Source of the DNA: a phage
Sequence record: PZ445550.1
Reading direction: 5' to 3' (one strand)
DNA length: 64,000 nt
Part shown: piece by piece, positions 1 to 64,000 of the stretch
How positions within the stretch are numbered: the first letter of the stretch is position 1
Layout: each line of letters begins with the position of its first letter
Made by a program: the position numbers and the translations under genes
Notes under the pieces: generated by a model
What the model was told of the DNA's origin: nothing
What the model saw: the letters and a program-made list of their open reading frames with translations, nothing else
The model's database searches: none

Positions 1-1317
1 ATGGAAGTTTCAAGACCCTATGTTAATACTGTAGATGTTATTGACTTTGGTATAGATAAACGTTTCTTTCGTCTGCCAGTTTCCGGGATACTAGCTCAAG
101 AGGGTATTACACCTAATGGTCCTCAAATAGCAATAATTAATGCTTTAGAAGATCCTAGACATCGTTTCGTAACGGCGTGTGTATCACGCCGTGTGGGTAA
201 GTCCTTTATAGCGTATACACTTGGGTTCTTAAAGCTACTGGAACCTAATGTAAAAGTACTGGTAGTTGCACCTAACTACTCGCTAGCAAATATCGGCTGG
301 TCTCAGATTCGTGGGCTTATTAAAAAATATGGACTACAAACCGAACGTGAGAATGCTAAAGATAAGGAGATTGAGCTGGCAAACGGCTCGCTCTTCAAAC
401 TAGCTTCTGCAGCTCAGGCTGACTCCGCTGTTGGTCGTTCATACGACTTCATCATTTTTGACGAAGCAGCAATTTCCGATGTTGGGGGTGATGCCTTCCG
501 AGTTCAGTTACGCCCTACTCTAGATAAACCTAATTCTAAAGCTCTATTTATTTCTACTCCTCGTGGTGGTAACTGGTTTAAAGAGTTCTACGCGTATGGG
601 TTTGATGATACTTTACCTAACTGGGTATCTATACATGGTACATATCGTGACAACCCACGTGCTGACCTTAACGATATCGAAGAAGCTCGTCGTACTGTTA
701 GTAAAAACTACTTCCGCCAAGAATATGAGGCTGACTTCTCCGTATTCGAAGGACAGATCTTTGACACCTTCAATGCTATCGAGCATGTTAAAGATCTTAA
801 AGGTATGCGTCACTTCTTTAAAGACGATGAAGCATTTGAAACCCTACTTGGTATTGACGTTGGTTATCGAGATCCTACAGCAGTTCTCACTATTAAGTAC
901 CATTACGATACCGATACATACTTTGTTCTAGAAGAGTACCAGCAAGCTGAGAAGACTACAGCCCAACATGCAGCGTATATTCAACATTGTATAGATCGTT
1001 ATAATGTTGATCGTATCTTTGTTGACTCTGCAGCAGCTCAGTTCCGACAGGATTTAGCGTATGAGCATGAAATTGCATCTGCTCCAGCTAAAAAGTCTGT
1101 CCTAGATGGTTTGGCATGTTTGCAAGCTTTATTCCAGCAAGGAAAAATCATTGTAGATGCGTCTTGCTCCTCATTAATTCATGCACTGCAGAACTACAAG
1201 TGGGACTTCCAAGAAGGCGAAGAGAAATTATCACGTGAAAAACCACGTCATGATGCTAACTCTCACCTTTGTGATGCTCTGCGCTATGGAATTTACTCAA
1301 TTTCCCGTGGTAAATAA
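1..1317 (+). CDS. terL: Terminase large subunit (ATPase/nuclease)
   Basis: 438-aa ORF, same length as T5 large terminase; Walker B-like FIIFDEAA; sits directly upstream of the portal gene. Confidence 0.85.
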   Translation: MEVSRPYVNTVDVIDFGIDKRFFRLPVSGILAQEGITPNGPQIAIINALEDPRHRFVTACVSRRVGKSFIAYTLGFLKLLEPNVKVLVVAPNYSLANIGWSQIRGLIKKYGLQTERENAKDKEIELANGSLFKLASAAQADSAVGRSYDFIIFDEAAISDVGGDAFRVQLRPTLDKPNSKALFISTPRGGNWFKEFYAYGFDDTLPNWVSIHGTYRDNPRADLNDIEEARRTVSKNYFRQEYEADFSVFEGQIFDTFNAIEHVKDLKGMRHFFKDDEAFETLLGIDVGYRDPTAVLTIKYHYDTDTYFVLEEYQQAEKTTAQHAAYIQHCIDRYNVDRIFVDSAAAQFRQDLAYEHEIASAPAKKSVLDGLACLQALFQQGKIIVDASCSSLIHALQNYKWDFQEGEEKLSREKPRHDANSHLCDALRYGIYSISRGK

Positions 1318-1431
1318 GTAAGTATAGGATGGGATACTACTCAGTTGGTATCCCATTCCTGTATTTTAAAATCCCCTTTACAAATTCGATACGATTATGT
1401 ATACTATATTCATACAGTTGAGGAGAACACT

Positions 1432-1866
1432 ATGGCAAGCAATATAAAATATAAACGCGATGCTATATCTCTTATGAGAGACGGAATAAAAAGTCAATAT
1501 AAAAAAGACTCTCACTGCGCTATCTGCGGTTGTGAAGAAGAATTAGAGCTTCATCACTACCATACGGTGTCTCTACTAGTTAAAAAATTTGCTAAAGAAC
1601 TCCAATTGGATTTCACTGATGAAGAAACAGTCCTCTCAAATAGGACGGCATTCTATGATCGATATAGGCATGAGCTAGTAGAAGACACTGTTACCCTTTG
1701 TGTACACCATCACCAACTATTACATAAGGTTTACACAAAAGAACCTCCATTATTTTCTGCTGAAAAGCAAAAAATGTGGGTTCAAAAGCAGAAAGAAAAG
1801 CTAGAGAATCCTCAAGAAAAGACACAAGTCAAGACTGAAAAATCAGGATTCGCAAGGTTCTTATAA
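1432..1866 (+). CDS. HNH endonuclease (zinc-finger type)
   Basis: Cys/His motifs CAICGC...HHYH...CVHHHQLLH; start placed at ATG 1432 behind GAGGAG; stop overlaps portal ATG (TAATG). Confidence 0.7.
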   Translation: MASNIKYKRDAISLMRDGIKSQYKKDSHCAICGCEEELELHHYHTVSLLVKKFAKELQLDFTDEETVLSNRTAFYDRYRHELVEDTVTLCVHHHQLLHKVYTKEPPLFSAEKQKMWVQKQKEKLENPQEKTQVKTEKSGFARFL

Positions 1867-3083
1867 TGGGTTTTAAAAGCTGGATTACTGAAAAGCTAAA
1901 TCCGGGTCAACGTATTATAAGAGACATGGAACCAGTTAGTCATCGCACTAACCGTAAGCCTTTTACCACTGGACAAGCCTACAGTAAAATTGAGATTCTC
2001 AATCGAACTGCTAATATGGTTATAGATAGTGCGGCGGAGTGTTCTTATACTGTCGGAGATAAATATAATATTGTTACGTACGCTAATGGCGTCAAAACAA
2101 AGACTCTAGACACTCTCTTAAATGTACGACCTAATCCATTCATGGATATAAGCACATTCCGTAGACTTGTAGTCACTGACCTACTATTTGAAGGTTGTGC
2201 ATATATCTATTGGGATGGCACAGCACTTTATCATGTCCCCGCGGCATTAATGCAAGTGGAGGCAGATGCCAATAAGTTTATCAAAAAATTCATATTTAAT
2301 AACCAGATAGACTATCGCGTAGATGAGATTATCTTCATTAAAGATAACAGTTACGTGTGTGGCACAAATTCTCAAATTTCTGGACAATCTCGTGTTGCTA
2401 CAGTTATAGACTCTCTTGAGAAGCGTTCTAAAATGCTTAACTTTAAAGAGAAATTCTTAGACAATGGCACTGTGATTGGTCTTATTCTTGAGACGGATGA
2501 AATCCTGAACAAGAAATTGCGTGAGCGTAAACAAGAAGAATTACAATTAGATTATAATCCTAGTACTGGACAATCAACAGTCCTGATTCTAGATGGTGGT
2601 ATGAAAGCAAAACCGTACTCCCAAATATCCTCATTCAAAGACCTAGACTTTAAAGATGATATTGAACGTTTTGATAAAAGCGTTTGTCTAGCCTTTGGTG
2701 TTCCTCAGGTACTTATTGATGGTGGTAATAATGCGAATATTCGACCTAATATCGAATTATTCTATTATATGACTATTATACCTATGTTGAACAAATTGAC
2801 TAGTGCTCTTACTTTCTTCTTTGGTTATAAAATTACTCCAGACACTAAGGAAGTAGTCGCATTAACACCTGACAAAGAATCTGAGGCTAAGCATTTAACC
2901 TCATTGGTTAATAATGGTATTATAACGGGTAATGAAGCTCGTGCAGAGTTAAACCTTGAACCTTTAGATGATGAGCAGATGAATAAGATTCGTATTCCTG
3001 CTAACGTTGCTGGTTCTGCTACAGGTGTATCTGGTCAAGAAGGTGGTAGACCGCAAGGCTCCACCGAAGGAGATAAAGAATGA
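1866..3083 (+). CDS. Portal protein
   Basis: 405-aa ORF between terminase/HNH and prohead protease; size and position match T5-type portal. Confidence 0.8.
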   Translation: MGFKSWITEKLNPGQRIIRDMEPVSHRTNRKPFTTGQAYSKIEILNRTANMVIDSAAECSYTVGDKYNIVTYANGVKTKTLDTLLNVRPNPFMDISTFRRLVVTDLLFEGCAYIYWDGTALYHVPAALMQVEADANKFIKKFIFNNQIDYRVDEIIFIKDNSYVCGTNSQISGQSRVATVIDSLEKRSKMLNFKEKFLDNGTVIGLILETDEILNKKLRERKQEELQLDYNPSTGQSTVLILDGGMKAKPYSQISSFKDLDFKDDIERFDKSVCLAFGVPQVLIDGGNNANIRPNIELFYYMTIIPMLNKLTSALTFFFGYKITPDTKEVVALTPDKESEAKHLTSLVNNGIITGNEARAELNLEPLDDEQMNKIRIPANVAGSATGVSGQEGGRPQGSTEGDKE

Positions 3084-3568
3084 TTGATTATAATGGTCTA
3101 AAGACCATTTTTGGTGAGAAGTTACCAGAATCTCATATCTTCTTTGCTACGGTTGCTGCTCATAAATATGTTCCTAGTTATGCTTTTTTGCGTAAAGAAC
3201 TAGGACTTTCATCTGCGCATACTAATCGTAAAGTATGGAAGAAATTTAAAGAAGCTTATGCTTCTGCTGGTCCTGTTGATGTAGTTCCTGGTGCCCCTAC
3301 TTTGCAGGTAACTCCGGGTGAAAATTCAGTAACTTATACAATTACTGATGGTACTAATACTGGTTCACCAATCACTCAGTATAAAGTATACTATACTGAT
3401 GGAACTACTGCGAAAACCCATAACTCAGGTTCTTCAAAAACTGGTACTATCTCAAGTCTAGAAGCAAAAGAATATACCTTCCAGGCAGTAGCTGTTAATG
3501 GGGCTGGAGAATCTCCTAAATCTACAGCAGTAAAAGCTACCCCGACTGCACCTGGTGTTGGAGGCTAA
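3080..3568 (+). CDS. Capsid decoration protein with C-terminal Ig/FN3-like domain (pb10-like)
   Basis: 162 aa; Thr/Gly-rich beta-sandwich-like C-terminus (VTPGENSVTYTITDGTNTGSPITQYKVYYTDG...); sits between portal and protease. Confidence 0.55.
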   Translation: MIDYNGLKTIFGEKLPESHIFFATVAAHKYVPSYAFLRKELGLSSAHTNRKVWKKFKEAYASAGPVDVVPGAPTLQVTPGENSVTYTITDGTNTGSPITQYKVYYTDGTTAKTHNSGSSKTGTISSLEAKEYTFQAVAVNGAGESPKSTAVKATPTAPGVGG

Positions 3569-3571
3569 TAA

Positions 3572-4204
3572 ATGACAAATGCTGCTATTGACTATAATAA
3601 GTTAAAATCAGCACCCGTTCATTTAGACGCTTATGTTAAGTCTATTGATAGTGAATCCAAAGAAGGGGTTATAAAAATCCGTGGATTCGCTAATACAATT
3701 AGCAAAGATCGCGCTGGTGATGTAATCCCTGCTTCTGCTTGGAAAACATCTAACGCACTTTCCAATTATATGAAGAATCCTATTATTCTTTTCGGACACG
3801 ACCATCGTCGTCCTATTGGTAAGTGCATTGATCTCAACCCTACAGAAATGGGTCTTGAGATTGAGTGTGAGATTTATGAAGGCTCAGATCCTGCGATCTT
3901 TTCTCTAATTAAAAACGGTGTACTGAAAACTTTTAGTATTGGATTCCGCTGTCTAGATGCAGAATGGGATGAAGCTACTGATATATTTATTATTAAAGAT
4001 TTAGAACTATACGAAGTTTCGGTAGTTTCTGTACCTTGTAATCAGGATTCAACTTTTAGTGTAGCTAAAGGTATGAATGGAGCTGAATTTACTGAATGGA
4101 AAAAATCTTTTACTGCAACAAGTTCTAAAGCTGTCCCAGCTCAAGAACGTAATCTTTCTGAACTAGAAAAACTTGCGATAGCTTTAGGCTACGTTAAAGA
4201 ATAA
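3572..4204 (+). CDS. Prohead maturation protease
   Basis: 210 aa, same length as T5 pb11; motif GHDHRRPIGK; immediately upstream of major capsid gene. Confidence 0.8.
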   Translation: MTNAAIDYNKLKSAPVHLDAYVKSIDSESKEGVIKIRGFANTISKDRAGDVIPASAWKTSNALSNYMKNPIILFGHDHRRPIGKCIDLNPTEMGLEIECEIYEGSDPAIFSLIKNGVLKTFSIGFRCLDAEWDEATDIFIIKDLELYEVSVVSVPCNQDSTFSVAKGMNGAEFTEWKKSFTATSSKAVPAQERNLSELEKLAIALGYVKE

Positions 4205-4221
4205 CGGAGAATTATTTAAAA

Positions 4222-5598
4222 ATGACTATTGATATTAATAAGCTGAAAGAAGAACTTGGTCTGGGTGATCTGGCTAAATCTCTGGAAGGTCTTACCGCTG
4301 CTCAGAAAGCTGCAGAAGCTAAGCGCCTACGTGAAGAGCAGGAAGAAAAAGAACTGGCTCGTATGAATGACCTGGTTTCCAAAGCTGTTGGTGAAGATCG
4401 TAAAAAACTGGAAGAAGCTCTGGACTTGGTTAAGTCTCTGGATGAAAAATCTAAGAAGAGCGCAGAACTGTTTGCACAGACGGTAGAAAAACAACAGGAA
4501 ACCATCGTTGGTCTTCAGGATGAAATTAAATCTCTGTTGGCAGCTCGTGAAGGTCGTTCCTTCGTTGGTGACAGTGTAGCTAAAGCACTGTATGGTACTC
4601 AGGAAGCTTTTGAAGATGAAGTTGAAAAACTTGTACTGTTAGCTTATGTAACAGAGAAGGGCGTATTTGAAACTGAACACGGTAAAAACCACCTTAAAGC
4701 AGTAAATAACTCTTCTTCAGTAGAAGTTTCTAGCGAATCTTACGAAACTATTTTCTCCCAGCGTATCATTCGTGACCTTCAGAAGGAACTGGTAGTTGGT
4801 GCACTGTTTGAAGAACTGCCAATGTCCAGCAAGCTGCTGACTATGCTAGTAGAGCCAGAAGCTGGTAAAGCTACTTGGGTAGATGCTTCTACTTATGGTA
4901 CTGATGCTACTACTGGTAATGAAGTTAAAGGTGCTCTGACTGAGATTCAGTTTAAGACCTACAAACTAGCTGCTAAATCCTTCATTACTGATGAAACTGA
5001 AGAAGATGCAATCTTCTCCCTGCTGCCACTGTTACGCAAGCGTCTGATTGAAGCACATGCTGTTTCTATCGAAGAAGCCTTCATGACTGGTGATGGTTCT
5101 GGTAAGCCGAAAGGTTTGCTGACTCTTGCTAGTGAAGATAGTGCTAAAGTTACTACTGAAGCTAAAGCTGATGGTTCTGTTCTGGTAACTGCTAAAACTA
5201 TTTCTAAGCTACGTCGTAAACTGGGTCGTCATGGTCTGAAACTGAGCAAACTGGTACTGATCGTATCTATGGATGCTTACTACGATCTGCTGGAAGATGA
5301 AGAATGGCAGGATGTTGCCCAGGTTGGTAATGATGCTGTTAAACTGCAGGGTCAGGTTGGTCGTATTTACGGTCTGCCGGTTGTAGTTTCTGAATACTTC
5401 CCAGCTAAAGCTAATTCTGCAGAGTTCGCAGTTATTGTCTATAAAGATAATTTCGTAATGCCGCGTCAGCGTGCTGTTACTGTTGAACGTGAGCGCCAAG
5501 CTGGTAAACAGCGTGATGCATACTATGTTACTCAGCGTGTTAACCTGCAACGTTACTTTGCAAATGGCGTTGTATCTGGTGCCTACGCTGCATCTTAA
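4222..5598 (+). CDS. Major capsid protein precursor
   Basis: 458 aa, same length as T5 pb8; coiled-coil scaffold-like N-terminus; E. coli-optimal codon usage; followed by a strong terminator. Confidence 0.85.
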   Translation: MTIDINKLKEELGLGDLAKSLEGLTAAQKAAEAKRLREEQEEKELARMNDLVSKAVGEDRKKLEEALDLVKSLDEKSKKSAELFAQTVEKQQETIVGLQDEIKSLLAAREGRSFVGDSVAKALYGTQEAFEDEVEKLVLLAYVTEKGVFETEHGKNHLKAVNNSSSVEVSSESYETIFSQRIIRDLQKELVVGALFEELPMSSKLLTMLVEPEAGKATWVDASTYGTDATTGNEVKGALTEIQFKTYKLAAKSFITDETEEDAIFSLLPLLRKRLIEAHAVSIEEAFMTGDGSGKPKGLLTLASEDSAKVTTEAKADGSVLVTAKTISKLRRKLGRHGLKLSKLVLIVSMDAYYDLLEDEEWQDVAQVGNDAVKLQGQVGRIYGLPVVVSEYFPAKANSAEFAVIVYKDNFVMPRQRAVTVERERQAGKQRDAYYVTQRVNLQRYFANGVVSGAYAAS

Positions 5599-5617
5599 TA
5601 CAGGCTTTTCAGCCGAT

Positions 5618-5647
5618 AAGGAGAGCTTCGGCTCTCCTTTTTTATTG
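5618..5647 (+). terminator. Rho-independent terminator after capsid gene
   Basis: Hairpin AAGGAGAGC-TTCG-GCTCTCCTT followed by a T-run. Confidence 0.7.
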
Positions 5648-5657
5648 GGAAAAATAA

Positions 5658-6170
5658 ATGCAAATCATCACAGCTGAAGATTATAGATTATATGGTGGTT
5701 TAAAACGACCTGAGTTAGAATCTGGTGTAGAAATGATGATTACTGCTGCCAATGCATTAATTACTAGCCTTCTAGGCATGGATGATGCTGATGCTGTAGA
5801 CCAATTAATCAATACAAAACCTACACGTAGAAAATATTTTTTAAGTTCACCCTCCGCTACTTCTATTACAAAGATTACTATTAATGATAAGGAAATAGAG
5901 TCAGAGCAGTATAAATTATACTCTGATGGTGTTATACTTCTTAAATTTAATCCTCCAGAAGGTTATATGGACGTAGCGTATACACAAGGTGGATTTAATC
6001 CAATGCCTGAAGACCTTAAATTAGCAGCATGTATGCTAGTAGACCATTGGCATAAGCAGGATTATCGTCAAGCTAAAACAATTGGCGGTGAAACAATAAC
6101 TTTCAATAACACTAAGTCTGGTATACCAGAACATATTCGTACCATTATTGAAGTGTATAGGAGAGTATAA
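5658..6170 (+). CDS. Head completion / head-tail connector protein (putative)
   Basis: 170-aa ORF directly after capsid gene in conserved late order. Confidence 0.45.
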   Translation: MQIITAEDYRLYGGLKRPELESGVEMMITAANALITSLLGMDDADAVDQLINTKPTRRKYFLSSPSATSITKITINDKEIESEQYKLYSDGVILLKFNPPEGYMDVAYTQGGFNPMPEDLKLAACMLVDHWHKQDYRQAKTIGGETITFNNTKSGIPEHIRTIIEVYRRV

Positions 6171-6938
6171 ATGTCTCTTTCAGATTTAGCCAGGCAAATT
6201 ATTAAGGAACAGTTAGATTCTGCCGGACGTTCTGAAAATAATAAGAATACAGTGGTATACTCCGTGGAAACAGGATTGAAAGATCCTACTAGAGATGGTA
6301 CTATTGCTCAAGTATCATTTAAATTCTCTAAACCAGTATCCCAAGATTTACTTAATATTAGAACAGCTTCTATACTAAAAGCAGTATCTTCTAATTTAGA
6401 TCTTTCTGGAGACTTAGGTGCTTTAGAGAGCCTAATACAGGCAACCGCTGGTAAAAAATCCTCTGTAGGTAAAAAACGTTCTACAGGTAGAGTACAGGTA
6501 AACTTTGGTGATCCTAGCGATGTTGAAGATGGTTATTCAGGCGCAGTAACAGGAGCTTCTGGACGCTTTGTCTCTAATAGTAACATGAAAGTTATTCTTG
6601 AACTAGTTGCTAAGGAATATCTAATTAAGGATATGAAGAAAGCAGGGGCTCCACTAAAATTTAGAACGGGTAGATTTGCTAACTCTTTAAAAATTAAAGA
6701 TGTCATGCTTAGGGATGCCGAAACTAGTAAAGGTTCCCCAGAATTAAGTGTAACATATAACTATATGACTCGTCCTTATTCAGTATTTAATCCTGCAGTA
6801 TCTACATACAGAAGGTTATCTCTAAGACCATACCCCGGTGCTAGAAATCCTCAAAAATTAATTGGGGAGGCAATAGCAAAAGCAGCACGAGACCTGATTC
6901 ATTCCAGATATAAAATTAAGGTCAATCAAGGAACCTAG
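6171..6938 (+). CDS. Head-tail joining / tail completion protein (putative)
   Basis: 255-aa ORF, abuts the upstream gene, between capsid and tail tube genes. Confidence 0.4.
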   Translation: MSLSDLARQIIKEQLDSAGRSENNKNTVVYSVETGLKDPTRDGTIAQVSFKFSKPVSQDLLNIRTASILKAVSSNLDLSGDLGALESLIQATAGKKSSVGKKRSTGRVQVNFGDPSDVEDGYSGAVTGASGRFVSNSNMKVILELVAKEYLIKDMKKAGAPLKFRTGRFANSLKIKDVMLRDAETSKGSPELSVTYNYMTRPYSVFNPAVSTYRRLSLRPYPGARNPQKLIGEAIAKAARDLIHSRYKIKVNQGT

Positions 6939-6941
6939 TAA

Positions 6942-7427
6942 ATGGATCATAGAACAAGTATTGCACAAGCCCTGGTGGACCGAATCTCTAAACAAATGGA
7001 TGGTTCTCAACCAGATGAATATTTTAATAACCTCTATGGAAATGTTTCTCGTCAAACTTATAAATTTGAAGAGATACGAGAGTTTCCTTATGTAGCAGTT
7101 CATATAGGAACTGAAACTGGTCAATATCTTCCATCAGGTCAACAGTGGATGTTTTTAGAACTTCCAATACTGGTGTACGATAAAGAAAAAACAGATATCC
7201 AAGAGCAACTTGAAAAACTCGTAGCGGATATAAAAACCGTTATTGACACAGGTGGAAATTTAGAATATACTGTTAGTAAACCTAATGGATCGACCTTCCC
7301 ATGTGAAGCAACTGATATGGTAATTACATCAGTTAGTACAGATGAGGGTCTACTGGCCCCATACGGTTTAGCGGAAATAAATGTAACAGTGCGCTATATG
7401 CCCCCTAAACGTGCATTACGCAGATAA
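6942..7427 (+). CDS. Tail terminator protein (putative)
   Basis: 161-aa ORF immediately upstream of the tail tube gene. Confidence 0.4.
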   Translation: MDHRTSIAQALVDRISKQMDGSQPDEYFNNLYGNVSRQTYKFEEIREFPYVAVHIGTETGQYLPSGQQWMFLELPILVYDKEKTDIQEQLEKLVADIKTVIDTGGNLEYTVSKPNGSTFPCEATDMVITSVSTDEGLLAPYGLAEINVTVRYMPPKRALRR

Positions 7428-7453
7428 GTTACAGATTAGGAGAATATAAATAA

Positions 7454-8863
7454 ATGTCTTTACAACTATTACGTAATACTCGAATCTTCGTGTCTACTGT
7501 TAAGACTGGTCATACCAAAGAAAACACGCAAGAGATTCTAGTTCAGGATGATATTTCTTGGGGTCAGGACAGTAATTCCACAGATATTACTGTTAACGAA
7601 GCAGGTCCACGACCAACTCGTGGTTCAAAACGTTTCAATGACTCCTTAAATGCTGCTGAATGGAGTTTCTCAACATATATCCTCCCATATAAGGATAAAA
7701 CCACTAATAAGCAAATAGTTCCTGACTATATGTTATGGCATGCTCTTTCTAGTGGTAAAGCTCTAAACTTAGATGGTGACACTGGGGCACATAATAACGA
7801 AACTAACTTCATGGTTAACTTTAAAGATAATTCTTATCATGAGTTAGCTATGTTGCATATTTACATCCTTACTGATAAAGCATGGAGTTATATTGACTCT
7901 TGCCAGATTAATCAGGCAGAAGTAAACGTTGATATCGAGGATATTGGTCGTGTAACTTGGTCTGGTAATGGTAATCAGCTAATTCCACTGGATACTCAGC
8001 CCTTTGATCCAGATGTGGTAGGTATTGATGATGAAACTTATATGACTATTCAGAGTTCTTATATTAAGAATAAGTTAACTATCCTAAAAATTAAGGATAT
8101 GGATTCTGATAAGGCATATGACATTCCTATTACTGGCGGTACTTTTACCATTAATAACAATATCACGTACCTAACTCCAAATATTATGTCTCGTGTAAAT
8201 ATTCCAATTGGTTCATTTACGGGTGCATTTGAATTAACTGGCTCTCTAACGGCGTATCTTAATGATAAAGCTCTCGGATCTATGGATTTATATAAAGATC
8301 TGATTAAAACCCTTAAGGTAGTTAACAAGTTTGAGATTGCACTCATTCTTGGTGGTGAATATGATGATGAGCGTCCAGCAGCTGTACTAGTTGCTAAACA
8401 AGCCCACGTTAACATTCCTACTATTGAGACTGATGATGTACTTGGTACTTCAGTAGAGTTTAAGGCTATCCCTACAGATTTGGATACTGGTGATGAAGGT
8501 TATCTTGGATTTTCTAACAAGTATACAAAAACTACTGTAGCTAATCTGATTGCTACAGGAGATGGTGCTAAAACCCCACCAAAACTGGTGGAGTCAATCA
8601 CAGTTAAATCTGCTAGTGATGCTACTTCTGTAGAAAATAGTAATACTCTACAGATGTCTGTCGAAGTAACTCCATCGGATGCCACTAATAGCGCAGTAAC
8701 TTGGTCTATTTCTAGTGGTAACGCAGCTACAATTGATGCAGAATCTGGACTATTAACTGCTGATGCCTCTAAAACAGGCGCTGTTACTGTAAAAGCTGTA
8801 GCTAAAGACGGTTCTGGTGTAGAAGGTACTAAGAGCATTACAGTTACTACTTCTGGTGGCTAA
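7454..8863 (+). CDS. Major tail tube protein (pb6-like) with C-terminal Ig-like domain
   Basis: 469 aa (T5 pb6 is 464); C-terminal Big2-like segment (TVKSASDATSVENSNTLQMSVEVTPSDATNSAVTWSISSG...). Confidence 0.75.
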   Translation: MSLQLLRNTRIFVSTVKTGHTKENTQEILVQDDISWGQDSNSTDITVNEAGPRPTRGSKRFNDSLNAAEWSFSTYILPYKDKTTNKQIVPDYMLWHALSSGKALNLDGDTGAHNNETNFMVNFKDNSYHELAMLHIYILTDKAWSYIDSCQINQAEVNVDIEDIGRVTWSGNGNQLIPLDTQPFDPDVVGIDDETYMTIQSSYIKNKLTILKIKDMDSDKAYDIPITGGTFTINNNITYLTPNIMSRVNIPIGSFTGAFELTGSLTAYLNDKALGSMDLYKDLIKTLKVVNKFEIALILGGEYDDERPAAVLVAKQAHVNIPTIETDDVLGTSVEFKAIPTDLDTGDEGYLGFSNKYTKTTVANLIATGDGAKTPPKLVESITVKSASDATSVENSNTLQMSVEVTPSDATNSAVTWSISSGNAATIDAESGLLTADASKTGAVTVKAVAKDGSGVEGTKSITVTTSGG

Positions 8864-8867
8864 TTAA

Positions 8868-9770
8868 ATGTACTACTCTCTAATGCGAGAGTCAAAAGTT
8901 ATAGTTGAGTATGATGGTAGGGCATTTCATTTTGATGCCCTATCAAACTATGATATACAGACTTCCTACGAGGAATTCAAGACTCTTCGTAGGACTGTAC
9001 ATCGTAGAACTAACTATGCAGACTCTATTATAAATGCCCAAACTCCTTCCTCTATTTCACTAGCAGTAAATTTTAGTAATACTCTTACTGAAGCTAACTT
9101 TTTTGAGTGGTTAGGATTTGATAGGAAGGGCAATACTTTTTTATTACCATTATATAGTATTAATATTGAGCCTATTATGTTCAATATTTATATAGTGAAT
9201 AAAGATAACAACTGCGTATACTTTGAAAACTGCTATGTATCTACGATAGATTTTTCTTTAGACAAAAATATACCAATTCTTAATATTGGTATTGAATCGG
9301 GGAAATTCTCTGAAGTATCCACATTCACAGAGGCAGCTTCTATTATACAAGGTGAAGTAATGTCTTATAGCCCAGTAATAGCATATACCAATGGCAGTAC
9401 ATTACCTGGTCTTATTTCTGCTTCTCTATCTTTCCAGCAGCAATGTTCCTGGAGAGAAGATAAGAGTGTTTTCGACATAAATAAAATTTATAATAATAAA
9501 AGAGCCTATGTAAACGAAATGAATGCTTCGGCAACCATTTCCCTATACTACTTAAAACGTTTTGCGGGAGATATGGTTTACAATATTGAACCGGAAACAG
9601 ACGTACCTTTAACTATAAGAAATAATAATATTTCTATAGATTTTCCTTCAGCACGTATTACAAAACGCCTAGATTTCTCAGATGTGTATAGAGTTGAGTG
9701 GGATATTATACCTACTGCTTCTTCGGACCCAGTGAGAATAGATTTCTTTGGAGAAACTAAAAATGATTAA
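8868..9770 (+). CDS. Hypothetical tail-associated protein
   Basis: 300-aa ORF between tail tube and chaperone genes. Confidence 0.4.
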   Translation: MYYSLMRESKVIVEYDGRAFHFDALSNYDIQTSYEEFKTLRRTVHRRTNYADSIINAQTPSSISLAVNFSNTLTEANFFEWLGFDRKGNTFLLPLYSINIEPIMFNIYIVNKDNNCVYFENCYVSTIDFSLDKNIPILNIGIESGKFSEVSTFTEAASIIQGEVMSYSPVIAYTNGSTLPGLISASLSFQQQCSWREDKSVFDINKIYNNKRAYVNEMNASATISLYYLKRFAGDMVYNIEPETDVPLTIRNNNISIDFPSARITKRLDFSDVYRVEWDIIPTASSDPVRIDFFGETKND

Positions 9771-10167
9771 TTTAAAAGATATTACTCTTGATACCCGTAC
9801 TATTACTCTTTCTTACCCAGGTATGCCTAACTTTAAATTAGAACTCAATTATATGTCTCGTGCTACCTCTAAACGTGTTATTTCTTCTGCTAAACGCGAT
9901 GAATGGGTTAATGGTACACTGATGCAAGTACAAGATGATGACAAGTTCATTGAAGCATTTGTTGATGCAGCTATTAAAGGCTGGACTGGCCTAACAGTAG
10001 GTGATGTTGAAAAACTAATGTTAATTGAAACTGATGCTGACCCTGCTACTGAAGTTCCTTTTACCCGCGATAATGCTGTAATGCTTATGCAGAACTCTGC
10101 TGCGTTTGATTCTTGGATCAACCAGACAGTGTTCCACTTAGACACTTTTCGTAGCTCAAAAGCGTAA
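9763..10167 (+). CDS. Tail assembly chaperone (putative)
   Basis: ORF just upstream of tape measure; start taken at ATG 9763, overlapping the upstream stop. Confidence 0.45.
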   Translation: MINLKDITLDTRTITLSYPGMPNFKLELNYMSRATSKRVISSAKRDEWVNGTLMQVQDDDKFIEAFVDAAIKGWTGLTVGDVEKLMLIETDADPATEVPFTRDNAVMLMQNSAAFDSWINQTVFHLDTFRSSKA

Positions 10168-10228
10168 AGAACTCCTAGATGCTGTTGCTGATTTTGCAGA
10201 TAAATGTATTAAAAGCTCAGCATCTAAA

Positions 10229-10597
10229 ATGACTAAACAACAATATTTAATACTTTGTGAGTCGATGGGTATTGAGCCTGATCCTAAAGCTATGCCTGTC
10301 GAACTTGAAGATTTTCCTCCTATTGTAGCTATTAGCATGAATATTTATAATAGTCTAGTTGACTGCTTCATACCAGGTGACTTTCCTATTTTTATAGGTA
10401 AAGACAAAGCTGCTTTAGGTGTTTTATTTGATATTTATGGGATCACTGACCCTATAGAAAAAGAATTCGTTCTACACATTATCAATATATTTGATGCTAA
10501 AGCTGTAGATGCTGCACGTAAACGCGCCGAGAAGCATAAACCGCAAAACGGAAGAATACCTAACGTTAAGCCACATGCTAGATCTCGAGCACGGTAA
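10229..10597 (+). CDS. Tail assembly chaperone, second ORF (possible frameshift partner)
   Basis: Reading frame is open from 10142, overlapping the end of the preceding chaperone ORF with no in-frame ATG; position before tape measure. Confidence 0.4.
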   Translation: MTKQQYLILCESMGIEPDPKAMPVELEDFPPIVAISMNIYNSLVDCFIPGDFPIFIGKDKAALGVLFDIYGITDPIEKEFVLHIINIFDAKAVDAARKRAEKHKPQNGRIPNVKPHARSRAR

Positions 10598-10632
10598 AAG
10601 TTTCCTCCAATGGGCGTTCCACGATGAGGCTT

Positions 10633-10665
10633 GGCTCTGGGTGATTTGCCCAGAGCCTTTTTTAT
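10633..10665 (+). terminator. Rho-independent terminator before tape measure gene
   Basis: Hairpin GGCTCTGGG-TGATTTG-CCCAGAGCC followed by TTTTTT. Confidence 0.65.
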
Positions 10666-10680
10666 TGGGAAAAATAAAAT

Positions 10681-13600
10681 ATGACTGATAAGCTAATACG
10701 AGAATTATTAATAGACGTTAAACAGAAGGGGGCAACTCGTACTGCAAAGTCTATTGAAAACGTAGCTGATGCATTAGAGAACGCTGCTGCTGCTTCTGAA
10801 CTAACAAATGAACAGTTAGGTAAAATGCCCAAAACTCTATACTCCATTGAGAGGGCAGCAGATAGAGCAGCAAAAAGTCTTACTAAAATGCAAGCTAGTA
10901 GAGGTATGGCTGGTATCACTAAATCCATTGATGGTATTGGTGATAAGCTAGATTACCTGGCTATCCAACTTATTGAAGTAACAGATAAACTAGAAATTGG
11001 ATTCGACGGAGTTTCTAGATCTGTTAAAGCAATGGGTAATGATGTTGCAGCTGCAACAGAGAAAGTTCAAGATAGATTGTATGATACCAATAGAGTTTTA
11101 GGGGGTACAACTAGAGGTTTTAATGATACTGCGGGTGCTGCTGGTAGAGCCTCTAGAGCTATTGGTAATACTTCTGGTTCAGCACGTGGTGCTACTCGTG
11201 ACTTTGCGGCAATGGCTAAAGTTGGCGGTGGCTTACCATTATTATATGCTGCTATAGCTTCTAACATCTTCGTTCTGCAATCTGCATTTGAACAACTTAA
11301 ACTAGGTGATCAGTTAAATCGTCTAGAAAAATTTGGTGTTATAGTTGGTACTCAGACTGGTACTCCAGTACAAACTCTAGCTAGATCCTTACAAGAAGCT
11401 GCTGGATATGCAATATCCTTTGAAGAAGCAATGAGACAGGCGTCCTCTGCTTCCGCTTATGGGTTTGATGCAGAACAACTTAATAAATTTGGTCTAGTAG
11501 CTCGCCGTGCTGCTGCTGTTCTTGGTGTTGATATGACTGATGCACTTAATCGTGTAATCAAAGGTGTATCTAAACAAGAAATTGAACTTCTGGATGAACT
11601 TGGCGTTACTATCCGTCTTAATGATGCTTATGCCGATTATGTTAAACAATTAAATGCGGCAAATACTGGTATAACATATAATGTTAATAGCCTTACTACT
11701 TTCCAGAAACAGCAAGCGTACGCCAACGCTGTTATAGCGGAGTCTACCAAACGCTTTGGATATCTAGATCAAGTATTGCGTGCTACCCCATGGGAACAGT
11801 TTGCTGCTAATGCTGATGCTGCATTAAGAACTATACAACAAGCTGCTGCTAAATATTTGGGTCCAGTCATTGATGCTATTAATACAGTGTTCTATACTTC
11901 ACAAGCCTCTGTATCAGCAGAAGCTGCTAGGGCACAGGAAAAAACCAATAGGCAGATAGATCCTACTAATGTGGGTGCTGTTGCTTTAAGTTTGGCTGCT
12001 TCTGAGGAAGGGTATAACAAAGCCTTAGATATGTATAAGGAATCGCTTGATAAGCGTAATAAACTTAAATCAGAATTTGACAAACGAATGGAGCAGGCAG
12101 ATTTTTACACAAAACTAGCAATACGACAAGTGGGAGAAGGTATTCCTATTGGTATTGCTGCTGCTGGTGCCTCTGAGGCTAATAAAAAATTCGTAGAAGA
12201 AACTGCCGCTATGGGTCTGCAAGTAACCAGATTAGGCAAAGAAGTAGAAGATTCTACCGAAAACCTTAATGCCTGGAAATCAGCCTATCAAGCTGCTGGA
12301 GCTGCTGCTGCAAAAGCTAATCCAGAGTTCCAAAAACAGATTAATCTACAAAAAGATACTACAGATCCAGATGCTGTATATGACTTTAACTCTACAGTAT
12401 TAAAAGGATTAACTGAACAACAGAAGGCATACAATCAAACTAAGAAAACTGCTAGTGATTTAGCTAATGATATACAGAACGTTGCACAGAATACAGATAC
12501 TGCCGCAAAAACTAGTGCTACTTTAGCAGATGCTATAAAAAATATAGAATCCTTGTCTCAGGGTACTGGAAAGAGTGCCGATGAGTACGTTAAGAATCTT
12601 AACTTAGGTTATAACACACTGTCTGAAATGAAAACTGCTTCTCAAGCCCTGTCTGAATATGTTAAATTAACAGGTAATGAGACTAAAAACCAACTAGCGG
12701 TCCAACAAAAGATAGCAGATGTATATAACCAGACTAAGGACAAGGAAAAAGCCCAAGAAGCTGGTAGACGTTTAGAGCTACAACAGTTAGAAGAACAAGA
12801 GGCTGCCCTACGTCGTGTTCTTCAAACAAACCAGGGAAATAAAGCTATTGAAGGTGAAATAGCTAAGTTACAGTTAGAAAAGCTCAAACTTACTAATCAG
12901 GGTATGGAAGCCCAGAAGAAGGTTAAAGACTATACAGATAAGATTCTAGGGGTAGATCGTGAAATAGCACTATTAAACGATCGTACTATGACTACTACAC
13001 AATATAGATTAGCCCAACTAAAACTGGAACTAACTATAGAGAAAGAGAAGTATGAATGGTATTCAAAACAAGCTGATAAGCAGAAGGAAGCTGAACAGTC
13101 TAGACGTGCTCAAGCGCAAATAAGTAGAGAACTATGGGAAGCAGAAAAGCAGGCTACTGCCACTCACGTATCTGCTCTTATGGAAGCTCTAGAGGTTAGC
13201 CAGACATCACGAAATGTTACTGGTCAGGCTCAGATTCTCACTGAAAGATTATCTGTTCTGCAAGAACAATTAGAGTTATCCAAGGGTAATACTGAGGAGG
13301 AAATTAAATATCGTAATGAGATCTATAAAACTTCAGCTGCTTTAGAACAACTTAGAAAACAAAGAGATAGCCAGATGCAGCAACAGGTAGGATCTTCAGT
13401 AGGTGCTGTATACACTCCTACAACTGGACTATCTGGAGAAGATAAAGATTTTGCCGATATGCAAAATAGACTGGCCTCTTATGATCAAGCAATCTCTAAA
13501 CTATCTGAGTTAAACTCTGAAGCAACTGCCGTAGCTCAAAGCATGGGTAATCTCACTAATGCTATGATCCAGTTCTCTCAGGGATCTCTAGATACTACTT

Positions 13601-14361
13601 CTCTAATTGCTTCTGGTATGCAGACTGTATCTTCTATGATTCAGTTCAGTACTAGTCAACAAGTTAGTGCTATTGATGCAGCTATTGCAGCAGAACAAAA
13701 ACGAGATGGTAAATCAGAAGCATCTAAAGCTAAATTGAAGAAGTTAGAAGCGGAAAAGCTGAAAATCCAGCAAGATGCGGCTAAGAAGCAGATTATCATC
13801 CAAACTGCAGTAGCAGTTATGCAGGCAGCCACAGCCGTTCCGTATCCGTTCTCTATTCCGTTAATGGTGGCGGCTGGATTAGCAGGTGCGTTGGCACTAG
13901 CACAAGCATCTTCTGCTTCTGGCATGTCAAGTATTGCTGATTCTGGAGCTGATACAACTAGTTACTTAACCCTGGGAGAGCGACAGAAAAACATAGATGT
14001 ATCTATGTCTGCTAATGCTGGAGAGTTATCCTATATTCGAGGTGATCAGGGTATAGGAGGTGCTAACTCTTTTGTACCTCGTGCCGAGGGCGGTAATATG
14101 TATCCAGGAGTTAGTTATCAGATGGGTGAACATGGTACGGAAGTAATTACCCCTATGGTTCCTATGAAAGCTACACCTAACGATGAGCTTAAAAACTCGT
14201 CTAGCTCAACTTCAGGAAGACCTATCGTCCTGAATATTAGTGCTATGGATGCTGCAAGTTTTAGGGAGTTTGCCTCTAGTAATAGCGGTGCTCTGAGAGA
14301 CGCAGTAGAATTAGCTTTAAATGAAAATGGTGCTAGTCTTAAAACATTAGGAAATTCTTAA
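10681..14361 (+). CDS. Tail tape measure protein (pb2-like)
   Basis: 1226 aa (T5 pb2 is 1219); long coiled-coil-rich ORF with hydrophobic segment near the C-terminus. Confidence 0.9.
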   Translation: MTDKLIRELLIDVKQKGATRTAKSIENVADALENAAAASELTNEQLGKMPKTLYSIERAADRAAKSLTKMQASRGMAGITKSIDGIGDKLDYLAIQLIEVTDKLEIGFDGVSRSVKAMGNDVAAATEKVQDRLYDTNRVLGGTTRGFNDTAGAAGRASRAIGNTSGSARGATRDFAAMAKVGGGLPLLYAAIASNIFVLQSAFEQLKLGDQLNRLEKFGVIVGTQTGTPVQTLARSLQEAAGYAISFEEAMRQASSASAYGFDAEQLNKFGLVARRAAAVLGVDMTDALNRVIKGVSKQEIELLDELGVTIRLNDAYADYVKQLNAANTGITYNVNSLTTFQKQQAYANAVIAESTKRFGYLDQVLRATPWEQFAANADAALRTIQQAAAKYLGPVIDAINTVFYTSQASVSAEAARAQEKTNRQIDPTNVGAVALSLAASEEGYNKALDMYKESLDKRNKLKSEFDKRMEQADFYTKLAIRQVGEGIPIGIAAAGASEANKKFVEETAAMGLQVTRLGKEVEDSTENLNAWKSAYQAAGAAAAKANPEFQKQINLQKDTTDPDAVYDFNSTVLKGLTEQQKAYNQTKKTASDLANDIQNVAQNTDTAAKTSATLADAIKNIESLSQGTGKSADEYVKNLNLGYNTLSEMKTASQALSEYVKLTGNETKNQLAVQQKIADVYNQTKDKEKAQEAGRRLELQQLEEQEAALRRVLQTNQGNKAIEGEIAKLQLEKLKLTNQGMEAQKKVKDYTDKILGVDREIALLNDRTMTTTQYRLAQLKLELTIEKEKYEWYSKQADKQKEAEQSRRAQAQISRELWEAEKQATATHVSALMEALEVSQTSRNVTGQAQILTERLSVLQEQLELSKGNTEEEIKYRNEIYKTSAALEQLRKQRDSQMQQQVGSSVGAVYTPTTGLSGEDKDFADMQNRLASYDQAISKLSELNSEATAVAQSMGNLTNAMIQFSQGSLDTTSLIASGMQTVSSMIQFSTSQQVSAIDAAIAAEQKRDGKSEASKAKLKKLEAEKLKIQQDAAKKQIIIQTAVAVMQAATAVPYPFSIPLMVAAGLAGALALAQASSASGMSSIADSGADTTSYLTLGERQKNIDVSMSANAGELSYIRGDQGIGGANSFVPRAEGGNMYPGVSYQMGEHGTEVITPMVPMKATPNDELKNSSSSTSGRPIVLNISAMDAASFREFASSNSGALRDAVELALNENGASLKTLGNS

Positions 14362-14364
14362 AAC

Positions 14365-14396
14365 TGGAGGAGGACTTTGAGTCCTCCTTTTCTTTA
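14365..14396 (+). terminator. Rho-independent terminator after tape measure gene
   Basis: Hairpin AGGAGGACT-TTG-AGTCCTCCT followed by a T-run. Confidence 0.65.
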
Positions 14397-14414
14397 TGGA
14401 AAAATAAAAATTTC

Positions 14415-14443
14415 TTGATAAAATTTTCTAATACTATTATAAT
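14415..14443 (+). promoter_or_regulatory. Sigma70-like promoter upstream of distal tail protein gene
   Basis: TTGATA, 17-bp spacer, TATAAT; then AGGAG ribosome-binding site and ATG at 14471. Confidence 0.45.
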
Positions 14444-14470
14444 AATCATATCTAAGAGGAGAAATTAACT

Positions 14471-15085
14471 ATGAGATTACCAGACCCATACACGAATCCA
14501 GAACTTTCAGGCTTAGGATTCGAAAGTGTTAACCTGATTGATAATGACCCCGTAATTCGTGATGAGTTACCAAATGGTAAAGTTAACGAAGTTAAGGTAT
14601 CCGCTCAATACTGGGGTATAAATATTTCTTATCCAGAATTATTTCCAGATGAATATAGTGTTCTAGATGCTTTTATTCTAGAATACAAAAGGACTGGTAG
14701 TTATATAGATGTTATACTACCACAATATGAGGCCTTTAGAGTTAGAGGTAATACTAGTCTAGTAAATATACCTGCTGGGCAGAAGGGTTCTAATATAACT
14801 ATGGATACTAAAGGGATCCTCACAGGTACTCCAAAACCTGGAGACCTATTTAAGCTGTCCAACCACCCAAAAGTGTATAAAATAACATCATTTAACAAAT
14901 CAGGTAACACATGGTCTATAAATTTATACCCTGATTTATTTGTAACTACTACTGGAGCTGAGAAGCCAGTATTTAATGGAATACTCTTTAGAACAAAACT
15001 CATGAATGGTGATGCTTTCGGATCTACATTAAATAATAACGGGACATATTCCGGCATCTCATTAAACTTACGGGAAAGTCTATGA
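14471..15085 (+). CDS. Distal tail protein (pb9-like)
   Basis: 204 aa, same length as T5 pb9; directly follows tape measure. Confidence 0.75.
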   Translation: MRLPDPYTNPELSGLGFESVNLIDNDPVIRDELPNGKVNEVKVSAQYWGINISYPELFPDEYSVLDAFILEYKRTGSYIDVILPQYEAFRVRGNTSLVNIPAGQKGSNITMDTKGILTGTPKPGDLFKLSNHPKVYKITSFNKSGNTWSINLYPDLFVTTTGAEKPVFNGILFRTKLMNGDAFGSTLNNNGTYSGISLNLRESL

Positions 15086-17931
15086 AAAAAATACTAGATA
15101 GTGCTAGAAACTACTTAAAAAATAATAGTAGAATAAAAACTGCTAGTCTAATTTCTCTAGAGTTGCCTGGCTCTACTGGTACTAGTACTGCTTTTATTTA
15201 TTTAACTGATTATTTTAGAGATGTATTATATAACGGTATTCTATATCAGGCTGGTAAGGTTAAGTCTATTAGCTCTCATAAACAAAATAGAGATTTATCT
15301 ATTGGTAGTCTATCTTTTACTATTACTGGTACAGCACAGGATGAGGTACTAAAACTAGTACAGAATGGCGTATCCTTCTTAGATAGAACAGTATCAATTC
15401 ACCAAGCAATTATTACCGAGGATGGTTCTATTTTACCAGTAGATCCAGATACAAATGGCCCTTTACTATATTTTAGAGGGAAAATTACTGGTGGAGGTAT
15501 TAAGGACAACGTTAGTACCTCTGGAGTCGGAACCTCTACAATTACTTGGAATTGTTCTAACCAGTTCTATGACTTCGATAGAGTTAATGGTAGATATACT
15601 GATGATGCTTCCCATAGAGGACTTGAAGTTGTAGCAGGACAATTAGTTCCGTCTAACGGTGCTAAAAGACCTGAGTACCAAGAAGACTATGGGTTCTTTC
15701 ATGCCAATAAAAGTATATCTATACTAGCAAAGTATCAGGTACAGGAAGAAAGATATAAGCTAAAGTCTAAGAAAAAACTATTTGGTTTATCTAGAAGCTA
15801 TAGTCTTAAAAAATACTATGAGACTGTTACTAAAGAAGTAGATATAGATTTTAACCTTGCTGCTAAATATATACCAGTAGTTTATGGTGTACAGAAAATA
15901 CCTGGAATACCTGTTTTTGCTGATACAGAACTACACAATCCTAATATAGTTTACGTAGTGTATGCCTTTGCTGAGGGGGAAATAGACGGTTTTCTTGACT
16001 TTTCCTTTGGCGATAATCCTATGATTTGTATGGATGCTAATGATAGCTCTGCCAGAACCTGCTTTGGAGTTAAAAAAGTAGCCGGAGATACCATGCAAAG
16101 AATAGCATCCGGAACATCTTCTAGTAGTCCTTCCGTACATGGACAAGAGTATAAATACAACGATGGTAATGGTGATATAAGAATTTGGACTTATCATGGA
16201 AAATCTAATCAAACGGCTTCTGAAGTATTAGTAAACATAGCGAAAGAACGTGGGTTCTACCTTCAAAACATGAATGGCAATGGACCTGAATACTGGGATG
16301 CTAGGTATAAGCTACTAGATACTGCATACGCGGTAGTGCGCTTTACTATTAATGAAAATAGAACTGAGATTCCAGAAGTTAGTGCTGAGATTCAGGGTAA
16401 GAAGATAAAAATCTATCATTCTGATGGTAGAGTAACTGCTAATAGTACTAGTTTAAATGGTATCTGGCAAACACTTGATTACTTAACTTCAGATAGATAC
16501 GGCGCTAACATTACTATTGATCAGTTCCCACTTCAGCAATTGATACAAGAAGCAGCTATCTTAGATATTATAGATGAATCCTACCAAGTATCTTGGCAGC
16601 CATACTGGAGATACGTTGGGTGGACTGATCCATTAGCAGAAAATAGACAAATAGTACAAATGAATACTATTCTAGATACATCTGAATCAGTATTTAAAAA
16701 TGTGCAAGGTTTGTTAGAGTCCTATGGTGGGGCTATTAACAACTTATCTGGCCAGTATAGGGTTACTGTAGAAAAATACTCTAATACTCCATTAGAGATT
16801 AATTTTCTGGATACTTACGGTGATTTGGAGCTATCAGATACTACTGGTAGAAATAAATTCAACTCAGTTCAAGCATCTATCGTAGATCCTGCCCTTAGCT
16901 GGAAAACTAATGCTATTACTTTTTACAACTCTAAATATAAAGAGCAAGATAAAAATCTAGACAAAAAATTACAGTTATCTTTTGCAAATATAACTAACTA
17001 CTACACCGCTAGAAGTTTTGCAGATAGAGAGCTTAAAAAATCTAGATATTCTAGAACCCTCTCATTTTCTTTACCATATCAATTCATTGGTATTGAGCCT
17101 AACGATGCTATTGCATTTACGTATGACCGTTACGGATGGAATAAGAAGTACTTTCTAGTAGATGAAGTTGAAAATTCTAGAGAAGGAAAGATAAACGTTA
17201 CCCTACAGGAGTATGGAGAAGATGTATTTATCAACTCCGATCAAGTAGATAACAGTGGTAATGATATACCAGATATTAGTAATAACGTTCTTCCTCCTAG
17301 AGACTTTAAATATACTCCTACTCCTGGCGGCTTAGTTGGGTCTATAGGGAAAAATGGTGAACTATCTTGGCTTCCAAGTTTAACCAATAATGTAGTTTAC
17401 TATTCCATAGTACATTCTGGCCATGCTGAGCCTTATATAGTACAACAACTAGAAACCAACCCTAATGAGAGGATGATTCAAGAGATAATTGGTGAACCTG
17501 CTGGCTTAGCAATATTTGAGATAAGAGCTGTAGATATTAATGGTAGAAGAAGCTCTCCTGTAACATTATCTATAGAACTTAACTCTGCTAAAAACCTAAG
17601 TGTGGTATCTAATTTTAGGGTAACTAATACGGCTTCTGGGGACGTGACTGAATTTGTTGGTCCAGATGTAAAACTAGCTTGGGATAGGATACCAGAAGAA
17701 GATATAATAGAAAGTATATTCTATACTCTGGAAATCTATGATTCTCAAAATAGAATGTTAAGAAGTGTACGTATTGAAAACCAGTATACTTATGACTATT
17801 TATTAATATATAATAAGGCAGATTTCGCTCTCCATAATAGTGGTGCTCTAGGAATTAACAGGAAACTATACTTCCGTATTAGAGCAGAAGGAGATGATGG
17901 AGAACAGTCTGTTAGTTGGGCTACTATTTAA
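15082..17931 (+). CDS. Baseplate hub protein (pb3-like)
   Basis: 949 aa, same length as T5 pb3; conserved position. Confidence 0.8.
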   Translation: MKKILDSARNYLKNNSRIKTASLISLELPGSTGTSTAFIYLTDYFRDVLYNGILYQAGKVKSISSHKQNRDLSIGSLSFTITGTAQDEVLKLVQNGVSFLDRTVSIHQAIITEDGSILPVDPDTNGPLLYFRGKITGGGIKDNVSTSGVGTSTITWNCSNQFYDFDRVNGRYTDDASHRGLEVVAGQLVPSNGAKRPEYQEDYGFFHANKSISILAKYQVQEERYKLKSKKKLFGLSRSYSLKKYYETVTKEVDIDFNLAAKYIPVVYGVQKIPGIPVFADTELHNPNIVYVVYAFAEGEIDGFLDFSFGDNPMICMDANDSSARTCFGVKKVAGDTMQRIASGTSSSSPSVHGQEYKYNDGNGDIRIWTYHGKSNQTASEVLVNIAKERGFYLQNMNGNGPEYWDARYKLLDTAYAVVRFTINENRTEIPEVSAEIQGKKIKIYHSDGRVTANSTSLNGIWQTLDYLTSDRYGANITIDQFPLQQLIQEAAILDIIDESYQVSWQPYWRYVGWTDPLAENRQIVQMNTILDTSESVFKNVQGLLESYGGAINNLSGQYRVTVEKYSNTPLEINFLDTYGDLELSDTTGRNKFNSVQASIVDPALSWKTNAITFYNSKYKEQDKNLDKKLQLSFANITNYYTARSFADRELKKSRYSRTLSFSLPYQFIGIEPNDAIAFTYDRYGWNKKYFLVDEVENSREGKINVTLQEYGEDVFINSDQVDNSGNDIPDISNNVLPPRDFKYTPTPGGLVGSIGKNGELSWLPSLTNNVVYYSIVHSGHAEPYIVQQLETNPNERMIQEIIGEPAGLAIFEIRAVDINGRRSSPVTLSIELNSAKNLSVVSNFRVTNTASGDVTEFVGPDVKLAWDRIPEEDIIESIFYTLEIYDSQNRMLRSVRIENQYTYDYLLIYNKADFALHNSGALGINRKLYFRIRAEGDDGEQSVSWATI

Positions 17932-19989
17932 ATGATTTCAAATAATGCACCAGCTAAAATGGTTCTAAATAGCGTCTTAACTGGATATACGATGGCGTAT
18001 ATCCAGCATTCTATTTACTCAGATTATGACGTTATAGGTAGATCTTTTTGGCTAAAAGAAGGCAGTAATATTACTCGTAGAGACTTCGCGGGAATTGATA
18101 CCTTTTCTGTAACTATTAATAATCTAAAACCTACAACAACCTATGAAGTTCAGGGTGCATTTTATGACTCGATAATAGACTCTGAACTACTTAATGCCCA
18201 GATAGGTATTAATCTATCTGATAAGCAAACCTTTAAAATGAAATCTGCACCTAGAATTACCAGTGCTAGGTGTGAATCTGAACCTGTAGATGTAGGTGTT
18301 GGTGCCCCAATAGTTTATATTGATACTACAGGTGAAGCTGATTACTGCACTGTAGAATTAAAAGATAACTCTAGTGCTAATAATCCTTGGGTTAAATATT
18401 ACGTTGGTGCATTAATGCCAACTATCATGTTTGGTGGTGTGCCAATTGGATTCTATAAAGTCAGAATTTCGGGGCAGGTAAGTCTACCAGATGGTGTTAC
18501 TATAGATTCCTCTGGCTATTATGAATATCCTACTGTTTTTGAGGTTAAATATAATTTTGTACCACCTACTGCTCCCACCAATATTGTTTTTAAGGCTGCA
18601 AGAATTGCGGATGGTAAAGAAAGGTATGATTTACGAGTTCAATGGGATTGGAATAGAGGTGCTGGAGCTAATGTTCGTGAGTTTGTTCTTTCCTATATAA
18701 ATTCTGCTGAATATGCAAAAAGCGGATGGACTAAGGCTCAAAAAATAAACGTTGGGGCTGCCCAGGCTGCAACTATTATTTCCTTTCCGTGGAAAGTAGA
18801 ACATAAGTTTAAGGTATCTTCTATAGCTTGGGGGCCAGATGCCCAAGACGTTACTGATTCAGCTGTACAAACTTTTGTACTAAATGAAGATACTCCTTTA
18901 GATAATAGTTTTGTAAATGAAACCGGAATAGAAGTAAACTACGCATATATTAAGGGTAAGATCAAAGATGGTTCAACTTGGAAACAAACGTTCTTAATCG
19001 ATGCTGCTACCGGTGCAATTAATATTGGGCTCTTAGATTCTGAGGGAAAATCACCCATCTCTTTTGACCCCATTAAAAAGATAGTTAACGTTGATGGTAG
19101 TGTAATAACTAAAACTATTAATGCTGCTAATTTCGTTATGACCAATTTAACTGGTCAAGATAATCCGGCTATTTACACTCAAGGTAAAACTTGGGGAGAT
19201 ACAAAATCTGGTATCTGGATGGGGATGGATAATGTAACTGCTAAACCTAAGTTAGATATTGGTAATGCTACGCAGTATATTCGCTATGATGGTACTACCC
19301 TACGTATTTCCAGTGGAGTAGTTATAGGTACTCCTAATGGTGATGTTGATCTTGGTACTGGTATGCAAGGTAAGCAAACAGTATTTATCTATAAACTTGG
19401 TAAAAGCCTACCTGCTAAACCATTAGAGCAGGATTATCCTCCTCCTGGCTGGTCTAAAACACCACCTAATCGTTCTGATATGACTCAGAATATCTATGCT
19501 ACTACTGGTACTCTAGATCCTGTTACAAATAAGTTATTGGAAGGTACTAGTTGGGCGGATGTTGTTCAGTGGAGTGGTACTGAAGGTACTATTGGTGCAG
19601 ATGGACAGCGAGGTCCTGGCATGTATTCTCTTGGAGTAGCAGGACTAGGTGGTTGGGACGACAGCCGTGCTAACTCCTTTTTCCAAAGTAACTTTGGCTC
19701 TCCGCCAGTTAAATATGATGTATTAACTCAATTTAATAGCAATTCTCCTCAAACGGCATTTACTAGACAATGGAATGGTTCATCGTGGGTTAGTCCTGCT
19801 ATGGTTTTACACGGTGATATGATAGTTAACGGTACAGTAACTGCAAGTAAAATTGTTGCCAGTAACGCTTTCTTATCACAAATTGGTGTAAATATTATAT
19901 ATGATCGTGCAGCAGCACTATCCTCTAACCCGGAGGGATCTTACAAAATGAAGATAGACCTGCAAAACGGGTATATCCATATAAGGTAA
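17932..19989 (+). CDS. Central straight-fibre / tail tip protein (pb4-like)
   Basis: 685 aa (T5 pb4 is 688); follows the hub gene. Confidence 0.7.
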   Translation: MISNNAPAKMVLNSVLTGYTMAYIQHSIYSDYDVIGRSFWLKEGSNITRRDFAGIDTFSVTINNLKPTTTYEVQGAFYDSIIDSELLNAQIGINLSDKQTFKMKSAPRITSARCESEPVDVGVGAPIVYIDTTGEADYCTVELKDNSSANNPWVKYYVGALMPTIMFGGVPIGFYKVRISGQVSLPDGVTIDSSGYYEYPTVFEVKYNFVPPTAPTNIVFKAARIADGKERYDLRVQWDWNRGAGANVREFVLSYINSAEYAKSGWTKAQKINVGAAQAATIISFPWKVEHKFKVSSIAWGPDAQDVTDSAVQTFVLNEDTPLDNSFVNETGIEVNYAYIKGKIKDGSTWKQTFLIDAATGAINIGLLDSEGKSPISFDPIKKIVNVDGSVITKTINAANFVMTNLTGQDNPAIYTQGKTWGDTKSGIWMGMDNVTAKPKLDIGNATQYIRYDGTTLRISSGVVIGTPNGDVDLGTGMQGKQTVFIYKLGKSLPAKPLEQDYPPPGWSKTPPNRSDMTQNIYATTGTLDPVTNKLLEGTSWADVVQWSGTEGTIGADGQRGPGMYSLGVAGLGGWDDSRANSFFQSNFGSPPVKYDVLTQFNSNSPQTAFTRQWNGSSWVSPAMVLHGDMIVNGTVTASKIVASNAFLSQIGVNIIYDRAAALSSNPEGSYKMKIDLQNGYIHIR

Positions 19990-19996
19990 TTAAATA

Positions 19997-20419
19997 ATGA
20001 GTACTGAAAATAGAGTTATAGATCTAGTAATAGATGAAAAAGTACCTTATGGTTTAATGATGCAATTCCTAGACGTTGATGATAGTACTTATCCACCAAC
20101 TAATACTCCAGTTAATCTAACTGGATACTCTCTAAGGGGGACTATAAAAAGTAGCTTAGATGAGAATGCGGAAACCTTAGCATCATTCACTACTAAAATT
20201 ATTGATGCTGCTCAAGGGGCTGTGGCTATAAGTTTACCTGTAGAATCCGTGGAAAATATAGGAGCTAAAGCATCTAAAGATAGGGATAAATATAACCCTC
20301 GTCAGCGATTCGCAGGATACTATGATATAATTATGACTAGAGATGTTATAGGATCTGCAATTAGCTCCTTTCGTATAATGGAGGGTAAAGTATTTATCAG
20401 TGATGGGGTAACTAAATAA
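19997..20419 (+). CDS. Collar protein (p132-like)
   Basis: 140 aa, same length as T5 p132; immediately upstream of tail fibre gene. Confidence 0.55.
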
Positions 20420-22773
20420 TGGCAGTAACTACTAAGATTATTGTACAACAGATATTAAATATTGATGATACTAAAGCTACTGCTAGTAAATTTCCTAGAT
20501 ACACTGTAACTCTAGGTAACTCTATTAGCTCTATTACTGCAAGTGAATTAGTATCCTCTATTGAGGCTGCGGCTAAATCAGCAGCAGCTGCAAAAGACTC
20601 TGAGATAGCTGCTAAGACTTCAGAGCTTAACGCTAAAGAGTCTGAGCAGGAAGCTGCTATTTCTGCTGGAGCTTCCGAAGCTTCTGCTACTCAGTCCGCT
20701 ACGTCTGCTACTCAGTCCGCTACGTCTGCTACTCAGTCCGCTACGTCTGCTACTAAATCTGCAGAATCAGCAGCCGCAGCAAAAACATCTGAGACTAATG
20801 CTAAGGCTAGTGAAACTAAGGCTAAAACTTCGGATACTAATGCTAAGACTAGTGAGACTAATACTAAGGCTAGTGAAACTAAGGCTAAAACTTCGGAGAC
20901 TAATGCTAAGACTAGTGAGACTAATGCTGCTGCCTCAGCTGCTGCTGCAAAAATTAGTGAAACTAAGGCCGCTGAATCTGCTGCCTCTGCTGCAGACTCT
21001 AAGGAGTTTAGAGATGAAGCAGAGACATTTGCTAGACAAGCTGCAGCATCTGCATCAGCTGCTAAGACTAGTGAGACTAATGCAAAAACGTCGGAAACTA
21101 GCGCAAAGTCTAGTGAGACAAAGGCTAAAGCTAGTGAAACTAATGCAGCTAGTTCTGCAACCTCAGCTAGCCAATCAGTAACCACTATTCAAGGTTTAAA
21201 ATCAGATGTTGAGAAACTAAAATCTGATACCCAAACCATCAAGAATAGTGCTGTGTCCGAAACAACCGCGTTAAAAGATCAAGCAGCTACTTCTGCAACT
21301 AATGCTGCAAACTCTGCTACTGAAGCTGGAAAACAAGCTACTAATGCTGCTATTAGTGCTAAAACTGCTAAGACCGAGGCTGATCGTTCGAAAACTGAAG
21401 CTGATAGATCAGAAGCTGCTGCCAATGCTACTCCTGATATTCAGCCTCTTCCAGATGTTTGGGCACCCCTTAATGACTCTCTAGATATGATTACTGGTTT
21501 TTCTCCTTCATATAAAAAGATAGTAATTGGAGATGATGAAATAACCATCCCTAGTGATAAAGCTATAAAATTTAAACGTGCTTCTGCTGCTACATACGTA
21601 GATAAATCTGGCATGTATAGTGTAGCAGAAACTGATGAACCTAGATTTGAGAAATTAGGTATGCTAATAGAGGGGCAACGAACTAACCTTCTAATTAATA
21701 GTACTAACCCAAGTAAATGGAATAAATCCTCAAACCTTGAACTATCAGCATCTGGTAACGATACTTATGGCTTTCCTTTCGGTAAGTTTACAGTAAAACC
21801 TGCTTTAATAGGACAAACATCAGCTATTAATATAGTAACAGTATCTGGAAGTAAGGGTTTTGATGTTACTGGAAGTGAAAAGTATGTAACTATATCCTGT
21901 AGGGTACAAAGTGGTACTGCAAATTTAAGATGCAGACTTAGATTTGAAAACTATGACGGGTCTGTTTATACTTTTTTAGGTGATGCATACCTGAACCTAT
22001 CTACTCTCGAGATTGAATACACTGGGACTAGGGCTAGCGATATAACAGCTAGTGCAGTAAAGGATTATGGTAGTAAGTGGATATACTACCAGGCTACAAT
22101 TAAATCCCAAGATACTGATAGTATGATTGGTGCTATGGTTCAGTATGCACCTGCTAAGGGTCTTGGTACATTAGAAGGTGATTATATTTACGTATCTACT
22201 CCCCAAGTAGAAGGAGGTCTACGTGCGTCGTCTTTTATTATAACAGAAACTGTACCTGTTACAAGAGCTAGTGATATAGTTACTTTTCCTATTAAAAATA
22301 ATTGGTGTTCACCAGCATTAAGTGCTTTAGTAGAGGTTAATACTAATTGGGATGGTGGAGATATGCCAAATAGAACTGGTGCAGCAAGAATATTAAATGT
22401 ATCAACCGTCGGAGACGCTACAAATATAACAGATGAAAGTTATATGTACTTGGGCTTTGTTTCCTACGGTAATAAAGCAATTATTACAAATGGTAAAGGT
22501 ACAGCTCCAGAGATCAAAAGTGACTTAGCAAGATCTGGTAGGCATAATATCATTGGGTTTATATTTAAAGATAATAGAGAATTACAGGTTGTAGTTGATG
22601 GTGCTCTAGGCCCGGTGGCTACATCTCCCTATTATAGACAAAAATATAGTGATGGATTAATAAATATAGGCGGACAAACCACAGCAGGTACACGTCATAT
22701 GTTTGGACATATAAGAAACCTTCGTATTTGGCACAGGGCTCTTACTGCTAAACAGGTAAAGGAGTATATATGA
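20419..22773 (+). CDS. ltfA: L-shaped tail fibre protein A (no C-terminal chaperone domain)
   Basis: N-terminus resembles T5 pb1 (ITASKFPRYTV...SSITASE...); long Ala/Thr/Ser repeat block (SATQSAT..., AKTSETNAK...); 784 aa versus about 1396 for T5 pb1. Confidence 0.75.
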   Translation: MAVTTKIIVQQILNIDDTKATASKFPRYTVTLGNSISSITASELVSSIEAAAKSAAAAKDSEIAAKTSELNAKESEQEAAISAGASEASATQSATSATQSATSATQSATSATKSAESAAAAKTSETNAKASETKAKTSDTNAKTSETNTKASETKAKTSETNAKTSETNAAASAAAAKISETKAAESAASAADSKEFRDEAETFARQAAASASAAKTSETNAKTSETSAKSSETKAKASETNAASSATSASQSVTTIQGLKSDVEKLKSDTQTIKNSAVSETTALKDQAATSATNAANSATEAGKQATNAAISAKTAKTEADRSKTEADRSEAAANATPDIQPLPDVWAPLNDSLDMITGFSPSYKKIVIGDDEITIPSDKAIKFKRASAATYVDKSGMYSVAETDEPRFEKLGMLIEGQRTNLLINSTNPSKWNKSSNLELSASGNDTYGFPFGKFTVKPALIGQTSAINIVTVSGSKGFDVTGSEKYVTISCRVQSGTANLRCRLRFENYDGSVYTFLGDAYLNLSTLEIEYTGTRASDITASAVKDYGSKWIYYQATIKSQDTDSMIGAMVQYAPAKGLGTLEGDYIYVSTPQVEGGLRASSFIITETVPVTRASDIVTFPIKNNWCSPALSALVEVNTNWDGGDMPNRTGAARILNVSTVGDATNITDESYMYLGFVSYGNKAIITNGKGTAPEIKSDLARSGRHNIIGFIFKDNRELQVVVDGALGPVATSPYYRQKYSDGLINIGGQTTAGTRHMFGHIRNLRIWHRALTAKQVKEYI
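20693..20765 (+). repeat. 21-bp direct tandem repeat (3 copies plus partial) inside ltfA
   Basis: TCTGCTACTCAGTCCGCTACG repeated head-to-tail; encodes SATQSAT heptads. Confidence 0.85.
20806..20931 (+). repeat. 63-bp direct tandem repeat (2 copies) inside ltfA
   Basis: GCTAGTGAAACTAAGGCTAAAACTTCGGA(T/G)ACTAATGCTAAGACTAGTGAGACTAAT... duplicated with a few mismatches. Confidence 0.8.
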
Positions 22774-23048
22774 AAGATATTACTTTAAGATTTAAGGATA
22801 AGGCAACGTACAAAAATTTCCTTATCCAAATAGAGTGGGATACTAATGAAAATCTTCAAAACTATATAATGCTAGATGAGATTGGCTACACGTATACTGA
22901 AACTTCCCAGCCAGGTGACGAGGAGCCGACATATATTCGTAATGAAGGATATTATGTTAATGTAAGGATTCTTGATGAATCCTTTACTTACTCATACTTT
23001 GAGCCTTTTATAGTTCAATTAGATCAGCCACTTCGTGAGTGGGCATAA
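22770..23048 (+). CDS. Hypothetical small protein between the two tail fibre genes
   Basis: 92-aa ORF overlapping the ltfA stop. Confidence 0.4.
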   Translation: MKDITLRFKDKATYKNFLIQIEWDTNENLQNYIMLDEIGYTYTETSQPGDEEPTYIRNEGYYVNVRILDESFTYSYFEPFIVQLDQPLREWA

Positions 23049-23057
23049 GGAGGTATT

Positions 23058-24806
23058 ATGGCCACAATAACTAATATACCAGCTGATATAACCAATCTTA
23101 AGGCTAATCAGTTAAATAAAAATAATAACTTAAGCGACTTAGCAGATAGGGCTGCTGCATGGTTAAACGTCCGGCCCATCGGATCTACTCCACTTGCCGG
23201 AGACCCTGTTGCCGATTATGATGCTGCGACTAAGCGTTGGGTCGAGAACTTAGTAAATATAGGTACTGTTGGCCCAACTATGAATGGTGTTATGAACTAT
23301 GGAGTTGGTGATTTCCACTTACGAGATAGTCGAGCATATAAGCAGCCGTATGAAGTTTTTTCGGACGGTCAATTACTCAACCGTGCAGACTGGCCTGAGC
23401 TTTGGGCTTACGCGCAGATGCTATCGCCTATTGCCGATGCCGACTGGCTTGCGGACCCTTTAAAACGTGGGAAGTATTCGCTTGGTAATGGAACCACAAC
23501 ATTTCGTGTACCAGACCGTAACGGTGTTCAGACAGGAAGTGTTCGTGCACTATTTGCGCGTGGTGATGGCGGGAATTCTTCAATCAACGGCACTATAATG
23601 GAGTCATTCGCGCCTAACATCATTGGCGCAATTGGATTTCACGGAAGTCAATCAGATGGAAGTGGTGCGACTGTTCTGGCATCAGCATCAGGCAGTGCAT
23701 ATGTGGATAGCACGCAAAACAAGTATGTTAACGCTGCAACGCTGTATAACCCTGCGGCAAAATCTTATGGTTCAGTAAGAATTGATGCATCAAGATCAAG
23801 TCCTGCATATGGTCGCAACAATCTTAATACTGACGAGATATTGCCGCGCAACTTCACTGGTGTGTGGGTAATTCGCGCATCCGGTGGATTTGTGGCCGCA
23901 AATACATCTTGGTCTGTTATTGATTCAGATAGCGTAAGACCAAGCTCGTCTACTAGAGTCAGTTCTGGTAAAGTTTTAGCACAGTACAAAATAGGGCAAA
24001 GTCTTGAAGCACAAGCAGAGTTCCGTTCAGATGCTTATATAGATGGCATGTATTACGCCATTATATCTACATATAATAAAACAAAAGGTGTAACAAAAGA
24101 ACTAGCATTTGATGATTCGGGGTTATTAAATTCTGACAGATATAGGGCTCGCTACGGGACTATGATGGCTTGGAGTGAAACAGGTCGTGTTAAAGGTACA
24201 TTTAGTATTGAAGACCAGGCTATTGGCGCGAACTACGCTTTTAACAGCCTTCTTAGTGGTGCTCAATCCAGTCAAGGAGGCTATAAAACTTCGTGTCATT
24301 GGGGGATGATTCACCATAATGCGACATCTTTTGCGCAATCTGTATGGCATATTAGTGGAGATGCTGATAATGCTTATGGTGTTCGTGTTGGTATCCAACC
24401 ATTGAATTCTGATATTTATTTTCACAAATGGCAGCCCGGATCTGAAGAAACATATACTTTACAAAAGAATGCAACTTCAGATAAACGCCTTAAACATTCT
24501 ATAGAAAATACAACTGTTGAAAAAGCTTTAGAAAACATCAAAAATCTAAACTTTGTAACATTTATATATAATAACGACAGTCTACAACGTGTAAGAAGAG
24601 GTGTTATTGCTCAGGAAACAGAAGTCATAGAACCTCTTTATGTTAAAACCAGAAAATTTTATGATAACAGTGGGATAGAACAGGAACAAAAAGAACTTGA
24701 TACAACTCCAATGTTGCTTGATACCATACATGTCGTACAAGCACTTATAGAAAGGATTGAAGATTTAGAGGAAGAACTCAAACAATTAAAAGTACAACTA
24801 GTATAG
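23058..24806 (+). CDS. ltfB: Tail fibre protein B with C-terminal intramolecular chaperone (S74-like) domain
   Basis: N-terminus ATITNIPADITNLKANQLNKNNNLSDLADRAAAWLNVRP; C-terminus has SDKRLKH motif and coiled coil typical of self-cleaving chaperone domains. Confidence 0.7.
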   Translation: MATITNIPADITNLKANQLNKNNNLSDLADRAAAWLNVRPIGSTPLAGDPVADYDAATKRWVENLVNIGTVGPTMNGVMNYGVGDFHLRDSRAYKQPYEVFSDGQLLNRADWPELWAYAQMLSPIADADWLADPLKRGKYSLGNGTTTFRVPDRNGVQTGSVRALFARGDGGNSSINGTIMESFAPNIIGAIGFHGSQSDGSGATVLASASGSAYVDSTQNKYVNAATLYNPAAKSYGSVRIDASRSSPAYGRNNLNTDEILPRNFTGVWVIRASGGFVAANTSWSVIDSDSVRPSSSTRVSSGKVLAQYKIGQSLEAQAEFRSDAYIDGMYYAIISTYNKTKGVTKELAFDDSGLLNSDRYRARYGTMMAWSETGRVKGTFSIEDQAIGANYAFNSLLSGAQSSQGGYKTSCHWGMIHHNATSFAQSVWHISGDADNAYGVRVGIQPLNSDIYFHKWQPGSEETYTLQKNATSDKRLKHSIENTTVEKALENIKNLNFVTFIYNNDSLQRVRRGVIAQETEVIEPLYVKTRKFYDNSGIEQEQKELDTTPMLLDTIHVVQALIERIEDLEEELKQLKVQLV

Positions 24807-24815
24807 TAATAAAAG

Positions 24816-24848
24816 AAAACCCCAGTGAATAATTCACTGGGGTTTATT
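24816..24848. terminator. Bidirectional rho-independent terminator between convergent late and early modules
   Basis: Perfect palindrome AACCCCAGTGAAT/AATTCACTGGGGTT with A-run upstream and T-run downstream. Confidence 0.75.
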
Positions 24849-24850
24849 GT

Positions 24851-25114
24851 TTATCCCTTACAACTTTCTATAATACCAAGATTATAAATGGCTAATAGTA
24901 GTTTTAAATGCTCATTGTTGCTATTAGTACAAAGCTCTATAAAACCTTCGGCATCCCAAAAAATAACATTACCTTCTTTATCTGTTTTTAACACAATCTT
25001 TTCAGGTTCAATAGTTTTAATCGTATAATAGCTTGGCTTAATAGTATCAATGCCTACCATACTAGGATCAGTAAGATTATTTGCTTCCTGAACTTCCAAA
25101 CCCGCCTTCCCCAC
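24851..25114 (-). CDS. Hypothetical protein
   Basis: 87-aa ORF; alternative start at 25060 with AGGAAG ribosome-binding site avoids overlap with dut. Confidence 0.35.
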   Translation of the reverse strand: MGKAGLEVQEANNLTDPSMVGIDTIKPSYYTIKTIEPEKIVLKTDKEGNVIFWDAEGFIELCTNSNNEHLKLLLAIYNLGIIESCKG

Positions 25115-25523
25115 GATAGGTCTCCTCTAGCTTATCAACTATTTCAAAATTATGAGTTGAGTAGTGTGGTACTACTACTAATTGACAAAGTCTTTCGAAA
25201 TTCTCTAAAGTTTGAATTTCAGAACCGTAATTGAACAGATTCATCTTAATAGTTCCACGGTAGTCTGAGTCGATCACTCCTGCGGTATTTGCAATCATCA
25301 AATGACGTTTACCTAAAGAACTACGAGGAACTACTAAACCGAACCAGCCTCGCGGAATTTCTACCGCGACACCGGTGTCAATCATTAGGGATTTGCCTGG
25401 AGCAATAGCACGTAAATCTGCTGCTGGATTAGTACCAAAAAATGCTCGTAAATCCATACCTGCTGCATCATCAGAACCAATTTTAGGCATACAATCTGGA
25501 TGGGTTAGTTTAATTTTAATCAT
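25077..25523 (-). CDS. dut: dUTP pyrophosphatase
   Basis: 148 aa; dUTPase motifs AGMDLRA, IANTAGVIDSDYRG, RGEGGFGSSG. Confidence 0.9.
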   Translation of the reverse strand: MIKIKLTHPDCMPKIGSDDAAGMDLRAFFGTNPAADLRAIAPGKSLMIDTGVAVEIPRGWFGLVVPRSSLGKRHLMIANTAGVIDSDYRGTIKMNLFNYGSEIQTLENFERLCQLVVVPHYSTHNFEIVDKLEETYRGEGGFGSSGSK

Positions 25524-26395
25524 TGTCCTGCAATCTCCAAAATATCTTTTGTAAATTTATCTAATACATCTTGTCCTACAGCAGCAATAGCATCTACACA
25601 GTAGGTTGGTAAATCAACTAAAATCAAGTTTCGGAATAGTAGTTCTTCCGATGCATTTAGATTTTGAATATATTTCTGTTTCCCAGGGAGTGGAAGTTGG
25701 TCTATAATATCTAATACATTACCAAACTCACGTATAATATTATATCCACGTTTTGCACCTATACCTTCTACTCCGCGAATATTATCTCCAAGATCTCCCA
25801 TAATTGCTTTTAAGGAAATGAACTGCTCAACATCATCAACATTATGATGTTCATACATATCACGTAAGTGATACTCACGACGAGTGGTAAAGGAGAAACG
25901 AGAAACTTTATCTGTTAATAATGTATCCCAGTCACCATCAGTAGAGATTAACCAAACATGATCATATAGATGACCTATGAGCTTAACAATATAAGCAGCC
26001 ATATCATCTGCTTCTACACCACGAATAGTAAAAGTTGGGAATGTAGTTTCACACAGCTCAAAAGCATCTCGTAGATACTCGAAGAATTGTTCATCTAGTG
26101 CTTTCTCTTCTTCGGTGCGCTGTGCATATTTTTCATCACGATTTCCTTTATACTCTGGCAGATGTTCTAGGCGAAATACAGATTTACCCTTATCACCAAG
26201 AACAATAGTAGTTCTAGCAGAATAAGACTTCGCTAGAGATTGGATAGTTGAAACGTAACTAGAAGCAAACGGTTTCTTACTATTATTATGCTTAAAACGG
26301 AAACCTAAGTTAGTTCCATCAACAATCATGAGATTACGACGAGAGGCCATTTCAGCCTCCTCTTCTTCAATAAATTTTCCCCAGGATTTGCTCAT
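25520..26395 (-). CDS. Flap endonuclease / 5'-3' exonuclease (T5 D15-like)
   Basis: 291 aa, same length as T5 D15; motifs MIVDGTNLGFR, GDKGKSVFR, helix-hairpin-helix GIGAKRG. Confidence 0.9.
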   Translation of the reverse strand: MSKSWGKFIEEEEAEMASRRNLMIVDGTNLGFRFKHNNSKKPFASSYVSTIQSLAKSYSARTTIVLGDKGKSVFRLEHLPEYKGNRDEKYAQRTEEEKALDEQFFEYLRDAFELCETTFPTFTIRGVEADDMAAYIVKLIGHLYDHVWLISTDGDWDTLLTDKVSRFSFTTRREYHLRDMYEHHNVDDVEQFISLKAIMGDLGDNIRGVEGIGAKRGYNIIREFGNVLDIIDQLPLPGKQKYIQNLNASEELLFRNLILVDLPTYCVDAIAAVGQDVLDKFTKDILEIAGQ

Positions 26396-26877
26396 TATTT
26401 AATTAAGTCCTCAACAGATGCATGATGTAGCCACGGCTCAAATAAACCAATTACGATTTCCATGTCCTTCTTATTTAACACCATATGGGTACGACTCATT
26501 AAGTTGTCTACCATCGGGTCAGAACTATCTAAAGCAATTAACCACTGCCCTCTGTCTTTTTTAAATATTAATGCAGGTTTGGAGTTCATCTGCTCACCTT
26601 CACGCGAGCATTGCTGCCACCACTTCTCAAGAGTGGATTCCCCAACATTAAATAAATTACTTGATATATTATCATCTTTATACCACTTAACTTCGAAGCA
26701 GTATTTACTAATGTGTCCGCTTTGTGGTGGAAGGTAGATATCACCCTTCAGTCCATGGCTCTGGCCAAAAGCACCAGAGCCAGGAACACGTTCCCACTCA
26801 AGACCTGTACGTTCGCGTAAAATATCTCTTACTTGATATTCTCCACGTTTACCTTTCTCTCTACTGTCTACAGCCAT
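26395..26877 (-). CDS. D14-like protein, putative PD-(D/E)xK nuclease
   Basis: 160 aa; D...EVK arrangement (GDIY...CFEVKWYKD) compatible with a restriction-endonuclease-like fold. Confidence 0.45.
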   Translation of the reverse strand: MAVDSREKGKRGEYQVRDILRERTGLEWERVPGSGAFGQSHGLKGDIYLPPQSGHISKYCFEVKWYKDDNISSNLFNVGESTLEKWWQQCSREGEQMNSKPALIFKKDRGQWLIALDSSDPMVDNLMSRTHMVLNKKDMEIVIGLFEPWLHHASVEDLIK

Positions 26878-26880
26878 ATT

Positions 26881-28719
26881 TTATTCTAAGTAGGAAAATC
26901 CTTCTGCATCTTTTTTGACAGTAATCTTATGAGCTAATGGATGCGTATGCCCATGAGAAACAATGATAGAGTTTAGACTTTCTTCTTCGTTTAGCAACTC
27001 AACAAGGGTATCGAGTCCTTTTGTATCAATAAAGCTAATTACTTCGTCAAGGAACAGAAGATTAATATTAACTTTACTAATAGATGTTAACAACATTCTA
27101 ATAGCTAACAGAGTTGCTAGATTGATTCTACTTTGCTGACCAGTAGAGCAGTTCTCCATGCTGGTACGGTTTCCATCATTGAAGATTACTACTTGTAATT
27201 TCGTTTCATCAAGTTCAAATCCAAGTGCGAACTTACCACCAGTCATAATAGAAAGATATTTATTAATTAATTCCTCAAATACTTTCACACTATGCTCTAG
27301 TTTATATCCTACCAAATTTTTCAGTGCAGCAATTAAAACATCAAGATCAGCAACAGCTTCTGATACTTCATTCAATTTGGAAGTAATCTCAGACATTTCT
27401 GCTTCAGCTTTCTCAATTTGTTCTAATCTTGCTTTATACTTTGCATTGGCTAACTCGACATTTGCATTATGCTCTTTAGCAATTGCAACCCTAGAACGTC
27501 CATCTGCTATTTCTTTTTCTAATTGTCGGATTTGCACCAGTAGGTTCTGCACATTGAGTTCTTCAAAAGAAACATCACTCATTGAATTTTTAAACTCATC
27601 TCTAGCCGCTACTGCTCTATCTAAGGAATCCTTAGCCCTATTATATGCAGTATACTCAAGTTGCTCTTTCTTCAACTGCTCGAGTTTAGCTTCAAGAGAT
27701 TGTTTCTCTTTGAACAGAGGATCATATTCTGTTCTAGCCATATCCATTGCTTTTTGAGCAGCAGTTGTATCTAGATGAGTACCACAAGTAGGACATTCAG
27801 TATTTGAAGCCTCTTGTTTAAATTTCTGATAACGTTTCTTGACTTCTCCCGCACGTGAGGTCACAATCGTTAGGTCACGCGTAACACTCGAGATTTCTTC
27901 GTTTTGGTCGGTGGGCGCAAGTAAATTTTTGAAGGGTTCGAAAGATTGTTCGGCAACTTGTACAGCTTTGTCCAAATTACGCAATTTAGTAATATTAGCC
28001 TCTTGTGCTTTGGCTAATGCCGCCTTAATTTTCGATTCAGTAAGCTCTTGTGCTAACGGTTCTTCATCAAACTCTGGAACTTCAACAGGCTCCTGTAAAC
28101 TTCCTAGACTATTTTTATTACTAAGGATTTTCGTAATTACAGCCATTTGGCCTTGCAAGTTATTTAAAGTATTTGCTACTTCTTTACGATCGGCCTTAAT
28201 AGTTTCCGACATTTCTTTGTACTGTTCTTGATTGAACAGATTAACAAGAAAAGCCTTACGCGTTGCATCTGTTGCTTTTAAGAAGTCTAGGTTTGAACCC
28301 ACGGATTGATAAATTAGTTTGGTGAATGTTTGGAAATCACCGCCCATAATCTCTTCAATCATCTTGTATGTTTGGGTTGCCGTGTGCCCACTAATATCTT
28401 CCCCGTTCTTAATAAGAGTGACTTTAGCGGTTGATTTAACTACTTTATGCAGTTCATACTCATCTTCATCCTTAGAAAAGTAAGCATGCATATCGTACTC
28501 TTTCTTAGGAGAAGACCAAGAAAATAAAGCGTCCTTCTTAATACCACGAGAGTTTTTATTATAAAATAACTCTTCAATAACAGTGGCAATAGTAGACTTT
28601 CCTAGTCCATTTCCGCCAATTAATTGAGTAACTGGATTTTTATCGAAATGAATTACGATGTCCTTACCGTAAGACATAACATTACTAAATTTTAGTGTCT
28701 TAATTGTAATCTTTGACAT
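26881..28719 (-). CDS. sbcC: SbcC/Rad50-like ATPase (T5 D13-like)
   Basis: Walker A GGNGLGKST, long central coiled coil with CxxC hook (CPTCG), D-loop LLFLDEVISFID; start at internal ATG 28719. Confidence 0.8.
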   Translation of the reverse strand: MSKITIKTLKFSNVMSYGKDIVIHFDKNPVTQLIGGNGLGKSTIATVIEELFYNKNSRGIKKDALFSWSSPKKEYDMHAYFSKDEDEYELHKVVKSTAKVTLIKNGEDISGHTATQTYKMIEEIMGGDFQTFTKLIYQSVGSNLDFLKATDATRKAFLVNLFNQEQYKEMSETIKADRKEVANTLNNLQGQMAVITKILSNKNSLGSLQEPVEVPEFDEEPLAQELTESKIKAALAKAQEANITKLRNLDKAVQVAEQSFEPFKNLLAPTDQNEEISSVTRDLTIVTSRAGEVKKRYQKFKQEASNTECPTCGTHLDTTAAQKAMDMARTEYDPLFKEKQSLEAKLEQLKKEQLEYTAYNRAKDSLDRAVAARDEFKNSMSDVSFEELNVQNLLVQIRQLEKEIADGRSRVAIAKEHNANVELANAKYKARLEQIEKAEAEMSEITSKLNEVSEAVADLDVLIAALKNLVGYKLEHSVKVFEELINKYLSIMTGGKFALGFELDETKLQVVIFNDGNRTSMENCSTGQQSRINLATLLAIRMLLTSISKVNINLLFLDEVISFIDTKGLDTLVELLNEEESLNSIIVSHGHTHPLAHKITVKKDAEGFSYLE

Positions 28720-29677
28720 ATTTCGCAGCTCTAGCCAAGATTCGATCAATGTCGTCCTGAGATAGCTTCTCGACCTCACGGAAGTAAAGTTCAAGTTCGC
28801 CCAACATATCAAGATCAACAAGATTTAACTTAGCGTCTTTAGTAACTCGATGATTAATCTTCTTATCTAATAAATCAGAGTCTTTGATAGACTTTAATTG
28901 AACAACATCACCAGTAACTTCATAGATTACGCGATCATAATCACTAGGTTCCATTTCTTCACCAACCCCGATTGTTTTACGAATCAGTTGTGGCAAATCA
29001 CCAAGTTCAATCCATTCTACTTTTAACGTATCAGTATCAATGATAAAGCAACCATTTGTACCTTTTGTGCGTTCTCTGTGGAACGATGTAGTTAATGGGG
29101 AGCCTGGGTAAAGAAGTCTAGTAGATCCTATAGTCTGGCTATTAGTATAAGAATGTAAATCGCCAGCAATTACAGTATCATAACAGTTGTACTTAGTTAG
29201 ATCGATTTCTGGTTTTACATGTGGAGGGATTTCACCACGAACATGCGTGAAACATAGTTTTGATTTAGATGGTTTCCATTTAGATTTATGGACTTCATCA
29301 TAGGGAACAATATCAAATTCAGGAGAGCGATAGGGTTTGGTAATTACTTCCCATTTTCCACTAGTTACTTTATTAATAACTCCCGCATAATGATATAGAC
29401 ATGAAATAGTTTTAGTTAACATTTCATGGTTTCCCGTGAAGATTTTACCTGGATGATCAAGTCTTGACATGAACTGTTCTAACAGTTCTATTTCTTCCGA
29501 CGATGGGTCGGCAACATCAAGTATATCACCACCAGCAATATGAAGATCACAGTTATGATTATGGAATATATCATTTAACCGTTCTCCTAGCATCAAGAAG
29601 CGACGCTTCTGCCATTCTTTAGGTATCTTATCTTGGCCCAGCTTAATATGATGATCAGCACTAAATAGTATTTTCAC
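28700..29677 (-). CDS. sbcD: SbcD/Mre11-like nuclease (T5 D12-like)
   Basis: Calcineurin-like phosphoesterase motifs SADHH, GGDILD, GNHE; immediately upstream of the SbcC-like gene. Confidence 0.85.
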   Translation of the reverse strand: MKILFSADHHIKLGQDKIPKEWQKRRFLMLGERLNDIFHNHNCDLHIAGGDILDVADPSSEEIELLEQFMSRLDHPGKIFTGNHEMLTKTISCLYHYAGVINKVTSGKWEVITKPYRSPEFDIVPYDEVHKSKWKPSKSKLCFTHVRGEIPPHVKPEIDLTKYNCYDTVIAGDLHSYTNSQTIGSTRLLYPGSPLTTSFHRERTKGTNGCFIIDTDTLKVEWIELGDLPQLIRKTIGVGEEMEPSDYDRVIYEVTGDVVQLKSIKDSDLLDKKINHRVTKDAKLNLVDLDMLGELELYFREVEKLSQDDIDRILARAAKYVKDYN

Positions 29678-30137
29678 TTAATAGACTATCATATACTGCA
29701 TTTGCTACAGTCTCTGCTTCATGTATGGAATCTGTGTACCCATAATGCTTACCTTTAATTTGAACAAAATATCTACCAGTTGAATGTTTTAAGAAAACAC
29801 CTTTTGGTAATTCTTTATTACTATTCTTGTTTCTATTCAACTGATTGCGTGACTTAGAAGAGTCTAGTAAATTATCTATGGCATTATTTAATGGATTCCT
29901 ATCCTTGTGGTCAATTTCTTCTGGAATATATCCATACACATATAAGAAAGCTAGCTGATGTGCTTTGTACCTTTTACCATCAATTCGGATTTCCAATCTG
30001 ATATAGTTATCAGATACCCATACTTCCGTCCCTGCTATGGAGCCTTTTGATACTCTTCCCCTTGAGACTTTCCATCTAAATATACCAGTTGGAGGGTCAT
30101 AGTCCAATAACTCTTTAAGTCTATCTTGTGTAATCAT
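29661..30137 (-). CDS. HNH homing endonuclease (NUMOD4-like N-terminus plus HNH_3)
   Basis: LDYDPPTGIFRWK and IDHKDRNPLNNAIDNL motifs; inserted between D11-like and sbcD; preceded by a terminator. Confidence 0.75.
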   Translation of the reverse strand: MITQDRLKELLDYDPPTGIFRWKVSRGRVSKGSIAGTEVWVSDNYIRLEIRIDGKRYKAHQLAFLYVYGYIPEEIDHKDRNPLNNAIDNLLDSSKSRNQLNRNKNSNKELPKGVFLKHSTGRYFVQIKGKHYGYTDSIHEAETVANAVYDSLLSENTI

Positions 30138-30140
30138 AAA

Positions 30141-30168
30141 GATATAAGAAAAGGGGCCGAAGCCCCTC
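30141..30168 (-). terminator. Rho-independent terminator after D11-like gene
   Basis: Minus-strand hairpin AGGGGC-TTCG-GCCCCT followed by a T-run. Confidence 0.6.
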
Positions 30169-30174
30169 TATTTA

Positions 30175-30948
30175 TTAATCATCCAGATCGCTTGCAGCTT
30201 CTGGGTCAATACCTTTCTGGGCTCCAGCATTGCTATTACCAGACTTAGCATCATCATCTTTATTCTCACGACCTTCCATGAATGCTTGAATTGCTTCTTT
30301 CTGCTCTTCATAGGTAGGAACCGGATAAGTATTTTCCAGAGAAGGAACTTTTTCGAACTTGATGATGTCACCATCTTCATCACACATAGCTTCACCAATC
30401 AGGTCAGTATCTACAACATACTGCTTAGCTTCAGCACTGTTAGGATCTTGAAGTTTCATCTGGAACTGCATAGCGGCAATCTGCTGTACATCATATTCAG
30501 TATCAAAGCCTTTACCTTTTTTCTCGATAGAAATATCAATATCGAACGGAGTTGCCAGACTCAACTGCTTCATAATAGACTGGATGCCTTTCAGAATAGT
30601 AGCCTTAACTTCCATTACTTTCAGTTTGTTATCAGAACGGTCAATAACAAAAGCGATATAGTTTTTCTTCGGTTTCAGCGGAACACGATTACCGTCTTTA
30701 TCCAGTTCTTTTTCAAAGAAACCCATGTCATGGACCGGATCAGCTTTACCACGAACAAAACTCTCTTTGTCACGGTTAAAACGTAGACACTCGAACGGAG
30801 CTACTCCACCATCTTTATTAGTCAGCCAATAGACATAACGCGGAAGAACACCAGAAACGATACGAACACGAGTGATGCCGTTGTTGAACTTCAGGAATTC
30901 GATTTTATCGTTAGAACCGCCAGTAGTTTCGCCCCAAGACTTAGCCAT
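30175..30948 (-). CDS. D11-like early protein
   Basis: 257-aa ORF in conserved position between sbcD and the D10-like helicase; E. coli-optimal codons. Confidence 0.5.
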   Translation of the reverse strand: MAKSWGETTGGSNDKIEFLKFNNGITRVRIVSGVLPRYVYWLTNKDGGVAPFECLRFNRDKESFVRGKADPVHDMGFFEKELDKDGNRVPLKPKKNYIAFVIDRSDNKLKVMEVKATILKGIQSIMKQLSLATPFDIDISIEKKGKGFDTEYDVQQIAAMQFQMKLQDPNSAEAKQYVVDTDLIGEAMCDEDGDIIKFEKVPSLENTYPVPTYEEQKEAIQAFMEGRENKDDDAKSGNSNAGAQKGIDPEAASDLDD

Positions 30949-31225
30949 ATTTTATTTCCTCTTTAAAGATTAATTTCGATTTATTAATTGCGATTAGTGG
31001 GTTAGTGTCGATTACTAAACGTGGTATCCATACTGGAACATACTGTATGTCCAAACTAGGATCGTTTGTAAACTTGTATTCGGCATAATTTCGTAGACTT
31101 AAAATCCCTAGATATTCTGCCAGTTGTCTATTAGACAATTTATTTGGATTATCAACAATCGTTGATTTATTCAAAATGAATGAGGGGCCGACTAATAATT
31201 GGTGAGCATCAGGCTCTGTAAGCAT
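30941..31225 (-). CDS. Hypothetical protein
   Basis: 94-aa ORF; no obvious Shine-Dalgarno sequence. Confidence 0.3.
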   Translation of the reverse strand: MLTEPDAHQLLVGPSFILNKSTIVDNPNKLSNRQLAEYLGILSLRNYAEYKFTNDPSLDIQYVPVWIPRLVIDTNPLIAINKSKLIFKEEIKYG

Positions 31226-31332
31226 TCTTTTAAAGAGCTTAATAATTAAGTCGGAATTTCCCCTAGCTAGTAAGTATAGCCTTTCATAATCGAAGAATTT
31301 AATTTTTGTTTTCTCCTCGAATTTATGTATAT

Positions 31333-31362
31333 ATTATACTAGATTTCGAGAGAATTTAGCAA
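31333..31362 (-). promoter_or_regulatory. Early promoter (proximal copy of a tandem pair)
   Basis: Minus strand reads TTGCTA, 18-bp spacer, TATAAT, followed by a P_N25-like leader. Confidence 0.5.
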
Positions 31363-31433
31363 CTAAAATTTTTATTTTTCTGCTTCGGACTTTCTTATCA
31401 ATCCGAAACTTTCTCTCTCAAATTTATGTATAT

Positions 31434-31462
31434 ATTATACATCATTTATGGGCTGTTGCCAA
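31434..31462 (-). promoter_or_regulatory. Early promoter (distal copy of a tandem pair)
   Basis: Minus strand reads TTGGCA, 17-bp spacer, TATAAT; the -35 lies in the 3' end of the helicase gene. Confidence 0.5.
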
Positions 31463-32798
31463 ATGCAACTTTAGCTAATTGAACTGCTTTCTCAGGTGTC
31501 ATAGCAATAGTTTTCCACCCATTGTTACGATATACTGCCATACGCCCAGAAGCCTGTCTTAATCCAGTGCCTCCTTTCATAATTAGATCTACAACAATAG
31601 GATCTAGTTTACCATCAACAATACGTTGAACGCGACCTGCAAGCTGCTCAATAAGAGATTCATTATTAATGAGGCTTCCCATTATTAAGCAAGATAGTTC
31701 ATTAAGGGAGATACCTTCAGAGAAAATACTCTGAGCAGCCGCGAGTACACAGGGGTCTCCTTTTGCTATATCTTCCTGGATTTTTAATCGTTCATCTAAT
31801 GGAGTTGCTCCTATAATTTCATATGTTGTAACCCCTCGTTGCGCTAGTGCTTCCAGTACTATTTGGATTAACTCTGTCCTGTCACTCACAATGAGTACTT
31901 TGTGTCCCATACTTACATACAAATGTGCTAGATTTATAATAGTCTCTCGGTATTCAGGATGGTTATACACATCATTAGCACGCAACGCCCACGGTACATT
32001 CTGGTTTCCTGATAATTCAACAGGAACTGAATACCTATGGATTGTAGGTGCAACAGTATTATTAACTGGAGGACTAAAGATCTTATATCCAAAGAAATCT
32101 TTGAACATAACTTGTAGACCATCTTTACGTTTTAGCGTACCAGATAGGCCAATCTTGTATCGAGCACACGATATTTCTAGGAAATTAGTGAAAGTTGTAG
32201 CCACACAATGGTGGACTTCATCAACTATAACAGTACCGAATACTTTAGAAAGATTATTCGCATGTTTATTCACTGTTTGAATATTACTAACCACAATTGG
32301 TGGGTCAATATTATATTTCCCGGAGCCTATAATACCTGGCTCAAACCCAAACCATTTACGAACTTCTGCCGCCCACATTTCACGGATGGATGTATTCGTA
32401 CAGATTACCAAAGTTTTCTGGCCAAATTTATACGCAAGTGCAAGAGCTAGGATAGTTTTACCAAATCCAGGCTTACCATTAATAATACAGGTATCATCAC
32501 ATTCCTCGTATATTGGAAGCTGATCTTCTTTACGTAGCTTGAACTTAGGTTTTGGTATATCTACTGGAGCTAACGTGCGTTTGTCAACTAACTCATACTT
32601 TACTCCCTTAGCATCTAATAAGTCTAGACGCGTAATAGGAATCCACTTGATCTCTTTAGCAACAACACCACTATTCTTATACATAATAGGGTATTTACTG
32701 GTCATTGTCTCTATGTGATAAGTGGTTTGTTTACTACAGTAGTCCCAGAGTTCTTCATCGGGCTTGAAATAGGCTTTGTTAGATATAACAACCTTCAT
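31446..32798 (-). CDS. SF2 DNA helicase (T5 D10-like)
   Basis: Walker A GKPGFGKT, DExH box VIVDEVHH, helicase C-terminal motifs. Confidence 0.8.
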   Translation of the reverse strand: MKVVISNKAYFKPDEELWDYCSKQTTYHIETMTSKYPIMYKNSGVVAKEIKWIPITRLDLLDAKGVKYELVDKRTLAPVDIPKPKFKLRKEDQLPIYEECDDTCIINGKPGFGKTILALALAYKFGQKTLVICTNTSIREMWAAEVRKWFGFEPGIIGSGKYNIDPPIVVSNIQTVNKHANNLSKVFGTVIVDEVHHCVATTFTNFLEISCARYKIGLSGTLKRKDGLQVMFKDFFGYKIFSPPVNNTVAPTIHRYSVPVELSGNQNVPWALRANDVYNHPEYRETIINLAHLYVSMGHKVLIVSDRTELIQIVLEALAQRGVTTYEIIGATPLDERLKIQEDIAKGDPCVLAAAQSIFSEGISLNELSCLIMGSLINNESLIEQLAGRVQRIVDGKLDPIVVDLIMKGGTGLRQASGRMAVYRNNGWKTIAMTPEKAVQLAKVAFGNSP

Positions 32799-33292
32799 AA
32801 TTTTATTCTAAGTCTAGGAATTTCAGGCTCCTCTTGATGGACTTGGTAAATAACAGGGCTATTATTTACCAGAATATAACTTATATAGGCGGGAACATAT
32901 GGTAATACAAATGGGTACGGTACTTTAGCCACGTAACATTGATATTTTCCATTATAAATTCTAGCTGAATGTAGAACTTTAGAGGTGACAATATCATAGA
33001 ACGTAGTTTTCTTCCAATTAATAAGATTTCCATCAGAATCTATAAACTGGCTACGTTTTGACCCAACTAATTGAGACAACATTGATATTCTGCCACGAAT
33101 GGGATAGAGCTTGTAGGGTAATTCTTTCCGCTTCTCAAATAGAATAAGTCTACGTTGAGAAAATGTGCCAGGCAACTTCCTGTTATCTAGCACATATTTA
33201 TTATATCTTGTTGTAATTATGGAATAATCCCCTTCTTGCTCAATTGATACAAACGCCCGTAAAGCATATACGGGCAGTTTGAAATCAAGCAC
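32795..33292 (-). CDS. Hypothetical protein
   Basis: 165-aa ORF between DNA polymerase and helicase, with overlapping start/stop codons. Confidence 0.4.
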   Translation of the reverse strand: MLDFKLPVYALRAFVSIEQEGDYSIITTRYNKYVLDNRKLPGTFSQRRLILFEKRKELPYKLYPIRGRISMLSQLVGSKRSQFIDSDGNLINWKKTTFYDIVTSKVLHSARIYNGKYQCYVAKVPYPFVLPYVPAYISYILVNNSPVIYQVHQEEPEIPRLRIKL

Positions 33293-35852
33293 CTAAAATC
33301 CTCTTCACATTATCCAGATCTTTACATACAGCAATAAATTTATCATCCTTGTATTTATTGTGCTCTGGATGCTCTTTATCCATTGCAGCTAATTTCTTAT
33401 ACTCAAAATCTGCATCAAGTAGTACACCCTTGACATAACGAGTATATTCATCATCGTCAATACAAGCGATTGACGGGTGTTGTTTCTTCATCTTACCACA
33501 AGAGTAATCACGAGAACCACCTTTTTCAGAGTCAGAATCAATACCAATCGGGCAGCCAGGGATGCTAATACCACGATCTTTCTGAATATTACGAATCAGA
33601 ATTTCGTTGTACTGGTCAATTAAATCTTCACGAACAATAGCAACCACGGAGTCATGGACTAGCATAACAATCTTCATCTCTTGCTCTAACCCAAGAGAAA
33701 TGATCTCATTATCCGCGTCCACAGCACCTAAAAGGAGGCTATCAGAAGAGGCAGACTGAATGATTGCGTTAAATCCAGAACGGATTTCTTCACCCTGAAC
33801 TCCACGGTCTTCAGAATGGATGTTGTGCAAACGACGTTTACGACCAAAATGACTATAGATAAATCCAAAGTTCTTGATTTGGTCATGGCACTTATCAATC
33901 CAGCGCTTAAGCTGAGGGAACTGACCGAAGTAAGTTTCGATGTAGTCCTTCGCATCTGCAACGGTACATTCAACAAACGGTTCACCAGTTTTAGCAGCCT
34001 GTTCTAGAAGAGCTTCGTTAACAGAATGAGCTACCTTAGCTGGACCAGAACCGTACAAAATACCAAAGGTAATTGCTTTAGCTGCTTGACGTAGAGCTGG
34101 GAATAGCTTTTTAACATCACGCGGTTCACATTGCAGTTTAAATACCATATGTGCGATGTTAGAGTGGAAGTCAGGGTATTTATCAGGTTCATTTCTCATA
34201 TTGATAAATACTTGCTGCATATTTCTATCTCCAGATAGAACAGCAGCATAATAAACTTCCGCAGTTGTTAAGTCCCATGCAATTACACGGTATCCTTTGG
34301 GAGCTACTACACAACCTTTGATAATTGATTCATCACGAGGTAGCTGTTGCAGGTTTAGTTTACCGGAAGAACTCAGACGACCTGAAGTAGTCATATGTTC
34401 ATGGAAACCTGTACGAATGCAACCATCTGCATCAATACTCAGTAGAATCTTCTCTACATAAGTTGAGATTAGCTTAGTCAATTTACGAATCTCTAGCAGA
34501 GTCTTAGCTATTGGATGTTGCGTAGCTAATTCATTCAGAGCTTCTGCATCAGTGGAATCCGCTCCAGTATCCGTAAGTTTACCTGTTGGGGTTAAACCAA
34601 CATAATCAAACAGAAGAACACGTAGTTGTTTAACAGAGTTAGGATTAAATGCTTCATTCTGGTCTTTCTCTAGCTGAACTACTTCTGGATAAGTATACAG
34701 TTTCTCACGAGCTTTATTCAGATTATGGGTTAACTGATACTGAGCTTCTTTTAGACGATCAACAGAAATTGGTACTCCACGGTCTTCAACACGTTGTAGG
34801 AATACACAACCAGGCATTAGAACGTCGTAATACAGACTGCAAAGTTTTTCATTCTTCTCAATTTTCGGTAAGAAGAAGTTATGCAAACGTATAGTAGCAT
34901 CCGTATCTTTTGCAGCATACGGCCACATAATATCAAATGGAATTAAATCATAGGTGAAATCTTCTTTCTTGATTTTATGCGCTTTGCAGTAATCATCTTT
35001 AAACTTATCTAGTTCAAAATCATAATCACCCATATCGGTGTACTTCATTGCTAGTGATTTCAAGCCATGAGTACCACGACGTTCATCTAGAACATAGTGC
35101 TGTAACATGGTATCGTGAAGTCTACGTTCTTTATGCGCTTTATCAAAAGTAAGTCCCAGATGATACTTATAAAAGTGCATATCAAACTTCAAGTTATGAA
35201 AAACAATAGTGTGTTTTTCACTGTCCAGAATTTTCTGGAGATAGTACACTGCAACTTCCGTAAGGCAATCAGAATCGATATAAACACCTTGATACTCTTG
35301 GTGAGACATAGAAACACCAAGCAGATAACCATCACGACAGTATAATGCTGAGGTTTCGGAGTCGAATGCTACAGGTCCGATAACCATGTTGTATACCATT
35401 TTGATATATTCTTCAGCTTCGTCTGGATCTGTAATAGGACGATAATCACCAGCTTTTGCAATCTTCTCACGACCATTGATAATATCGTGGATGTTTTCTA
35501 CTGTTGCATCGAAAACTGGTTTCATTTCAGGTTTAAAGTGTAACTGGGCTGGACTAATACTTGCAATCCAGTTAGCATATCCGTTATATTCTACACGTTT
35601 ACCAGTATAATCACCAATGCCTTTTTTGCCTGCAAAGTACAGAAAAGGTTCAGCACCTACTAGTATAACAAAATCATAATCGTTCGGATTAAATGGGTTT
35701 TCTGGTGTTCCGATAGTAATGTGCTTTTTCAGCAAACGTCCAGATAACTTCTCGTTACACATATGAAATACATCAACTTCTTCACCATAAAGCTGGAAGT
35801 GCTTGTCATAACGAGTATTATTTAGTGCTTTGTCAACTACTGCGATTTTCAA
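33285..35852 (-). CDS. DNA polymerase (family A, T5 D9-like)
   Basis: 855 aa, same length as T5 polymerase; 3'-5' exonuclease motif VAFDSET, polymerase motifs DLTTAEVYY and MLVHDS. Confidence 0.9.
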   Translation of the reverse strand: MKIAVVDKALNNTRYDKHFQLYGEEVDVFHMCNEKLSGRLLKKHITIGTPENPFNPNDYDFVILVGAEPFLYFAGKKGIGDYTGKRVEYNGYANWIASISPAQLHFKPEMKPVFDATVENIHDIINGREKIAKAGDYRPITDPDEAEEYIKMVYNMVIGPVAFDSETSALYCRDGYLLGVSMSHQEYQGVYIDSDCLTEVAVYYLQKILDSEKHTIVFHNLKFDMHFYKYHLGLTFDKAHKERRLHDTMLQHYVLDERRGTHGLKSLAMKYTDMGDYDFELDKFKDDYCKAHKIKKEDFTYDLIPFDIMWPYAAKDTDATIRLHNFFLPKIEKNEKLCSLYYDVLMPGCVFLQRVEDRGVPISVDRLKEAQYQLTHNLNKAREKLYTYPEVVQLEKDQNEAFNPNSVKQLRVLLFDYVGLTPTGKLTDTGADSTDAEALNELATQHPIAKTLLEIRKLTKLISTYVEKILLSIDADGCIRTGFHEHMTTSGRLSSSGKLNLQQLPRDESIIKGCVVAPKGYRVIAWDLTTAEVYYAAVLSGDRNMQQVFINMRNEPDKYPDFHSNIAHMVFKLQCEPRDVKKLFPALRQAAKAITFGILYGSGPAKVAHSVNEALLEQAAKTGEPFVECTVADAKDYIETYFGQFPQLKRWIDKCHDQIKNFGFIYSHFGRKRRLHNIHSEDRGVQGEEIRSGFNAIIQSASSDSLLLGAVDADNEIISLGLEQEMKIVMLVHDSVVAIVREDLIDQYNEILIRNIQKDRGISIPGCPIGIDSDSEKGGSRDYSCGKMKKQHPSIACIDDDEYTRYVKGVLLDADFEYKKLAAMDKEHPEHNKYKDDKFIAVCKDLDNVKRILGA

Positions 35853-35913
35853 ATTTAATCTCCTCTTGGTAAGTAAGTATAACTTCAGTGTTTCTTCTCT
35901 AACTTACCAATAT

Positions 35914-35943
35914 ATTATACCAAATCTTTAAGCGATTCAGCAA
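35914..35943 (-). promoter_or_regulatory. Early promoter upstream of DNA polymerase
   Basis: Minus strand reads TTGCTG, 18-bp spacer, TATAAT; overlaps the primase stop codon. Confidence 0.5.
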
Positions 35944-36805
35944 CTAAAATTTCAATACGTTTTGCTAACATATCAATTTCTTCTTTGTTTAAATCACCGG
36001 GGTCTTTACCTTCAGGCAGAAGAAAGTTAGCAACTACAGGCGTTAAACGTGTTTTTGTACGAATTAGCTTAGCCAATGCTTGTGCAGCTTTATTACCAGA
36101 AGTATCATTATCTAGTAAGATAACAACAACTTTAACGCCAGAAATAATATAAGGACTGAACTTATCTGCAATGTTATCAGAAGTAAACTGATGTGTACCA
36201 AAGCAACAAGAAGCATAGTCTATACCATTATCTTCTAGATTCAGCATATCAAAGATACCTTCAACTAGAACAAGAACTGGTGTATTATATCGTATAGGAA
36301 AAATCGGTGGTGAAACTTGTTTTGGTTTTACTAAGTATTTAGGAGGGGCAGAACTGTTTATAGAACGTCCCAGGAATAGGATATTGCGTCCAACAGCATC
36401 TGTTATTGGGAATACAATTCTGCCCTCCCAATCTGCTTGATGTTGGAAAGCAAAATATTTCTTCAAGGTCTTAGAGCTTATACCTCGGAAATCACCTTCG
36501 AAAAGGTAAGCAGATTCAGGAATTGCAAGATTCATAGAACCATTCCTAATCTCAGAAATCTTTTTACGTACTTGAGACAATCTTGGAGATTGTCTATATT
36601 GAGTTTCATTAAAATAGTGATAAATGCTCGGTATACCTTTACCAAAGCCACAACTCAAGCAGTGCATAATACCTGTTTCAGGGTCAATACGCAAACTTGG
36701 ATGTTTATCATCATGATCTGGATTGAGACAACAGATGAGGATGTCCCCACCTGTGTCCTTATATTCAATGCCTTTCAGATCAAGTAGTTCTGTTATTCTA
36801 CTCAT
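35915..36805 (-). CDS. DNA primase (zinc-binding plus TOPRIM-like)
   Basis: Cys/His cluster CCLNPDHDDKHPS...CLSCGFGKG near the N-terminus; acidic TOPRIM-like VLVEGIFD and LLDND. Confidence 0.75.
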   Translation of the reverse strand: MSRITELLDLKGIEYKDTGGDILICCLNPDHDDKHPSLRIDPETGIMHCLSCGFGKGIPSIYHYFNETQYRQSPRLSQVRKKISEIRNGSMNLAIPESAYLFEGDFRGISSKTLKKYFAFQHQADWEGRIVFPITDAVGRNILFLGRSINSSAPPKYLVKPKQVSPPIFPIRYNTPVLVLVEGIFDMLNLEDNGIDYASCCFGTHQFTSDNIADKFSPYIISGVKVVVILLDNDTSGNKAAQALAKLIRTKTRLTPVVANFLLPEGKDPGDLNKEEIDMLAKRIEILVAESLKDLV

Positions 36806-38325
36806 ATATCACTGGCCTGTTCACCTGTTGAATTTTCTGGTTTCTCTTTCTTAGCACGTTTTGGTTGAGCTGGCTTATCCTTTTCTATCGGGATAACGAA
36901 TTCTGCTTCCATTTGAGATATATCTTCCATTGCTAAGTTGGTAGTATTATCCATTCGCAGAGTCTCCCAATTCATTTTAGGCATAAACTTCACGCCATCA
37001 GAAGAACGAGTCTTAACAAAGTCAAACATAATTGCTCCTTGACCATTGTCAGCTTTAGCAGCATTAAGATTAGCAGCCATATCTGCGGAATCAAGAATCC
37101 CTTTTGACATACGTGTTCTACCGTCTTGGTCAATCTGATAAGGAGCTACACCAGCCACATTATGCTTCTGGCAGATAGATTTGAAAGATGAGCTAACAAC
37201 CATCTGTTCTTTCCAATCATACATATCGATGGTTTTGGAATCTGGAAGTCGAGTTTGGTTGATATAGTCTAGTAAAGCTACGGTAACTTTATCTCCATAT
37301 CTAGCAACTAATTTATTTAGCTCTACATCAACTGTTGTGATGGATAATTCTGGATCGTACACTATAATCATAGGAGTATGAAGTTCATACCCTTCAATGA
37401 GCTTACTTTCCATATCATAGAAATCGCTCATTTTTGCCATAGTATACTGTTTGACAAAATTATCAAAAAGTTCCTCACCACCGTTAAACATTCTGGCTCT
37501 GGTTCTAGCTAATCTTAGAAGAGCTGCCCCTTCTAATGTATTATTACGCATTGCTAGAGCAGATACCCCAGCTAACATAGCTAAATTACGTCTAAATACT
37601 TCGTGCTCTTTCATCTCAATTGAGAAATATGGAGCAATATCTCCATTTAAATACTGCTGAACCTGTATGTTTGAACAGATAATGGATTTACCAGTACCAC
37701 GCCAACCACCAAGTAGTAACGTTTCTGTACGAGCTAAGCCTATTTGAGCATCAAACTCATTACAAATACCAAGAGCGATTAAATTTAGTTTGGTATCTTC
37801 TTCTCTCTGGAAAATACGCATATTGTCTGCGTTGAATACCTTTCCAGTATTCGTTACTTTCTCTTCTAATTTTAAGTGAAGGGAGGCAACTCGATTGAGA
37901 ATTTCTCCCTGATCCAGCATTGTTAAATCTTGAAGCACATCTGTTTCCAGAAGCTTCAGGAATAAATCCTGTGTATATTCGGCTTCTAGGACTTCAAGTG
38001 CCTGTTCCATGCTCACTTCTGGGATTTGAGTGTTAGCTAAGACGACTAGAGCTTGAGAAAGGCGGGCGTTCCTATTGGCCTCAAGCATAAGTGCGTCAAT
38101 GGACGGCATTGCGTTATATTTTTTATAATAATTCTGGACGGCTTGGTAAATTGAGGAGAAAGCGTCATTAAAATGATCTTTATGCAGTTTTGAGAATGTT
38201 TCCAATGCTATTTGTTTCTGTTCAGAAGCCAGAAGCATCTTCAACACTACAGCTTGCACGTTAAACAAGGTCATTCTCCTTTGCACGCTTTCGTGCCTTC
38301 TAAATGCAAAAAGGGGAAGGAGCAT
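36802..38325 (-). CDS. DnaB-like replicative helicase
   Basis: Walker A LGGWRGTGKS; RecA-like core; longest ORF starts inside the upstream terminator hairpin, so the true start may be near 38274. Confidence 0.75.
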   Translation of the reverse strand: MLLPLFAFRRHESVQRRMTLFNVQAVVLKMLLASEQKQIALETFSKLHKDHFNDAFSSIYQAVQNYYKKYNAMPSIDALMLEANRNARLSQALVVLANTQIPEVSMEQALEVLEAEYTQDLFLKLLETDVLQDLTMLDQGEILNRVASLHLKLEEKVTNTGKVFNADNMRIFQREEDTKLNLIALGICNEFDAQIGLARTETLLLGGWRGTGKSIICSNIQVQQYLNGDIAPYFSIEMKEHEVFRRNLAMLAGVSALAMRNNTLEGAALLRLARTRARMFNGGEELFDNFVKQYTMAKMSDFYDMESKLIEGYELHTPMIIVYDPELSITTVDVELNKLVARYGDKVTVALLDYINQTRLPDSKTIDMYDWKEQMVVSSSFKSICQKHNVAGVAPYQIDQDGRTRMSKGILDSADMAANLNAAKADNGQGAIMFDFVKTRSSDGVKFMPKMNWETLRMDNTTNLAMEDISQMEAEFVIPIEKDKPAQPKRAKKEKPENSTGEQASDI

Positions 38326-38342
38326 AGCCCCCTCCCCTTAGG
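38305..38342 (-). terminator. Rho-independent terminator after D5-like gene
   Basis: Minus-strand hairpin AAGGGGAGGG-loop-CCTTCCCCTT followed by TTTTTGC. Confidence 0.55.
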
Positions 38343-38356
38343 TTTAATTTACCAGA

Positions 38357-39124
38357 TTATTCAGTAGCCGCAGCTTTTGCATCCAGTTTAGCACGCTTAG
38401 CGGCACCATCATAGTCTTTAGCAACCAGACCACGACGAGACAGCATAGATTTAGCACCGCGCTCAGATTTACCAGTTTTCTCAGCGATTTCAGCAACAGT
38501 CATGTTAGCTAGATCCAAACCTTCTAGCAGATCTTCACGAGTTTTAGCACTTGAAGTTTCCTGTACCGGCATAGCAGCGATACGGCCTTCACGCAGCAGG
38601 CTAAGAGCTTTACCACGAATCTGCTTAATATTACGACCGAAATGTTCGGCAATAGCTTCAATAGTAGCACCAGCAACAACCTGATTTACAAAGTCGGTTT
38701 CTTCATCAGGAGTGAAGGAGCGAACAGCGGCAGCTTTTTCAGTCGGCTTAACAGATGCAGTCATTTCCAGACTCAGAATTTTACCCTGTACCTGCTTAGC
38801 ACCAAATTGACCACCAGCTACAGCAGCAGCAATTTCAGCGTAAGTATACTGACCAGCATGAGCGTTCAGGAAATCAACCAGTTCAGCTTCCTGCTCAGGA
38901 GTCCACGGGGATTTCTGTACTTCGTTAGCTTTCTGTACTTCAAAACCTTCTTTACGCAGTTTGGAGCCAACAGAGCGTGCAGTAACATCTTTACCCGTTT
39001 CAGCAGCCAGTTCAGCAGCGATAGCAGCTACTTGTTCTTGAGAGATTACAGTAACACCCAGAGCAGTGGCTTTTGCTTTCAGAGACTCGGTTACACCTTC
39101 TACGTTCCAGTTCAGTTTAGACAT
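38357..39124 (-). CDS. Putative DNA-binding protein with three internal repeats (T5 D5-like)
   Basis: 255 aa, Ala/Lys-rich; three repeats of a ...AEIA...G...K...GK.LSL... module; strongly biased codon usage. Confidence 0.45.
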   Translation of the reverse strand: MSKLNWNVEGVTESLKAKATALGVTVISQEQVAAIAAELAAETGKDVTARSVGSKLRKEGFEVQKANEVQKSPWTPEQEAELVDFLNAHAGQYTYAEIAAAVAGGQFGAKQVQGKILSLEMTASVKPTEKAAAVRSFTPDEETDFVNQVVAGATIEAIAEHFGRNIKQIRGKALSLLREGRIAAMPVQETSSAKTREDLLEGLDLANMTVAEIAEKTGKSERGAKSMLSRRGLVAKDYDGAAKRAKLDAKAAATE

Positions 39125-39899
39125 TATTATTTTTCTCCAATAGTTCTTTAATCGACAGGATTTCTATCCCATTCGTTTCGGCTTTCTTATAAGATGAGGA
39201 GGAACGCTTCGATTCATCCTCACAGATTAGGTATTTGACGTCTTTGGTAACAGATTTCTTAACCGTATACCCTAGACTTTCTAAATAGTTTGTTGCATCC
39301 GTTCTGTTTGCAAAATCTTGCAAAGATCCGGTAATACATACTGTGATTCCATTTGGTTGGGCTACTAGACCATCAGTAATAATGGTCTCAGCTTTAGTGC
39401 CTCTAATACCAGTTGAGAATTTCCACGGTAATTCGATTACATCCTTGCCTTGTGGGGAATTTAGCCAGGCTTTGTAGTTTTCTCCAGCTTTGCCATCAGC
39501 TCTCACATCTTGAAAGCTAGTGCAATTTTGGGATAATTTCTTTGCTGCAACCTCTCCAATTAGAGGAATTCCTAAAGAACCGAGAACTGAACCAAAGTCA
39601 ATGTCTCCGCGAACTTTAGTATTTAATTCGCTAATTAACTTAGCGGCAACCTTGCTACCCACTGCTCTAACCAAATCTTCTTCGGTTAGGTAAAATAGTT
39701 CTGAAATCTTCGTCAGCTCCAGCTTCTCAATAGTTTTTGGGCCAAAGCCCTTTAACTTCATTTTTGTACAGAAGTTCTCAATTAACTTACTTGATTGCGC
39801 TGGACAGTTGGACTTATTCCTACAGAATAATTGTCCATTGACAAGATCTAGTTTAGAACCACAAGAGGGACATTGTGTTGGAATTTCGATTTTCATCAA
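39117..39899 (-). CDS. ligB: NAD-dependent DNA ligase, C-terminal subunit (Zn finger, HhH, BRCT)
   Basis: CPSCGSKL...CRNKSNCPAQ zinc finger, helix-hairpin-helix region, BRCT-like ITVCITGSL...YLICED. Confidence 0.85.
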   Translation of the reverse strand: MMKIEIPTQCPSCGSKLDLVNGQLFCRNKSNCPAQSSKLIENFCTKMKLKGFGPKTIEKLELTKISELFYLTEEDLVRAVGSKVAAKLISELNTKVRGDIDFGSVLGSLGIPLIGEVAAKKLSQNCTSFQDVRADGKAGENYKAWLNSPQGKDVIELPWKFSTGIRGTKAETIITDGLVAQPNGITVCITGSLQDFANRTDATNYLESLGYTVKKSVTKDVKYLICEDESKRSSSSYKKAETNGIEILSIKELLEKNNNV

Positions 39900-39926
39900 A
39901 TTTCTTCCTTATCAATTTATATAAAT

Positions 39927-39955
39927 ATTATAGCAAGTATTTAAGCATTTAGCAA
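39927..39955 (-). promoter_or_regulatory. Early promoter in the ligA-ligB spacer
   Basis: Minus strand reads TTGCTA, 17-bp spacer, TATAAT. Confidence 0.55.
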
Positions 39956-40098
39956 CTACAATTTTAACTAACTTTGCTTACCCTCGCCATAACTTTCTAT
40001 CCCTCAACTGAATGATAATAGTATATACCTAAGCGGCGAAAATGTCAATAACCACTTTATAATTCCGATATGGTAGATGGGTAGCAAAGGGTTGTGAA

Positions 40099-41070
40099 TT
40101 AATCGTATACTCGCTCTACTATACATGGGATTACACCACCAGCACGAATCACTCTAATCTGGCAACCAATCTCTAAATCAAGAGAGTTAATATAATCAAC
40201 GTTATTAAGAGTTGCTTTAATAATTGTAGCATCATCAATAATTACTGGTTCGAAATAACCAACTGGAGTTACTTTACCAGAAGCCCCTACTTGCCATTCA
40301 ACTTTAGTAAGAGTTGTAATCTCACCTTCTTCGTCCTCTTTAATAGCAAATGCTCCGCGTGGGAATTTATTAGTCCATCCCTCACGGAAGAATTTATTAT
40401 TATCATTAATACGAACAACTTTACCGTCTGTTGGAATCCATTTAAAAAAGGACCGCACATTAACAACTGTTAAAAAGTTTTCATTTTCTAGCCAAAGCAT
40501 ATCTTTTAAATATGCTTCTGTAATACCTACAGATTCGGAAGAGCACTGAATACCGTAAGCAACAAAAATTAAACCACCTTCCCCTATACGTTGTACGAAA
40601 TCATCACTATCTTTAAGATTAATAGCACCAGAGGCAAAGTTACGTTTATTTTCTACTTCTTTTGTAATTAGAACTTCACCAGTGATTTGGGTTGGTACTT
40701 TTTGAGAAATCTTTTTAGGTATGTTCAGCAATCTTACGTTGCTTGTGACATCATTTCCTAAAATACCGTTACCACGGGTTAGTGCTTGAACAAACTCACC
40801 ATCAATATATAGTAGAGAAATTGCACACCCATCCAGTTTATCTGTTTCTACTTGTCCTAGTGGATTGAATGGTGGTTTGTCTCCACGATTATAGTAAACT
40901 TTCTGCAAAGAATACATACGATATAGATGTGGAATATCACCCTTAGGACCAATCTCTTCTTCCAATGGGAAGCGTTTTACTAGGCAATCATACTCTTCAT
41001 CCGAGATGAGAGACATACCCTGATAATATGCTTCTTGACAACGTTTGATAAATTCTCTTATATTAGTCAT
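40099..41070 (-). CDS. ligA: NAD-dependent DNA ligase, N-terminal subunit (adenylation plus OB fold)
   Basis: KxDG adenylation motif (ETDKLDGCAISLLY); ORF ends where full-length LigA would continue into the zinc finger. Confidence 0.85.
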   Translation of the reverse strand: MTNIREFIKRCQEAYYQGMSLISDEEYDCLVKRFPLEEEIGPKGDIPHLYRMYSLQKVYYNRGDKPPFNPLGQVETDKLDGCAISLLYIDGEFVQALTRGNGILGNDVTSNVRLLNIPKKISQKVPTQITGEVLITKEVENKRNFASGAINLKDSDDFVQRIGEGGLIFVAYGIQCSSESVGITEAYLKDMLWLENENFLTVVNVRSFFKWIPTDGKVVRINDNNKFFREGWTNKFPRGAFAIKEDEEGEITTLTKVEWQVGASGKVTPVGYFEPVIIDDATIIKATLNNVDYINSLDLEIGCQIRVIRAGGVIPCIVERVYD

Positions 41071-41343
41071 TTATTTCACCTCGTAATACATAGGTTGTCT
41101 AGTGGACCCGTGCCATGTATAATTCTTGCACAGATGTAGGTATGTAGTTTTTACTAGCCTATCTGATAGAGGAGAGTATATCTCGGCTATTAGAGTACCT
41201 TTTTCATAGAAGATAGAAACAAACCTATATCCACACCTGGTTTTGGTATATTTCTCTCCGTTAACCTTTTCCTCCCACATAAGAATAAGAGGTTGCCCTA
41301 TGTATGGAAAAGGTTTAAGTGTGCTTATTTTTATCTTTTTCAC
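41071..41343 (-). CDS. Hypothetical early protein
   Basis: 90-aa ORF with GTG start behind GAGAGGG; own promoter upstream. Confidence 0.4.
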   Translation of the reverse strand: MKKIKISTLKPFPYIGQPLILMWEEKVNGEKYTKTRCGYRFVSIFYEKGTLIAEIYSPLSDRLVKTTYLHLCKNYTWHGSTRQPMYYEVK

Positions 41344-41373
41344 TTTACAACCCTCTCATTAATTTATATAAAT

Positions 41374-41402
41374 ATTATATAATAAAATTGGGATGAAAGC
41401 AA
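41374..41402 (-). promoter_or_regulatory. Early promoter
   Basis: Minus strand reads TTGCTT, 17-bp spacer, TATAAT. Confidence 0.55.
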
Positions 41403-41410
41403 GAACATTT

Positions 41411-41446
41411 ATAAAGAAAAAGCCAAGAACTAGGCATTCTTGGCTT
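41411..41446 (-). terminator. Rho-independent terminator
   Basis: Minus-strand hairpin GCCAAGAA-loop-TTCTTGGC followed by TTTTTCTTT. Confidence 0.55.
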
Positions 41447-41738
41447 TGAGTTCTTCAGCTCGTTTCTGTACTTCTTGTAGAACCTCAGATTCACTAAGGA
41501 TCTGTGTAAATGCATAGAAAAGCTGTGATGTTGTTTCTAGGGTGTAAGGGAAAGAGAAACCAGATTTCGTTGGAAACCATTCATCATTAATATCAAGAAG
41601 CCAGTAACGAATACCCATGTATAGATTCCCACGAAATTCAGATACTGTTAATCTTACTTGTTCTCCCTCCTTTTCCCAAAGTATGATAGACTGGTCATCA
41701 ACATGTCCATCGTAGTTTTGATTTACCTGTTCGCTCAT
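41430..41738 (-). CDS. Hypothetical early protein
   Basis: 102-aa ORF. Confidence 0.4.
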   Translation of the reverse strand: MSEQVNQNYDGHVDDQSIILWEKEGEQVRLTVSEFRGNLYMGIRYWLLDINDEWFPTKSGFSFPYTLETTSQLFYAFTQILSESEVLQEVQKRAEELKAKNA

Positions 41739-41788
41739 TTACATATCCCAAATACACAAAAAGCCCCATATAGGGGCTAATTGGTTTC

Positions 41789-42085
41789 TTATCGGCCTAC
41801 TGGAGAAGCACGATCTAACTCTGACTGGAGACTAGTCACACGGCGGACTTTCTCAACAGGAATAAAACGGAAGCTATCATTAGTACGAGAGAAGACAAGA
41901 ATTTCATTATCTTTCGCCTTACGAATACGTTCACGTTTAATACGCTCAGCCAAATATTTATCTTGGGCTGGATCAAATTCCATCGTACCCTGAAGGTACG
42001 TGGTTCCTTTCTGACGAAGTTTTTCGTAATGAAGATAAAACTCACCAAATTTTTCGCACTGTGCAATAATTTCAGCTTTGGTCAT
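41789..42085 (-). CDS. Hypothetical early protein
   Basis: 98-aa ORF, basic and coiled-coil-like. Confidence 0.4.
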   Translation of the reverse strand: MTKAEIIAQCEKFGEFYLHYEKLRQKGTTYLQGTMEFDPAQDKYLAERIKRERIRKAKDNEILVFSRTNDSFRFIPVEKVRRVTSLQSELDRASPVGR

Positions 42086-42122
42086 AACTGTAGTTCCTTT
42101 TGTTGGTGGATTTATCTAGAAA

Positions 42123-42533
42123 TTACTTAGTGATAGCTCGGATTGCTTCTGCTAGGTGAGCAGCCGCTTTACCAGTCAATTTATCAATAATTGCATCATC
42201 CAAGAAGTCAGATGCTAGACCTGCATCAGAGAATGCAGCACGAAGATCTGAGTGGGCCTGGGCTTTAGAAGTACGGGAACCGCCAGAAGATTTTTCTCCA
42301 GTAGATGCACTTGATTTAGCCGTAGAACCAGCAGCTTTCTTAATATACAGACCTGCTTTGGTTAACTTCATACGGAATCCGTTCGGAGTTACACCATTTT
42401 CCTGGGCAATTTCGCTAACAATTTCCATGCTAACACCAGGACGTTCATCCTCTGGGAATTGTTCCATACGAGCAACATATTCGGAAGACATTTTTTCAAA
42501 CAGTTCATCAGTCCACTGAGTTGGGGTAGTCAT
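42123..42533 (-). CDS. Hypothetical early protein (Ala/Ser-rich)
   Basis: 136-aa ORF with E. coli-optimal codons; ATG sits about 55 nt downstream of a promoter. Confidence 0.45.
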   Translation of the reverse strand: MTTPTQWTDELFEKMSSEYVARMEQFPEDERPGVSMEIVSEIAQENGVTPNGFRMKLTKAGLYIKKAAGSTAKSSASTGEKSSGGSRTSKAQAHSDLRAAFSDAGLASDFLDDAIIDKLTGKAAAHLAEAIRAITK

Positions 42534-42590
42534 ATTTTATATTTCCTTAATTAAGAATTAAACAGAATAGTTCTTTCAAACTATGAGAAT

Positions 42591-42619
42591 ATTATATCAA
42601 GAATTATAGGATTAAGCAA
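42591..42619 (-). promoter_or_regulatory. Early promoter
   Basis: Minus strand reads TTGCTT, 17-bp spacer, TATAAT. Confidence 0.55.
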
Positions 42620-42636
42620 CTGAAATTTTTCAGTAA

Positions 42637-42888
42637 TTACTCCACTAGGCCTACAGCGAGCATATCATCAATGCTGGCAATCTCCCAATCATCAGCAATA
42701 GCTTCACATACTGTTATATTAACAACCTCACTGTACGGATAATTACCCGCTACCCAAATATGTTGAGTAGCTACATCTAAATCAGCATCTAAAGTTAGCA
42801 GCACTAAGCCATAGTTATCATTATTCCAGCTTTTTCTGTATAGTGTTTTTGTTTCACCATCCTTTAACAGCTCTGTTAATTTACTCAC
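42637..42888 (-). CDS. Hypothetical early protein
   Basis: ORF with probable GTG start at 42888 overlapping the upstream stop codon. Confidence 0.35.
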   Translation of the reverse strand: MSKLTELLKDGETKTLYRKSWNNDNYGLVLLTLDADLDVATQHIWVAGNYPYSEVVNITVCEAIADDWEIASIDDMLAVGLVE

Positions 42889-43585
42889 GGCGTTTTCCTT
42901 TCTCTTTATCAAGTTTCAGAGCAGCTTTGACAGCTTCATTAATCAACGTGATTACTTCTTCTCGAGTCCATTTATATCCTAAGGATTTTACATCAACCCC
43001 TAGCTTTTCCAGATGCTTTACAGAAGCTAATTCATAATTCATATAATGAACGTTCTGCTGTTTACCTTCCGATAGTAGCCAAACTCGATAACAACCAACA
43101 GGATTATCCATTGCTTTTTTGATTTCACCGATACATTGATAGCCAGGAACCCAAACTAGTTCTCCGACTTCAAATTCTTCAGCTACTGCATCATCAGGGA
43201 TGATTGGCGGATTTAATGGGTCTACAATATCGTTAAGACGAAGCAGAGCACCATAGCGTTCCAAAACTGATTTAACCATTGCTACCGAACGATAATTACG
43301 ATCTGCAATCTCTTCAAAAGAATCACCAGATAGATACTGTTCAATAACGTTGGCTAACTCGATGCCTTCAATGAGTGTACCACGTTTCTTTTTCTTCATC
43401 TCGGCAACTTGAATCTGACGGTCTTGCCATTCTTCAATCATCCTTTCCATAGTCGGATTAGAAGAAACACCGAGCATTTCACACGCTGCTTTCTTAGTAC
43501 CACCGTTCTCCAGATGCTCTATAACCTTTTTAAAGACTTCATCCGGGATTTCATGGATATGTTTCTTTCTGCGAGAACCAGCCAT
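42881..43585 (-). CDS. Putative HTH DNA-binding early protein
   Basis: 234 aa; predicted helix-turn-helix (GGTKKAACEMLGVSSNPTMERMI); first gene behind a P_N25-like promoter. Confidence 0.45.
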   Translation of the reverse strand: MAGSRRKKHIHEIPDEVFKKVIEHLENGGTKKAACEMLGVSSNPTMERMIEEWQDRQIQVAEMKKKKRGTLIEGIELANVIEQYLSGDSFEEIADRNYRSVAMVKSVLERYGALLRLNDIVDPLNPPIIPDDAVAEEFEVGELVWVPGYQCIGEIKKAMDNPVGCYRVWLLSEGKQQNVHYMNYELASVKHLEKLGVDVKSLGYKWTREEVITLINEAVKAALKLDKEKGKRRE

Positions 43586-43626
43586 ATTTAAACTCCTCTC
43601 TCAAATTTATGAATCTATTATACAGA

Positions 43627-43655
43627 AATTTTTTGCATTATGCAAATAAATTTTT
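43627..43655 (-). promoter_or_regulatory. Strong early promoter, T5 P_N25-like
   Basis: Minus strand: TTGCAT, 17-bp spacer, TATAAT, then AGATTCATAAATTTGAGAGAGGAG leader, which matches the T5 P_N25 promoter as recalled. Confidence 0.65.
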
Positions 43656-43896
43656 ACGATTCCTTGAGCAAAGAAGCAAGTTCAGCATAGACTTTATCTA
43701 ACTCAAAGCCGATGCGAAGAGACACGTTAGTTTTCCGTTGTTTAAGTAACCACTCGGATATGTTAGGGATACCAGCTAATCTATGTGGTACCACCCTACA
43801 TAGCTTTTCCGAAGTATCGTAAACAGGAACTTTACGCTCTTTTACTGGAAACTTCCTTGTTTCCCATTTTTTATTCTTCGCTGTCATTCCTAGCAC
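43654..43896 (-). CDS. Hypothetical early protein
   Basis: 80-aa ORF overlapping the 3' end of the large helicase gene. Confidence 0.35.
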   Translation of the reverse strand: MLGMTAKNKKWETRKFPVKERKVPVYDTSEKLCRVVPHRLAGIPNISEWLLKQRKTNVSLRIGFELDKVYAELASLLKES

Positions 43897-46738
43897 CTAA
43901 CTCTGCCATTGCTTCATCATGCATATGTTTCTCCTCATCGGTCATAAACTTATAAGGAATTGGCATACACTCGATTTTACAATAGGTTCTGTACCAGTCT
44001 ATAATATTCTCCGTGTTCATATCCTTACCAATACCCATCATACCAAGATACATTCTCGCATATTTTGGGTTAGCACTCTGACCTGTTTTAAGAAAGAAAT
44101 CTTTTTTCTTACCTTTCAGAGCTTCTATGAAGGGTTTGATAGTGACATTTGAACACTTCTTAATATCTTCCCAAAACATCTCGTGCATTTTATGAAAGAA
44201 TGCAGCTCGATCATTTGGTTTATCTTTGATATACTGCTCAACATGCTCTACTGTTACGTCTTTAATAGACTCAAGATGGTAGTAGCGAACAAGGAGTAGT
44301 TTAGCTTCATATGCATCCGCATGGCGTGGAGCACAGTAATCAGGGGTTGAGTGCAGGATAGCTTTAATTCGCTCTTCTGTATATTCTTTACCCGCACCTT
44401 CAATAGTTCCCCAGCTTTCACTGAAAATATCAATAGTTGCTCCCTGATCTAGCAGATAATAACGTAAAGTACTGGTATAATTCCTAGATTCAAGCTCCCT
44501 ACGACGTGCGTATAATTGTTGGGCTAATTCTAACCAACCTTCATCAATATTATACTGTTCAGAACCTGCTGAGAATCCACTAGTGGATTTATCTATAAAA
44601 TAATAGATATTCTGAGCACCACGGTCGCGCCTAATTGCTTGAAAACGCATGTTTGGTGCTTGGTTACTAGTTCTAGTAATAACGAATACGTTATCAAAAT
44701 AATTAAAGTCAACCCCACTCGTTACTGATGGACTACATAATAAACAATCAATCTGTTGATCAATTAGCTCATTAGTTGTGTAATCCAGAATACGTCTAAT
44801 ATCCACATCAGACGTAGAGTTTGAGTGGATTTCCTTAACTAACGCACCAGTATTACGACGCAGTGCCATACCTTTTTCGTTAAGTTCATCAGGCCCACAA
44901 TCAGATACTAGAATTGATTTCTCACCCATCTCTAAAGATGTTTGAAGTGCAACCCAAATACTGGATTCATCGGGAAACTCATACGCATGAGCCTTTGATA
45001 GCATTTTACGGTGATGGTTATAAAATGCTACTGGTTTATCAAAATCAATAAGAGAACCATAAGCTTCAATCGTCTCAGCACTAATATCGCCATCCGATAA
45101 TATTACAGTTTTAGCTGTCATGAGAATATCACGAAGAACCTGAATACACTCACGGCGTTGTTTAACAACTGGAGCGAACAGCAGATCATTCATTACAGCG
45201 TCGCATTCATCAATAAAAATGGTGTCTATTTGACCAATGAAACTCTTAAATTTGTGCAAAGAATGGATAGTTGTAGACATACGATCAATAGCGCCGCGCT
45301 TAAAATTAAGCATATCAACTGATTTATCATACTGTCCCGCACTAAACTTTTTGGCATTTGAGGATACAAGTGCTCTAGTATTTGTAACTGCCAAAAAATT
45401 TCCTGGAAGAACGCCAGCATCAAGCCATTTAGTTACTGCCGTAGTTTTACCCGTACCAAGACTTGCCTTAACAAATGTTATATGATTTTTTGGAGGCACA
45501 ATGTTAATCTTCAGATATGGGACTTCTGGGGGAGAATCAGTATCTAGACGTTTTAATGGTACACCTTTTAGATTTGGTGGAATCTCACGTTTGGAATTGT
45601 TCACAAACGCTTTAAGAGCTTGCTTACGACCATTATTAAAATAATCTTGAATATTACGACTGTTATCTTTTGTTGCAATATATTCGGATAAAGCAGGTTT
45701 AATCTCACGTTCTAACCATGCAAAATCAACACCATCCTCTAGTGCTCTGTGATAAAGCTTTGGTATAATACGTAGATACACCCCATCCTCAGCTTCTTCT
45801 AATTCGCTGATGGTTTCTTCTACTTTATCAGATGCGATCTTTTTACCTTTAATTTGGTCAAGTAAAGAATAGAACTCTTCCTTAAACTCCCCTCTAGTTG
45901 TTTCATAGTCAACTAGATTATTAGGCAGATTTATTTTCGAACCTTTAACATACACTAGACGTGGTTTATTCTCCGCTTTAAACGGATCAACTATACCATC
46001 ATTAAATAAAGGATCAGCAAAATAGTGAAGCTGTACAGAAGAGTAATAAGCTAAGTCGGCAATATCAAAGCCATACTTTTGTTTACTACTGTCATTGATA
46101 GATGTAAATAAGAACTTTAATTGCCCTTGTGTTACCTTAACATTAGATTCTAGTATTAAGTGCATTCGGATACCTGGTTTTAGTCCAGCCGAAGACGATG
46201 CATGAGCAATAAACCCTGCATCAAGAGGAAACATATCCTCACTAATACTATTCAACATCTTAATAATATGCCGCGCCATACCAACAAGATTAAACTTGTC
46301 ATAGCCACCAGTATCTATAATACCATCCACATCCATAGCGACTATATGGCTAGGGTTGGAAACATTAAAGTTACCTCGGATACGACGAACATTATCTTTT
46401 GGAGCTAAACATTTACCACGAATAGCTACAATATGCGGATCCCTTGTGAGACGACGCATAATAGGCAACATTTCAGCAAGATTCTGTGGGTCAAGTTCTT
46501 CAAGTACATCAAATTTGAAGGGCATGGAAGCTGGTTTACCTTCTGGATGCTCTTTAGAGAATCTCTTTGCAAAGGTATAATCTTCCGCTTTGATCTCTTT
46601 CCAGATACCTGTGGCTTTATCTCTGGAAAATCCTGCATGACCTTGTAGGATTGAGAACACAACAGTACTCCTATGTTGGTTATTCGGATATTTTTCTCTA
46701 GGACTATTCAGAAAGAATAGAACAACTATTACTACCAT
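43871..46738 (-). CDS. Large SF2-type ATPase/helicase, putative replication origin-binding protein
   Basis: Walker A SLGTGKTT, Walker B IFIDECD, helicase C motifs; N-terminal start uncertain. Confidence 0.6.
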   Translation of the reverse strand: MVVIVVLFFLNSPREKYPNNQHRSTVVFSILQGHAGFSRDKATGIWKEIKAEDYTFAKRFSKEHPEGKPASMPFKFDVLEELDPQNLAEMLPIMRRLTRDPHIVAIRGKCLAPKDNVRRIRGNFNVSNPSHIVAMDVDGIIDTGGYDKFNLVGMARHIIKMLNSISEDMFPLDAGFIAHASSSAGLKPGIRMHLILESNVKVTQGQLKFLFTSINDSSKQKYGFDIADLAYYSSVQLHYFADPLFNDGIVDPFKAENKPRLVYVKGSKINLPNNLVDYETTRGEFKEEFYSLLDQIKGKKIASDKVEETISELEEAEDGVYLRIIPKLYHRALEDGVDFAWLEREIKPALSEYIATKDNSRNIQDYFNNGRKQALKAFVNNSKREIPPNLKGVPLKRLDTDSPPEVPYLKINIVPPKNHITFVKASLGTGKTTAVTKWLDAGVLPGNFLAVTNTRALVSSNAKKFSAGQYDKSVDMLNFKRGAIDRMSTTIHSLHKFKSFIGQIDTIFIDECDAVMNDLLFAPVVKQRRECIQVLRDILMTAKTVILSDGDISAETIEAYGSLIDFDKPVAFYNHHRKMLSKAHAYEFPDESSIWVALQTSLEMGEKSILVSDCGPDELNEKGMALRRNTGALVKEIHSNSTSDVDIRRILDYTTNELIDQQIDCLLCSPSVTSGVDFNYFDNVFVITRTSNQAPNMRFQAIRRDRGAQNIYYFIDKSTSGFSAGSEQYNIDEGWLELAQQLYARRRELESRNYTSTLRYYLLDQGATIDIFSESWGTIEGAGKEYTEERIKAILHSTPDYCAPRHADAYEAKLLLVRYYHLESIKDVTVEHVEQYIKDKPNDRAAFFHKMHEMFWEDIKKCSNVTIKPFIEALKGKKKDFFLKTGQSANPKYARMYLGMMGIGKDMNTENIIDWYRTYCKIECMPIPYKFMTDEEKHMHDEAMAELGARNDSEE

Positions 46739-47158
46739 CTATACAAAACATTAATTATCATCAAGCAGTATGAATAAGTTATCATACCTCAGTGCTACAC
46801 TCTCTTAACTCTTATCCAGACCAGAACCTAGGTCATTGGCCGCTAAGCCGATTCTGATTGCCCTCACTATCCTATTGGTAGGTGGCTACTGGACGTGTCA
46901 CCATTCGCTGCTCTTTTCGTTCGCACCCCCATATAAAGCTCTGCCTATATAACGAGCTAAATATGCACGGTTTGGATTTACCTTTCCGAATTCAGGGTAT
47001 GCAGATCACTTAATTGATAATTAACTAATGTAGTATAAACACTAGTAATAGTTAAAACAACCCTTAATGGGGCAGCCTAACTGTTCCGTATCGCGGATTG
47101 TAAACAAGAAAAATTAGCAAAATCAATTTTTACTAATGTCTCTCACTTCAATATAAAT

Positions 47159-47187
47159 ATTATATCAAGATTTTGAGCATCGTGCAA
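47159..47187 (-). promoter_or_regulatory. Early promoter with about 400-nt leader
   Basis: Minus strand reads TTGCAC, 17-bp spacer, TATAAT. Confidence 0.5.
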
Positions 47188-47227
47188 CAAAAATTTTAAA
47201 GATGGTGCTATCAGTGTCTTTGAGCAC

Positions 47228-47256
47228 AGTGAAAACCGAGTCATTTTGACTCGGTA
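47228..47256 (-). terminator. Rho-independent terminator ending the Sir2 operon
   Basis: Minus-strand hairpin ACCGAGTCA-AAA-TGACTCGGT followed by TTTTCAC. Confidence 0.6.
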
Positions 47257-47278
47257 ATCAGTATTGGGCTAAGGAAAA

Positions 47279-47677
47279 TCAATTATCATTCAGACCTGGG
47301 ATGTAAATCCCAATGCGATTTAATTGATCTTTAGCTTCTTCAAGAATATCTTCGGTGTATTCCCAAATATCATCTTCTACTTGCAAAAGATAATGGGATT
47401 CTCCAGTTTCTGGGTCACGCGTAATAGCTAAACCACGTGGATGGAATACAGAGAAATTAAGGGCAACAATCAACCCCATACCTGATAATTCATTCCAGTC
47501 GGCTTCCCACCCATCCATCTCATCTTCATCTACAAAGATTCCAGTACTGGAATCTGTTATATCCATAAAGGGAAATACTACACTAACTTTCTCAGCTCCA
47601 AGCCAGCGTGCGAGCAATCCTTCAGCACGCTCCACTAAACTAGGATCGATCTGACGCCAATATACTTGTTCCATCAT
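47279..47677 (-). CDS. Hypothetical protein, paralog A
   Basis: 132 aa; shares GMGL(I/V)(V/F)ALN and C-terminal G(I/Y)(Y/Q)IPGL motifs with the adjacent ORF. Confidence 0.5.
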   Translation of the reverse strand: MMEQVYWRQIDPSLVERAEGLLARWLGAEKVSVVFPFMDITDSSTGIFVDEDEMDGWEADWNELSGMGLIVALNFSVFHPRGLAITRDPETGESHYLLQVEDDIWEYTEDILEEAKDQLNRIGIYIPGLNDN

Positions 47678-47683
47678 GCCTCC

Positions 47684-48112
47684 TTAGGCAGTTAAACCCG
47701 GAATTTGATAACCAAAACGGCGAAGTTTTTGGATACCCTCATTTACTTCTTCTGGTGAATAAGACCAACCATACTGTTCATTAACCTGAAAACCAGGAGA
47801 TTCACTAGTCTTATAGTTAATTACAATTCGATGCTTAACAGGCATAAATAGTTTATAGTTTAATGCAAAGACTAACCCCATTTCATCTAACTCTTTCCAG
47901 CCAATAATCTCCTCCACACCATCCTCTAGTTGTACTACTAGTCCCATGCATGAAGTTTCTTCTATATCATCCTTAAATGCAAAAGAAATATCATTATTTT
48001 CACACCAAACCTTTAAGGAGTTAATAGCTTCATTATACAAGTTATTAGGAAGAGTTCGCCAAAAATTGACCAGTACCGGATTAGTTTCCTTAAAAAATAC
48101 ATTATTAAACAT
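47684..48112 (-). CDS. Hypothetical protein, paralog B
   Basis: 142 aa; tandem paralog of 47279-47677. Confidence 0.5.
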   Translation of the reverse strand: MFNNVFFKETNPVLVNFWRTLPNNLYNEAINSLKVWCENNDISFAFKDDIEETSCMGLVVQLEDGVEEIIGWKELDEMGLVFALNYKLFMPVKHRIVINYKTSESPGFQVNEQYGWSYSPEEVNEGIQKLRRFGYQIPGLTA

Positions 48113-48114
48113 AC

Positions 48115-48621
48115 TTATACCTTAAATTGTTGTAATGATTTACACATCTCAAGCTCTGGACTAAACTCCAGCATATAGCGAGCAGCCATTAGATCTTGAA
48201 GATTTATACCAGTCTTACCATTGACTATAACTGTAGGATACTGATACATCATAGCGCCAGCGTCATCCAATACACACCAGTGCTTAAGTTTGTGTTTTTC
48301 TACAAACCTAAGTACAGAATTACCCCTAGATAATCCACCACCAGTAAAATCCGTTGTACCTAAAAAACGATCGATAAGACCTAATCCGGTCATAATCCGA
48401 ACGTTCTCCATCTCATTTTTAACAGAAAACCATGAAGATACCCCAACAATCATTATTGAAGAGGGACGAATAAAATCCTGAAAAGCCTTGAGAAGCGGTT
48501 TAAAAACCCAATCACCCCCGAAGAAGATCTTTTCATCGTCAGGTGCATGGTGGTGAGAGATGCTAGAATTGAGCACCCCATCAATGTCTAGAAAAATAAT
48601 CGGAGTATTACTTATTTCCAT
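48115..48621 (-). CDS. HAD-like hydrolase/phosphatase (putative)
   Basis: N-terminal IIFLDIDGVLNS matches HAD motif I (DxDG[TV]). Confidence 0.5.
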   Translation of the reverse strand: MEISNTPIIFLDIDGVLNSSISHHHAPDDEKIFFGGDWVFKPLLKAFQDFIRPSSIMIVGVSSWFSVKNEMENVRIMTGLGLIDRFLGTTDFTGGGLSRGNSVLRFVEKHKLKHWCVLDDAGAMMYQYPTVIVNGKTGINLQDLMAARYMLEFSPELEMCKSLQQFKV

Positions 48622-48823
48622 TTTTGTTCCTTTCTAAGAACTTATCATACTCAACCGTATCAGTATATATGACACCATAGTCATCAGATTTATAATCCAT
48701 TTCCCATAGTTCACAGCGATAACACCAACTACCATCCGCCCATACAAATATATCATCAGGGTGTGTATACACAGATTTAACTATGGACATATTTGTTTTC
48801 CCCCCTCTCCGGAGGATAACCAT
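48608..48823 (-). CDS. Hypothetical small protein (WCYR motif)
   Basis: Shares DIF...G.WCYR motif with 48781-48966. Confidence 0.35.
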   Translation of the reverse strand: MVILRRGGKTNMSIVKSVYTHPDDIFVWADGSWCYRCELWEMDYKSDDYGVIYTDTVEYDKFLERNKNGNK

Positions 48824-48966
48824 ATATCCTCCGTAGTATAGATAATTTTATATGTATTGCCCAATCTTTCTTTTACACTAGCAAATCTATAGGCAAACCT
48901 ATAACACCAAATACCAGATTCGGTTATAAAAATATCCCATTCATTATTTATTGCTTCCTGGCACAT
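48781..48966 (-). CDS. Hypothetical small protein (WCYR motif)
   Basis: 61-aa ORF, paralogous motif to 48608-48823. Confidence 0.35.
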   Translation of the reverse strand: MCQEAINNEWDIFITESGIWCYRFAYRFASVKERLGNTYKIIYTTEDIWLSSGEGGKQICP

Positions 48967-49762
48967 AAGGTCTATCCTCTAAATGAGCTTCCACACGAGC
49001 AATAAAATCAGGGTCACTGAAAGCATCCACCGCACCTTTACTCCAGTAAGGGACACCACGTTCTTCCAACTGGTACATCTCACTACGAGTCATACCTTGA
49101 TAGCCTGGCTCTGCCGCTAGGGCACTATCATAGTAGTTAACTACCATTAATTTGGCAGCAGTCAAATTAAGAACAGGAAATAATTCCCAATAGAAGTTAA
49201 TTACTTGGTTAGAGCAACCAACCACAATGATCATATCTTGATTGGTAATACCATCAAAAACATTGTACATTTCTGCATATGCTGGAGCATGCTCCCCAAA
49301 GAAGATTACATTAGGTTTAACCCATTTATAATCATCTGGGTCAATAGAATTGTACCCTACATTAATAATCCGTTTATTGCTACTATTGTAGCTATCAGCT
49401 ACAACAACCTCTTTTAAATATCCATGAATGTGCAGAATGTCACTATGTGGAACGCCAGCACGCTCAATAAGGTCATCAACGTTGGTAGTAAGGTTTACTA
49501 CTTGATTTGGATACCGTTTATACCACTCACCAATACGAAGGTGGGCAAGATTAGGTTCAACAGTTTCTAGTTCTTCACGGCGTTTATTATAGAACTCATG
49601 AGTTTTGTGGTAGCAATCTCCTAAAAAGGTATGAATATTGCATACTTCTTCAATATTAAACTCGTCCCACATCGCTTTACCAGTACTGGAGTCAGTACGA
49701 AATGCGCGTACGCCGCTTTCAACACTTAAACCTGCACCACTAATAATAATTAGCCTACGCAT
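48944..49762 (-). CDS. Sir2-family protein (NAD-dependent deacylase / ADP-ribosyltransferase-like)
   Basis: GAGLSVESGVRAFR (Sir2 GAGIS...SGIP.FR), TTNVDDL (TQNID-like), HIHG catalytic His; no CxxC zinc ribbon. Confidence 0.6.
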   Translation of the reverse strand: MRRLIIISGAGLSVESGVRAFRTDSSTGKAMWDEFNIEEVCNIHTFLGDCYHKTHEFYNKRREELETVEPNLAHLRIGEWYKRYPNQVVNLTTNVDDLIERAGVPHSDILHIHGYLKEVVVADSYNSSNKRIINVGYNSIDPDDYKWVKPNVIFFGEHAPAYAEMYNVFDGITNQDMIIVVGCSNQVINFYWELFPVLNLTAAKLMVVNYYDSALAAEPGYQGMTRSEMYQLEERGVPYWSKGAVDAFSDPDFIARVEAHLEDRPYVPGSNK

Positions 49763-49956
49763 TATACTACCCCCCGCTTAAATCCCTCGATAATATCTCG
49801 GAGTAAAATTGCTTCTTCAGGACGTACCCTTTCTTGTTTAATAAGCATGTCTAATCCAGCAATACAAGCAGATACTCCAGCATTATATCCAGAGTTCCAT
49901 TGCTCTATAAGCATATTTTCTAGATTACTTTTTAGATTCTGATTCAAGAAGTCCAT
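49762..49956 (-). CDS. Hypothetical small protein
   Basis: 64-aa ORF translationally coupled to neighbours. Confidence 0.35.
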   Translation of the reverse strand: MDFLNQNLKSNLENMLIEQWNSGYNAGVSACIAGLDMLIKQERVRPEEAILLRDIIEGFKRGVV

Positions 49957-50149
49957 ACAGCTTATCCTCTAATTCCATAATACGATTTTCATAAGAAGCA
50001 CGCAACTTTTCAATTGCTAACGCGCGAATAGTAACTTCATTAGCATTAATAGCTAGCTGGGCCAGGTCTTCCGTTTCCATACGTCCATTGTAAATTAAGC
50101 GATATTTAAGATGTTTTACATTTTTAGCCATTATTAAACTCCACTGCAA
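49925..50149 (-). CDS. Hypothetical small protein
   Basis: 74-aa ORF. Confidence 0.35.
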   Translation of the reverse strand: MQWSLIMAKNVKHLKYRLIYNGRMETEDLAQLAINANEVTIRALAIEKLRASYENRIMELEDKLYGLLESESKK

Positions 50150-50504
50150 CTGTTTCTAGATCTTCGTCAAACAAATTAGAATATATATCTTTAAGATATT
50201 GTTTAATATCTTTAGTAATATCTTCGTATCCCTCGGGACTACGTTGGTATACTTTTAGTACTCTATTATAGACAAATTCAAGAGTATATTCTACCTCATC
50301 TTCATCCTCGTCAAACAAGCAATTTGAGCTATATGGTGATACATCTAGATTTGTTTCTACCCAATCACCAATAATGGTGGAGTATGCAACACCCTCTATT
50401 TGAGAGTAATCCCCTGTAGCCGCAAAAATAGCTTCCTGAATGTTTTCAACGCCAAGATGAAAACCGCCACATGTAGACTCAATTATATATGGTTTTAATT
50501 TCAT
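50124..50504 (-). CDS. Hypothetical acidic protein
   Basis: 126 aa, strongly acidic (FDEDEDEVEY, SNLFDEDLE). Confidence 0.4.
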   Translation of the reverse strand: MKLKPYIIESTCGGFHLGVENIQEAIFAATGDYSQIEGVAYSTIIGDWVETNLDVSPYSSNCLFDEDEDEVEYTLEFVYNRVLKVYQRSPEGYEDITKDIKQYLKDIYSNLFDEDLETVAVEFNNG

Positions 50505-50740
50505 TCCTTAACCCTATAGATTGTTTCTGTAGAAATACTACCAGCTTTCTCGATATAGTTAATTATTACACAGCCAAACTTCTTACGAGTATAACGAATT
50601 CTAAAATGTTTAGCCTTACCTTTCATGACCGAACGTAGTACTCTACGTTCATCAAAGTATCCGAGCCAGTCGAGAGCCTTACGTTCTTCACTAGGCTCTC
50701 CAAGATGAGAAACATCTACCTTCGGAAGTAATTCGCTCAT
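50501..50740 (-). CDS. Hypothetical small protein (first gene of operon)
   Basis: 79-aa ORF just downstream of a P_N25-like promoter and leader. Confidence 0.4.
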   Translation of the reverse strand: MSELLPKVDVSHLGEPSEERKALDWLGYFDERRVLRSVMKGKAKHFRIRYTRKKFGCVIINYIEKAGSISTETIYRVKE

Positions 50741-50768
50741 ATCTTTCTCCTCTCAAATTTATAGATCT

Positions 50769-50797
50769 ATTATACATAAATTTTTGGCTGAAAGCAA
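50769..50797 (-). promoter_or_regulatory. Strong early promoter, T5 P_N25-like, driving the Sir2 operon
   Basis: Minus strand: TTTATTTGCTTTCAG...TATAATAGATCTATAAATTTGAGAGGAG; TTGCTT, 17-bp spacer, TATAAT. Confidence 0.65.
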
Positions 50798-50833
50798 ATA
50801 AAATAAAAGCCGGGTTGCTAGTCGACCCGGCTG
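50797..50833 (-). terminator. Rho-independent terminator after nrdD
   Basis: Minus-strand hairpin AGCCGGGT-loop-ACCCGGCT followed by TTTTATTTTATTT. Confidence 0.6.
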
Positions 50834-50839
50834 ATTAAC

Positions 50840-52714
50840 TTATTTAGCTCGAATATCCTGATGTTTCACCCTACCCATAACCTCATGCTGTTTACCTGGG
50901 TTAAATGGACGAGCACCTGGATTTCCAAGGTATCCACAAACTCGGCGAGTTACTTCAAGAGTTTCAGGATCATGATTGCCACAAATCGGACACTTAAATC
51001 CATCTTCAGAAGCTATTGTCTCGCCTAAGAATCCACATTTACCGCAAGAATCCACAGGGGTATTAATACCAAAATAGTGAACTTTACTTGCAGCATAATT
51101 AATAACCCATTCTAAGGCATCAGGAAATCGTTTCATGTCTGGTAATTCCACGTAGGAAATACACCCACCAGATGCAATTGGAGTAAAATTAGACTCATAG
51201 TCAAACTTCACATTAGGAGCAACTTTACGCTCTACATCAAGATGATGAGAGTTAGTATAATATCCTTTGGCTAAAATATCTTCATGCTCCGGGAAATATT
51301 GACGATCTAGACGACAGAAACGGTCACACAAAGATTCAGATGGTGTAGCATACAGACTATAACCTAACTGGGTTTCTTCTTTCCTCTGATCAACCCTATC
51401 CCGCATATACTGCAATACACGTTGGACAAACTTGATACATGTTTCAGACATCGTATCAACATCTTTACCAAACATGAACTGTAACATTTCATGACAGCCA
51501 ATATACCCTAGAGATACAGAAGCACGATTGTAGAAATGATCGAATACATATTCATCAGGCTCTAAACGTAATCCGAAGGCTCCTGACATATAGAGAATAG
51601 GCGCGGCTTTGGCTTGAATGTATTTTAAGCGATCAACTCTCCACTCCAATGCTTTTAATGCAGTATCCACACGCAGCTCAAGTAGATCAAAGAATAGGTC
51701 GATATTTCCTTCAGCTTCGATAGCAATTCTAGGTAAGTTTACAGAAACAACACCTAAGTTATTACGACCGGCAGTTTCACCATCTTCTGTAGCAGCTAGG
51801 AATGAGCGACATCCCATAGAAACTTTGTAGTCTCCAGTAACCTCTACAACTTTATCATAGCTAATATAATCAGGGTACATACGTTCAGCAGTACACTTCA
51901 TAGCTAACTTCTTGATGTCATAATTAACATCTCCAGGTTTCATATTAACACCGTCTCTAAGTACAAATACTAGCTTAGGAAATATTGCAGTACGTTTATT
52001 AATACCCAAGCCATCCATACGTACTTTCAGTATTGCTTTCTGTACTAAACGTGCTTCCCAAGAAGTTCCCAGACCAAAACCAAAAGTAATAAATGGACTC
52101 TGACCATTAGAGTTAAACATCGTATTGATTTCATACTCTAGACCCTGACAAGCATCATAGACTTCTTTTTCAGTCATTTCAGTAGCCATTACAGATGCTT
52201 TGGCTTCATCCTTAGTCCAACGCTTTGCAAACGCATGGTTTTTGTCATAGGATTTACGTACATAAGGAGCAAGAACTTCATCAAGACGATCTACAGAAGT
52301 ACCACCGTACTGATAGGAACTAACCTGAGTAATAATCTGGGCTGTAATAGCTGCTGCAGTAGTAATAGAGTTTGGTGTACTAATTTCAGCATTACCAACT
52401 TTCATACCATTCTTTAGCATATCTTCCAGAGCTACTAGACAACAGTTAGTCATACCTAAAGCAGCGTAATCAGCATCATGAAAGTGAATATCACCAATCA
52501 TATGAGCATTTCGAATCTGAATTGGCATTTCTTCTAAAATCAGATATTTACTCAATTCCCCTGCAAGCATATCCCTTTGTGTAGGGAAACGCTCAGAGGG
52601 TTTATTCGCATTATTAAAGAGAAGCTCTTCGTCAGCAGAACCCTCAATAATTTCTTTGCAGTTTCTAATCAAGGACTGCATTTCCTTGTATTTTAGTTCA
52701 TCATTGCGATTCAT
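50840..52714 (-). CDS. nrdD: Anaerobic ribonucleoside-triphosphate reductase (class III)
   Basis: Glycyl-radical motif TRRVCGYLG near the C-terminus; Cys cluster CGKCG...CPICG. Confidence 0.9.
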   Translation of the reverse strand: MNRNDELKYKEMQSLIRNCKEIIEGSADEELLFNNANKPSERFPTQRDMLAGELSKYLILEEMPIQIRNAHMIGDIHFHDADYAALGMTNCCLVALEDMLKNGMKVGNAEISTPNSITTAAAITAQIITQVSSYQYGGTSVDRLDEVLAPYVRKSYDKNHAFAKRWTKDEAKASVMATEMTEKEVYDACQGLEYEINTMFNSNGQSPFITFGFGLGTSWEARLVQKAILKVRMDGLGINKRTAIFPKLVFVLRDGVNMKPGDVNYDIKKLAMKCTAERMYPDYISYDKVVEVTGDYKVSMGCRSFLAATEDGETAGRNNLGVVSVNLPRIAIEAEGNIDLFFDLLELRVDTALKALEWRVDRLKYIQAKAAPILYMSGAFGLRLEPDEYVFDHFYNRASVSLGYIGCHEMLQFMFGKDVDTMSETCIKFVQRVLQYMRDRVDQRKEETQLGYSLYATPSESLCDRFCRLDRQYFPEHEDILAKGYYTNSHHLDVERKVAPNVKFDYESNFTPIASGGCISYVELPDMKRFPDALEWVINYAASKVHYFGINTPVDSCGKCGFLGETIASEDGFKCPICGNHDPETLEVTRRVCGYLGNPGARPFNPGKQHEVMGRVKHQDIRAK

Positions 52715-52743
52715 TATACCCTCCTTTTCTAACTAAGACTACT

Positions 52744-52772
52744 ATTATAACGTATTCAAGGGCAAATGTCAA
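52744..52772 (-). promoter_or_regulatory. Promoter for nrdD
   Basis: Minus strand reads TTGACA, 17-bp spacer, TATAAT, then GGAGG and ATG. Confidence 0.6.
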
Positions 52773-52841
52773 TATAATTTTTCTCTTAGATATTGTATTT
52801 TGACCTGTGCTAAAAGGTTAGCAAATTGTTAAAAAATTTAT

Positions 52842-52870
52842 TTGCTACTTTGTACTTAAAATAGTATAAT
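52842..52870 (+). promoter_or_regulatory. Early promoter (divergent region)
   Basis: TTGCTA, 17-bp spacer, TATAAT. Confidence 0.5.
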
Positions 52871-52981
52871 CACGCGCCTATGTACGCGGTATAAAATGAT
52901 TATCTAATACCACACATTTCCCATTAAAAGCAAGCAAATTTTTTATTTAAATGCAATATCATAGGCTTATTTAAAATTGTA

Positions 52982-53010
52982 GTTGCTTTTTACTGTATAT
53001 ATTGGTATAA
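52982..53010 (+). promoter_or_regulatory. Early promoter upstream of phoH
   Basis: TTGCTT, 17-bp spacer, TATAAT. Confidence 0.55.
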
Positions 53011-53084
53011 TATATTTGTAAGTTGATAAACAAGATCTTTTTGTTGATCCTCTGTTAGCGAAGTACACTATAGGAGTGTTATTT

Positions 53085-53837
53085 ATGGGAAAAGCACGTC
53101 AAAAAAGAGAGAACCGCAATGGTTCAAGAAAGCGTGGCAACAAATATGAGAATAACGTAATTCAGGCTGATTTTTCTAATGATTACGCTAATCCAGTTGC
53201 TAAATCCCTAGTAGGTAAAAATCGAGAGCAAAAATCATATATCAATATGATCAAGAACAATACAGTGACAGTGGGTATTGGAGAGCCCGGTACTGGTAAA
53301 ACTTTCATCCCCTCTGTTCTTGCAGCTCAGGAACTAGTTGACTTACACTCAGATATTGAGCAAGTTATTCTAGTACGTCCTAATGAACCTCTAGGTAAGT
53401 CTCTTGGTATGCTTCCTGGTGATCTAGCAGAAAAGCTAGAGCCTTGGTTGGAACCAATAGCTGATGGTATGAAATGGGCCATTGGTGATCATGCCTATAA
53501 GGGATATGTTGAGCGTCAGAAAATTAAATTCCTGGCTATCGAACATGCTCGTGGCAGAACTTTCAACAACTCCTATGTAATTGTCGATGAAGCTCAGAAT
53601 ATCTCCGTTGAAGCAATGATTTGTCTCCTAACCCGTGTAGGACAAGACTGCCGTTTAATTATCTGTGGAGATATAGCTCAGAAAGACATTAAGGGTGACT
53701 CAGGTCTAGCACTTCTTATGGAAGTCTATGAGAAATACGAAAACGCTCCATTCTCAATGATCGAATTGATTGATAACGTTCGTTCTGTTGAATCCAAAGC
53801 ATTTTACGATATTTTTAAAGACATGGGGAAGGTGTAA
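53085..53837 (+). CDS. phoH: PhoH-like ATPase
   Basis: Walker A GEPGTGKTF, Walker B VIVDEAQN; start at ATG 53085 behind AGGAG. Confidence 0.8.
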   Translation: MGKARQKRENRNGSRKRGNKYENNVIQADFSNDYANPVAKSLVGKNREQKSYINMIKNNTVTVGIGEPGTGKTFIPSVLAAQELVDLHSDIEQVILVRPNEPLGKSLGMLPGDLAEKLEPWLEPIADGMKWAIGDHAYKGYVERQKIKFLAIEHARGRTFNNSYVIVDEAQNISVEAMICLLTRVGQDCRLIICGDIAQKDIKGDSGLALLMEVYEKYENAPFSMIELIDNVRSVESKAFYDIFKDMGKV

Positions 53838-53838
53838 T

Positions 53839-54081
53839 ATGGGAAACGTCGTTCATTTACACCGCAAAACTAAAATACATCGTACTTCACTGAGTGCTGC
53901 TAATATGATTACACGTAAGGAAGGGGAAGAGAGTCCTAAGACTACCCTAGCGTGGAAAATTGTAACCTCAAATCCAAATAAACCATTTAATTATAGTGAG
54001 TTAAGCACTTCCATAGATATTCTATTAAAAGAAGTAGCTAAAGCTAAAGTAATTGAACAAGCTAAAAAGCTAGACTGGTAA
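53839..54081 (+). CDS. Hypothetical small protein
   Basis: ATG 53839 behind GGGGAAGG; followed by a terminator. Confidence 0.4.
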   Translation: MGNVVHLHRKTKIHRTSLSAANMITRKEGEESPKTTLAWKIVTSNPNKPFNYSELSTSIDILLKEVAKAKVIEQAKKLDW

Positions 54082-54086
54082 TAAAT

Positions 54087-54121
54087 AAGGCCTGGGTATG
54101 AAAATACTCGGGCCTTTTCTA
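54087..54121 (+). terminator. Rho-independent terminator
   Basis: Hairpin AGGCCTGGGTA-loop-TACTCGGGCCT followed by TTTTCT. Confidence 0.55.
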
Positions 54122-54202
54122 TCAGAAAATTTTATTTGCCTAATGACTAATAATAAAGTAGAATATTCCTTAAATCCTGATAACTATAAAAAGGAAAGCC
54201 AA

Positions 54203-56533
54203 ATGAGCCATCGCATAGAAAAAGTAATTAAACGTGACGGTACAGTAGAAGACTTTGCTCCTGAAAAACTCAATGGTTGGGCAGAGTATGGTTGCAAAAC
54301 AGTCGATGTAAGCTGGTCAGCCATTACTATGGCTGCTCAAAAAACTCTGCCTAAAGGGGTTGTAGATTCCGATACCCTGATGGATGCGTTAATTAAAGCT
54401 GCTGAAAGTCTTATCAAAGATAATCCAGCTTATGATGTACCAGCGAAGGAATTACGTCTTGCGCAGATGCGTAAACGACTTTATGATTCTTTCGAACCAC
54501 CTTCTCTACGCTTTTTCCATGACCATATGGTTAGTGTAGGAGCATGGGAAGATATGAGTGCATGGATTACCGATGAACAATTTGAAGCTCTGAACCAAGT
54601 TATCGACCATGATCGTGATCGTCTTTTCACTAGTGGTGGATTGAAGCAGTTCTTCGATAAGTATTCTCGTCGTAACATTGCAACTGGCGAAATTTACGAA
54701 ACTCCGCAATTTACCTACATGGGCATGGCAATGGCGATGTTATCACAACCTAACTGGACAATTCTAGATGCAATCGACCTCTATAACGCAATGTCACTCC
54801 ATAAAATCAACGTTCCTACGCCGCCACTGGTTGGTTTGCGCTCTAGTGATCGTGGATTTGCTAGTTGCTGCCTCGTGGATTCCACTGACACATTGGATTC
54901 TATCGACACAGCCGAACACATTGTCTTCAAAATGGTCGCAGCAAGAGCGGGAATCGGGTATCATCTTGAAAGTAGATCAATTGCTGATCCGGTGCGAAAT
55001 GGGGCATTCCCGCATTCCGGAAAACTGCCATATTATCGACACATTGACAGGTCAGTAAAAGCTAATACTCAGCAAACCCGTGGTGGTTCTGCTACAGTTT
55101 CATATCCATACTTCGACCCTGAAATCATTCAATTGATGCAGGTTAAACAGCAACGTGCTACAGACGAGAATAAAATCGATAAGATGGATTATTCTCTGAG
55201 CTTCAACAATCTTTTATTAAAACGTTATCTGAAAAACGAAGATATTACGCTAATGTCATACTTCTATGCTCCAGAAGTTCATGAAGCGTTTTATAGTGAT
55301 GACGAGGCCAAATTTGAAGAAATCTATGTGGCAGCGGAGAAACGTGTGGCGTCTCTTACAAAGATCGACCACGAAGGAAAAACAGTTCCAGCAGCTCCTA
55401 AAGTCTCTGCAAAAGAAATCCTAGATACCTGGCTACGTATCCGCATGGAAACAGGACGTATGTATGCACACCACATTGCAGAATCTAATCGTCATGGTAA
55501 CTTCCTTGACCCGATTCGTATGACTAACCTTTGTGTTGAAATTACTCAACCTACGCGCCCATTCCATCACATCACAGAACTGTATAAGACAAAAGAGCAG
55601 CTTGACCAAATGAAGCCAGAGGACATTGGAGAAGTATCTCTATGTAACTTAGGCGGAGTTGTACTTGGACGTATGGAATCTCTAGCTGAATGGGAGAAAA
55701 CTTGTTATATCCTTCTGAAATTCGTTGATACAATCATTGAGATTCAGGACTATCCATTCCCGACTATGGAGTACACAGCGAAGAAACGTCGCAACGTGGG
55801 TATTGGTCTGATGAACGCAGCTGGTGCAATGGCAGCAGAAGGTTTGGCTTATGAAGGTGTTGAAGCCCGTAATTGGATTCACCGTGAGGCTGAAAAACTG
55901 TCTTACTTCCTGCATAAAGCCTCCGTACGTCTGGCCAAAGAGCAAGGTGCATGCGAGTGGTTTGATCGTACTAAACCTTCACAAGGAACTCTAGTAATTG
56001 ACACATATAAGAAAACTGTTGACGAGCTAGTAACTGTAGGCCTAGAAATGGATTGGGAATCTTTGCGTGCAGATATTCTAAAATATGGTATGCGTAATTC
56101 CGTTTTGACAGCGCAGATGCCGGGAGAAAGTTCCTCTGTTCTGTTAGGTGTTACCAACTCTATCGAACCACCTCGTAAGATTGTGTCTATCAAGGGCAGT
56201 GCAGTGAATAAAGTAATTGCAATTGCTCCAGGTGCAACTGATTGGGAAACATTAATGAGTTATAAGCTGGCTTATGATGTAGATCGTATCGAGTGGATTA
56301 AATGGGTAGCAACCATGCAGAAGTTCTTCAGCCAGTCTATTAGTACGAATATGTATTATGACTACACCAAGTTTGAGAATGAAATCATTCCTGGCCCAAT
56401 AGTAGTTCGTGATTTCATGACTGCTGTTAAGTATGGGTGGAAAACCTTCTACTATGCTAACTTCAATACCGCAAATGGTGGCGGAGCTGGAGAAGAAGCA
56501 GCGGGTTGCGCTTCTGGTGGCTGTACTATCTAA
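54203..56533 (+). CDS. nrdA: Ribonucleoside-diphosphate reductase large subunit (class I)
   Basis: ATP-cone N-terminus (IKRDGTVEDF), catalytic NLCVEI and SLCNLG motifs; start at ATG 54203 behind AAGGAAAG. Confidence 0.9.
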   Translation: MSHRIEKVIKRDGTVEDFAPEKLNGWAEYGCKTVDVSWSAITMAAQKTLPKGVVDSDTLMDALIKAAESLIKDNPAYDVPAKELRLAQMRKRLYDSFEPPSLRFFHDHMVSVGAWEDMSAWITDEQFEALNQVIDHDRDRLFTSGGLKQFFDKYSRRNIATGEIYETPQFTYMGMAMAMLSQPNWTILDAIDLYNAMSLHKINVPTPPLVGLRSSDRGFASCCLVDSTDTLDSIDTAEHIVFKMVAARAGIGYHLESRSIADPVRNGAFPHSGKLPYYRHIDRSVKANTQQTRGGSATVSYPYFDPEIIQLMQVKQQRATDENKIDKMDYSLSFNNLLLKRYLKNEDITLMSYFYAPEVHEAFYSDDEAKFEEIYVAAEKRVASLTKIDHEGKTVPAAPKVSAKEILDTWLRIRMETGRMYAHHIAESNRHGNFLDPIRMTNLCVEITQPTRPFHHITELYKTKEQLDQMKPEDIGEVSLCNLGGVVLGRMESLAEWEKTCYILLKFVDTIIEIQDYPFPTMEYTAKKRRNVGIGLMNAAGAMAAEGLAYEGVEARNWIHREAEKLSYFLHKASVRLAKEQGACEWFDRTKPSQGTLVIDTYKKTVDELVTVGLEMDWESLRADILKYGMRNSVLTAQMPGESSSVLLGVTNSIEPPRKIVSIKGSAVNKVIAIAPGATDWETLMSYKLAYDVDRIEWIKWVATMQKFFSQSISTNMYYDYTKFENEIIPGPIVVRDFMTAVKYGWKTFYYANFNTANGGGAGEEAAGCASGGCTI

Positions 56534-56540
56534 TGAAAAT

Positions 56541-56568
56541 AAGGAGATCTTTAGGTCTCCTTTTTCTT
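56541..56568 (+). terminator. Rho-independent terminator after nrdA
   Basis: Hairpin AAGGAGA-loop-TCTCCTT followed by TTTTCTTT. Confidence 0.6.
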
Positions 56569-56579
56569 TGAAATTTTAC

Positions 56580-56608
56580 TTGCTAATCGCCACCTGATTT
56601 GCTATAAT
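56580..56608 (+). promoter_or_regulatory. Promoter upstream of nrdB
   Basis: TTGCTA, 17-bp spacer, TATAAT. Confidence 0.55.
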
Positions 56609-56640
56609 ATTCCTGAAATAGTGAGAAAGAGGAAAAATTA

Positions 56641-57786
56641 ATGACTACTTTACTAAATCTGAATTGGGATCATACTAATGCCGACCTTTTCCTGGGAGAC
56701 TCTCTTGGTATCGCAGATTACGTGCGTGTAGCCCATCCAGAATTGGAACGTTTAGCGCTATTACAGCGTTCGCAATTTTGGACGGAGACAGAAATCAGTC
56801 TAGAAGCTGATAAGAAACAATGGCCTAATCTCCCACGTGAGATTCAGGAAATTACACTTCTGAACTTAGCATGGCAGACCCAAACAGATTCTTTTATCAG
56901 TCGTGCTCCTGAAGCAGCTATTATGCCTCTTGTAAGTCGTCCAGAACTAGAAGGTATGCTCAAGCAGTGGAGCTATTTTGAAGACCTGCATAGTCGTGCT
57001 TATAGCAACATAATTCGTAATGTGCTGACTGACCCAGCAGAATTTATTGATTCTGTAACTAAAAACCAAGAAGCATTCGCACGTATCGCAGATTCCATTG
57101 AACTATTTGATGAATTGTACCAGTTAGGTCAGTATTTCATCGCGGTTCGCGATAACAGAGGTAATAATGTTTATCCAGAAACCGAGTTCCCAGAAGTTAA
57201 ACGTGAGACTCAGGCTAAACTGTTAGATGCTTACTTTGCAATCTATGGTTTGGAAGCAATGCAGTTCTACGCATCTTTTGCGTGTACCTTTGCTCTAGCA
57301 GAAAATGATATTCTGCAAGGTATTGCTAAAAACCTGCAATTGATTGCTAAAGATGAAGCCCTACATACTCAGATGTCTAAAGCAATCATCCAGATTATGT
57401 TCCAGCAGTTTGACAAAGACCTGGTAGATGAGGCCTTAGCTAAAGCACCAGCACAACTCCTGAAAACTCTAAAAACTGAGATTGAATGGGGACATTTTAT
57501 TTTCAAAGGTCGCAGTCTGATTGGTCTGAATGCAGAACTTCTAGAAGAATACCTATATTTTGTAGGACGCAACGCATTTATGCACATTGGTGTAGAATGG
57601 CCAAGTAATCTGCCTGTAATTACTAAGAACCCGATTCCGTGGATTATGAACTGGCTAGACACAACATCCCTGCAACCAGCCCCACAAGAAATCCAAATTG
57701 GTGCAGCCTATCGTGTAGGTCAAGTTACTGAAACTTCTACTGATACCCTGAAAGATTTAGGTGATGAATTTGGAGACTTTTTATGA
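56641..57786 (+). CDS. nrdB: Ribonucleoside-diphosphate reductase small subunit (class I)
   Basis: 381 aa; di-iron ligand region (EDLHSRAYS, EALHT); immediately follows nrdA. Confidence 0.85.
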   Translation: MTTLLNLNWDHTNADLFLGDSLGIADYVRVAHPELERLALLQRSQFWTETEISLEADKKQWPNLPREIQEITLLNLAWQTQTDSFISRAPEAAIMPLVSRPELEGMLKQWSYFEDLHSRAYSNIIRNVLTDPAEFIDSVTKNQEAFARIADSIELFDELYQLGQYFIAVRDNRGNNVYPETEFPEVKRETQAKLLDAYFAIYGLEAMQFYASFACTFALAENDILQGIAKNLQLIAKDEALHTQMSKAIIQIMFQQFDKDLVDEALAKAPAQLLKTLKTEIEWGHFIFKGRSLIGLNAELLEEYLYFVGRNAFMHIGVEWPSNLPVITKNPIPWIMNWLDTTSLQPAPQEIQIGAAYRVGQVTETSTDTLKDLGDEFGDFL

Positions 57787-58316
57787 TCACAGCTATGTAT
57801 GCAGTTGGGCCGAATGGGGAGTTCGGCCTCCATGGTAAACTTCCCTGGGGTTCTTTTAAGGAAGAACTAGATGCCTTTTATTCACAATTAGACGTACTAA
57901 ATCCAGATAATATTATTATTGGTGCAGGTACTTATTTAGCATTACCACAAGCAGTACGTGTACGAATGCTTGGAGATGCAGAAGTGTTTATCCATGCTAA
58001 CCGACCTCTGCCAGATGGTGAAGAACATGAAGTATATACTCCTATCTCAAATATAGGGTATGCTTTACCATCTTTCTTAAAAGATGATCAGACCGTAGTA
58101 CTAGGTGGTGCTAATCTATTACAGGAAATGTACCAATACGGACATATTGAGAATGCTTTTGTCTCTAAAATATTTAGCACTCAAACCCTAGAGGCAGATG
58201 TATTTTTAGCTCCAGATATTCTAGACTATAACAGTCAATCCACCCGTTTAGTATACGCAACTGGAAATAACTCAGATAGTAGCCTGCGATTTGTGCAGGA
58301 ATTCATTATTTACTAA
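57783..58316 (+). CDS. Dihydrofolate reductase
   Basis: N-terminal MITAMYAVGPNGEFGLHGKLPW; adjacent to thyA. Confidence 0.8.
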   Translation: MITAMYAVGPNGEFGLHGKLPWGSFKEELDAFYSQLDVLNPDNIIIGAGTYLALPQAVRVRMLGDAEVFIHANRPLPDGEEHEVYTPISNIGYALPSFLKDDQTVVLGGANLLQEMYQYGHIENAFVSKIFSTQTLEADVFLAPDILDYNSQSTRLVYATGNNSDSSLRFVQEFIIY

Positions 58317-59155
58317 TGCAACAATATTTAAAAATTCTAACAGATGTAATTTTACTAGGTGAACCACGTAACGATCGTACAGGAACAGGCACAGTTTCAA
58401 TTTTTGATTCCTATGCTAAGTTCGATCTACGTGAGGGATTTCCTGCCGTAACCACTAAACGTCTAGCTTGGAAATCGGTAGTTGGAGAACTCTTATGGTT
58501 CTTGTCCGGATCTACAAATCTCCATGATCTGCGTGTATTCACATTTGGGCGTGACGAAGGACAGTGGACTATTTGGACTCCAAACTATGAAGACCAAGCT
58601 TTAAGTATGGGATACGATAATGGTAATCTAGGGCCAGTATATGGTAAACAATGGCGTAATTTTGGCGGACGAGATCAGATTCTAGAACTCATTGAGGGGC
58701 TTAAGAACGACCCACATGGTCGTAGACATCTAGTATCCGCATGGAACGTTGCTGAACTGGATAAGATGGCGTTACCGCCTTGTCATTATGGTTTCCAGTG
58801 TTATGTAAGTAATGATGGATACTTAGACCTTAAATGGACACAACGTTCTGTAGATTGTTTCCTAGGCCTACCGTTCAATATTGCTAGTTATGCTTTGTTA
58901 ACTCATATATTAGCAAAACTAACTGGATTAAAGCCACGCTATCTCATCTTTAGTGGTGGTGATACTCATATCTATAATGACCATATGGAACAGGTAGAAG
59001 AACAGGTAAAACGTATACCTCGCTGTTTACCAACTCTAGTAATGCCAGAGTTTGTAGACCTTTATGACTTATTAGAAAACAATACAGCAGCTTGGTCATT
59101 CCATTTAGAAGGATATGACCCTCACCCAGCTCTTAAAGCTAAAATGTCTTCTTAA
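58316..59155 (+). CDS. thyA: Thymidylate synthase
   Basis: Active-site motif LPPCHYGFQCYV, plus DLRVFTFG and GDTHIY. Confidence 0.9.
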   Translation: MQQYLKILTDVILLGEPRNDRTGTGTVSIFDSYAKFDLREGFPAVTTKRLAWKSVVGELLWFLSGSTNLHDLRVFTFGRDEGQWTIWTPNYEDQALSMGYDNGNLGPVYGKQWRNFGGRDQILELIEGLKNDPHGRRHLVSAWNVAELDKMALPPCHYGFQCYVSNDGYLDLKWTQRSVDCFLGLPFNIASYALLTHILAKLTGLKPRYLIFSGGDTHIYNDHMEQVEEQVKRIPRCLPTLVMPEFVDLYDLLENNTAAWSFHLEGYDPHPALKAKMSS

Positions 59156-59160
59156 TTCAG

Positions 59161-59185
59161 ATAGCCCTTCGGGGCTATTATATTT
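59161..59185 (+). terminator. Hairpin terminator after thyA
   Basis: ATAGCCC-TTCG-GGGCTAT followed by an AT-rich tract. Confidence 0.45.
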
Positions 59186-59194
59186 AAATTTTAT

Positions 59195-59223
59195 TTGCTT
59201 ATTTAATAAAATTTAAATATAAT
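59195..59223 (+). promoter_or_regulatory. Early promoter
   Basis: TTGCTT, 17-bp spacer, TATAAT, then GGAGG and ATG 59249. Confidence 0.55.
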
Positions 59224-59248
59224 ATATCTTATAAATTGGAGGTATATA

Positions 59249-59530
59249 ATGATTTCAGCCAAAGAAGCCCAAGAACTTGCAGGATTAACAGAAGTACCTG
59301 CATTTCTAAAATTTATAGAAGAAAAGATTGTAGCAGCCGCGAAATCTGGAAATACAGAAGTAATTATCCGTGATAATCCTTATGCTATGTGGTTATATAA
59401 TCCTCGGGAGATGTCAGGAGCAGCTAAATCGGTAATAAAAACTCTAGCCGATAAGGGTTATAACCTATCTCAATATTACCGAGAAGCTGCCTTTGTAGAT
59501 ATGGGTCTTAAAATTAATTGGGAGGTATAA
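59249..59530 (+). CDS. Hypothetical protein
   Basis: 93-aa ORF with good ribosome-binding site. Confidence 0.45.
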   Translation: MISAKEAQELAGLTEVPAFLKFIEEKIVAAAKSGNTEVIIRDNPYAMWLYNPREMSGAAKSVIKTLADKGYNLSQYYREAAFVDMGLKINWEV

Positions 59531-59799
59531 TGTCTATTCTTTTATCTGCAAATGAAGCAAGAAATGCTACTATTGATACTTTAACTCAAGAACTGGCTAT
59601 GCTAGAAGCAAAAGTAGCTGTAGAAATTGATAAGTGTATTAAGAGAAGAGATTTTAAATGTACAATATCTAACATTGGTAGTTTTTCAGAAGCAGCTCGT
59701 ACTAATCTAATTGATAAACTACGAAAACTAGGATATTCAGCCGAAGTTGACTATAATCAGCGCGAAGGTTATTGGGTAACTATTGATTGGAGCAAATAA
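59518..59799 (+). CDS. Hypothetical protein
   Basis: 93-aa ORF; stop overlaps the RNase H start (TAATG). Confidence 0.4.
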   Translation: MGGIMSILLSANEARNATIDTLTQELAMLEAKVAVEIDKCIKRRDFKCTISNIGSFSEAARTNLIDKLRKLGYSAEVDYNQREGYWVTIDWSK

Positions 59800-60275
59800 T
59801 GTCGGTTTTCCACGTATATACAGATGGCGCTTGTAAATCTAATCCTGGCCCAGGAGCTTGGGGATTTATCGTCTATGACGATAATGATGATCGTCTAGGA
59901 TCTAAATCTGGCTATAATCCTAAAACCACTAATAACGAGATGGAACTAACTGCTATAGTAGAGGCTCTTCGCTGGTCAGTTAAAAAGAATAATCGCCCTC
60001 TGTCTATTTATACAGACTCTGCTTATTGTAAAAACGGCATGGAAAGCTGGATGTTTGCCTGGCAGAAGAAAGGTTGGAAGAAAGCAGATGGTGAAGTTCC
60101 TCTTAATCTGGAGCTTTGGCAAGAAGCATTTAAATTAACTCAACAATATATTAACTTTCATAATACTAACCCTACCTTTATAAAAGTTAAGGGGCATTCA
60201 GGAATTAGTGGTAATGAAGCTGTAGATGCTCTATGTAATACAGTTATTACTGAAGCTGAGATGGCTGAGATGTAA
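59799..60275 (+). CDS. rnhA: Ribonuclease H
   Basis: RNase H fold motifs VYTDGAC, ELTAIVEAL, IYTDSAY, KGHSGISGNEAVDAL. Confidence 0.8.
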   Translation: MSVFHVYTDGACKSNPGPGAWGFIVYDDNDDRLGSKSGYNPKTTNNEMELTAIVEALRWSVKKNNRPLSIYTDSAYCKNGMESWMFAWQKKGWKKADGEVPLNLELWQEAFKLTQQYINFHNTNPTFIKVKGHSGISGNEAVDALCNTVITEAEMAEM

Positions 60276-60295
60276 TAAATAAATTAAAAATTCTC

Positions 60296-60324
60296 TTGCT
60301 TAAAGCCCTCTAATTTAGTATAAT
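60296..60324 (+). promoter_or_regulatory. Early promoter
   Basis: TTGCTT, 17-bp spacer, TATAAT; flanked by a 9-bp inverted repeat AAAGCCCTC / GAGGGCTTT. Confidence 0.5.
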
Positions 60325-60351
60325 ATTCATATTGAAAGTGAGGAGGGCTTT

Positions 60352-60630
60352 ATGCGAACTTATAACTCAAATTCATTAGGATTTAAACCATTGAGAAAAC
60401 GTGCACAATCACCTCGCCAAATAAGAAAGGCTAATATTGGTGAACCAGAAACACGTCTTCCACCTCCTCCAGAACAACGTTTAGTTTATCTGGATGAAGA
60501 ATTAGCTGAACGAGAAAGAAAAGCCCAGGAAGAGATTGAGCGTAAGAAAATGTGTACTGCTCCAGCGTACAATAAAGGAGCATACCAATACGTTTCCAAC
60601 ACCGAACAAGCTAAGATGGTTGGTAGATAA
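60352..60630 (+). CDS. Hypothetical protein
   Basis: 92-aa ORF behind GAGGAGGG. Confidence 0.4.
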   Translation: MRTYNSNSLGFKPLRKRAQSPRQIRKANIGEPETRLPPPPEQRLVYLDEELAERERKAQEEIERKKMCTAPAYNKGAYQYVSNTEQAKMVGR

Positions 60631-60646
60631 TTTTTAAAAAATTCAT

Positions 60647-60675
60647 TTGCTAAACGCTTCAAATTCTAGTAAAAT
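60647..60675 (+). promoter_or_regulatory. Early promoter
   Basis: TTGCTA, 17-bp spacer, TAAAAT. Confidence 0.45.
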
Positions 60676-60713
60676 ATATTTTATAAATTGATAAACAAAA
60701 AGGAAAACAAATA

Positions 60714-61229
60714 ATGGCTAAGCAGAAAAACGCAAAAACTCAAGCAGCTACTACAGTTAAAACTTTCCCTCAGACTGAAGCTAATCGTAAAGCTCGTTTG
60801 GAACGTCACCTGCGTAAGCATCCTACTGATACGCAGGCTGCACAAGCACTGAATAATCCGGCTCCAATTCGACAGAAGCCGAAGACTAAAAATGCTACCC
60901 GCCAATTCTACAAAATGGTTATGTTTGTAGAAAACTATGGCCACAAAGCTGTCCCAGTAACACTTAGTTTCAACGCTGGTGCTGAGTTGTTTGCTCGCAA
61001 TGGAATGTCCATGAAAGACTACGAGAAAGCAGTTAACCAGAAGCGTAAACCAACGGCAGATGTACTACGTGATACTCGTGGGCAGTTTGGTTCTGTTAAG
61101 CCAAATATCTTCGGTGTAGAGTATAGCAAGGATAATGTTCGTGCTTTATGTTATGGCGTAGGTATTAAATTCACGGGTGATTCCGCTCGAAAATCTACCA
61201 AACCAGCTCGTAAGCGTAAAGGGAAGTAA
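60714..61229 (+). CDS. Hypothetical basic protein
   Basis: 171 aa, Lys/Arg-rich termini, E. coli-optimal codons. Confidence 0.45.
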   Translation: MAKQKNAKTQAATTVKTFPQTEANRKARLERHLRKHPTDTQAAQALNNPAPIRQKPKTKNATRQFYKMVMFVENYGHKAVPVTLSFNAGAELFARNGMSMKDYEKAVNQKRKPTADVLRDTRGQFGSVKPNIFGVEYSKDNVRALCYGVGIKFTGDSARKSTKPARKRKGK

Positions 61230-61232
61230 TAG

Positions 61233-61252
61233 ATAGGGGCGAAAGCCCCTAC
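61233..61252 (+). other. GNRA-tetraloop hairpin (GGGGC-GAAA-GCCCC)
   Basis: Perfect 6-bp GC stem with GAAA loop, no T-run; same element recurs at 61513-61530. Confidence 0.5.
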
Positions 61253-61288
61253 AATCAACTAATTCTCTAACTAATCAAGGATATTTTT

Positions 61289-61504
61289 ATGTTCTCTAAG
61301 AAACCACGTTCCGTTACTGAAATCGTTGCTTCCTTTACTACTATCACTGATGAACTTCAGGCCCGTATTGAGGCTGATCAGAAAATCGCCGCTGATATTC
61401 AGAAACAGCAGGAAGAACTTGCTCTGAAGTTGGCCGAAACTAATAAGAGTGAAAAATCTGCTCAAACCATTAAGGAAAATATCCTTAAACTGTTGGGCAA
61501 GTAA
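61289..61504 (+). CDS. Hypothetical small coiled-coil protein
   Basis: 71-aa ORF. Confidence 0.4.
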   Translation: MFSKKPRSVTEIVASFTTITDELQARIEADQKIAADIQKQQEELALKLAETNKSEKSAQTIKENILKLLGK

Positions 61505-61512
61505 TTTAAATT

Positions 61513-61537
61513 AGGGGGCGAAAGCCCCTCTTATTTG
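61513..61537 (+). terminator. Hairpin terminator (GGGGC-GAAA-GCCCC plus T-rich tail)
   Basis: GC stem with GAAA loop followed by TCTTATTT. Confidence 0.45.
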
Positions 61538-61545
61538 GAGAAACT

Positions 61546-61782
61546 ATGCGTAATTTTGTTGCAAAAAATGATTTTAACCGTGCTAGCACTCATAAGTCAG
61601 CTAGAGACTACACACGGCTTTCTAGCCATGAGGTAATGGATACTTGTTATGAAGAGCTAGAGGATAGCTGGGATGAATGGCCAGATTTCTTTATGGAAGA
61701 AAACTGGGATGTTAGTGAGGATATGCTTCCTGGTTTTAAAGACCCCAAGAAGTGGGAGTCTATTAAAGAGACAGCTTTTTAA
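61546..61782 (+). CDS. Hypothetical acidic protein
   Basis: 78-aa ORF. Confidence 0.4.
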   Translation: MRNFVAKNDFNRASTHKSARDYTRLSSHEVMDTCYEELEDSWDEWPDFFMEENWDVSEDMLPGFKDPKKWESIKETAF

Positions 61783-61810
61783 TAGATTTCTATACAATAA
61801 AGGATAAGTT

Positions 61811-62512
61811 ATGAAAGTAAAACCATTTGGTATGTTAGATATTGAATCCCTAGGAACTCCAGGAGATTGTGGTACTACTCATATCGCAATGCCTTCTTTC
61901 GCTTTTGTGGCTATGCACGGAATTGATAAAGATCCAGGGCTGGTATTTGTTACTTTAGATGTGCAAGATCAGCTTAATTCTGGAGCTAAAGTTACAGCAT
62001 CTACTCTAGCATTCTGGATGGATCAGGCTAAGAATAGCCCATCTGCTCTCCACATTATGGAAGCTATGAAGGGATGTAACCCAACTCTAACCGCTTTCCA
62101 AGATGGTAAACATCATTGCACTAATAAACTTGGCTCTAACTATGCTGCCTACTCTATGGTTCAAAACATCATGGAGTTAGCATTAGGAGAGAATGCTCTA
62201 TATTATGGTAATGGCCCAGAGTTTGATATGACTATCTACTCTGCAAATACATTCCATGCTGGAACCAATGAAGAAATAGTTCCGTGGAAATTCTGGAACT
62301 TAGGTAATGTTCGATCACTTCGTAATCTTTGGATGCAAGCTGGCTATAGTTATAAAGATTTAGAGTCTGAAGGTATTAGCTGGGCAAAAGCTAAAATGGA
62401 GAAGATGGACACTATTCGTTATGGAATCTATCCGGTTAAGCACGACCCGGCATTCGATGCCTTAGTTGAAAGTTATTGTGTTGCAGCTATGATCGAAAAA
62501 ATCAAAATTTGA
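61811..62512 (+). CDS. Putative DEDDh-type 3'-5' exonuclease (DnaQ-like fold)
   Basis: Motif I GMLDIESLG (D-x-E), motif II region YGNGPEFD, motif III HDPAFDAL (H-x-A-x-x-D). Confidence 0.45.
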   Translation: MKVKPFGMLDIESLGTPGDCGTTHIAMPSFAFVAMHGIDKDPGLVFVTLDVQDQLNSGAKVTASTLAFWMDQAKNSPSALHIMEAMKGCNPTLTAFQDGKHHCTNKLGSNYAAYSMVQNIMELALGENALYYGNGPEFDMTIYSANTFHAGTNEEIVPWKFWNLGNVRSLRNLWMQAGYSYKDLESEGISWAKAKMEKMDTIRYGIYPVKHDPAFDALVESYCVAAMIEKIKI

Positions 62513-62513
62513 T

Positions 62514-62542
62514 TTGCTATTAGCCCCAAAATTCTGTATAAT
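62514..62542 (+). promoter_or_regulatory. Early promoter
   Basis: TTGCTA, 17-bp spacer, TATAAT, followed by P_N25-like leader ATATTCATAAATTTGAGA. Confidence 0.55.
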
Positions 62543-62581
62543 ATATTCATAAATTTGAGAAAACAACAAAAGGAAAACAAT

Positions 62582-62764
62582 ATGCCAGTATCTAAAAATG
62601 TTCGTAAAAATGGTAAGAAAGCTACTCGTAATCTGGGTATTCGTCGTATGGTTGAACGTCAATCAGGTGTCCAGAAAATCTTTGATCTGCTAAATCGTGC
62701 TAATCCTAAAATTGATAACAGTAAAGATACTGTTCTGCGTACCTTACTGGCAATTGGTCTGTAA
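62582..62764 (+). CDS. Hypothetical small basic protein
   Basis: ATG 62582 behind AAAAGGAAAACAAT, the same leader as at 60700. Confidence 0.4.
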   Translation: MPVSKNVRKNGKKATRNLGIRRMVERQSGVQKIFDLLNRANPKIDNSKDTVLRTLLAIGL

Positions 62765-62816
62765 TAGACCAACTTTAAATAAATTCAAATCTTAAACTTC
62801 ATATAAGGAAGAAACA

Positions 62817-63455
62817 ATGACTACTCGTATTTCTAAAACTCGTGCTCTGGCAACCATCAAATCCCTGGAAGCTAAAATCCGCAAAGCTACCGAACAGCAT
62901 CTACTGATTGCTGTTGGTGAGGGTAAGGATAAAAATAAGGTTGTAGTTGGCGCTGCAATCGAAGTAGATGCTCTGTCTACTCGTATTAAGACAGATTTCC
63001 AGTCTCTGCTGGATATGATGTCCCAGCGTGATCGTATCAAAGCTGCCCTGATTAAGAGCAACGCGGAAACAATCGTTGAGATTGGTTCTCGTAAAATGAC
63101 TGTTGCGGAAGCAATTGAAGCTAAACGTTCTATGGAGCTTAAAGCTCAGTTGCTGGCTAATATGCGTAAGCAGTTCCATGCTGCTACTGTTAAATTTAAC
63201 ACGCAAAAAGCACAGTTTGATGCTAAATACGAGCGTTTGCAGGATAGCATGGCTACCCGTGATAAGAAAACTTCCGAAGATGAAGTTAAAATGCAGCTCA
63301 ACCTGTTGGAACTTAAGAATACCCCATTCTTGATTGACCCGCTGGAGCTGGAAAAGCTGATCAAGCAGCATGACGAGGAATACCAGGACTTTGCAACAAA
63401 TGTTGATTTTGTTCTGTCTGAGTCTAATGCTTCTACTTTTATCGAAGTAGAGTAA
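62817..63455 (+). CDS. Hypothetical protein
   Basis: 212-aa ORF, E. coli-optimal codons, AGGAAG ribosome-binding site. Confidence 0.5.
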   Translation: MTTRISKTRALATIKSLEAKIRKATEQHLLIAVGEGKDKNKVVVGAAIEVDALSTRIKTDFQSLLDMMSQRDRIKAALIKSNAETIVEIGSRKMTVAEAIEAKRSMELKAQLLANMRKQFHAATVKFNTQKAQFDAKYERLQDSMATRDKKTSEDEVKMQLNLLELKNTPFLIDPLELEKLIKQHDEEYQDFATNVDFVLSESNASTFIEVE

Positions 63456-63838
63456 TAATTTAAAAGCTAGTAAATCGGTAGACGAAAGCCCAAGCATCTT
63501 ACCTCGCAGCAGCGGTTGAAATACGAGGTTAAATAAGACCGCTGACCATACTATAAAGTATAATCTATTGGAGATTATGTTTATTACATCAGACATTTAA
63601 TCTGACACGTAAAAACAAAGCGTGGTTGGTAGTACCAACACAACTTCAAAGATCAACATTTAAGTATGAAAGCTGAAAAGTTTAAAGAACTCAAACTTCT
63701 AAACTTCTAAAGCTAAAAGATGCAAAGTATTCGTTGATGATTCAAACCCTAGATCAAAGGTACATGGCTCATAAGATATGGCCTGTGGCGCCTCTAGGCT
63801 GTTTATCGGTTTACTAGTTTCATAATTTAAAAATGTAT

Positions 63839-63867
63839 TTGCTAATTTACTAAGTTATCTGTATAAT
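63839..63867 (+). promoter_or_regulatory. Early promoter
   Basis: TTGCTA, 17-bp spacer, TATAAT, then GAGG and ATG 63898. Confidence 0.55.
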
Positions 63868-63897
63868 ATATTTTTAAATTGATGAAACGAGGCTATT

Positions 63898-64000
63898 ATG
63901 ACTTTTCATATTTTGATTGATGATGTACGTAACCTTCACGGAATGGACATTATCATTCGAACCCCCGAAGCCGCTGTCGAGTTTCTGAATAAAACTGATA
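63898..64000 (+). CDS. Hypothetical protein, 5' fragment (runs off window)
   Basis: ATG with promoter and ribosome-binding site upstream; truncated by window end. Confidence 0.35.
   Translation, partial: MTFHILIDDVRNLHGMDIIIRTPEAAVEFLNKTD

Follow-up and report, generated by a model that had tools for sequence, protein, structure and literature searches.

The promoters P-N25 and P-N26 are classical strong Escherichia coli promoters, and the block of small early genes that they belong to is textbook T5 biology. In this phage, the takeover of the host is assigned to the pre-early A1/A2 region; A1 and A2 are essential and yet act on the host, which makes essentiality alone compatible with host action. 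The early genes of T5 have been reported to be preceded by strong sigma-70 promoters (PMC7472727). In addition, one product of the block, the PC4-like protein of T5, is represented in the PDB (4BG7; Steigemann et al. 2013, J Mol Biol 425:4125, as cited in PMC7549692), and fitness scores for genes of the block are given in a CRISPRi-ART knockdown screen of T5 (PMC11879866, supplementary file 16).

Here we describe the corresponding region, positions 41071-43896, in a stretch of 64,000 nucleotides of phage DNA (PZ445550.1; referred to as the window). The region is the known and already annotated D2-D3 early block of the Tequintavirus (T5-like) phages, which lies inside the replication module.

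Identity and gene order of the block

The window is 100% identical to the T5-like Escherichia phage KookSpook (GenBank PP925842.1), and its positions 41071-43896 hold, on the minus strand, the orthologs of T5.110-T5.115 and one additional ORF (Table 1). As the first-pass annotation had stated, seven small ORFs lie between ligA (40099-41070) and a large helicase, the 955-aa helicase/origin-binding gene (43871-46738). All seven ORFs are on the minus strand and annotated in the identical record PP925842.1, and their dN/dS values of 0.003-0.12 mark all of them as real genes.

The annotated start codons are the probable ones for g1 (ATG at 43887, 77 aa) and g3 (GTG at 42888, 83 aa), and the alternative starts GTG 43896 (g1) and TTG 42912 (g3) are less likely. 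Four genes of the block are linked by joint transcription or translational coupling. The g3 gene overlaps g2 by 8 nt, the gap between g4 and g5 measures 37 nt, and g7 is directly abutted by ligA. The first 17 nt of g1, from its ATG on, lie within the 3' end of the 955-aa helicase gene upstream and cover its stop codon, so that g1 is probably translationally coupled to that gene.

The names D2 and D3 are used inconsistently in the T5 records, the 234-aa gene being D2 (T5.111) in NC_005859 and D3 in AY692264. The names of NC_005859 are used throughout this text.

Table 1. Genes, promoters and terminators of the block, with positions in the window
Feature	Positions	Strand	Description
g1, T5.110 ortholog	43654..43887	-	77-aa basic protein; ORF, CDS in PP925842.1; phrog_5291
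P-N25 ortholog	43617..43645	-	TTGCAT, 17 nt, TATAAT, then the conserved leader ATAAATTTGAGAGAGGAG; drives g2-g3
g2 = D2	42881..43585	-	234 aa; two homeodomain-like HTH motifs (~residues 17-45 and 74-114) and, at the C terminus, a beta-rich domain
g3, T5.112 ortholog	42637..42888	-	83 aa; divergent DUF2829/Tad2-like; GTG start; variable slot between D2 and D3
P-N26 ortholog	42591..42619	-	TTGCTT, 17 nt, TATAAT; near-identical to T5 'promoter P-N 26'; drives g4-g5, and g6 through read-through
g4 = D3 (T5.113, NC_005859)	42123..42533	-	136 aa; N-terminal domain with an HTH-like segment, Ser/Gly/Lys-rich linker, conserved C-terminal KLTGKAA helix
g5, T5.114 ortholog	41789..42085	-	98 aa; model: helix, then Sm-like small beta-barrel
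Intrinsic terminator 1, between g5 and g6	41762..41778	-	GC-rich hairpin AGCCCC-TATAT-GGGGCT and U-tract; -16.2 kcal/mol, z -4.1; annotated in T5 and HASG4
g6, T5.115 ortholog	41430..41738	-	102-aa PC4-like ssDNA-binding protein; Pfam PF02229 32.1 bits, cut-off 25
Intrinsic terminator 2	41419..41447	-	12-bp stem across the g6 stop codon, then U-tract; -17.3 kcal/mol, z -4.3; annotated in HASG4
Third T5-type promoter	41374..41402	-	TTGCTT, 17 nt, TATAAT; ortholog of the unnamed T5 promoter preceding ligA; drives g7-ligA
g7	41071..41343	-	90-aa ORF, GTG start; phrog_35018; variable slot between the third promoter and ligA

Promoters, terminators and transcription units

The three promoters that had been placed at 41374, 42591 and 43627 are all present at the sites listed in Table 1, each with a -35 TTGC and a perfect -10 TATAAT, and in the alignment these sites match the P-N25, P-N26 and ligA promoters annotated in T5 base for base. 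For the T5 promoters P-N25 and P-N26, conservation includes the TTGC at -35, the spacer of 17 nt, the TATAAT at -10 and also the leader, and the P-N25 site is found at the same position in eight phages, out to Serratia phage Slocum. TTGC-N18-20-TATAAT, the T5-type pattern, was counted 15 times in the window compared with 1.24 +/- 1.2 times in shuffles, every time on the transcribed strand. A generic sigma-70 scan gave no enrichment here (20 found vs 22 +/- 4.3 expected). Three such promoters in 2.8 kb exceed the local density of T5-type promoters only about 2-3-fold. Judged by their orthology to T5, the promoters of the window phage are conserved sigma-70 promoters and probably strong ones.

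The block was at first taken to provide each gene with its own strong promoter, which is not the case: three promoters serve seven genes, some of which overlap or are separated by the 37-nt gap, and the PC4-like gene g6 is promoterless. As far as can be inferred from the missing g6 promoter, terminator 1 is probably leaky. Of the terminators, only one had been recognized, at 41411; its hairpin and U-tract are indeed found at 41447-41419, but the second terminator at 41778-41762 had been overlooked.

According to the arrangement that we propose, the host sigma-70 RNA polymerase would read the block from right to left in three units. In the first unit, g1 would be carried on the helicase transcript, and in the second, the P-N25 ortholog would drive D2 and the overlapping 83-aa g3. 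The third unit would start at the P-N26 ortholog and include D3 and T5.114, with terminator 1 cutting the read-through into the PC4-like gene and terminator 2 closing the unit, while the g7-ligA unit would begin at the third promoter.

Conserved core genes with predicted nucleic-acid-binding character

The first-pass annotation described the ORFs as early genes behind strong promoters, which agrees with their T5 orthology. The ORFs are conserved, and five of them, T5.110, D2, D3, T5.114 and T5.115, share 94-100% protein identity among Tequintavirus relatives. The dN/dS values of these five core genes (0.003-0.09) indicate purifying selection and are comparable to those of ligA and the helicase. 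It had further been stated that one ORF carries a helix-turn-helix (HTH) and the others no motif, which has to be revised for two proteins, D2 and the PC4-like protein, as detailed below.

The T5.110 ortholog is present in 525 phage records (dN/dS 0.03-0.09; Tequintavirus relatives 95-99% identical at the protein level) and has no match in Pfam. D2 is found by tblastn in 907 records, 357 of them Vibrio phages (99-100% aa identity, dN/dS 0.003-0.008). Its Pfam matches to HTH_28 (22.0 bits) and HTH_23 (15.9 bits) are both under the cut-off, and the profile of its orthologs matches the tandem-HTH chain 2LVS with E=2.1e-5 over two repeats, which by sequence makes D2 a tandem-HTH DNA-binding protein with two HTH motifs rather than one. 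The label 'helicase', under which D2 is found in databases, is ruled out: neither a helicase nor a P-loop NTPase domain was detected, no helicase family was matched in Pfam or NCBIfam, and the HTH matches were found instead.

D3 (95-97% aa identity) falls into phrog_1725, 'DNA binding protein', and is found in 561 records by tblastn, including Vibrio and Aeromonas phages. A consistent Pfam match was not found for D3 and its hhalign match to a D5 repeat was weak (probability 18%); an HTH in D3 is only suggested by the sequence. T5.114 (597 records by tblastn) yields a high-confidence model, the closest solved neighbours of which are ssDNA-sensing WYL domains and Hfq, and the barrel fold of this predicted model resembles WYL domains. 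The PC4-like protein passes the Pfam threshold and is identical to PDB 4BG7 in 100 of 102 residues over its full length, so that apart from two substitutions nothing material differs. A nucleic-acid-binding character is thus seen in the tandem HTH of D2, in the PC4-like ssDNA binder and, in the model, in the Sm-like barrel of T5.114.

Across the Demerecviridae, D2, D3 and T5.114 extend to phages of Vibrio hosts and, variously, to those of Aeromonas (D2, D3), Proteus (D2, T5.114), Klebsiella and Serratia. The order D2-D3-T5.114(-PC4)-ligA is retained in Vibrio, Proteus and Serratia phages, and an Aeromonas phage has D2-D3, one differently annotated ORF and then ligA. In the T5 CRISPRi-ART data (PMC11879866, supplementary file 16), D3 scores 2.32 (p=3e-7) and T5.114 scores 3.04, compared with 3.25 for D5 and 1.74 for pol, which places both among a small number of strongly 'Fit' genes; these scores were measured in T5 and not in the window phage, and knockdown of one of the two genes may have had a polar effect on the other. 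D2 is listed there as 'Semi-Fit' and the orthologs of g1, g3 and g6 as 'Not Fit', which is weak evidence because the screen has false negatives, the same file listing the helicase, the primase and D6 as 'Not Fit' (PMC11879866, supplementary file 16). D3 and T5.114 are core, fitness-critical genes.

Given that D2, D3 and T5.114 span the Demerecviridae, and that the 'Fit' scores of D3 and T5.114 are on a par with those of D5 and DNA polymerase, the most probable reading of the block is that of a set of replication/transcription accessory genes rather than of host-takeover or anti-defence genes. The module runs from the origin-binding helicase through the D2-D3 block, ligA/ligB, D5, the DnaB-like helicase and the primase to the polymerase. 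D2, D3 and T5.114, together with the PC4-like protein and probably T5.110, would act as small nucleic-acid-binding accessory factors, which may serve the replication and recombination of phage DNA and the transcription that is coupled to replication, and would require high early expression; for D2, D3, T5.114 and T5.110, the biochemical roles in particular are inferred. Two sites, one after D2 and one just behind the ligA promoter, would serve as insertion slots, with the divergent Tad2-like g3 and the 90-aa g7 as their guests in this phage.

The g7 gene is found in only 159 records, has no Pfam match and shows a dN/dS of ~0.06 or lower. Its slot is empty in T5, and g7 is replaced in L005-L007 and L011; elsewhere, the slot is occupied by unrelated 62-66-aa ORFs or by an ORF of 188 aa whose DprA-like (DNA_processg_A) match is weak.

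A Tad2-like candidate between D2 and D3

On sequence grounds, g3 is plausibly a remote DUF2829/Tad2-like homolog and the only real anti-defence candidate in the block. The family of g3 and T5.112 may even constitute a working Tad2-type sponge, forming a small homo-oligomer with a remodelled pocket. It would sequester an immune signal derived from a nucleotide and made by a system that is TIR/Thoeris-like or related to this type, and as a guest gene behind D2, g3 would hence be expressed early from P-N25. We consider this function a tentative possibility, somewhat doubtful at present, for the following reasons.

With 21.6 bits, g3 stays under the Pfam gathering cut-off of 25 for PF11195, and other alleles reach 13.8-19.7 bits. 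Yet PF11195 is the sole Pfam match, full-length and with E values of 3e-4 to 0.09, for the g3 allele and three diverged phage alleles with full match lists, and it is matched by 9 of the 10 scanned family members, next to a few weaker chance matches to other families. Compared by hhalign, the family aligns with PF11195 over 68 columns with a probability of 92.6-92.9% and a score of 39.3, which is 12.8 sd over 100 column shuffles (mean 11.1, sd 2.2, maximum 21.9). A search of the PDB with the family profile, on the other hand, returned zero Tad2 chains, and no structural match to the solved Tad2 structures was obtained.

The Tad2 fold starts with a helix at the N terminus, followed by an antiparallel sheet of five strands with a second helix between strands four and five, and the topology predicted for g3 (helix, four strands, helix, strand) would agree with the published description of the Tad2 protomer. 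Furthermore, conservation within the g3 family is concentrated where HgmTad2 lines its gcADPR pocket, in R18-x-x-W21 and [T/S]59-x-x-E62-x-x-ADDW, while the middle varies. In this pocket, W21 is kept, the N has moved to position 23, S90 is replaced by T/S and D93 by an invariant E. Nevertheless, N22/G23, T92 and W87/L88, which belong to the ligand residues of HgmTad2, are not conserved, W87 and L88 not being alignable at all.

The gene is patchily distributed, with at least two allele classes of 32-47% identity within otherwise ~90% identical DNA, and T5.112 is dispensable in the laboratory knockdown screen ('Not Fit'), but its dN/dS of ~0.1 indicates ordinary purifying selection. Since wild-type T5 carries T5.112 and is still blocked by E. 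coli Pycsar, and also served as a test phage in a Y. aleksiciae CBASS assay (10.1101/2025.08.24.671296), T5.112 is not a broad sponge.

Alternative readings of D3, T5.114 and the whole block

D3 and T5.114 could alternatively represent the two halves of a split HTH-plus-WYL regulator that senses ssDNA in the manner of BrxR, CapW, DriD and PafBC and, perhaps together with the PC4-like protein, ties T5 gene expression or replication to the appearance of ssDNA. The two genes are neighbours in one operon throughout the Demerecviridae and both strongly 'Fit', and an overlap of T5.114 with the PC4-like gene is seen in phages of Vibrio, Proteus and Serratia. Moreover, because every T5 gene class uses sigma-70 promoters, the switching of T5 between its temporal classes is unexplained (PMC7472727). 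However, T5.114 carries no WYL signal at the sequence level: the Pfam WYL family matches 0 of 23 members even at E<=10, and hhalign against five PDB WYL domains gives 10.8 vs 9.8 +/- 2.0 for shuffles, which is noise. In addition, D3 has no more than a suggested HTH, and its interaction with T5.114 is hypothetical. We judge a split regulator of this type to be unlikely, and the same holds for the idea that such a sensor, perhaps with its PC4-like neighbour, links replication in T5 to the early-to-late transcription switch.

Finally, the proposal that the whole block is a host-takeover or anti-defence cassette, each gene behind its own strong promoter, draws on the early timing, the very strong promoters, the small size of most products, which are without biochemically proven function, the Tad2-like g3 and one variable slot, but it is very improbable given that seven genes share three promoters, that five of them are conserved like replication genes from Escherichia to Vibrio hosts while counter-defence genes are patchy with fast turnover, that T5 needs D3 and T5.114 in a knockdown screen under standard laboratory conditions, the description of which names no added defence system (PMC11879866), that the takeover genes of T5 sit in the pre-early region (A1/A2), and that the anti-defence island of the T5 family maps to the tRNA region (10.1101/2023.03.15.532788). 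Only g3 and g7 fit such a role, as candidates.

Significance

The block was already known, and the finding as first stated adds nothing new; the Tad2-like (g3) and Sm/WYL-like (T5.114) assignments are modest new leads. A correction is nonetheless of use, as the 234-aa D2 has spread through the databases as a 'helicase' although it is really a tandem-HTH protein, and the names D2 and D3 are attached to different genes across T5 records. Within T5, D3 and T5.114 rank with the most fitness-critical genes, and the confident Sm/WYL-like model would point T5.114 to nucleic-acid binding. T5.112 appears to be a plausible member of the Tad2 family in one of the best-studied coliphages, in which it is easy to test. 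If true, T5.112/g3 would be a sponge with a remodelled pocket, and this was rated more likely than the D3/T5.114 sensor.

Comparison with known systems

The closest relative of the block is that of T5 itself (T5.110-T5.116; NC_005859.1, AY692264.1), with which it has in common the gene order, the gene sizes, the positions and sequences of the promoters and the terminator after T5.114, at 83-100% protein identity. The window phage differs from T5 by the presence of g7, the additional 90-aa ORF ahead of ligA and behind the third promoter, by the lack of the HNH endonuclease gene hegI, which in T5 lies beside T5.110, and by the -35 region of P-N25, which reads TTGCAT within a 15-nt palindrome instead of the TTGCTT of T5.

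T5.114 is unlike the WYL sensors BrxR, CapW, DriD and PafBC in that it stands alone with 98 aa and carries no fused wHTH or WCX; compared with WYL domains and Sm/Hfq barrels, an additional helix interrupts the succession of strands 2 and 3, and the WYL sequence signature is missing. The Tad2/DUF2829 proteins (SPO1 Gp34.65, 8SME; HgmTad2, 8KBI; ModTad2, 9EIB) resemble g3 in being phage-borne, early and of ~75-90 aa. They share with it an N-terminal 'L-x-x-L-K-x-G...R-x-x-W-N' and a C-terminal '...[ST]-x-x-[DE]-x-L-A-[ED]-D-W-x-I', a variable middle and, as predicted for g3, a topology of helix plus beta-sheet; g3 differs in several gcADPR-contacting residues, which are altered or not alignable, and in scoring below the Pfam cut-off.

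The anti-defence island of phage SP15 (Rad, tRNA-Tyr, ORF71-73; 10.1101/2023.03.15.532788) and the D2-D3 block both consist of small early genes of T5-like phages. The SP15-type island, however, is a deletable, moderately conserved stretch of 8 kb elsewhere in the genome, whereas the D2-D3 block is core, syntenic and partly essential.

Identity and gene order of the block

The region at 41071-43896 (minus strand) represents the T5 D2-D3 early block within the replication module, since the annotations of Escherichia phage KookSpook and of T5 match. Among the 491 phage records that match window 41000-44000 by megablast, only KookSpook (PP925842.1) is 100% identical; the others are T5-like phages with 80-97% identity (Demerecviridae, mostly Tequintavirus and Epseptimavirus). 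All seven ORFs that the first-pass annotation had proposed are present: KookSpook has seven CDSs on the minus strand, flanked by ligA and the gene for a 955-aa 'replication origin binding protein', and the T5 reference records name the equivalent genes T5.110, D2/T5.111, T5.112, D3/T5.113, T5.114 and T5.115, names that we also use for the window genes; the seventh is a 90-aa ORF. The first ORF, T5.110, starts at ATG 43887 (77 aa) and the third, T5.112, at GTG 42888 (83 aa), as judged from annotation and ribosome-binding-site context. The intergenic distances from the helicase through the seven genes to ligA are -17, 68, -8, 103, 37, 50, 86 and 0 nt, and the replication module is ordered helicase, D2-D3 block, ligA, ligB, D5, DnaB-like helicase, primase and polymerase. 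An HNH homing endonuclease adjoins T5.110 in T5 (2319-2837 of locus L008) and in phiR2-01 (1743-2240 of locus L007), whereas the window phage lacks it and T5.110 directly overlaps the helicase gene (43871-43887).

Gene names clash between T5 records: in AY692264, D2 is the large helicase and D3 the 234-aa protein, while in NC_005859, followed here, D2 is the 234-aa and D3 the 136-aa protein. The host labels of two T5-like records look doubtful on comparison with the block, namely 'Campylobacter phage C13' (MG065692.1; DNA about 97% identical to the block region, T5.114 protein identical) and 'Listeria phage LM 4-11-1' (OR847284.1; D2 protein identical to that of the window). An Rfam scan of 40000-45000 returned sub-threshold chance matches only, and a repeat search found neither iterons nor an origin-like array.

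A probable accessory replication and transcription block

As first described, the block is already known, because an identical annotated genome has been deposited, the T5 promoters have been defined, a crystal structure exists for the PC4-like protein, and gene fitness in T5 has been measured. It had been interpreted as a host-takeover or anti-defence cassette. For the block as a whole this fits less well than an accessory replication and transcription block, to which the conservation pattern, synteny, domain content and T5 fitness data point. Its products are probably small nucleic-acid-binding accessory proteins for the replication and transcription apparatus, and it is in this sense that we infer the biochemical roles of D2, D3, T5.114 and T5.110. 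P-N25, P-N26 and the ligA promoter would give early, high-level expression, two terminators would set the relative doses of the products, and the two variable slots hold guest genes. Host takeover by T5 has been attributed to the pre-early A1, A2 and their neighbours, and the anti-defence island of the T5 family (Rad, tRNA-Tyr, ORF71-73) is found in the deletable tRNA region (10.1101/2023.03.15.532788).

Promoters and terminators

The T5 promoters P-N25, P-N26 and the ligA promoter were defined decades ago, and T5 records have features for 'promoter P-N 25' and 'promoter P-N 26', for another promoter before ligA and for a rho-independent terminator that follows T5.114. The three promoter positions proposed at first pass coincide with sites of the TTGC-N-TATAAT type, and the terminator proposed at 41411 corresponds to a 12-bp hairpin; a further terminator had been overlooked (see table). 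A generic sigma-70 scan showed no enrichment (20 sites vs 22 +/- 4.3 in shuffles). The window contains 15 copies of the motif TTGC-N18-20-TATAAT, always on the transcribed strand; the expected number is 1.24 +/- 1.2, and no shuffle out of 100 had as many as 15. Each of the three sites can be aligned with an annotated T5 promoter, that of P-N25 together with its leader ATAAATTTGAGAGAGGAG, and the P-N25 site is found in eight phages, as far as Serratia phage Slocum, with the -35 TTGC, the -10 TATAAT and the ATAAATT leader kept.

Regulatory features of the block and its surroundings
Feature	Coordinates	Strand	Description
T5-type promoter, P-N25 ortholog	43645-43617	-	TTGC-N-TATAAT site
T5-type promoter, P-N26 ortholog	42619-42591	-	TTGC-N-TATAAT site
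T5-type promoter before the 90-aa ORF and ligA	41402-41374	-	TTGC-N-TATAAT site
Terminator 1	41778-41762	-	-16.2 kcal/mol, z -4.1
Terminator 2	41447-41419	-	12-bp hairpin, -17.3 kcal/mol, z -4.3
Palindrome	43632-43646	-	15 nt, perfect; overlaps -35 of the P-N25 ortholog
Strong promoter-like site	40048-40020	-	position matches T5 P-K28b
Strong promoter-like site	39955-39927	-	position matches T5 P-K28a

The notion that each gene stands behind its own strong promoter fails, because, by the intergenic distances, four of the seven genes have no promoter directly before them. With three in 2.8 kb, promoters are modestly in surplus: the minus-strand early block has one per ~2.4 kb, and the density here is about 2-3 times as high. 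The palindrome, TTTGCATAATGCAAA, could be an operator-like site or a product of chance; T5_ev212 carries it with one mismatch, and the corresponding sequence of T5 is TTGCTTTCAGGAAAA. Both promoter-like sites lie between ligA and ligB (39927-40048), where KookSpook annotates a 40-aa ORF (40004-40126).

Conservation and variable slots

Protein identities were compared between the window genes and six other T5-like loci. The T5.110, D2, D3, T5.114 and PC4-like proteins are 94-100% identical within Tequintavirus and 74-88% identical to those of Yersinia phage phiR2-01, tracking ligA and the helicase. T5.112 shows 83-87% identity among close relatives but drops to 32-47% elsewhere, and the 90-aa ORF is 82-83% identical or absent. 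All seven genes are under purifying selection, with dN/dS of 0.003-0.008 for D2, 0.02-0.09 for T5.110, D3, T5.114 and the PC4-like gene (closer comparisons), about 0.1 for T5.112 and about 0.06 or lower for the 90-aa ORF. Searched by tblastn against 50,697 phage records, D2 was found in 907 (357 of them Vibrio phages), T5.114 in 597, D3 in 561, T5.110 in 525, T5.112 in 271 and the 90-aa ORF in 159.

One phage each of Vibrio (Ermolyevavirinae), Proteus (Novosibvirus) and Serratia keeps the order D2-D3-T5.114-PC4-ligA; in an Aeromonas phage (Shenzhenvirus), one differently annotated ORF stands between D2-D3 and ligA. Across phages, the D2-D3 slot holds T5.112, another small ORF or nothing, and the slot before ligA can be empty, as in T5, or contain the 90-aa ORF, several small ORFs, ORFs of 62-66 aa or a 188-aa ORF whose DprA-like match is weak. 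DprA-like or DNA_processg_A-like recombination-mediator genes lie in or beside the ligA slot of the Proteus (L010 4685-6315), Serratia (L011 4210-4776) and Vibrio (L009 7165-7725) phages.

Domain content and fitness data

The PC4-like protein scores above the Pfam PC4 threshold, with 100 of 102 positions identical to the T5 PC4-like ssDNA-binding protein of PDB 4BG7. D2 has two helix-turn-helix (HTH) matches, both below the Pfam threshold, and a profile of seven D2 orthologs aligns both repeats with the tandem-HTH chain 2LVS (E=2.1e-5). Pfam and NCBIfam detect no helicase domain in D2, so the 'helicase' label given to this protein (42881-43585) by PHROG 3611 and many GenBank records is an annotation error. 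Beyond these two structures, PDB sequence searches with T5.112 (single sequence and family profile), D2, D3 and T5.114 gave nothing significant. PADLOC and NCBIfam returned nothing useful for the block genes, and T5.110 and the 90-aa ORF had no informative matches in Pfam, PHROG, PADLOC or NCBIfam.

D3 carries the PHROG label 'DNA binding protein' alone and has no consistent Pfam family. One HTH-like stretch matches a D5 repeat with an hhalign probability of 18%, and BLASTP finds no similarity between D3 and D5; kinship of the two is a weak lead. Comparison of D3 with D2 detected no relation.

T5.114 has no sequence-family match. Its confident AlphaFold2 model (23-sequence alignment; pLDDT 90.9, pTM 0.78) predicts a helix and, after it, a small beta-barrel. 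Pfam WYL matches none of the 23 family members, and the hhalign score against five WYL domains is 10.8 (shuffles 9.8 +/- 2.0); as a sequence-level relation is missing, T5.114 is called Sm/WYL-like in predicted fold only, a description that we did not find in the literature searched. In Vibrio phage Chester (L009 4001-4610), Proteus phage PL1 (L010 3956-4604) and Serratia phage Slocum (L011 3501-4122) the start of the PC4-like gene lies within the T5.114 ortholog, an arrangement suggestive of translational coupling, whereas T5-like phages place a terminator hairpin between the two.

In the T5 CRISPRi-ART knockdown screen, the rows covered of supplementary file 16 (PMC11879866) give D3 2.32 (p 3e-7, Fit), T5.114 3.04 (p 1.5e-7, Fit) and D2 -2.60 (Semi-Fit), with T5.110, T5.112 and T5.115 all Not Fit; within these rows, positive values belong to A2, D11, D5, T5.114, C1, D3 and pol only. 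The screen yields false negatives, 'Not Fit' being listed for the primase, for D6 and for the helicase T5.108, and its negative calls are therefore weak evidence. The literature on T5.110-T5.115, T5 transcriptomes and Thoeris vs T5 offered little beyond this dataset.

T5.112 and the Tad2 family

T5.112 matches PF11195 'Tad2-like' (DUF2829), a family of phage sponge proteins against immune signals, over its full length but below threshold (21.6 bits, E=3e-4). Three diverged alleles from other phages match PF11195 too, as do nine of the ten family members; for T5.112 itself and the three alleles no other Pfam family is listed. An exhaustive HMMER search recovered only four small true relatives; spurious Ig-repeat giants were discarded after a Pfam scan. 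Tad2 sequences were retrieved from the PDB with a probe sequence, and DUF2829 proteins were then gathered into a 106-sequence alignment. Against just two Tad2 sequences the match is weak (hhalign 34%), and it becomes convincing solely with the 106-sequence alignment (probability 92.6-92.9%, 68 columns; score 39.3, against 11.1 +/- 2.2 and a maximum of 21.9 in 100 column shuffles). T5.112 is likely a remote homolog of DUF2829. The literature search, which covered sources other than supplementary tables of Tad2 homologs, found no description of it as Tad2-like. KookSpook annotates two genes as 'Sir2 NAD-dependent deacetylase' (window about 48115-48621 and 48944-49762, minus strand); they share the early arm with the NAD-dependent ligase and the Tad2-like gene, a possible NAD theme.

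That T5.112 works as a Tad2-type sponge is conceivable but rather doubtful. The profile match lies far above shuffles, but T5.112 falls below the Pfam cut-off of 25, its family profile recovered no Tad2 chain from the PDB, and wild-type T5 is still restricted by E. coli Pycsar and served to assay a CBASS system (10.1101/2025.08.24.671296). The family conserves L-x-x-L-K and R18-x-x-W21-x-N23 in an N-terminal segment and [T/S]-x-x-E-x-x-A-D-D-W in a C-terminal one, with the middle free to vary. In HgmTad2, residues W21, N22, G23, S90, T92 and D93 form the gcADPR pocket (10.1101/2023.11.15.567273); several ligand-contacting residues are changed in T5.112, but the pocket is lined by the same two segments in which conservation of the T5.112 family is concentrated.

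Follow-up and report, generated by a model that had tools for sequence, protein, structure and literature searches.

Two promoter-leader cassettes, both on the minus strand, lie near 43.6 and 50.77 kb of the window (the whole stretch of 64,000 nucleotides analysed here, record PZ445550.1), the first directly upstream of the D2 gene and the second just after the terminator of nrdD. The window is the reverse complement, at 100% identity, of the Escherichia phage KookSpook, which on its sequence is a T5-like coliphage (Tequintavirus); over positions 43000-51500 its identity to T5 is about 87%. The cassette near 43.6 kb can be identified as the positional ortholog of the early promoter P_N25, from which the "T5 promoter" of expression vectors is derived and which serves as a standard system for studying abortive initiation and promoter escape.

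The P_N25 ortholog (43586..43656, minus strand) is composed, in the direction of transcription, of an A/T-rich tract (43646-43656) which includes the stop codon of an upstream 80-aa ORF, the -35 hexamer TTGCAT (43640-43645), a 17-bp spacer, the -10 hexamer TATAAT (43617-43622), the discriminator AGATTC (43611-43616), a putative +1 A (43610) and the initial transcribed sequence ATAAATTTGAGAGAGGAGTT (43591-43610) with its Shine-Dalgarno GGAG (43593-43596); the string TATAATAGATTCATAAATTTGAGAGAGGAG (43622-43593) runs from the -10 through the leader. The ORF list places the D2 gene (234 aa; 42881..43585, minus strand) immediately behind it, with its ATG at 43585 (+26). The published P_N25 69-mer, i.e. 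primer IM103 (PMC4447248), is found exactly in the T5 record AY587007 at 63119-63187, annotated there as "putative early promoter T5P33" and "repeat c copy 6". In the alignment with the 43.6 kb site, 58 of 65 positions match, the seven mismatches all falling in the -35 hexamer and the spacer, while the segment from -18 to +84 is identical to T5 (a 102-nt run at the syntenic position); the neighbouring genes agree with those of T5, in synteny with T5P33 and ORF102. The extent of this match, the T5-identical run and the same placement upstream of D2 show specific orthology and not generic sigma-70 similarity, so that the kinship with P_N25 proposed in the first-pass annotation holds. D2, which matches PHROG 3611 (E=8e-129) and, weakly, HTH_28, and whose homolog is named "D2 protein" in the T5 and SE11 records, would be the first gene transcribed from, and driven by, this promoter.

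Compared with T5, genomic position, -10, discriminator (with its G at -5), ATAAATTTGAGAGAGGAGTT, spacer length and the A/T-rich upstream tract are shared, whereas the -35 is TTGCAT instead of TTGCTT and the spacer carries six differences. Given these seven differences, promoter strength may differ from that of T5. The changes create a small inverted repeat, TTTGCA-TAA-TGCAAA, over the -35, and this allele is common to about one third of the distinct Tequintavirus orthologs sampled.

The cassette near 50.77 kb (50741..50832, minus strand) is, according to its sequence and the T5 annotation, the ortholog of T5P31 ("repeat a copy 2" together with "repeat c copy 5") and a within-phage paralog of P_N25. 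The nrdD terminator hairpin (50808-50832) provides, with its T-run, the A/T tract of the promoter; the -35 TTGCTT (50792-50797), the -10 TATAAT (50769-50774), the discriminator AGATCT, a putative +1 A (50762) and the leader ATAAATTTGAGAGGAGAAAGAT follow, up to an ATG at 50740 (+23), the string TATAATAGATCTATAAATTTGAGAGGAG occupying 50774-50747 and TTTATTTGCTTTCAG, upstream of it, 50802-50788. Over -75 to +11, 74 of 86 positions are identical to T5. The promoter is predicted to drive the Sir2-containing operon after nrdD; between its leader and the ORF094 ortholog (50124-50504) stands a 79-aa ORF (50501..50740, minus strand; PHROG 7953, function unknown), which is absent from T5, slur09 and Kenya-K18.

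Both strings quoted by the first-pass annotation occur on the minus strand at these two sites, which its overall range of 43590-50800 brackets; its sub-ranges (43627-43655 and 50769-50797) cover the segment from -35 to -10, but lie some 20-30 nt off the -10/leader string that they were meant to locate.

The promoter family of the early region

The early region holds about 20 promoters of T5 type; their common features are the -10 TATAAT, a discriminator rich in A and T, and ATAAATTTGAGAG as the start sequence. Their general anatomy comprises an A/T-rich tract at about -40 to -55, sometimes represented by the T-run of the preceding terminator, a -35 of the form TTGC(T/A)T, separated by a 17-bp spacer from a -10 that matches TATAAT perfectly, then an A/T-rich discriminator of 6 bp and the initial transcribed sequence, which in several copies leads straight into a Shine-Dalgarno and a start codon. 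The T5 record AY587007 annotates seven copies of "repeat c" and five of "repeat b" over the -10/start region of early promoters, and the copies of the window map one to one onto its repeats a, b and c and promoters T5P22-T5P38: those at 62537 (plus strand), 50774, 43622 and 31439 (minus strand) correspond to repeat c copies 4, 5 (together with repeat a copy 2), 6 and 7; those at 41379 and 39932 (minus) to repeat b copies 4 and 5; those at 31338, 42596 and 47164 (minus) to T5P38, T5P34 and T5P32. The KookSpook record, in contrast, annotates coding sequences only, and three of its sites differ from T5 by extra small ORFs between the leader and the next T5 gene.

Directly after the stop codon of the D10 helicase, the ortholog of repeat c copy 7 (31408..31462, minus strand; -35 TTGGCA 31457-31462, -10 31434-31439, putative +1 31427, start sequence ATAAATTTGAGAGAGAAAG) has no ORF of its own; it lies 101 bp upstream of the next promoter, is retained in 28 loci that were gathered by way of the downstream protein, and probably acts as a tandem promoter. 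That next promoter, the T5P38 ortholog (31303..31362, minus; -35 TTGCTA 31357-31362, 18-bp spacer, -10 31333-31338, putative +1 31326), has the leader ATAAATTCGAGGAG and probably an ATT start codon at 31303. The T5P37 ortholog ("repeat b copy 5"; 39896..39955, minus; -35 TTGCTA 39950-39955, -10 39927-39932, start sequence ATAAATTGATAAGGAAG) stands upstream of the second DNA ligase gene, and an extra 90-aa ORF (41071-41343) separates the T5P35 ortholog ("repeat b copy 4"; 41344..41402, minus; -35 TTGCTT 41397-41402, -10 41374-41379, start sequence ATAAATTAATGAGAG) from the ligase gene. The T5P34 ortholog (42534..42619, minus; -35 TTGCTT 42614-42619, -10 42591-42596, start sequence ATAGTTTGAAAG, ATG 42533) is presumably P_N26, given its position about 1 kb downstream of P_N25. 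Downstream of the terminator hairpin of the preceding operon (47230-47260), the T5P32 ortholog (47152..47187, minus; -35 TTGCAC 47182-47187, -10 47159-47164, putative +1 47152) is separated from the obp gene (ATG 46738) by an untranslated leader of 414 nt. On the plus strand, the ortholog of repeat c copy 4 (62514..62584; -35 TTGCTA 62514-62519, -10 62537-62542, putative +1 62549, start sequence ATAAATTTGAGAAAAC) precedes a 60-aa ORF (PHROG 5252) whose ATG at 62582 is +34.

The six further copies listed by the first-pass annotation are all real and map to promoters or "repeat b"/"repeat c" elements annotated in T5, and their coordinates are accurate, 31333, 31434, 41374, 42591 and 47159 being the low coordinate of TATAAT and 62514 the start of the -35 hexamer; the family is larger by about twelve members, with -10 hexamers at 35919, 39932, about 40025 and 52749 (minus strand) and at 52865, 53006, about 54160, 56603, 59218, 60319, about 60670 and 63862 (plus strand). 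The shared leader and ribosome-binding site were claimed too broadly: +1 to +13 is indeed common to all four close copies, but only at 43.6 and 50.77 kb does the leader pass directly into a Shine-Dalgarno and start codon.

In a genome as rich in A/T as this one, scanning for the generic sigma-70 consensus is uninformative (66 hits versus 63.6 expected; 50 versus 65.2). The 25-mer TATAATAGATYYATAAATTTGAGAG, with up to three mismatches, occurs four times and never in 100 shuffles; the five largest repeat families of 24-64 kb, found independently, are all promoter cassettes; a weight matrix built from discriminator and start sequence alone matches only directly downstream of -10 hexamers; and columns -6 to +13 of the family alignment are conserved, though not used in site selection. 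The flagged repeats are very probably sigma-70-dependent early promoters of a T5-like phage, each with its first 20-35 transcribed bases in the conserved unit; that T5-type early promoters, a P_N25 counterpart included, lie here is correct and already known.

Conservation and possible roles of the start segment

The orthologs of the D2 locus were gathered through the D2 protein, hence independently of the motif. Among the 28 distinct sequences, the segment from -12 to +20 carries no substitution, the only change being in the length of the GA repeat, while in D2 itself variation affects 166 of the 234 third codon positions and, among first and second positions, 59 of 468; the start sequence is retained even where D2 is only 68-73% identical (ATAAATTCGAGAGAGGA, ATAAATTGAATAAGGAA). 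The segment is under strong purifying selection.

N25 is an escape-limited promoter with an UP element, a -35 TTGctt, a 17-bp spacer, a -10 TATAAT and, in its 6-bp discriminator, a G at -5, and replacement of its +3 to +20 by the "antiDSR" lowers full-length RNA about ten-fold (PMC12464699); the host sigma-70 polymerase transcribes all T5 gene classes, and the early promoters share an ATATT discriminator (PMC7472727). From this published T5 work, sigma-70 dependence, early timing, a start at the A of ATAAATTT and a role of the initial transcribed sequence in escape would be expected for the family. The host RNA polymerase holoenzyme would bind T5-type promoters very tightly, and promoter escape would therefore be the rate-limiting step; the A/G-rich initial transcribed sequence (Bujard's "downstream sequence region") would set the amount of productive RNA, and the same bases would then form a short 5' untranslated leader running into the ribosome-binding site. 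The extreme conservation of +1 to +20 could reflect an RNA-level function or a protein-binding site besides promoter escape.

It is possible, though clearly the less probable reading, that +1 to +20 is kept mainly for a role in the RNA, its A/U-rich 5' end and the Shine-Dalgarno GAGAGGAG acting as a translation-enhancing or stabilising leader and not in escape. At 43.6 and 50.77 kb, with the ATG at +26 and +23, respectively, the GAGAG run lies within the Shine-Dalgarno, in the copy at 31338 (minus strand) the distance to the ATT or ATG start is the same, and the first and second codon positions of D2 are less conserved than the N25 leader; however, the same +1 to +13 is carried by the copy at 31439 (minus), which lacks an ORF, and by that at 62537 (plus), where the Shine-Dalgarno comes some 20 nt further on, and it was in vitro, with purified polymerase and hence with no part played by translation, that the start sequence was shown to affect productive transcription (PMC12464699). 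The two roles are compatible and do not exclude each other.

Alternatively, discriminator and start sequence might be a recognition feature for the early-to-late control of the phage, read for instance by gpT5.026 or by an early shut-off DNA-binding protein, which we regard as unlikely. In T5 it is mainly the discriminator, ATATT in early promoters, that sets these apart from late ones, and gpT5.026, which changes the interaction of polymerase with the discriminator, weakens the contacts that polymerase makes from -5 to +2 and alters the early/late balance, albeit with an in vitro effect that is not strong (PMC7472727). Most family members of the window do have A-T-A/T-T after TATAAT, but P_N25 has AGATTC and T5P31 AGATCT; the motif is found nowhere but at -10 hexamers, hence there is no sign of a free-standing operator, and the palindrome TTGCA-N3-TGCAA over the -35 of the P_N25 allele of the window is not enriched (4 versus 3.24 expected).

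Gene junctions and related promoter cassettes

The cassettes might also serve as short homology patches for recombination, moving small genes in and out as do the PeSL (promoter-early stem-loop) cassettes of T4-type phages (PMC2839356, PMC4122927), a further role to which we likewise assign a low probability. Downstream of nrdD, 22 Tequintavirus loci gathered through the NrdD protein keep the terminator, the promoter and the start sequence unchanged as far as +11 and then pass into at least five different continuations; when five relatives are compared, an edge within about 60 nt of a promoter start is seen for 9 of the 19 distinct events of insertion, deletion or replacement, and in six of the nine it falls between -6 and +33; and a 71-aa ORF lies between two copies of the hairpin GGGGCGAAAGCCCC, of which T5 has one. 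Whole-gene changes, however, must fall at gene junctions, and since about 16 of the 56 junctions carry a promoter, 9 of 19 is only weakly above expectation (binomial P=0.064, with events shared by relatives non-independent); no second promoter copy flanks the inserted ORFs, none of these ORFs is found behind a different cassette in another phage, and HNH homing-endonuclease genes, which have their own mechanism of movement, account for several of the events. Chance similarity to sigma-70 promoters in an A/T-rich genome, to which the generic scan, with as many hits as in shuffled sequence, would lend itself, is refuted by the recurrent 25-mer (four copies, none expected), the 102-nt T5-identical syntenic run and the invariance of -12 to +20 across 28 orthologs.

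As in the T4-type PeSL cassettes, repeated strong sigma-70-type early promoters are joined to terminator hairpins and border small variable ORFs; the KookSpook cassettes belong, however, to a different phage family, are unrelated in sequence, and show neither a significant excess of breakpoints (P=0.064) nor duplicated promoters flanking the inserted ORFs. With lambda PR and T7 A1, escape-limited sigma-70 promoters with UP elements, they have in common a near-consensus core, an UP-like tract and a start sequence tuning productive initiation (PMC12464699), whereas the sequences themselves are unrelated, the T5 family being marked by its shared discriminator and by ATAAATTTGAGAG.

Orthologs of two T5 early promoters

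The flagged region lies in the central early block (DNA metabolism and replication) of a Tequintavirus. In a megablast search against phage genomes, window positions 43000-51500 match Escherichia phage KookSpook (PP925842.1) over their full length at 100%, in minus orientation, and all three T5 records at about 87% identity. The window corresponds approximately to the reverse complement of positions 44012-108011 of the KookSpook record (rough bounds), whose annotation consists of coding sequences only. From about 24.8 to 52.7 kb the genes of this block are transcribed leftwards (minus strand), and beyond about 53 kb rightwards (plus strand). The next closest relative after KookSpook, "Campylobacter phage C13" (97.8% identity, 92% coverage), was deposited with Campylobacter jejuni as its host, a label which is unexpected for a Tequintavirus and may reflect a labelling or contamination issue.

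Few E. coli promoters have been studied as thoroughly as T5 P_N25. Its published sequence, available as part of a primer (CATAAAAAATTTATTTGCTTTCAGGAAAATTTTTCTGTATAATAGATTCATAAATTTGAGAGAGGAGTT; PMC4447248), is a 69-mer with a single exact occurrence in T5 AY587007 (63119-63187), where it is labelled "putative early promoter T5P33" and "repeat c copy 6", directly 5' of ORF102, that is D2. The window counterpart (site 1, minus strand) comprises an A/T tract resembling an UP element (43646-43656), the -35 hexamer TTGCAT (43645-43640), the -10 hexamer TATAAT (43622-43617) followed by the discriminator AGATTC, and the start sequence ATAAATTTGAGAGAGGAGTT (43610-43591), upstream of the ATG (43585) of the 234-aa D2 ORF. 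It is identical to the published 69-mer at 58 of 65 aligned positions, the mismatches being confined to the -35 hexamer and the spacer, and from -18 to +84 it shares 102 consecutive bases with T5, against a regional average of about 87%. Its position is also that of T5 (collinear alignment), after obp and a small ORF and directly 5' of D2/ORF102, with matching gene order on either side; sequence identity and common gene order together indicate orthology rather than generic resemblance. The architecture described for N25, namely a -35 hexamer TTGctt, a 17-bp spacer, a TATAAT -10 hexamer, an UP element and a 6-bp discriminator (PMC12464699), is found at site 1 as well, including the G at position -5 of the discriminator and the UP-like tract, with a -35 hexamer one base apart (TTGCAT vs TTGCTT). 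By analogy, we infer that transcription would be initiated at the A of ATAAATTT by the E. coli sigma-70 holoenzyme, with early timing.

The second site (minus strand) follows the hairpin at the end of nrdD (50832-50808), whose T-run extends into TTTTATTTGCTTTCAG; it is composed of the -35 hexamer TTGCTT (50797-50792), the -10 hexamer TATAAT (50774-50769) followed by AGATCT, and the leader ATAAATTTGAGAGGAGAAAGAT, which starts at 50762 and precedes an ATG at 50740. Its ortholog in T5 is T5P31 ("repeat a copy 2" and "repeat c copy 5"), to which it is identical at 74 of 86 positions from -75 to +11; the two window sites share 48 of 68 positions from -55 to +13, the identity being clustered in TTTATTTGC and between -14 and +13. 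Compared with T5 and most relatives, the nrdD terminator hairpin (50808-50832, minus strand) has the opposite orientation, a flip of about 25 bp in which the stems are retained and the loop CGACTAGCA is the reverse complement of the T5 loop TGCTAGTCG.

The first-pass annotation had likened both sites to P_N25 on the basis of -10 and leader strings, and these are indeed present on the minus strand at 43.6 and 50.77 kb; the resemblance is borne out by the alignment of site 1, at the same genomic position, with published P_N25, a specific match and not mere generic sigma-70 similarity. The ranges assigned to the two sites do contain a promoter, but they span its -35 to -10 portion and not the quoted string; the coordinates of the six further copies are exact.

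A promoter family coinciding with the T5 repeats

The family to which these sites belong is a known feature, already annotated in the T5 record: "repeat c" is listed there in seven copies, with the consensus TGTATAATAKATTYATAAATTTGAGAGAG, and "repeat b" in five, with the consensus TATAATATTTATATAAATTGATGAG, each covering the -10 hexamer and start region of an early promoter. Naming window copies by the position of their -10 hexamer, 62537(+), 50774(-), 43622(-) and 31439(-) correspond to repeats c4, c5, c6 and c7, 41379(-) and 39932(-) to repeats b4 and b5, and 31338(-), 42596(-) and 47164(-) to the promoters T5P38, T5P34 and T5P32; T5P34 is presumably P_N26, in agreement with its map position. 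Side-by-side comparison with the T5 copies defines a common block of 25-29 nt, made up of the -10 hexamer, the discriminator and the first 13 or so transcribed bases. A 25-mer search allowing up to three mismatches recovered four copies (31439-, 43622-, 50774- and 62537+), all within two mismatches, and none in 100 shuffles, while in an unguided repeat search of 24-64 kb the five largest families were these promoter regions. The promoter and leader annotation supplied here is absent from the KookSpook record.

Family copies are intergenic, or touch just the end of a gene, and are oriented towards the next gene on the same strand. Scanning intergenic DNA for TATAAT and a TTG-type -35 hexamer 16-18 bp apart returned 17 early-region sites, every one of which faces the next gene; further members with an imperfect -10 hexamer were located near 54160 and 60670 by the repeat finder, and another near 40025 by the consensus scan. 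When the 17 sites are aligned on the -10 hexamer, columns which played no part in their selection are also conserved: position -6 is A at 16 of the 17 sites, position -5 is T at 13 of them, and +1 to +13 has the run ATAAATT.GAGAG. A matrix built from -6 to +13 alone reaches 10 bits or more at nine places (128 kb, both strands), and all nine directly follow a -10 hexamer, so the motif is part of a promoter and not a free-standing site. Most members have discriminators of the ATAT-, ATTT- or ATTC- type; the two flagged sites read AGATTC and AGATCT, as against the published ATATT type (PMC7472727). A generic sigma-70 and terminator consensus scan of 24-64 kb has no discriminating power in such A/T-rich DNA, promoter-like matches being no commoner than in shuffles (66 vs 63.6; 50 vs 65.2).

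Two late-region sites resemble promoters: that at 1371-1424(+), with TTTACA, a 17-bp spacer, TATACT and then ATATTCATACAGTTGAGGA, also scores with the discriminator-plus-start matrix; the predicted promoter at 14400-14473(+), which we take to be the P_G25 region of T5, has TTGATA, a 17-bp spacer, TATAAT at 14438 and then AGAGGAGAAATTAACTATGAGA, which exactly matches the ribosome-binding-site core within ATTAAAGAGGAGAAATTAACTATG; this string occurs in at least 12 published papers and is presumably the ribosome-binding site of pQE-type expression vectors. At the 59218 promoter, the -35 hexamer is enclosed by a perfect 20-nt inverted repeat (59176-59224, plus strand), whose right arm includes the -10 hexamer; T5 and other relatives have differing versions, and the paired changes keeping the arms complementary suggest selection for a hairpin or palindrome, which might be, for instance, a thyA terminator or an RNA-processing site overlapping the promoter. 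An 83-aa protein (42637-42888, minus strand), whose gene separates D2 from the T5P34-type promoter, gives a weak, sub-threshold Tad2-like (Thoeris anti-defence) match (E=3e-4, 21.6 bits vs a cut-off of 25), and the neighbouring operon contains two Sir2-like genes.

Between the T5P32-type promoter and obp lies a 414-nt untranslated leader (46739-47152, minus strand), in which the KookSpook record has two tiny hypothetical ORFs. Its G+C content is above that of the surroundings, its folding z-score is -2.6, and it is 93% identical to T5, vs 86% on average for the aligned block; homologs are either about 93% identical or, in many relatives, match over the first 115-137 nt only. Rfam (gathering threshold) and tRNA searches of the whole window returned no matches, and Rfam at a permissive E-value over 46650-47350 gave chance-level matches only, leaving the obp leader without an Rfam match; this leader may contain a structured RNA, or else origin-related DNA.

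Selection on the start region and its possible basis

Orthologs of the P_N25 region were gathered via the D2 protein, and not via the motif, to avoid circularity. Among 28 distinct Tequintavirus sequences, positions -12 to +20 carry zero substitutions, and just a change in the length of the GA repeat; in the same sequences, D2 varies at 166 of 234 third codon positions and at 59 of 468 first or second positions. At least two alleles of the -35 hexamer and spacer occur, the T5 form TTGCTTTCAGGAAAATTTTT and a second one, TTGCAT(A/C)(A/G/C)TGCAAAAAATTT, which has a short inverted repeat and is carried by the window. That the block from -12 to +20 is frozen in these 28 variants, while the -35 hexamer and spacer are allelic and synonymous sites largely variable, argues that the -10 hexamer, discriminator and start sequence are the part under strongest natural selection, and provides an evolutionary counterpart to the biochemical work on the "downstream sequence region".

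Conservation extends to other phages and other copies. In some phages a different gene lies 5' of the P_N25 ortholog and homology starts at the A/T tract; in relatives whose D2 is 68-73% identical, ATAAATTCGAGAGAGGA or ATAAATTGAATAAGGAA still follows the -10 hexamer, and in those with a 41% identical D2 there is no promoter at that position. Both tandem promoters at 31.3-31.4 kb are conserved too (loci gathered via the 94-aa protein), and 22 Tequintavirus loci gathered via NrdD are invariant from the terminator through the promoter to +11 of the start sequence, a comparable terminator-plus-promoter layout being present in most relatives with a 72-77% identical NrdD.

Length changes in simple repeats were observed in otherwise invariant promoters of orthologs in public viral contigs (L128, L132, L182 and L190), GAGAGAG becoming GAGAGAGAG in the start sequence; in one ortholog the discriminator changes from TATAATATATAC to TATAATATATATATAC, which would shift the start site. 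In the KookSpook P_N25 allele (43634-43648, minus strand) the -35 hexamer lies within the inverted repeat TTTGCA-TAA-TGCAAA, whose arms are retained in other phages with loops TAG or TCC, and a similar TTGCA-TTT-GGCAA spans the -35 hexamer of the 31439 promoter; an operator at this repeat was considered and rejected, TTGCA-N3-TGCAA not being enriched window-wide (4 matches vs 3.24 expected). For the 94-aa ORF 3' of the 31338 promoter, the probable start is an ATT codon at 31303, 26 codons ahead of the annotated one (31225-31303, minus strand) and 9 nt after GAGGAG; in related loci this position is ATT in 21 and ATG in 6, the extra codons are identical at 23 of 26 positions at the protein level (10 synonymous and 3 non-synonymous changes), and the annotated protein covers only positions 27-120 of a 120-aa PHROG profile.

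By analogy with N25, the cassettes are very probably strong early promoters. The N25 discriminator, which has G at -5, confers a long-lived open complex, initiation being limited at the escape step; when +3 to +20 is replaced, the yield of full-length RNA falls about ten-fold and more abortive products are made (PMC12464699); all gene classes of T5 are served by the host sigma-70 polymerase (PMC7472727). The frozen block from -12 to +20 would then be the part which sets open-complex stability, start-site choice and escape, and could not change; its natural invariance fits the N25 biochemistry.

An additional role of the leader at the RNA level appears rather unlikely. Since the start-sequence bases themselves supply the Shine-Dalgarno sequence in the P_N25 and T5P31 orthologs, the idea of a shared leader and ribosome-binding site, put forward in the first-pass annotation, is partly right; it does not extend to 31439(-), a copy without an ORF, or to 62537(+), where the Shine-Dalgarno sequence lies about 20 nt further downstream, and yet both have the start sequence. 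That the discriminator and start are targeted by phage proteins which regulate the early-to-late switch is quite improbable; this reading is suggested by reports that an ATATT discriminator is common to T5 early promoters and that gpT5.026 affects discriminator contacts (PMC7472727), and it is weakened by the AGAT- of both flagged sites.

Gene content behind the promoters and the PeSL comparison

Comparison of KookSpook with T5 reveals whole-gene insertions and deletions, several of which begin right after the start sequence of a promoter: KookSpook has an extra 79-aa ORF (50501-50740), an extra 90-aa ORF (41071-41343) and two extra 93-aa ORFs (59249-59799, with only a 3' remnant in T5), while a T5 HNH gene is present after the 56603 promoter. 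Depending on the phage, the leader downstream of nrdD is followed by one of at least five different continuations, an arrangement resembling the PeSL (promoter-early stem-loop) cassettes of T4-type phages (PMC2839356). It is very unlikely, in our judgement, that the terminator-promoter-leader cassettes are preferred short-homology substrates for the gain, loss or swap of small accessory genes, with the invariant -12 to +11 as one recombination border, and thus a Demerecviridae counterpart of PeSL. Relative to T5, slur09, Tennessee, SE11 and Kenya-K18, 19 distinct events of insertion, deletion or replacement were counted, 9 of which have an edge no more than about 60 nt away from a promoter start (P=0.064, the events not being phylogenetically independent); since a promoter is present at about 16 of the 56 gene junctions, this excess is weak, and with T5 alone (4 of 9 events) there is no enrichment. 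No second promoter copy flanks the extra ORFs at 50501-50740, 41071-41343 and 59249-59799, which have one on one side only, and among 135 cassette instances in public viral contigs no ORF was found behind two different cassettes; clustering of these by upstream context and downstream protein gave fixed pairings at most sites, the nrdD-downstream site alone being variable.

Other variable genes are found at different elements. A 71-aa ORF (61289-61504) lies between two copies of the hairpin GGGGCGAAAGCCCC (61233-61252 and 61514-61529), which is not a promoter; at this locus a single hairpin without the ORF is present in T5, Kenya-K18 and Tennessee, which would fit a gain or loss of the ORF through recombination between the two hairpins. 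HNH endonuclease genes vary in presence by junction among relatives (29661-30137, 36802, 43884 and 56610), KookSpook having one at 29661-30137 and T5, SE11, slur09 and Tennessee having others where KookSpook has none.

Unlike those of PeSL, the variable modules of the window are not bracketed by two promoter cassettes. As in the PeSL of T4-type phages, a strong early promoter is repeated together with a terminator stem-loop, the hairpin abutting the promoter at 50.8 and 47.2 kb in the window; in T5, "repeat a" and "repeat c" form a composite comparable to the promoter and stem-loop of PeSL. Not every copy has a hairpin.

Follow-up and report, generated by a model that had tools for sequence, protein, structure and literature searches.

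A long leader ahead of the D2 helicase gene of T5-like phages is predicted to be a conserved structured RNA

A long leader precedes the gene for D2, a helicase presumed to initiate replication in a classic model phage, and this position is the reason for our interest in it. It raises the question as to what half a kilobase of DNA without recognizable genes does in front of such a gene. The 64-kb stretch of DNA that we analyzed (here, the window) comes from a T5-like coliphage, with the genes of this area on the minus strand. Over 46600-47400 it matches Escherichia phage KookSpook at 100% identity and T5 at 88%; in T5, the homologous region lies at 48 to 49% of the genome. A preliminary description had called 46739-47278 free of ORFs of 60 aa or more on either strand, and this holds, as the largest ORFs there are 43, 38, and 33 aa. 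Including this one, the window has two gaps of 500 bp or more that contain no ORF of at least 80 aa. Its core, which had been described as GC-balanced at about 46800-46930, does stand out in composition (GC of 0.49 to 0.50 at 46800-46949 versus 0.23 to 0.36 in the flanks).

The gap is bounded upstream by the gene for a DUF7415 protein (47279-47677, minus strand; identified from a domain match) and downstream by D2 (T5.108; 43871-46660, minus strand), a UL9-like SF2 helicase. D2 is usually annotated as a "replication origin binding protein"; it matches the Pfam family Herpes_ori_bp, PHROG 3712, and herpesvirus origin-binding proteins in the PDB, and its biochemistry has been described (PMC3632103). 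Read from the ATG at 46738, as had been implied before, the D2 ORF would be 955 aa long (43871-46738). This ATG is not conserved, however, and T5 has stops in the corresponding N-terminal extension. The conserved start is instead the GTG at 46660: its equivalent is annotated as the D2 start in T5, Stitch, and Lindwurm, Wong et al. cloned D2 from that same GTG (PMC3632103; cloning primers), and all relatives keep AGGAG and, 7 nt further on, a GTG or ATG that corresponds to 46660. The D2 ribosome binding site (46658-46672, minus strand) thus consists of the Shine-Dalgarno (SD) sequence AGGAG at 46672-46668, a 7-nt spacer, and the GTG at 46660-46658. With this start, the noncoding gap spans 46661-47278, or 618 bp, and contains, in minus-strand order, the terminator of the upstream operon, an early-class promoter, and a leader of about 490 nt. 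The preliminary description was therefore right that the helicase gene has a long untranslated stretch ahead of it, while its estimate of about 400 nt was too short.

The intrinsic terminator of the DUF7415 operon (47231-47253, minus strand) reads CCGAGTC-AAAAT-GACTCGG followed by TTTT. The hairpin has a folding energy of -16.9 kcal/mol (z = -6.6); T5 and Lindwurm carry it as an annotated terminator, and its stem covaries, being GACCAAGTC/GACTTGGTC in Pectobacterium phage DU_PP_V and GACCAGAGG/CCTCTGGTC in Klebsiella phages. Next comes a sigma-70 promoter of the T5 early class (47159-47199, minus strand), with an A/T-rich upstream run, a -35 element (TTGCAC, 47187-47182), a 17-nt spacer that ends in an extended -10 TG (47167-47166), and a -10 element (TATAAT, 47164-47159). 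A promoter facing the helicase gene at 47159-47187 had been proposed from the sequence, and it coincides with the annotated promoters of T5 (AY543070) and S114; the promoter sequence is nearly invariant in all relatives. The pattern TATAAT-N10-12-TGAGAG occurs at five sites in the window, where 0.36 would be expected by chance, and all five are on the minus strand. The D2 promoter shows the features of the early class, including the initial transcribed TGAGAG. At the other four cassettes, GAGAG(GAG) doubles as the SD sequence of a gene that starts 25 to 35 nt past the start site; the D2 promoter is the only one of the five that precedes a long leader.

Promoter spacing places the putative start site near 47152, so that the untranslated leader of the D2 mRNA would occupy 46661-47152 on the minus strand, about 492 nt. 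The promoter cassette, the T5 annotation, and the G·U pairs of the sense strand (see below) together suggest that the leader is transcribed in the orientation in which it folds. Between the core of the leader and D2 we found a single promoter-like site (46808-46781), whose 9/12 match is at chance level, and no terminator or other 3' end signal in the window; the D2 mRNA of this phage would therefore be expected to carry the leader. No promoter-like site was found on the plus strand within 46661-47278, which leaves the region without an antisense promoter. The operon that the leader heads comprises D2 and one small ORF, after which the next promoter lies at 43622.

To place this leader among its relatives, we compared 33 loci from IMG/VR that encode D2 homologs, together with additional phages from GenBank. 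The leader measures 481 to 494 nt in 29 relatives. Between the window and T5, it is 91% identical, and its nt 1 to 98 are 99% identical, while D2 is 88% identical at the DNA level and 64% identical at its 4-fold degenerate sites. Judged by these comparisons, the leader is under strong selection. Besides the window's own type (type A), there is a second set of close relatives, type B, whose D2 protein is 92% identical to that of type A and whose leader nt 1 to 98 are again 99% identical. The leader core (nt 131 to 400) is 40% identical between types A and B; its length, conserved islands, and fold are retained. Two islands, GAACAGTnnGGCTGC and GCTTAGCGGC, are invariant and lie 238 to 242 nt apart in every relative. 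Where the gap is longer, this is due to inserts outside the helices that spare the fold, such as an HNH endonuclease gene upstream of the leader or a single-copy 97-nt segment in the linker after the 5' hairpin, which is present in 51 phage records. All 41 fixed differences in D2 between types A and B fall within its first 550 residues, alongside the type-specific leader core.

Folding of the leader as RNA is consistent with this pattern of conservation. The sense strand has a minimum free energy (MFE) of -137.7 kcal/mol (z = -4.0), compared with -112.5 for the antisense strand. Excess stability is likewise present in a type B locus, L023 (z = -3.1), and in DU_PP_V (z = -4.7), is weak in Klebsiella (z = -1.4) and Providencia (z = -1.6) phages, and is absent from Vibrio phage Ceto (z = -0.4). 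When type A, type B, and DU_PP_V leaders are each folded on their own, the MFE structures share one architecture: a 5' hairpin at nt 1 to 56, a long closing helix, a core of about 290 to 330 nt, and a 3' hairpin, CUAUUC/GAAUAG.

The 5' hairpin, H1 (47097-47152, minus strand), is an A/U-rich stem of 21 to 24 bp with a 1x1 interruption, followed by a U-run. It is 99% identical between type A and type B phages and is more stable than expected (z = -3.8), as are its counterparts in DU_PP_V, Klebsiella, and Providencia phages, which differ in sequence (z = -4.0 to -5.8). The shape of H1 recurs in four lineages as 6 to 7 bp, a 1x1 loop, 10 to 11 bp, and a loop of 4 to 5 nt. With its U-run H1 looks like a weak terminator, and it is annotated as a terminator in Stitch. 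Island 1, GAACAGTTAGGCTGC (47072-47086, minus strand), follows and forms a small predicted hairpin, CAGU/GCUG; it is invariant in types A and B, DU_PP_V, My1, and Klebsiella phages. Its GGCUGC could pair with the GCGGCC of island 2, a contact that appears in the Klebsiella MFE fold and that we infer for the others.

The core domain of about 330 nt (46723-47054, minus strand) corresponds to inverted repeat I1 and is closed by a long helix that joins 47054-47035 with 46742-46723 (about nt 99 to 120 with 409 to 430) and continues through 47031-47014 with 46764-46747 and 47010-46988 with 46811-46791. This closing helix recurs in the MFE folds of type A, type B, and DU_PP_V despite different sequences. 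Within the core lies the island-2 module (46820-46858, minus strand), in which an outer helix (46858-46850 with 46828-46820) encloses both the hairpin GGCUUAGCGGCC at 46849-46838, with a UAGC loop, and a 9-nt 3' bulge. The island-2 sequence CUUAGCGG is invariant in nine lineages. Because the MAFFT alignment is out of register here, we folded this module lineage by lineage, and its topology is identical in six of the eight lineages folded alone, Providencia and Proteus among them, with unrelated helix sequences and a bulge of 5 to 9 nt. The stem of the hairpin covaries, as GGCU:GGCC in T5, GACU:GGUC in My1, and GCCU:GGGU in Proteus phage Stubb.

Toward D2, the leader ends in a conserved 3' element, GTTCTATTCTT (46704-46723, minus strand), which is shared by types A and B and contains the CUAUUC/GAAUAG hairpin (z = -5.6). 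Two predicted pairings reach the ribosome binding site in the type A consensus fold: UCCU at 46703-46700, just 3' of this hairpin, pairs with the SD sequence (UCCU:AGGA), and leader nt 59 to 65 (47094-47088) pair with the spacer between SD and GUG. In the DU_PP_V fold, the SD sequence pairs with the homolog of a conserved CU-rich element, so that the SD partner differs between lineages. The mean probability that the D2 ribosome binding site is unpaired is 0.24 to 0.45 across lineages, a moderate predicted occlusion.

Evidence that these helices are selected comes from covariation. Our first alignment (A2) contained four type B leaders, DU_PP_V, My1, and one Klebsiella phage, with an RNAalifold structure of 91 pairs. 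In it, 90% of cells are paired, compared with 39 to 49% when the partners are slid, and 44 pairs show double changes, compared with 13 to 18 when slid and 18.9 +/- 3 when shuffled. Since the A2 structure was drawn from the same alignment, a bias in its favor, we added a safe alignment (A3) of 16 type A leaders that can be aligned unambiguously, with 151 pairs. Here, 99.9% of cells are paired and three are broken; seven pairs are fully compensatory, compared with none or one when slid; and all one-sided changes (14/14) pass through G·U. One helix is found in three compensated versions, CUGCAU:GUGUAG, CUGCGU:GCGCAG, and CUGUGU:GCACAG. Of the 151 pairs, 23 are G·U; on the opposite strand these would read C·A, so it is the transcribed sense strand that is constrained. 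Because sequence is conserved above the neutral rate and the secondary structure shows compensatory changes, a structured leader, one of several candidates named in the preliminary description, is the right reading of this gap: both properties for which it looked to relatives, conserved structure and conserved sequence, are present among them. That the leader is a selected RNA structure is, in our judgment, very probable.

How far does this RNA extend? A long ORF-poor stretch behind a strong promoter precedes D2 homologs throughout the Demerecviridae, and the leader element is always upstream of D2, at a fixed position in all relatives. In Vibrio phages, a strong promoter and 700 to 800 ORF-poor nt stand before the D2 homolog; as the lack of excess stability in Ceto shows that this property is not universal, we do not claim homology for the Vibrio leaders. 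In Proteus phage Stubb, a second, perfect promoter sits past the structured region but ahead of the D2 SD sequence, and D2 transcripts there need not carry the leader. About 533 phage records match the region. A metagenome scan recovered the eight known types plus one chance match inside an unrelated gene (L075), and a pattern scan of IMG/VR returned the same contigs as the protein-based scan. On this sampling, the leader is a conserved structured RNA that appears restricted to the T5-like phages (Demerecviridae).

Searches for known classes of element gave no assignment. ARAGORN found no tRNA or tmRNA in the whole window, and Rfam 15 gave no match at the gathering score for the window and eight variant loci; relaxing the threshold to E <= 10 brought up only spurious snoRNA or miRNA matches. 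No conserved ORF of at least 15 aa was found in the leader, by position or by frame, among types A and B, DU_PP_V, My1, and Klebsiella phages. The small ORFs annotated in KookSpook were considered as genes and set aside, as they are not conserved across lineages. A miniature mobile element was set aside as well, the sequence being single-copy in the window and always upstream of D2. No homolog was found in E. coli genomes or plasmids, and a search of the window for second copies or targets with complementarity in trans yielded only chance matches of 10 to 14 nt. Direct repeats in the region are limited to short two-copy pairs at chance level, without iterons. An exact match to the core of the herpes simplex virus (HSV) UL9 box, CGTTCGCAC, lies inside the leader core at 46918-46926 and occurs once in the 64-kb window; it was dropped as a lead, since it is confined to type A. 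A link to the nick sites of T5 was likewise dropped, because the publication on them offers no consensus. We did not find a published description of this leader, and the T5 record marks only the promoter and the terminator.

What, then, is the folded leader for? Our leading explanation is control of D2 in cis, because the D2 mRNA would be expected to carry the leader, the SD sequence and spacer are predicted to pair within it, the ribosome binding site is moderately occluded, and H1 is followed by a U-run. We favor cis control of D2 synthesis as the main function only tentatively, with slightly less than even confidence. H1 with its U-run would set transcript survival or early termination. The folded core would place CU-rich segments and nt 59 to 65 against the SD sequence, the spacer, and the GUG, which would make initiation dependent on the fold. 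The fold might in turn be read by a phage protein, and D2 would be the obvious candidate, by analogy with the autogenous control of T4 genes 32 and 43.

The autogenous operators of T4 gene 32, T4/RB69 gene 43, and RegA are among the closest parallels to such cis control. Like them, the D2 leader would be a cis-acting RNA in the 5' untranslated region of a replication gene, predicted to touch or overlap the ribosome binding site, and in both cases control by the encoded nucleic-acid-binding protein is plausible, for D2 by analogy. The T4 gene 32 pseudoknot, the T4/RB69 gene 43 operator, and the RegA sites measure about 20 to 40 nt. Unlike these operators, the D2 leader is about 490 nt long, has a multihelix core of about 330 nt, and shares no sequence similarity with them. 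Several observations count against control of D2 in cis. With about 330 nt and no fewer than 12 helices, the core exceeds the known translational operators by an order of magnitude in size; the pairs that occlude the SD sequence (UCCU:AGGA and nt 59 to 65 with the spacer) never vary in the type A alignment, and the occlusion is only moderate; nt 1 to 98 are more conserved than structure alone requires; and D2 of Stubb has its own promoter past the structured region. A sensor of a conserved ligand is disfavored by a core that is 40% identical although the D2 proteins are 92% identical. The almost invariant nt 1 to 98 recall the put RNA of phage HK022, whose conserved stem-loops are likewise the first part transcribed from an early phage promoter. 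That element has two stems in about 70 nt; in contrast to put, nothing links the D2 leader to antitermination, and its operon is short.

A second explanation is that the leader gives rise to a stand-alone stable noncoding RNA. The closing helix would then be a processing stalk, cut for example by host RNase III, from which the core of about 330 nt is freed to act in trans, with cleavage leaving the D2 mRNA with a short leader; helices that release rRNAs and the processing sites of T7 early mRNA are precedents for such stalks. Both the closing helix (20 to 32 bp) and the 5' hairpin (about 22 bp) have the length that RNase III needs, the downstream promoter of Stubb would uncouple D2 from the structured region, and the rapid evolution of the core with its fold kept is as expected of an arms race. 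In size, complexity, and invariant loops (UAGC, AGUUGCCACCCC), the leader resembles the large ornate noncoding RNAs: like GOLLD, ROOL, OLE, and HEARO, it exceeds 300 nt, has many helices and invariant loops, is associated with phages, and lacks an assigned function. Unlike these, it resides in a 5' untranslated region, is limited to the Demerecviridae, and fits no Rfam model even at E <= 10. The absence of a terminator or 3' end signal after the core, of a convincing D2-proximal promoter in the window (the one candidate being the chance-level 9/12 match), of a complementary target in trans within the window, and of an Rfam family all weigh against a free-standing RNA, which we consider rather doubtful.

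A third explanation assigns the RNA to the initiation of replication. Transcription through the A/T-rich first 50 nt would give an R-loop or a primer, and D2, recruited by the folded RNA or by its template, would make the region a D2-dependent origin. T4 oriF and oriG, the T7 primary origin, and ColE1 RNA II provide precedents, and for RNA II the fold is known to matter for function. As in those systems, a strong promoter drives a transcript of several hundred nucleotides beside replication functions, and, as in the T4 R-loop origins, an A/T-rich stretch comes right after the promoter; it has the lowest GC of the region (0.23) and is 99% conserved. The leader adjoins a UL9-like initiator helicase across the family, it lies at 48 to 49% of the T5 genome, and the core type switches together with the N-terminal 550 residues of D2, the site of all fixed A/B differences. 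Unlike ColE1, though, the leader has no promoter for an antisense RNA and no known RNase H or primer site, and, unlike the ColE1, T4, and T7 origins, the D2 transcript runs into an ORF with a good SD sequence, with a core that is structured and balanced in GC instead of forming an unwinding element.

The kinship of D2 with UL9 invites a comparison with HSV oriS, since D2 shares the UL9 helicase core and the 9-mer of UL9 box I (CGTTCGCAC) occurs exactly, once in 64 kb, within the leader core. In contrast to oriS, the 9-mer is neither repeated nor palindromically arranged, and it is missing from type B, DU_PP_V, My1, and Klebsiella phages; Pfam and PDB comparisons detected no counterpart of the UL9 DNA-binding domain in D2. 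Chance-level repeats and a GC-balanced core are not the marks of an iteron/DnaA-type origin, and selection acts on sense-strand pairing that includes G·U, which is not a property of duplex DNA. Moreover, editing with Recombitrons showed one and the same strand bias across T5, which has been interpreted as replication that runs mainly in one direction from one end; this argues against a dominant central origin (PMC10055335). The replication origin offered in the preliminary description thus lacks iterons and the classical marks of a duplex-DNA origin and runs contrary to the strand bias of T5, and a role of the RNA in replication initiation as such appears unlikely.

A broader proposition draws on these last two explanations: the leader may represent a new large ornate RNA class of T5-like phages that serves chiefly for something other than ordinary translational control and is either a component of replication initiation (as a primer, an R-loop, or a scaffold for loading D2) or a processed trans-acting RNA, and that co-evolves in a type-specific manner with D2 residues 1 to 550. 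We regard this as a possibility to be taken seriously, albeit more doubtful than probable. That there is no RNA element here at all, and that the region is a stretch of duplex DNA bound by protein, the remains of a gene, or a mini mobile element with terminal inverted repeats, is highly improbable: the invariant islands are short imperfect palindromes and possible protein sites, an inverted repeat flanks the core, and some annotators call small ORFs here, but helices with strands up to 330 nt apart show compensatory changes, one-sided changes always pass via G·U, no ORF is conserved between lineages, and the element occurs once in the window, has no counterpart in E. coli genomes or plasmids, and keeps its position in all relatives.

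The leader RNA has so far been uncatalogued, and a new RNA with a role in control or in replication is the probable reading. T5 is one of the founding model phages, and this leader bears on two questions about it, how replication starts and how D2 is controlled. Bacteria and phages have few structured RNAs longer than about 300 nt, and every new class so far has been informative. This one is present in hundreds of sequenced phages of Salmonella, E. coli, and Klebsiella that are therapeutic candidates, whose annotations leave the region blank or fill it with spurious small ORFs. Its mutable features, including the closing helix, the UAGC hairpin, and the two natural types of core, open D2 regulation and the T5 origin to direct testing. 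If the RNA does act in replication or in trans, it would provide the first molecular handle on how T5 starts to replicate its DNA.

Five promoters in the window, all on the minus strand, share a common cassette consisting of TTGC(a/t)(t/c), a 17-nt stretch with a terminal TG, TATAAT, 10 to 12 unspecified nucleotides, and TGAGAG. These lie at 31415-31439, 41353-41379, 43598-43622, 47140-47164, and 50750-50774. In four of the five, GAGAG(GAG) doubles as the Shine-Dalgarno (SD) sequence, and the gene begins 25 to 35 nt past the start site.

Upstream of the terminator, two DUF7415 paralogs (about 33% identical) sit side by side at 47279-47677 and 47684-48112 on the minus strand. The proximal gene has only 66 to 70% identity to its T5 homolog, making the neighboring noncoding leader of D2 (the UL9-like helicase gene) far better conserved. 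Between the leader and the DUF7415 gene, four of the relatives' loci (L022, L032, L034, and L011, upstream of locus position ~2010) carry an insertion, an HNH homing-endonuclease gene that has a promoter of its own. This insertion has replaced the native promoter in L022, which retains the leader from GAGAGAC onward, and L032 has a duplication of the leader's first ~45 nt. A second, optional insert of 97 nt is found at leader nt ~47 in L018, L033, and L025, as well as in 51 GenBank phage records. It occupies the linker separating island 1, an invariant short element at 47072-47086, from the 5' hairpin (leader nt 1 to 56), has TTTTTCTT on either side, contains its own hairpin, and is single-copy in every case. 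It occurs alike in the backgrounds of type A and type B, the two groups of close relatives distinguished by their leader cores. Among the GenBank search hits, MG065692 (Campylobacter phage C13; H2) and MG065642 (A148; H6) are 99% and 95% identical, respectively, to this T5-like coliphage region; their Campylobacter host label is probably wrong.

The D2 start codon kept across relatives is GTG 46660, preceded by the SD sequence AGGAG. A mechanical open reading frame (ORF) call instead begins at ATG 46738, adding 26 codons (46661-46738, minus strand). This long form is annotated in KookSpook and S114, and the short form in T5, Stitch, and Lindwurm.

Among more distant phages, Proteus phage Stubb (L069) has two perfect (12/12) sigma-70 promoters, at locus positions 1005-1033 and 1735-1764. 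An ORF-poor region of ~700 nt follows one of them; the other is 20 nt upstream of the D2 SD sequence and overlaps GTTCTAT, an element kept in T5-like leaders. Vibrio phage vB_ValS_X1 carries a 42-nt direct repeat (L072 1181-1405) within the ORF-poor stretch that precedes its D2 homolog; the two copies are 93% identical and 147 nt apart.

Within the leader core, adjoining the UL9-like D2 gene, is the only exact occurrence of CGTTCGCAC in the whole 64 kb (46918-46926, plus strand). This sequence, the core of herpes simplex virus 1 UL9 box I, is confined to type A leaders.

All 41 fixed D2 differences between type A and type B phages fall within residues 1 to 550 (window 46660 to ~45010), 13 of them in residues 351 to 400, and no fixed difference between the two types was found in the C-terminal 380 residues. 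This N-terminal clustering has one of two explanations: a shared recombination block, or co-evolution of D2 with the leader core.
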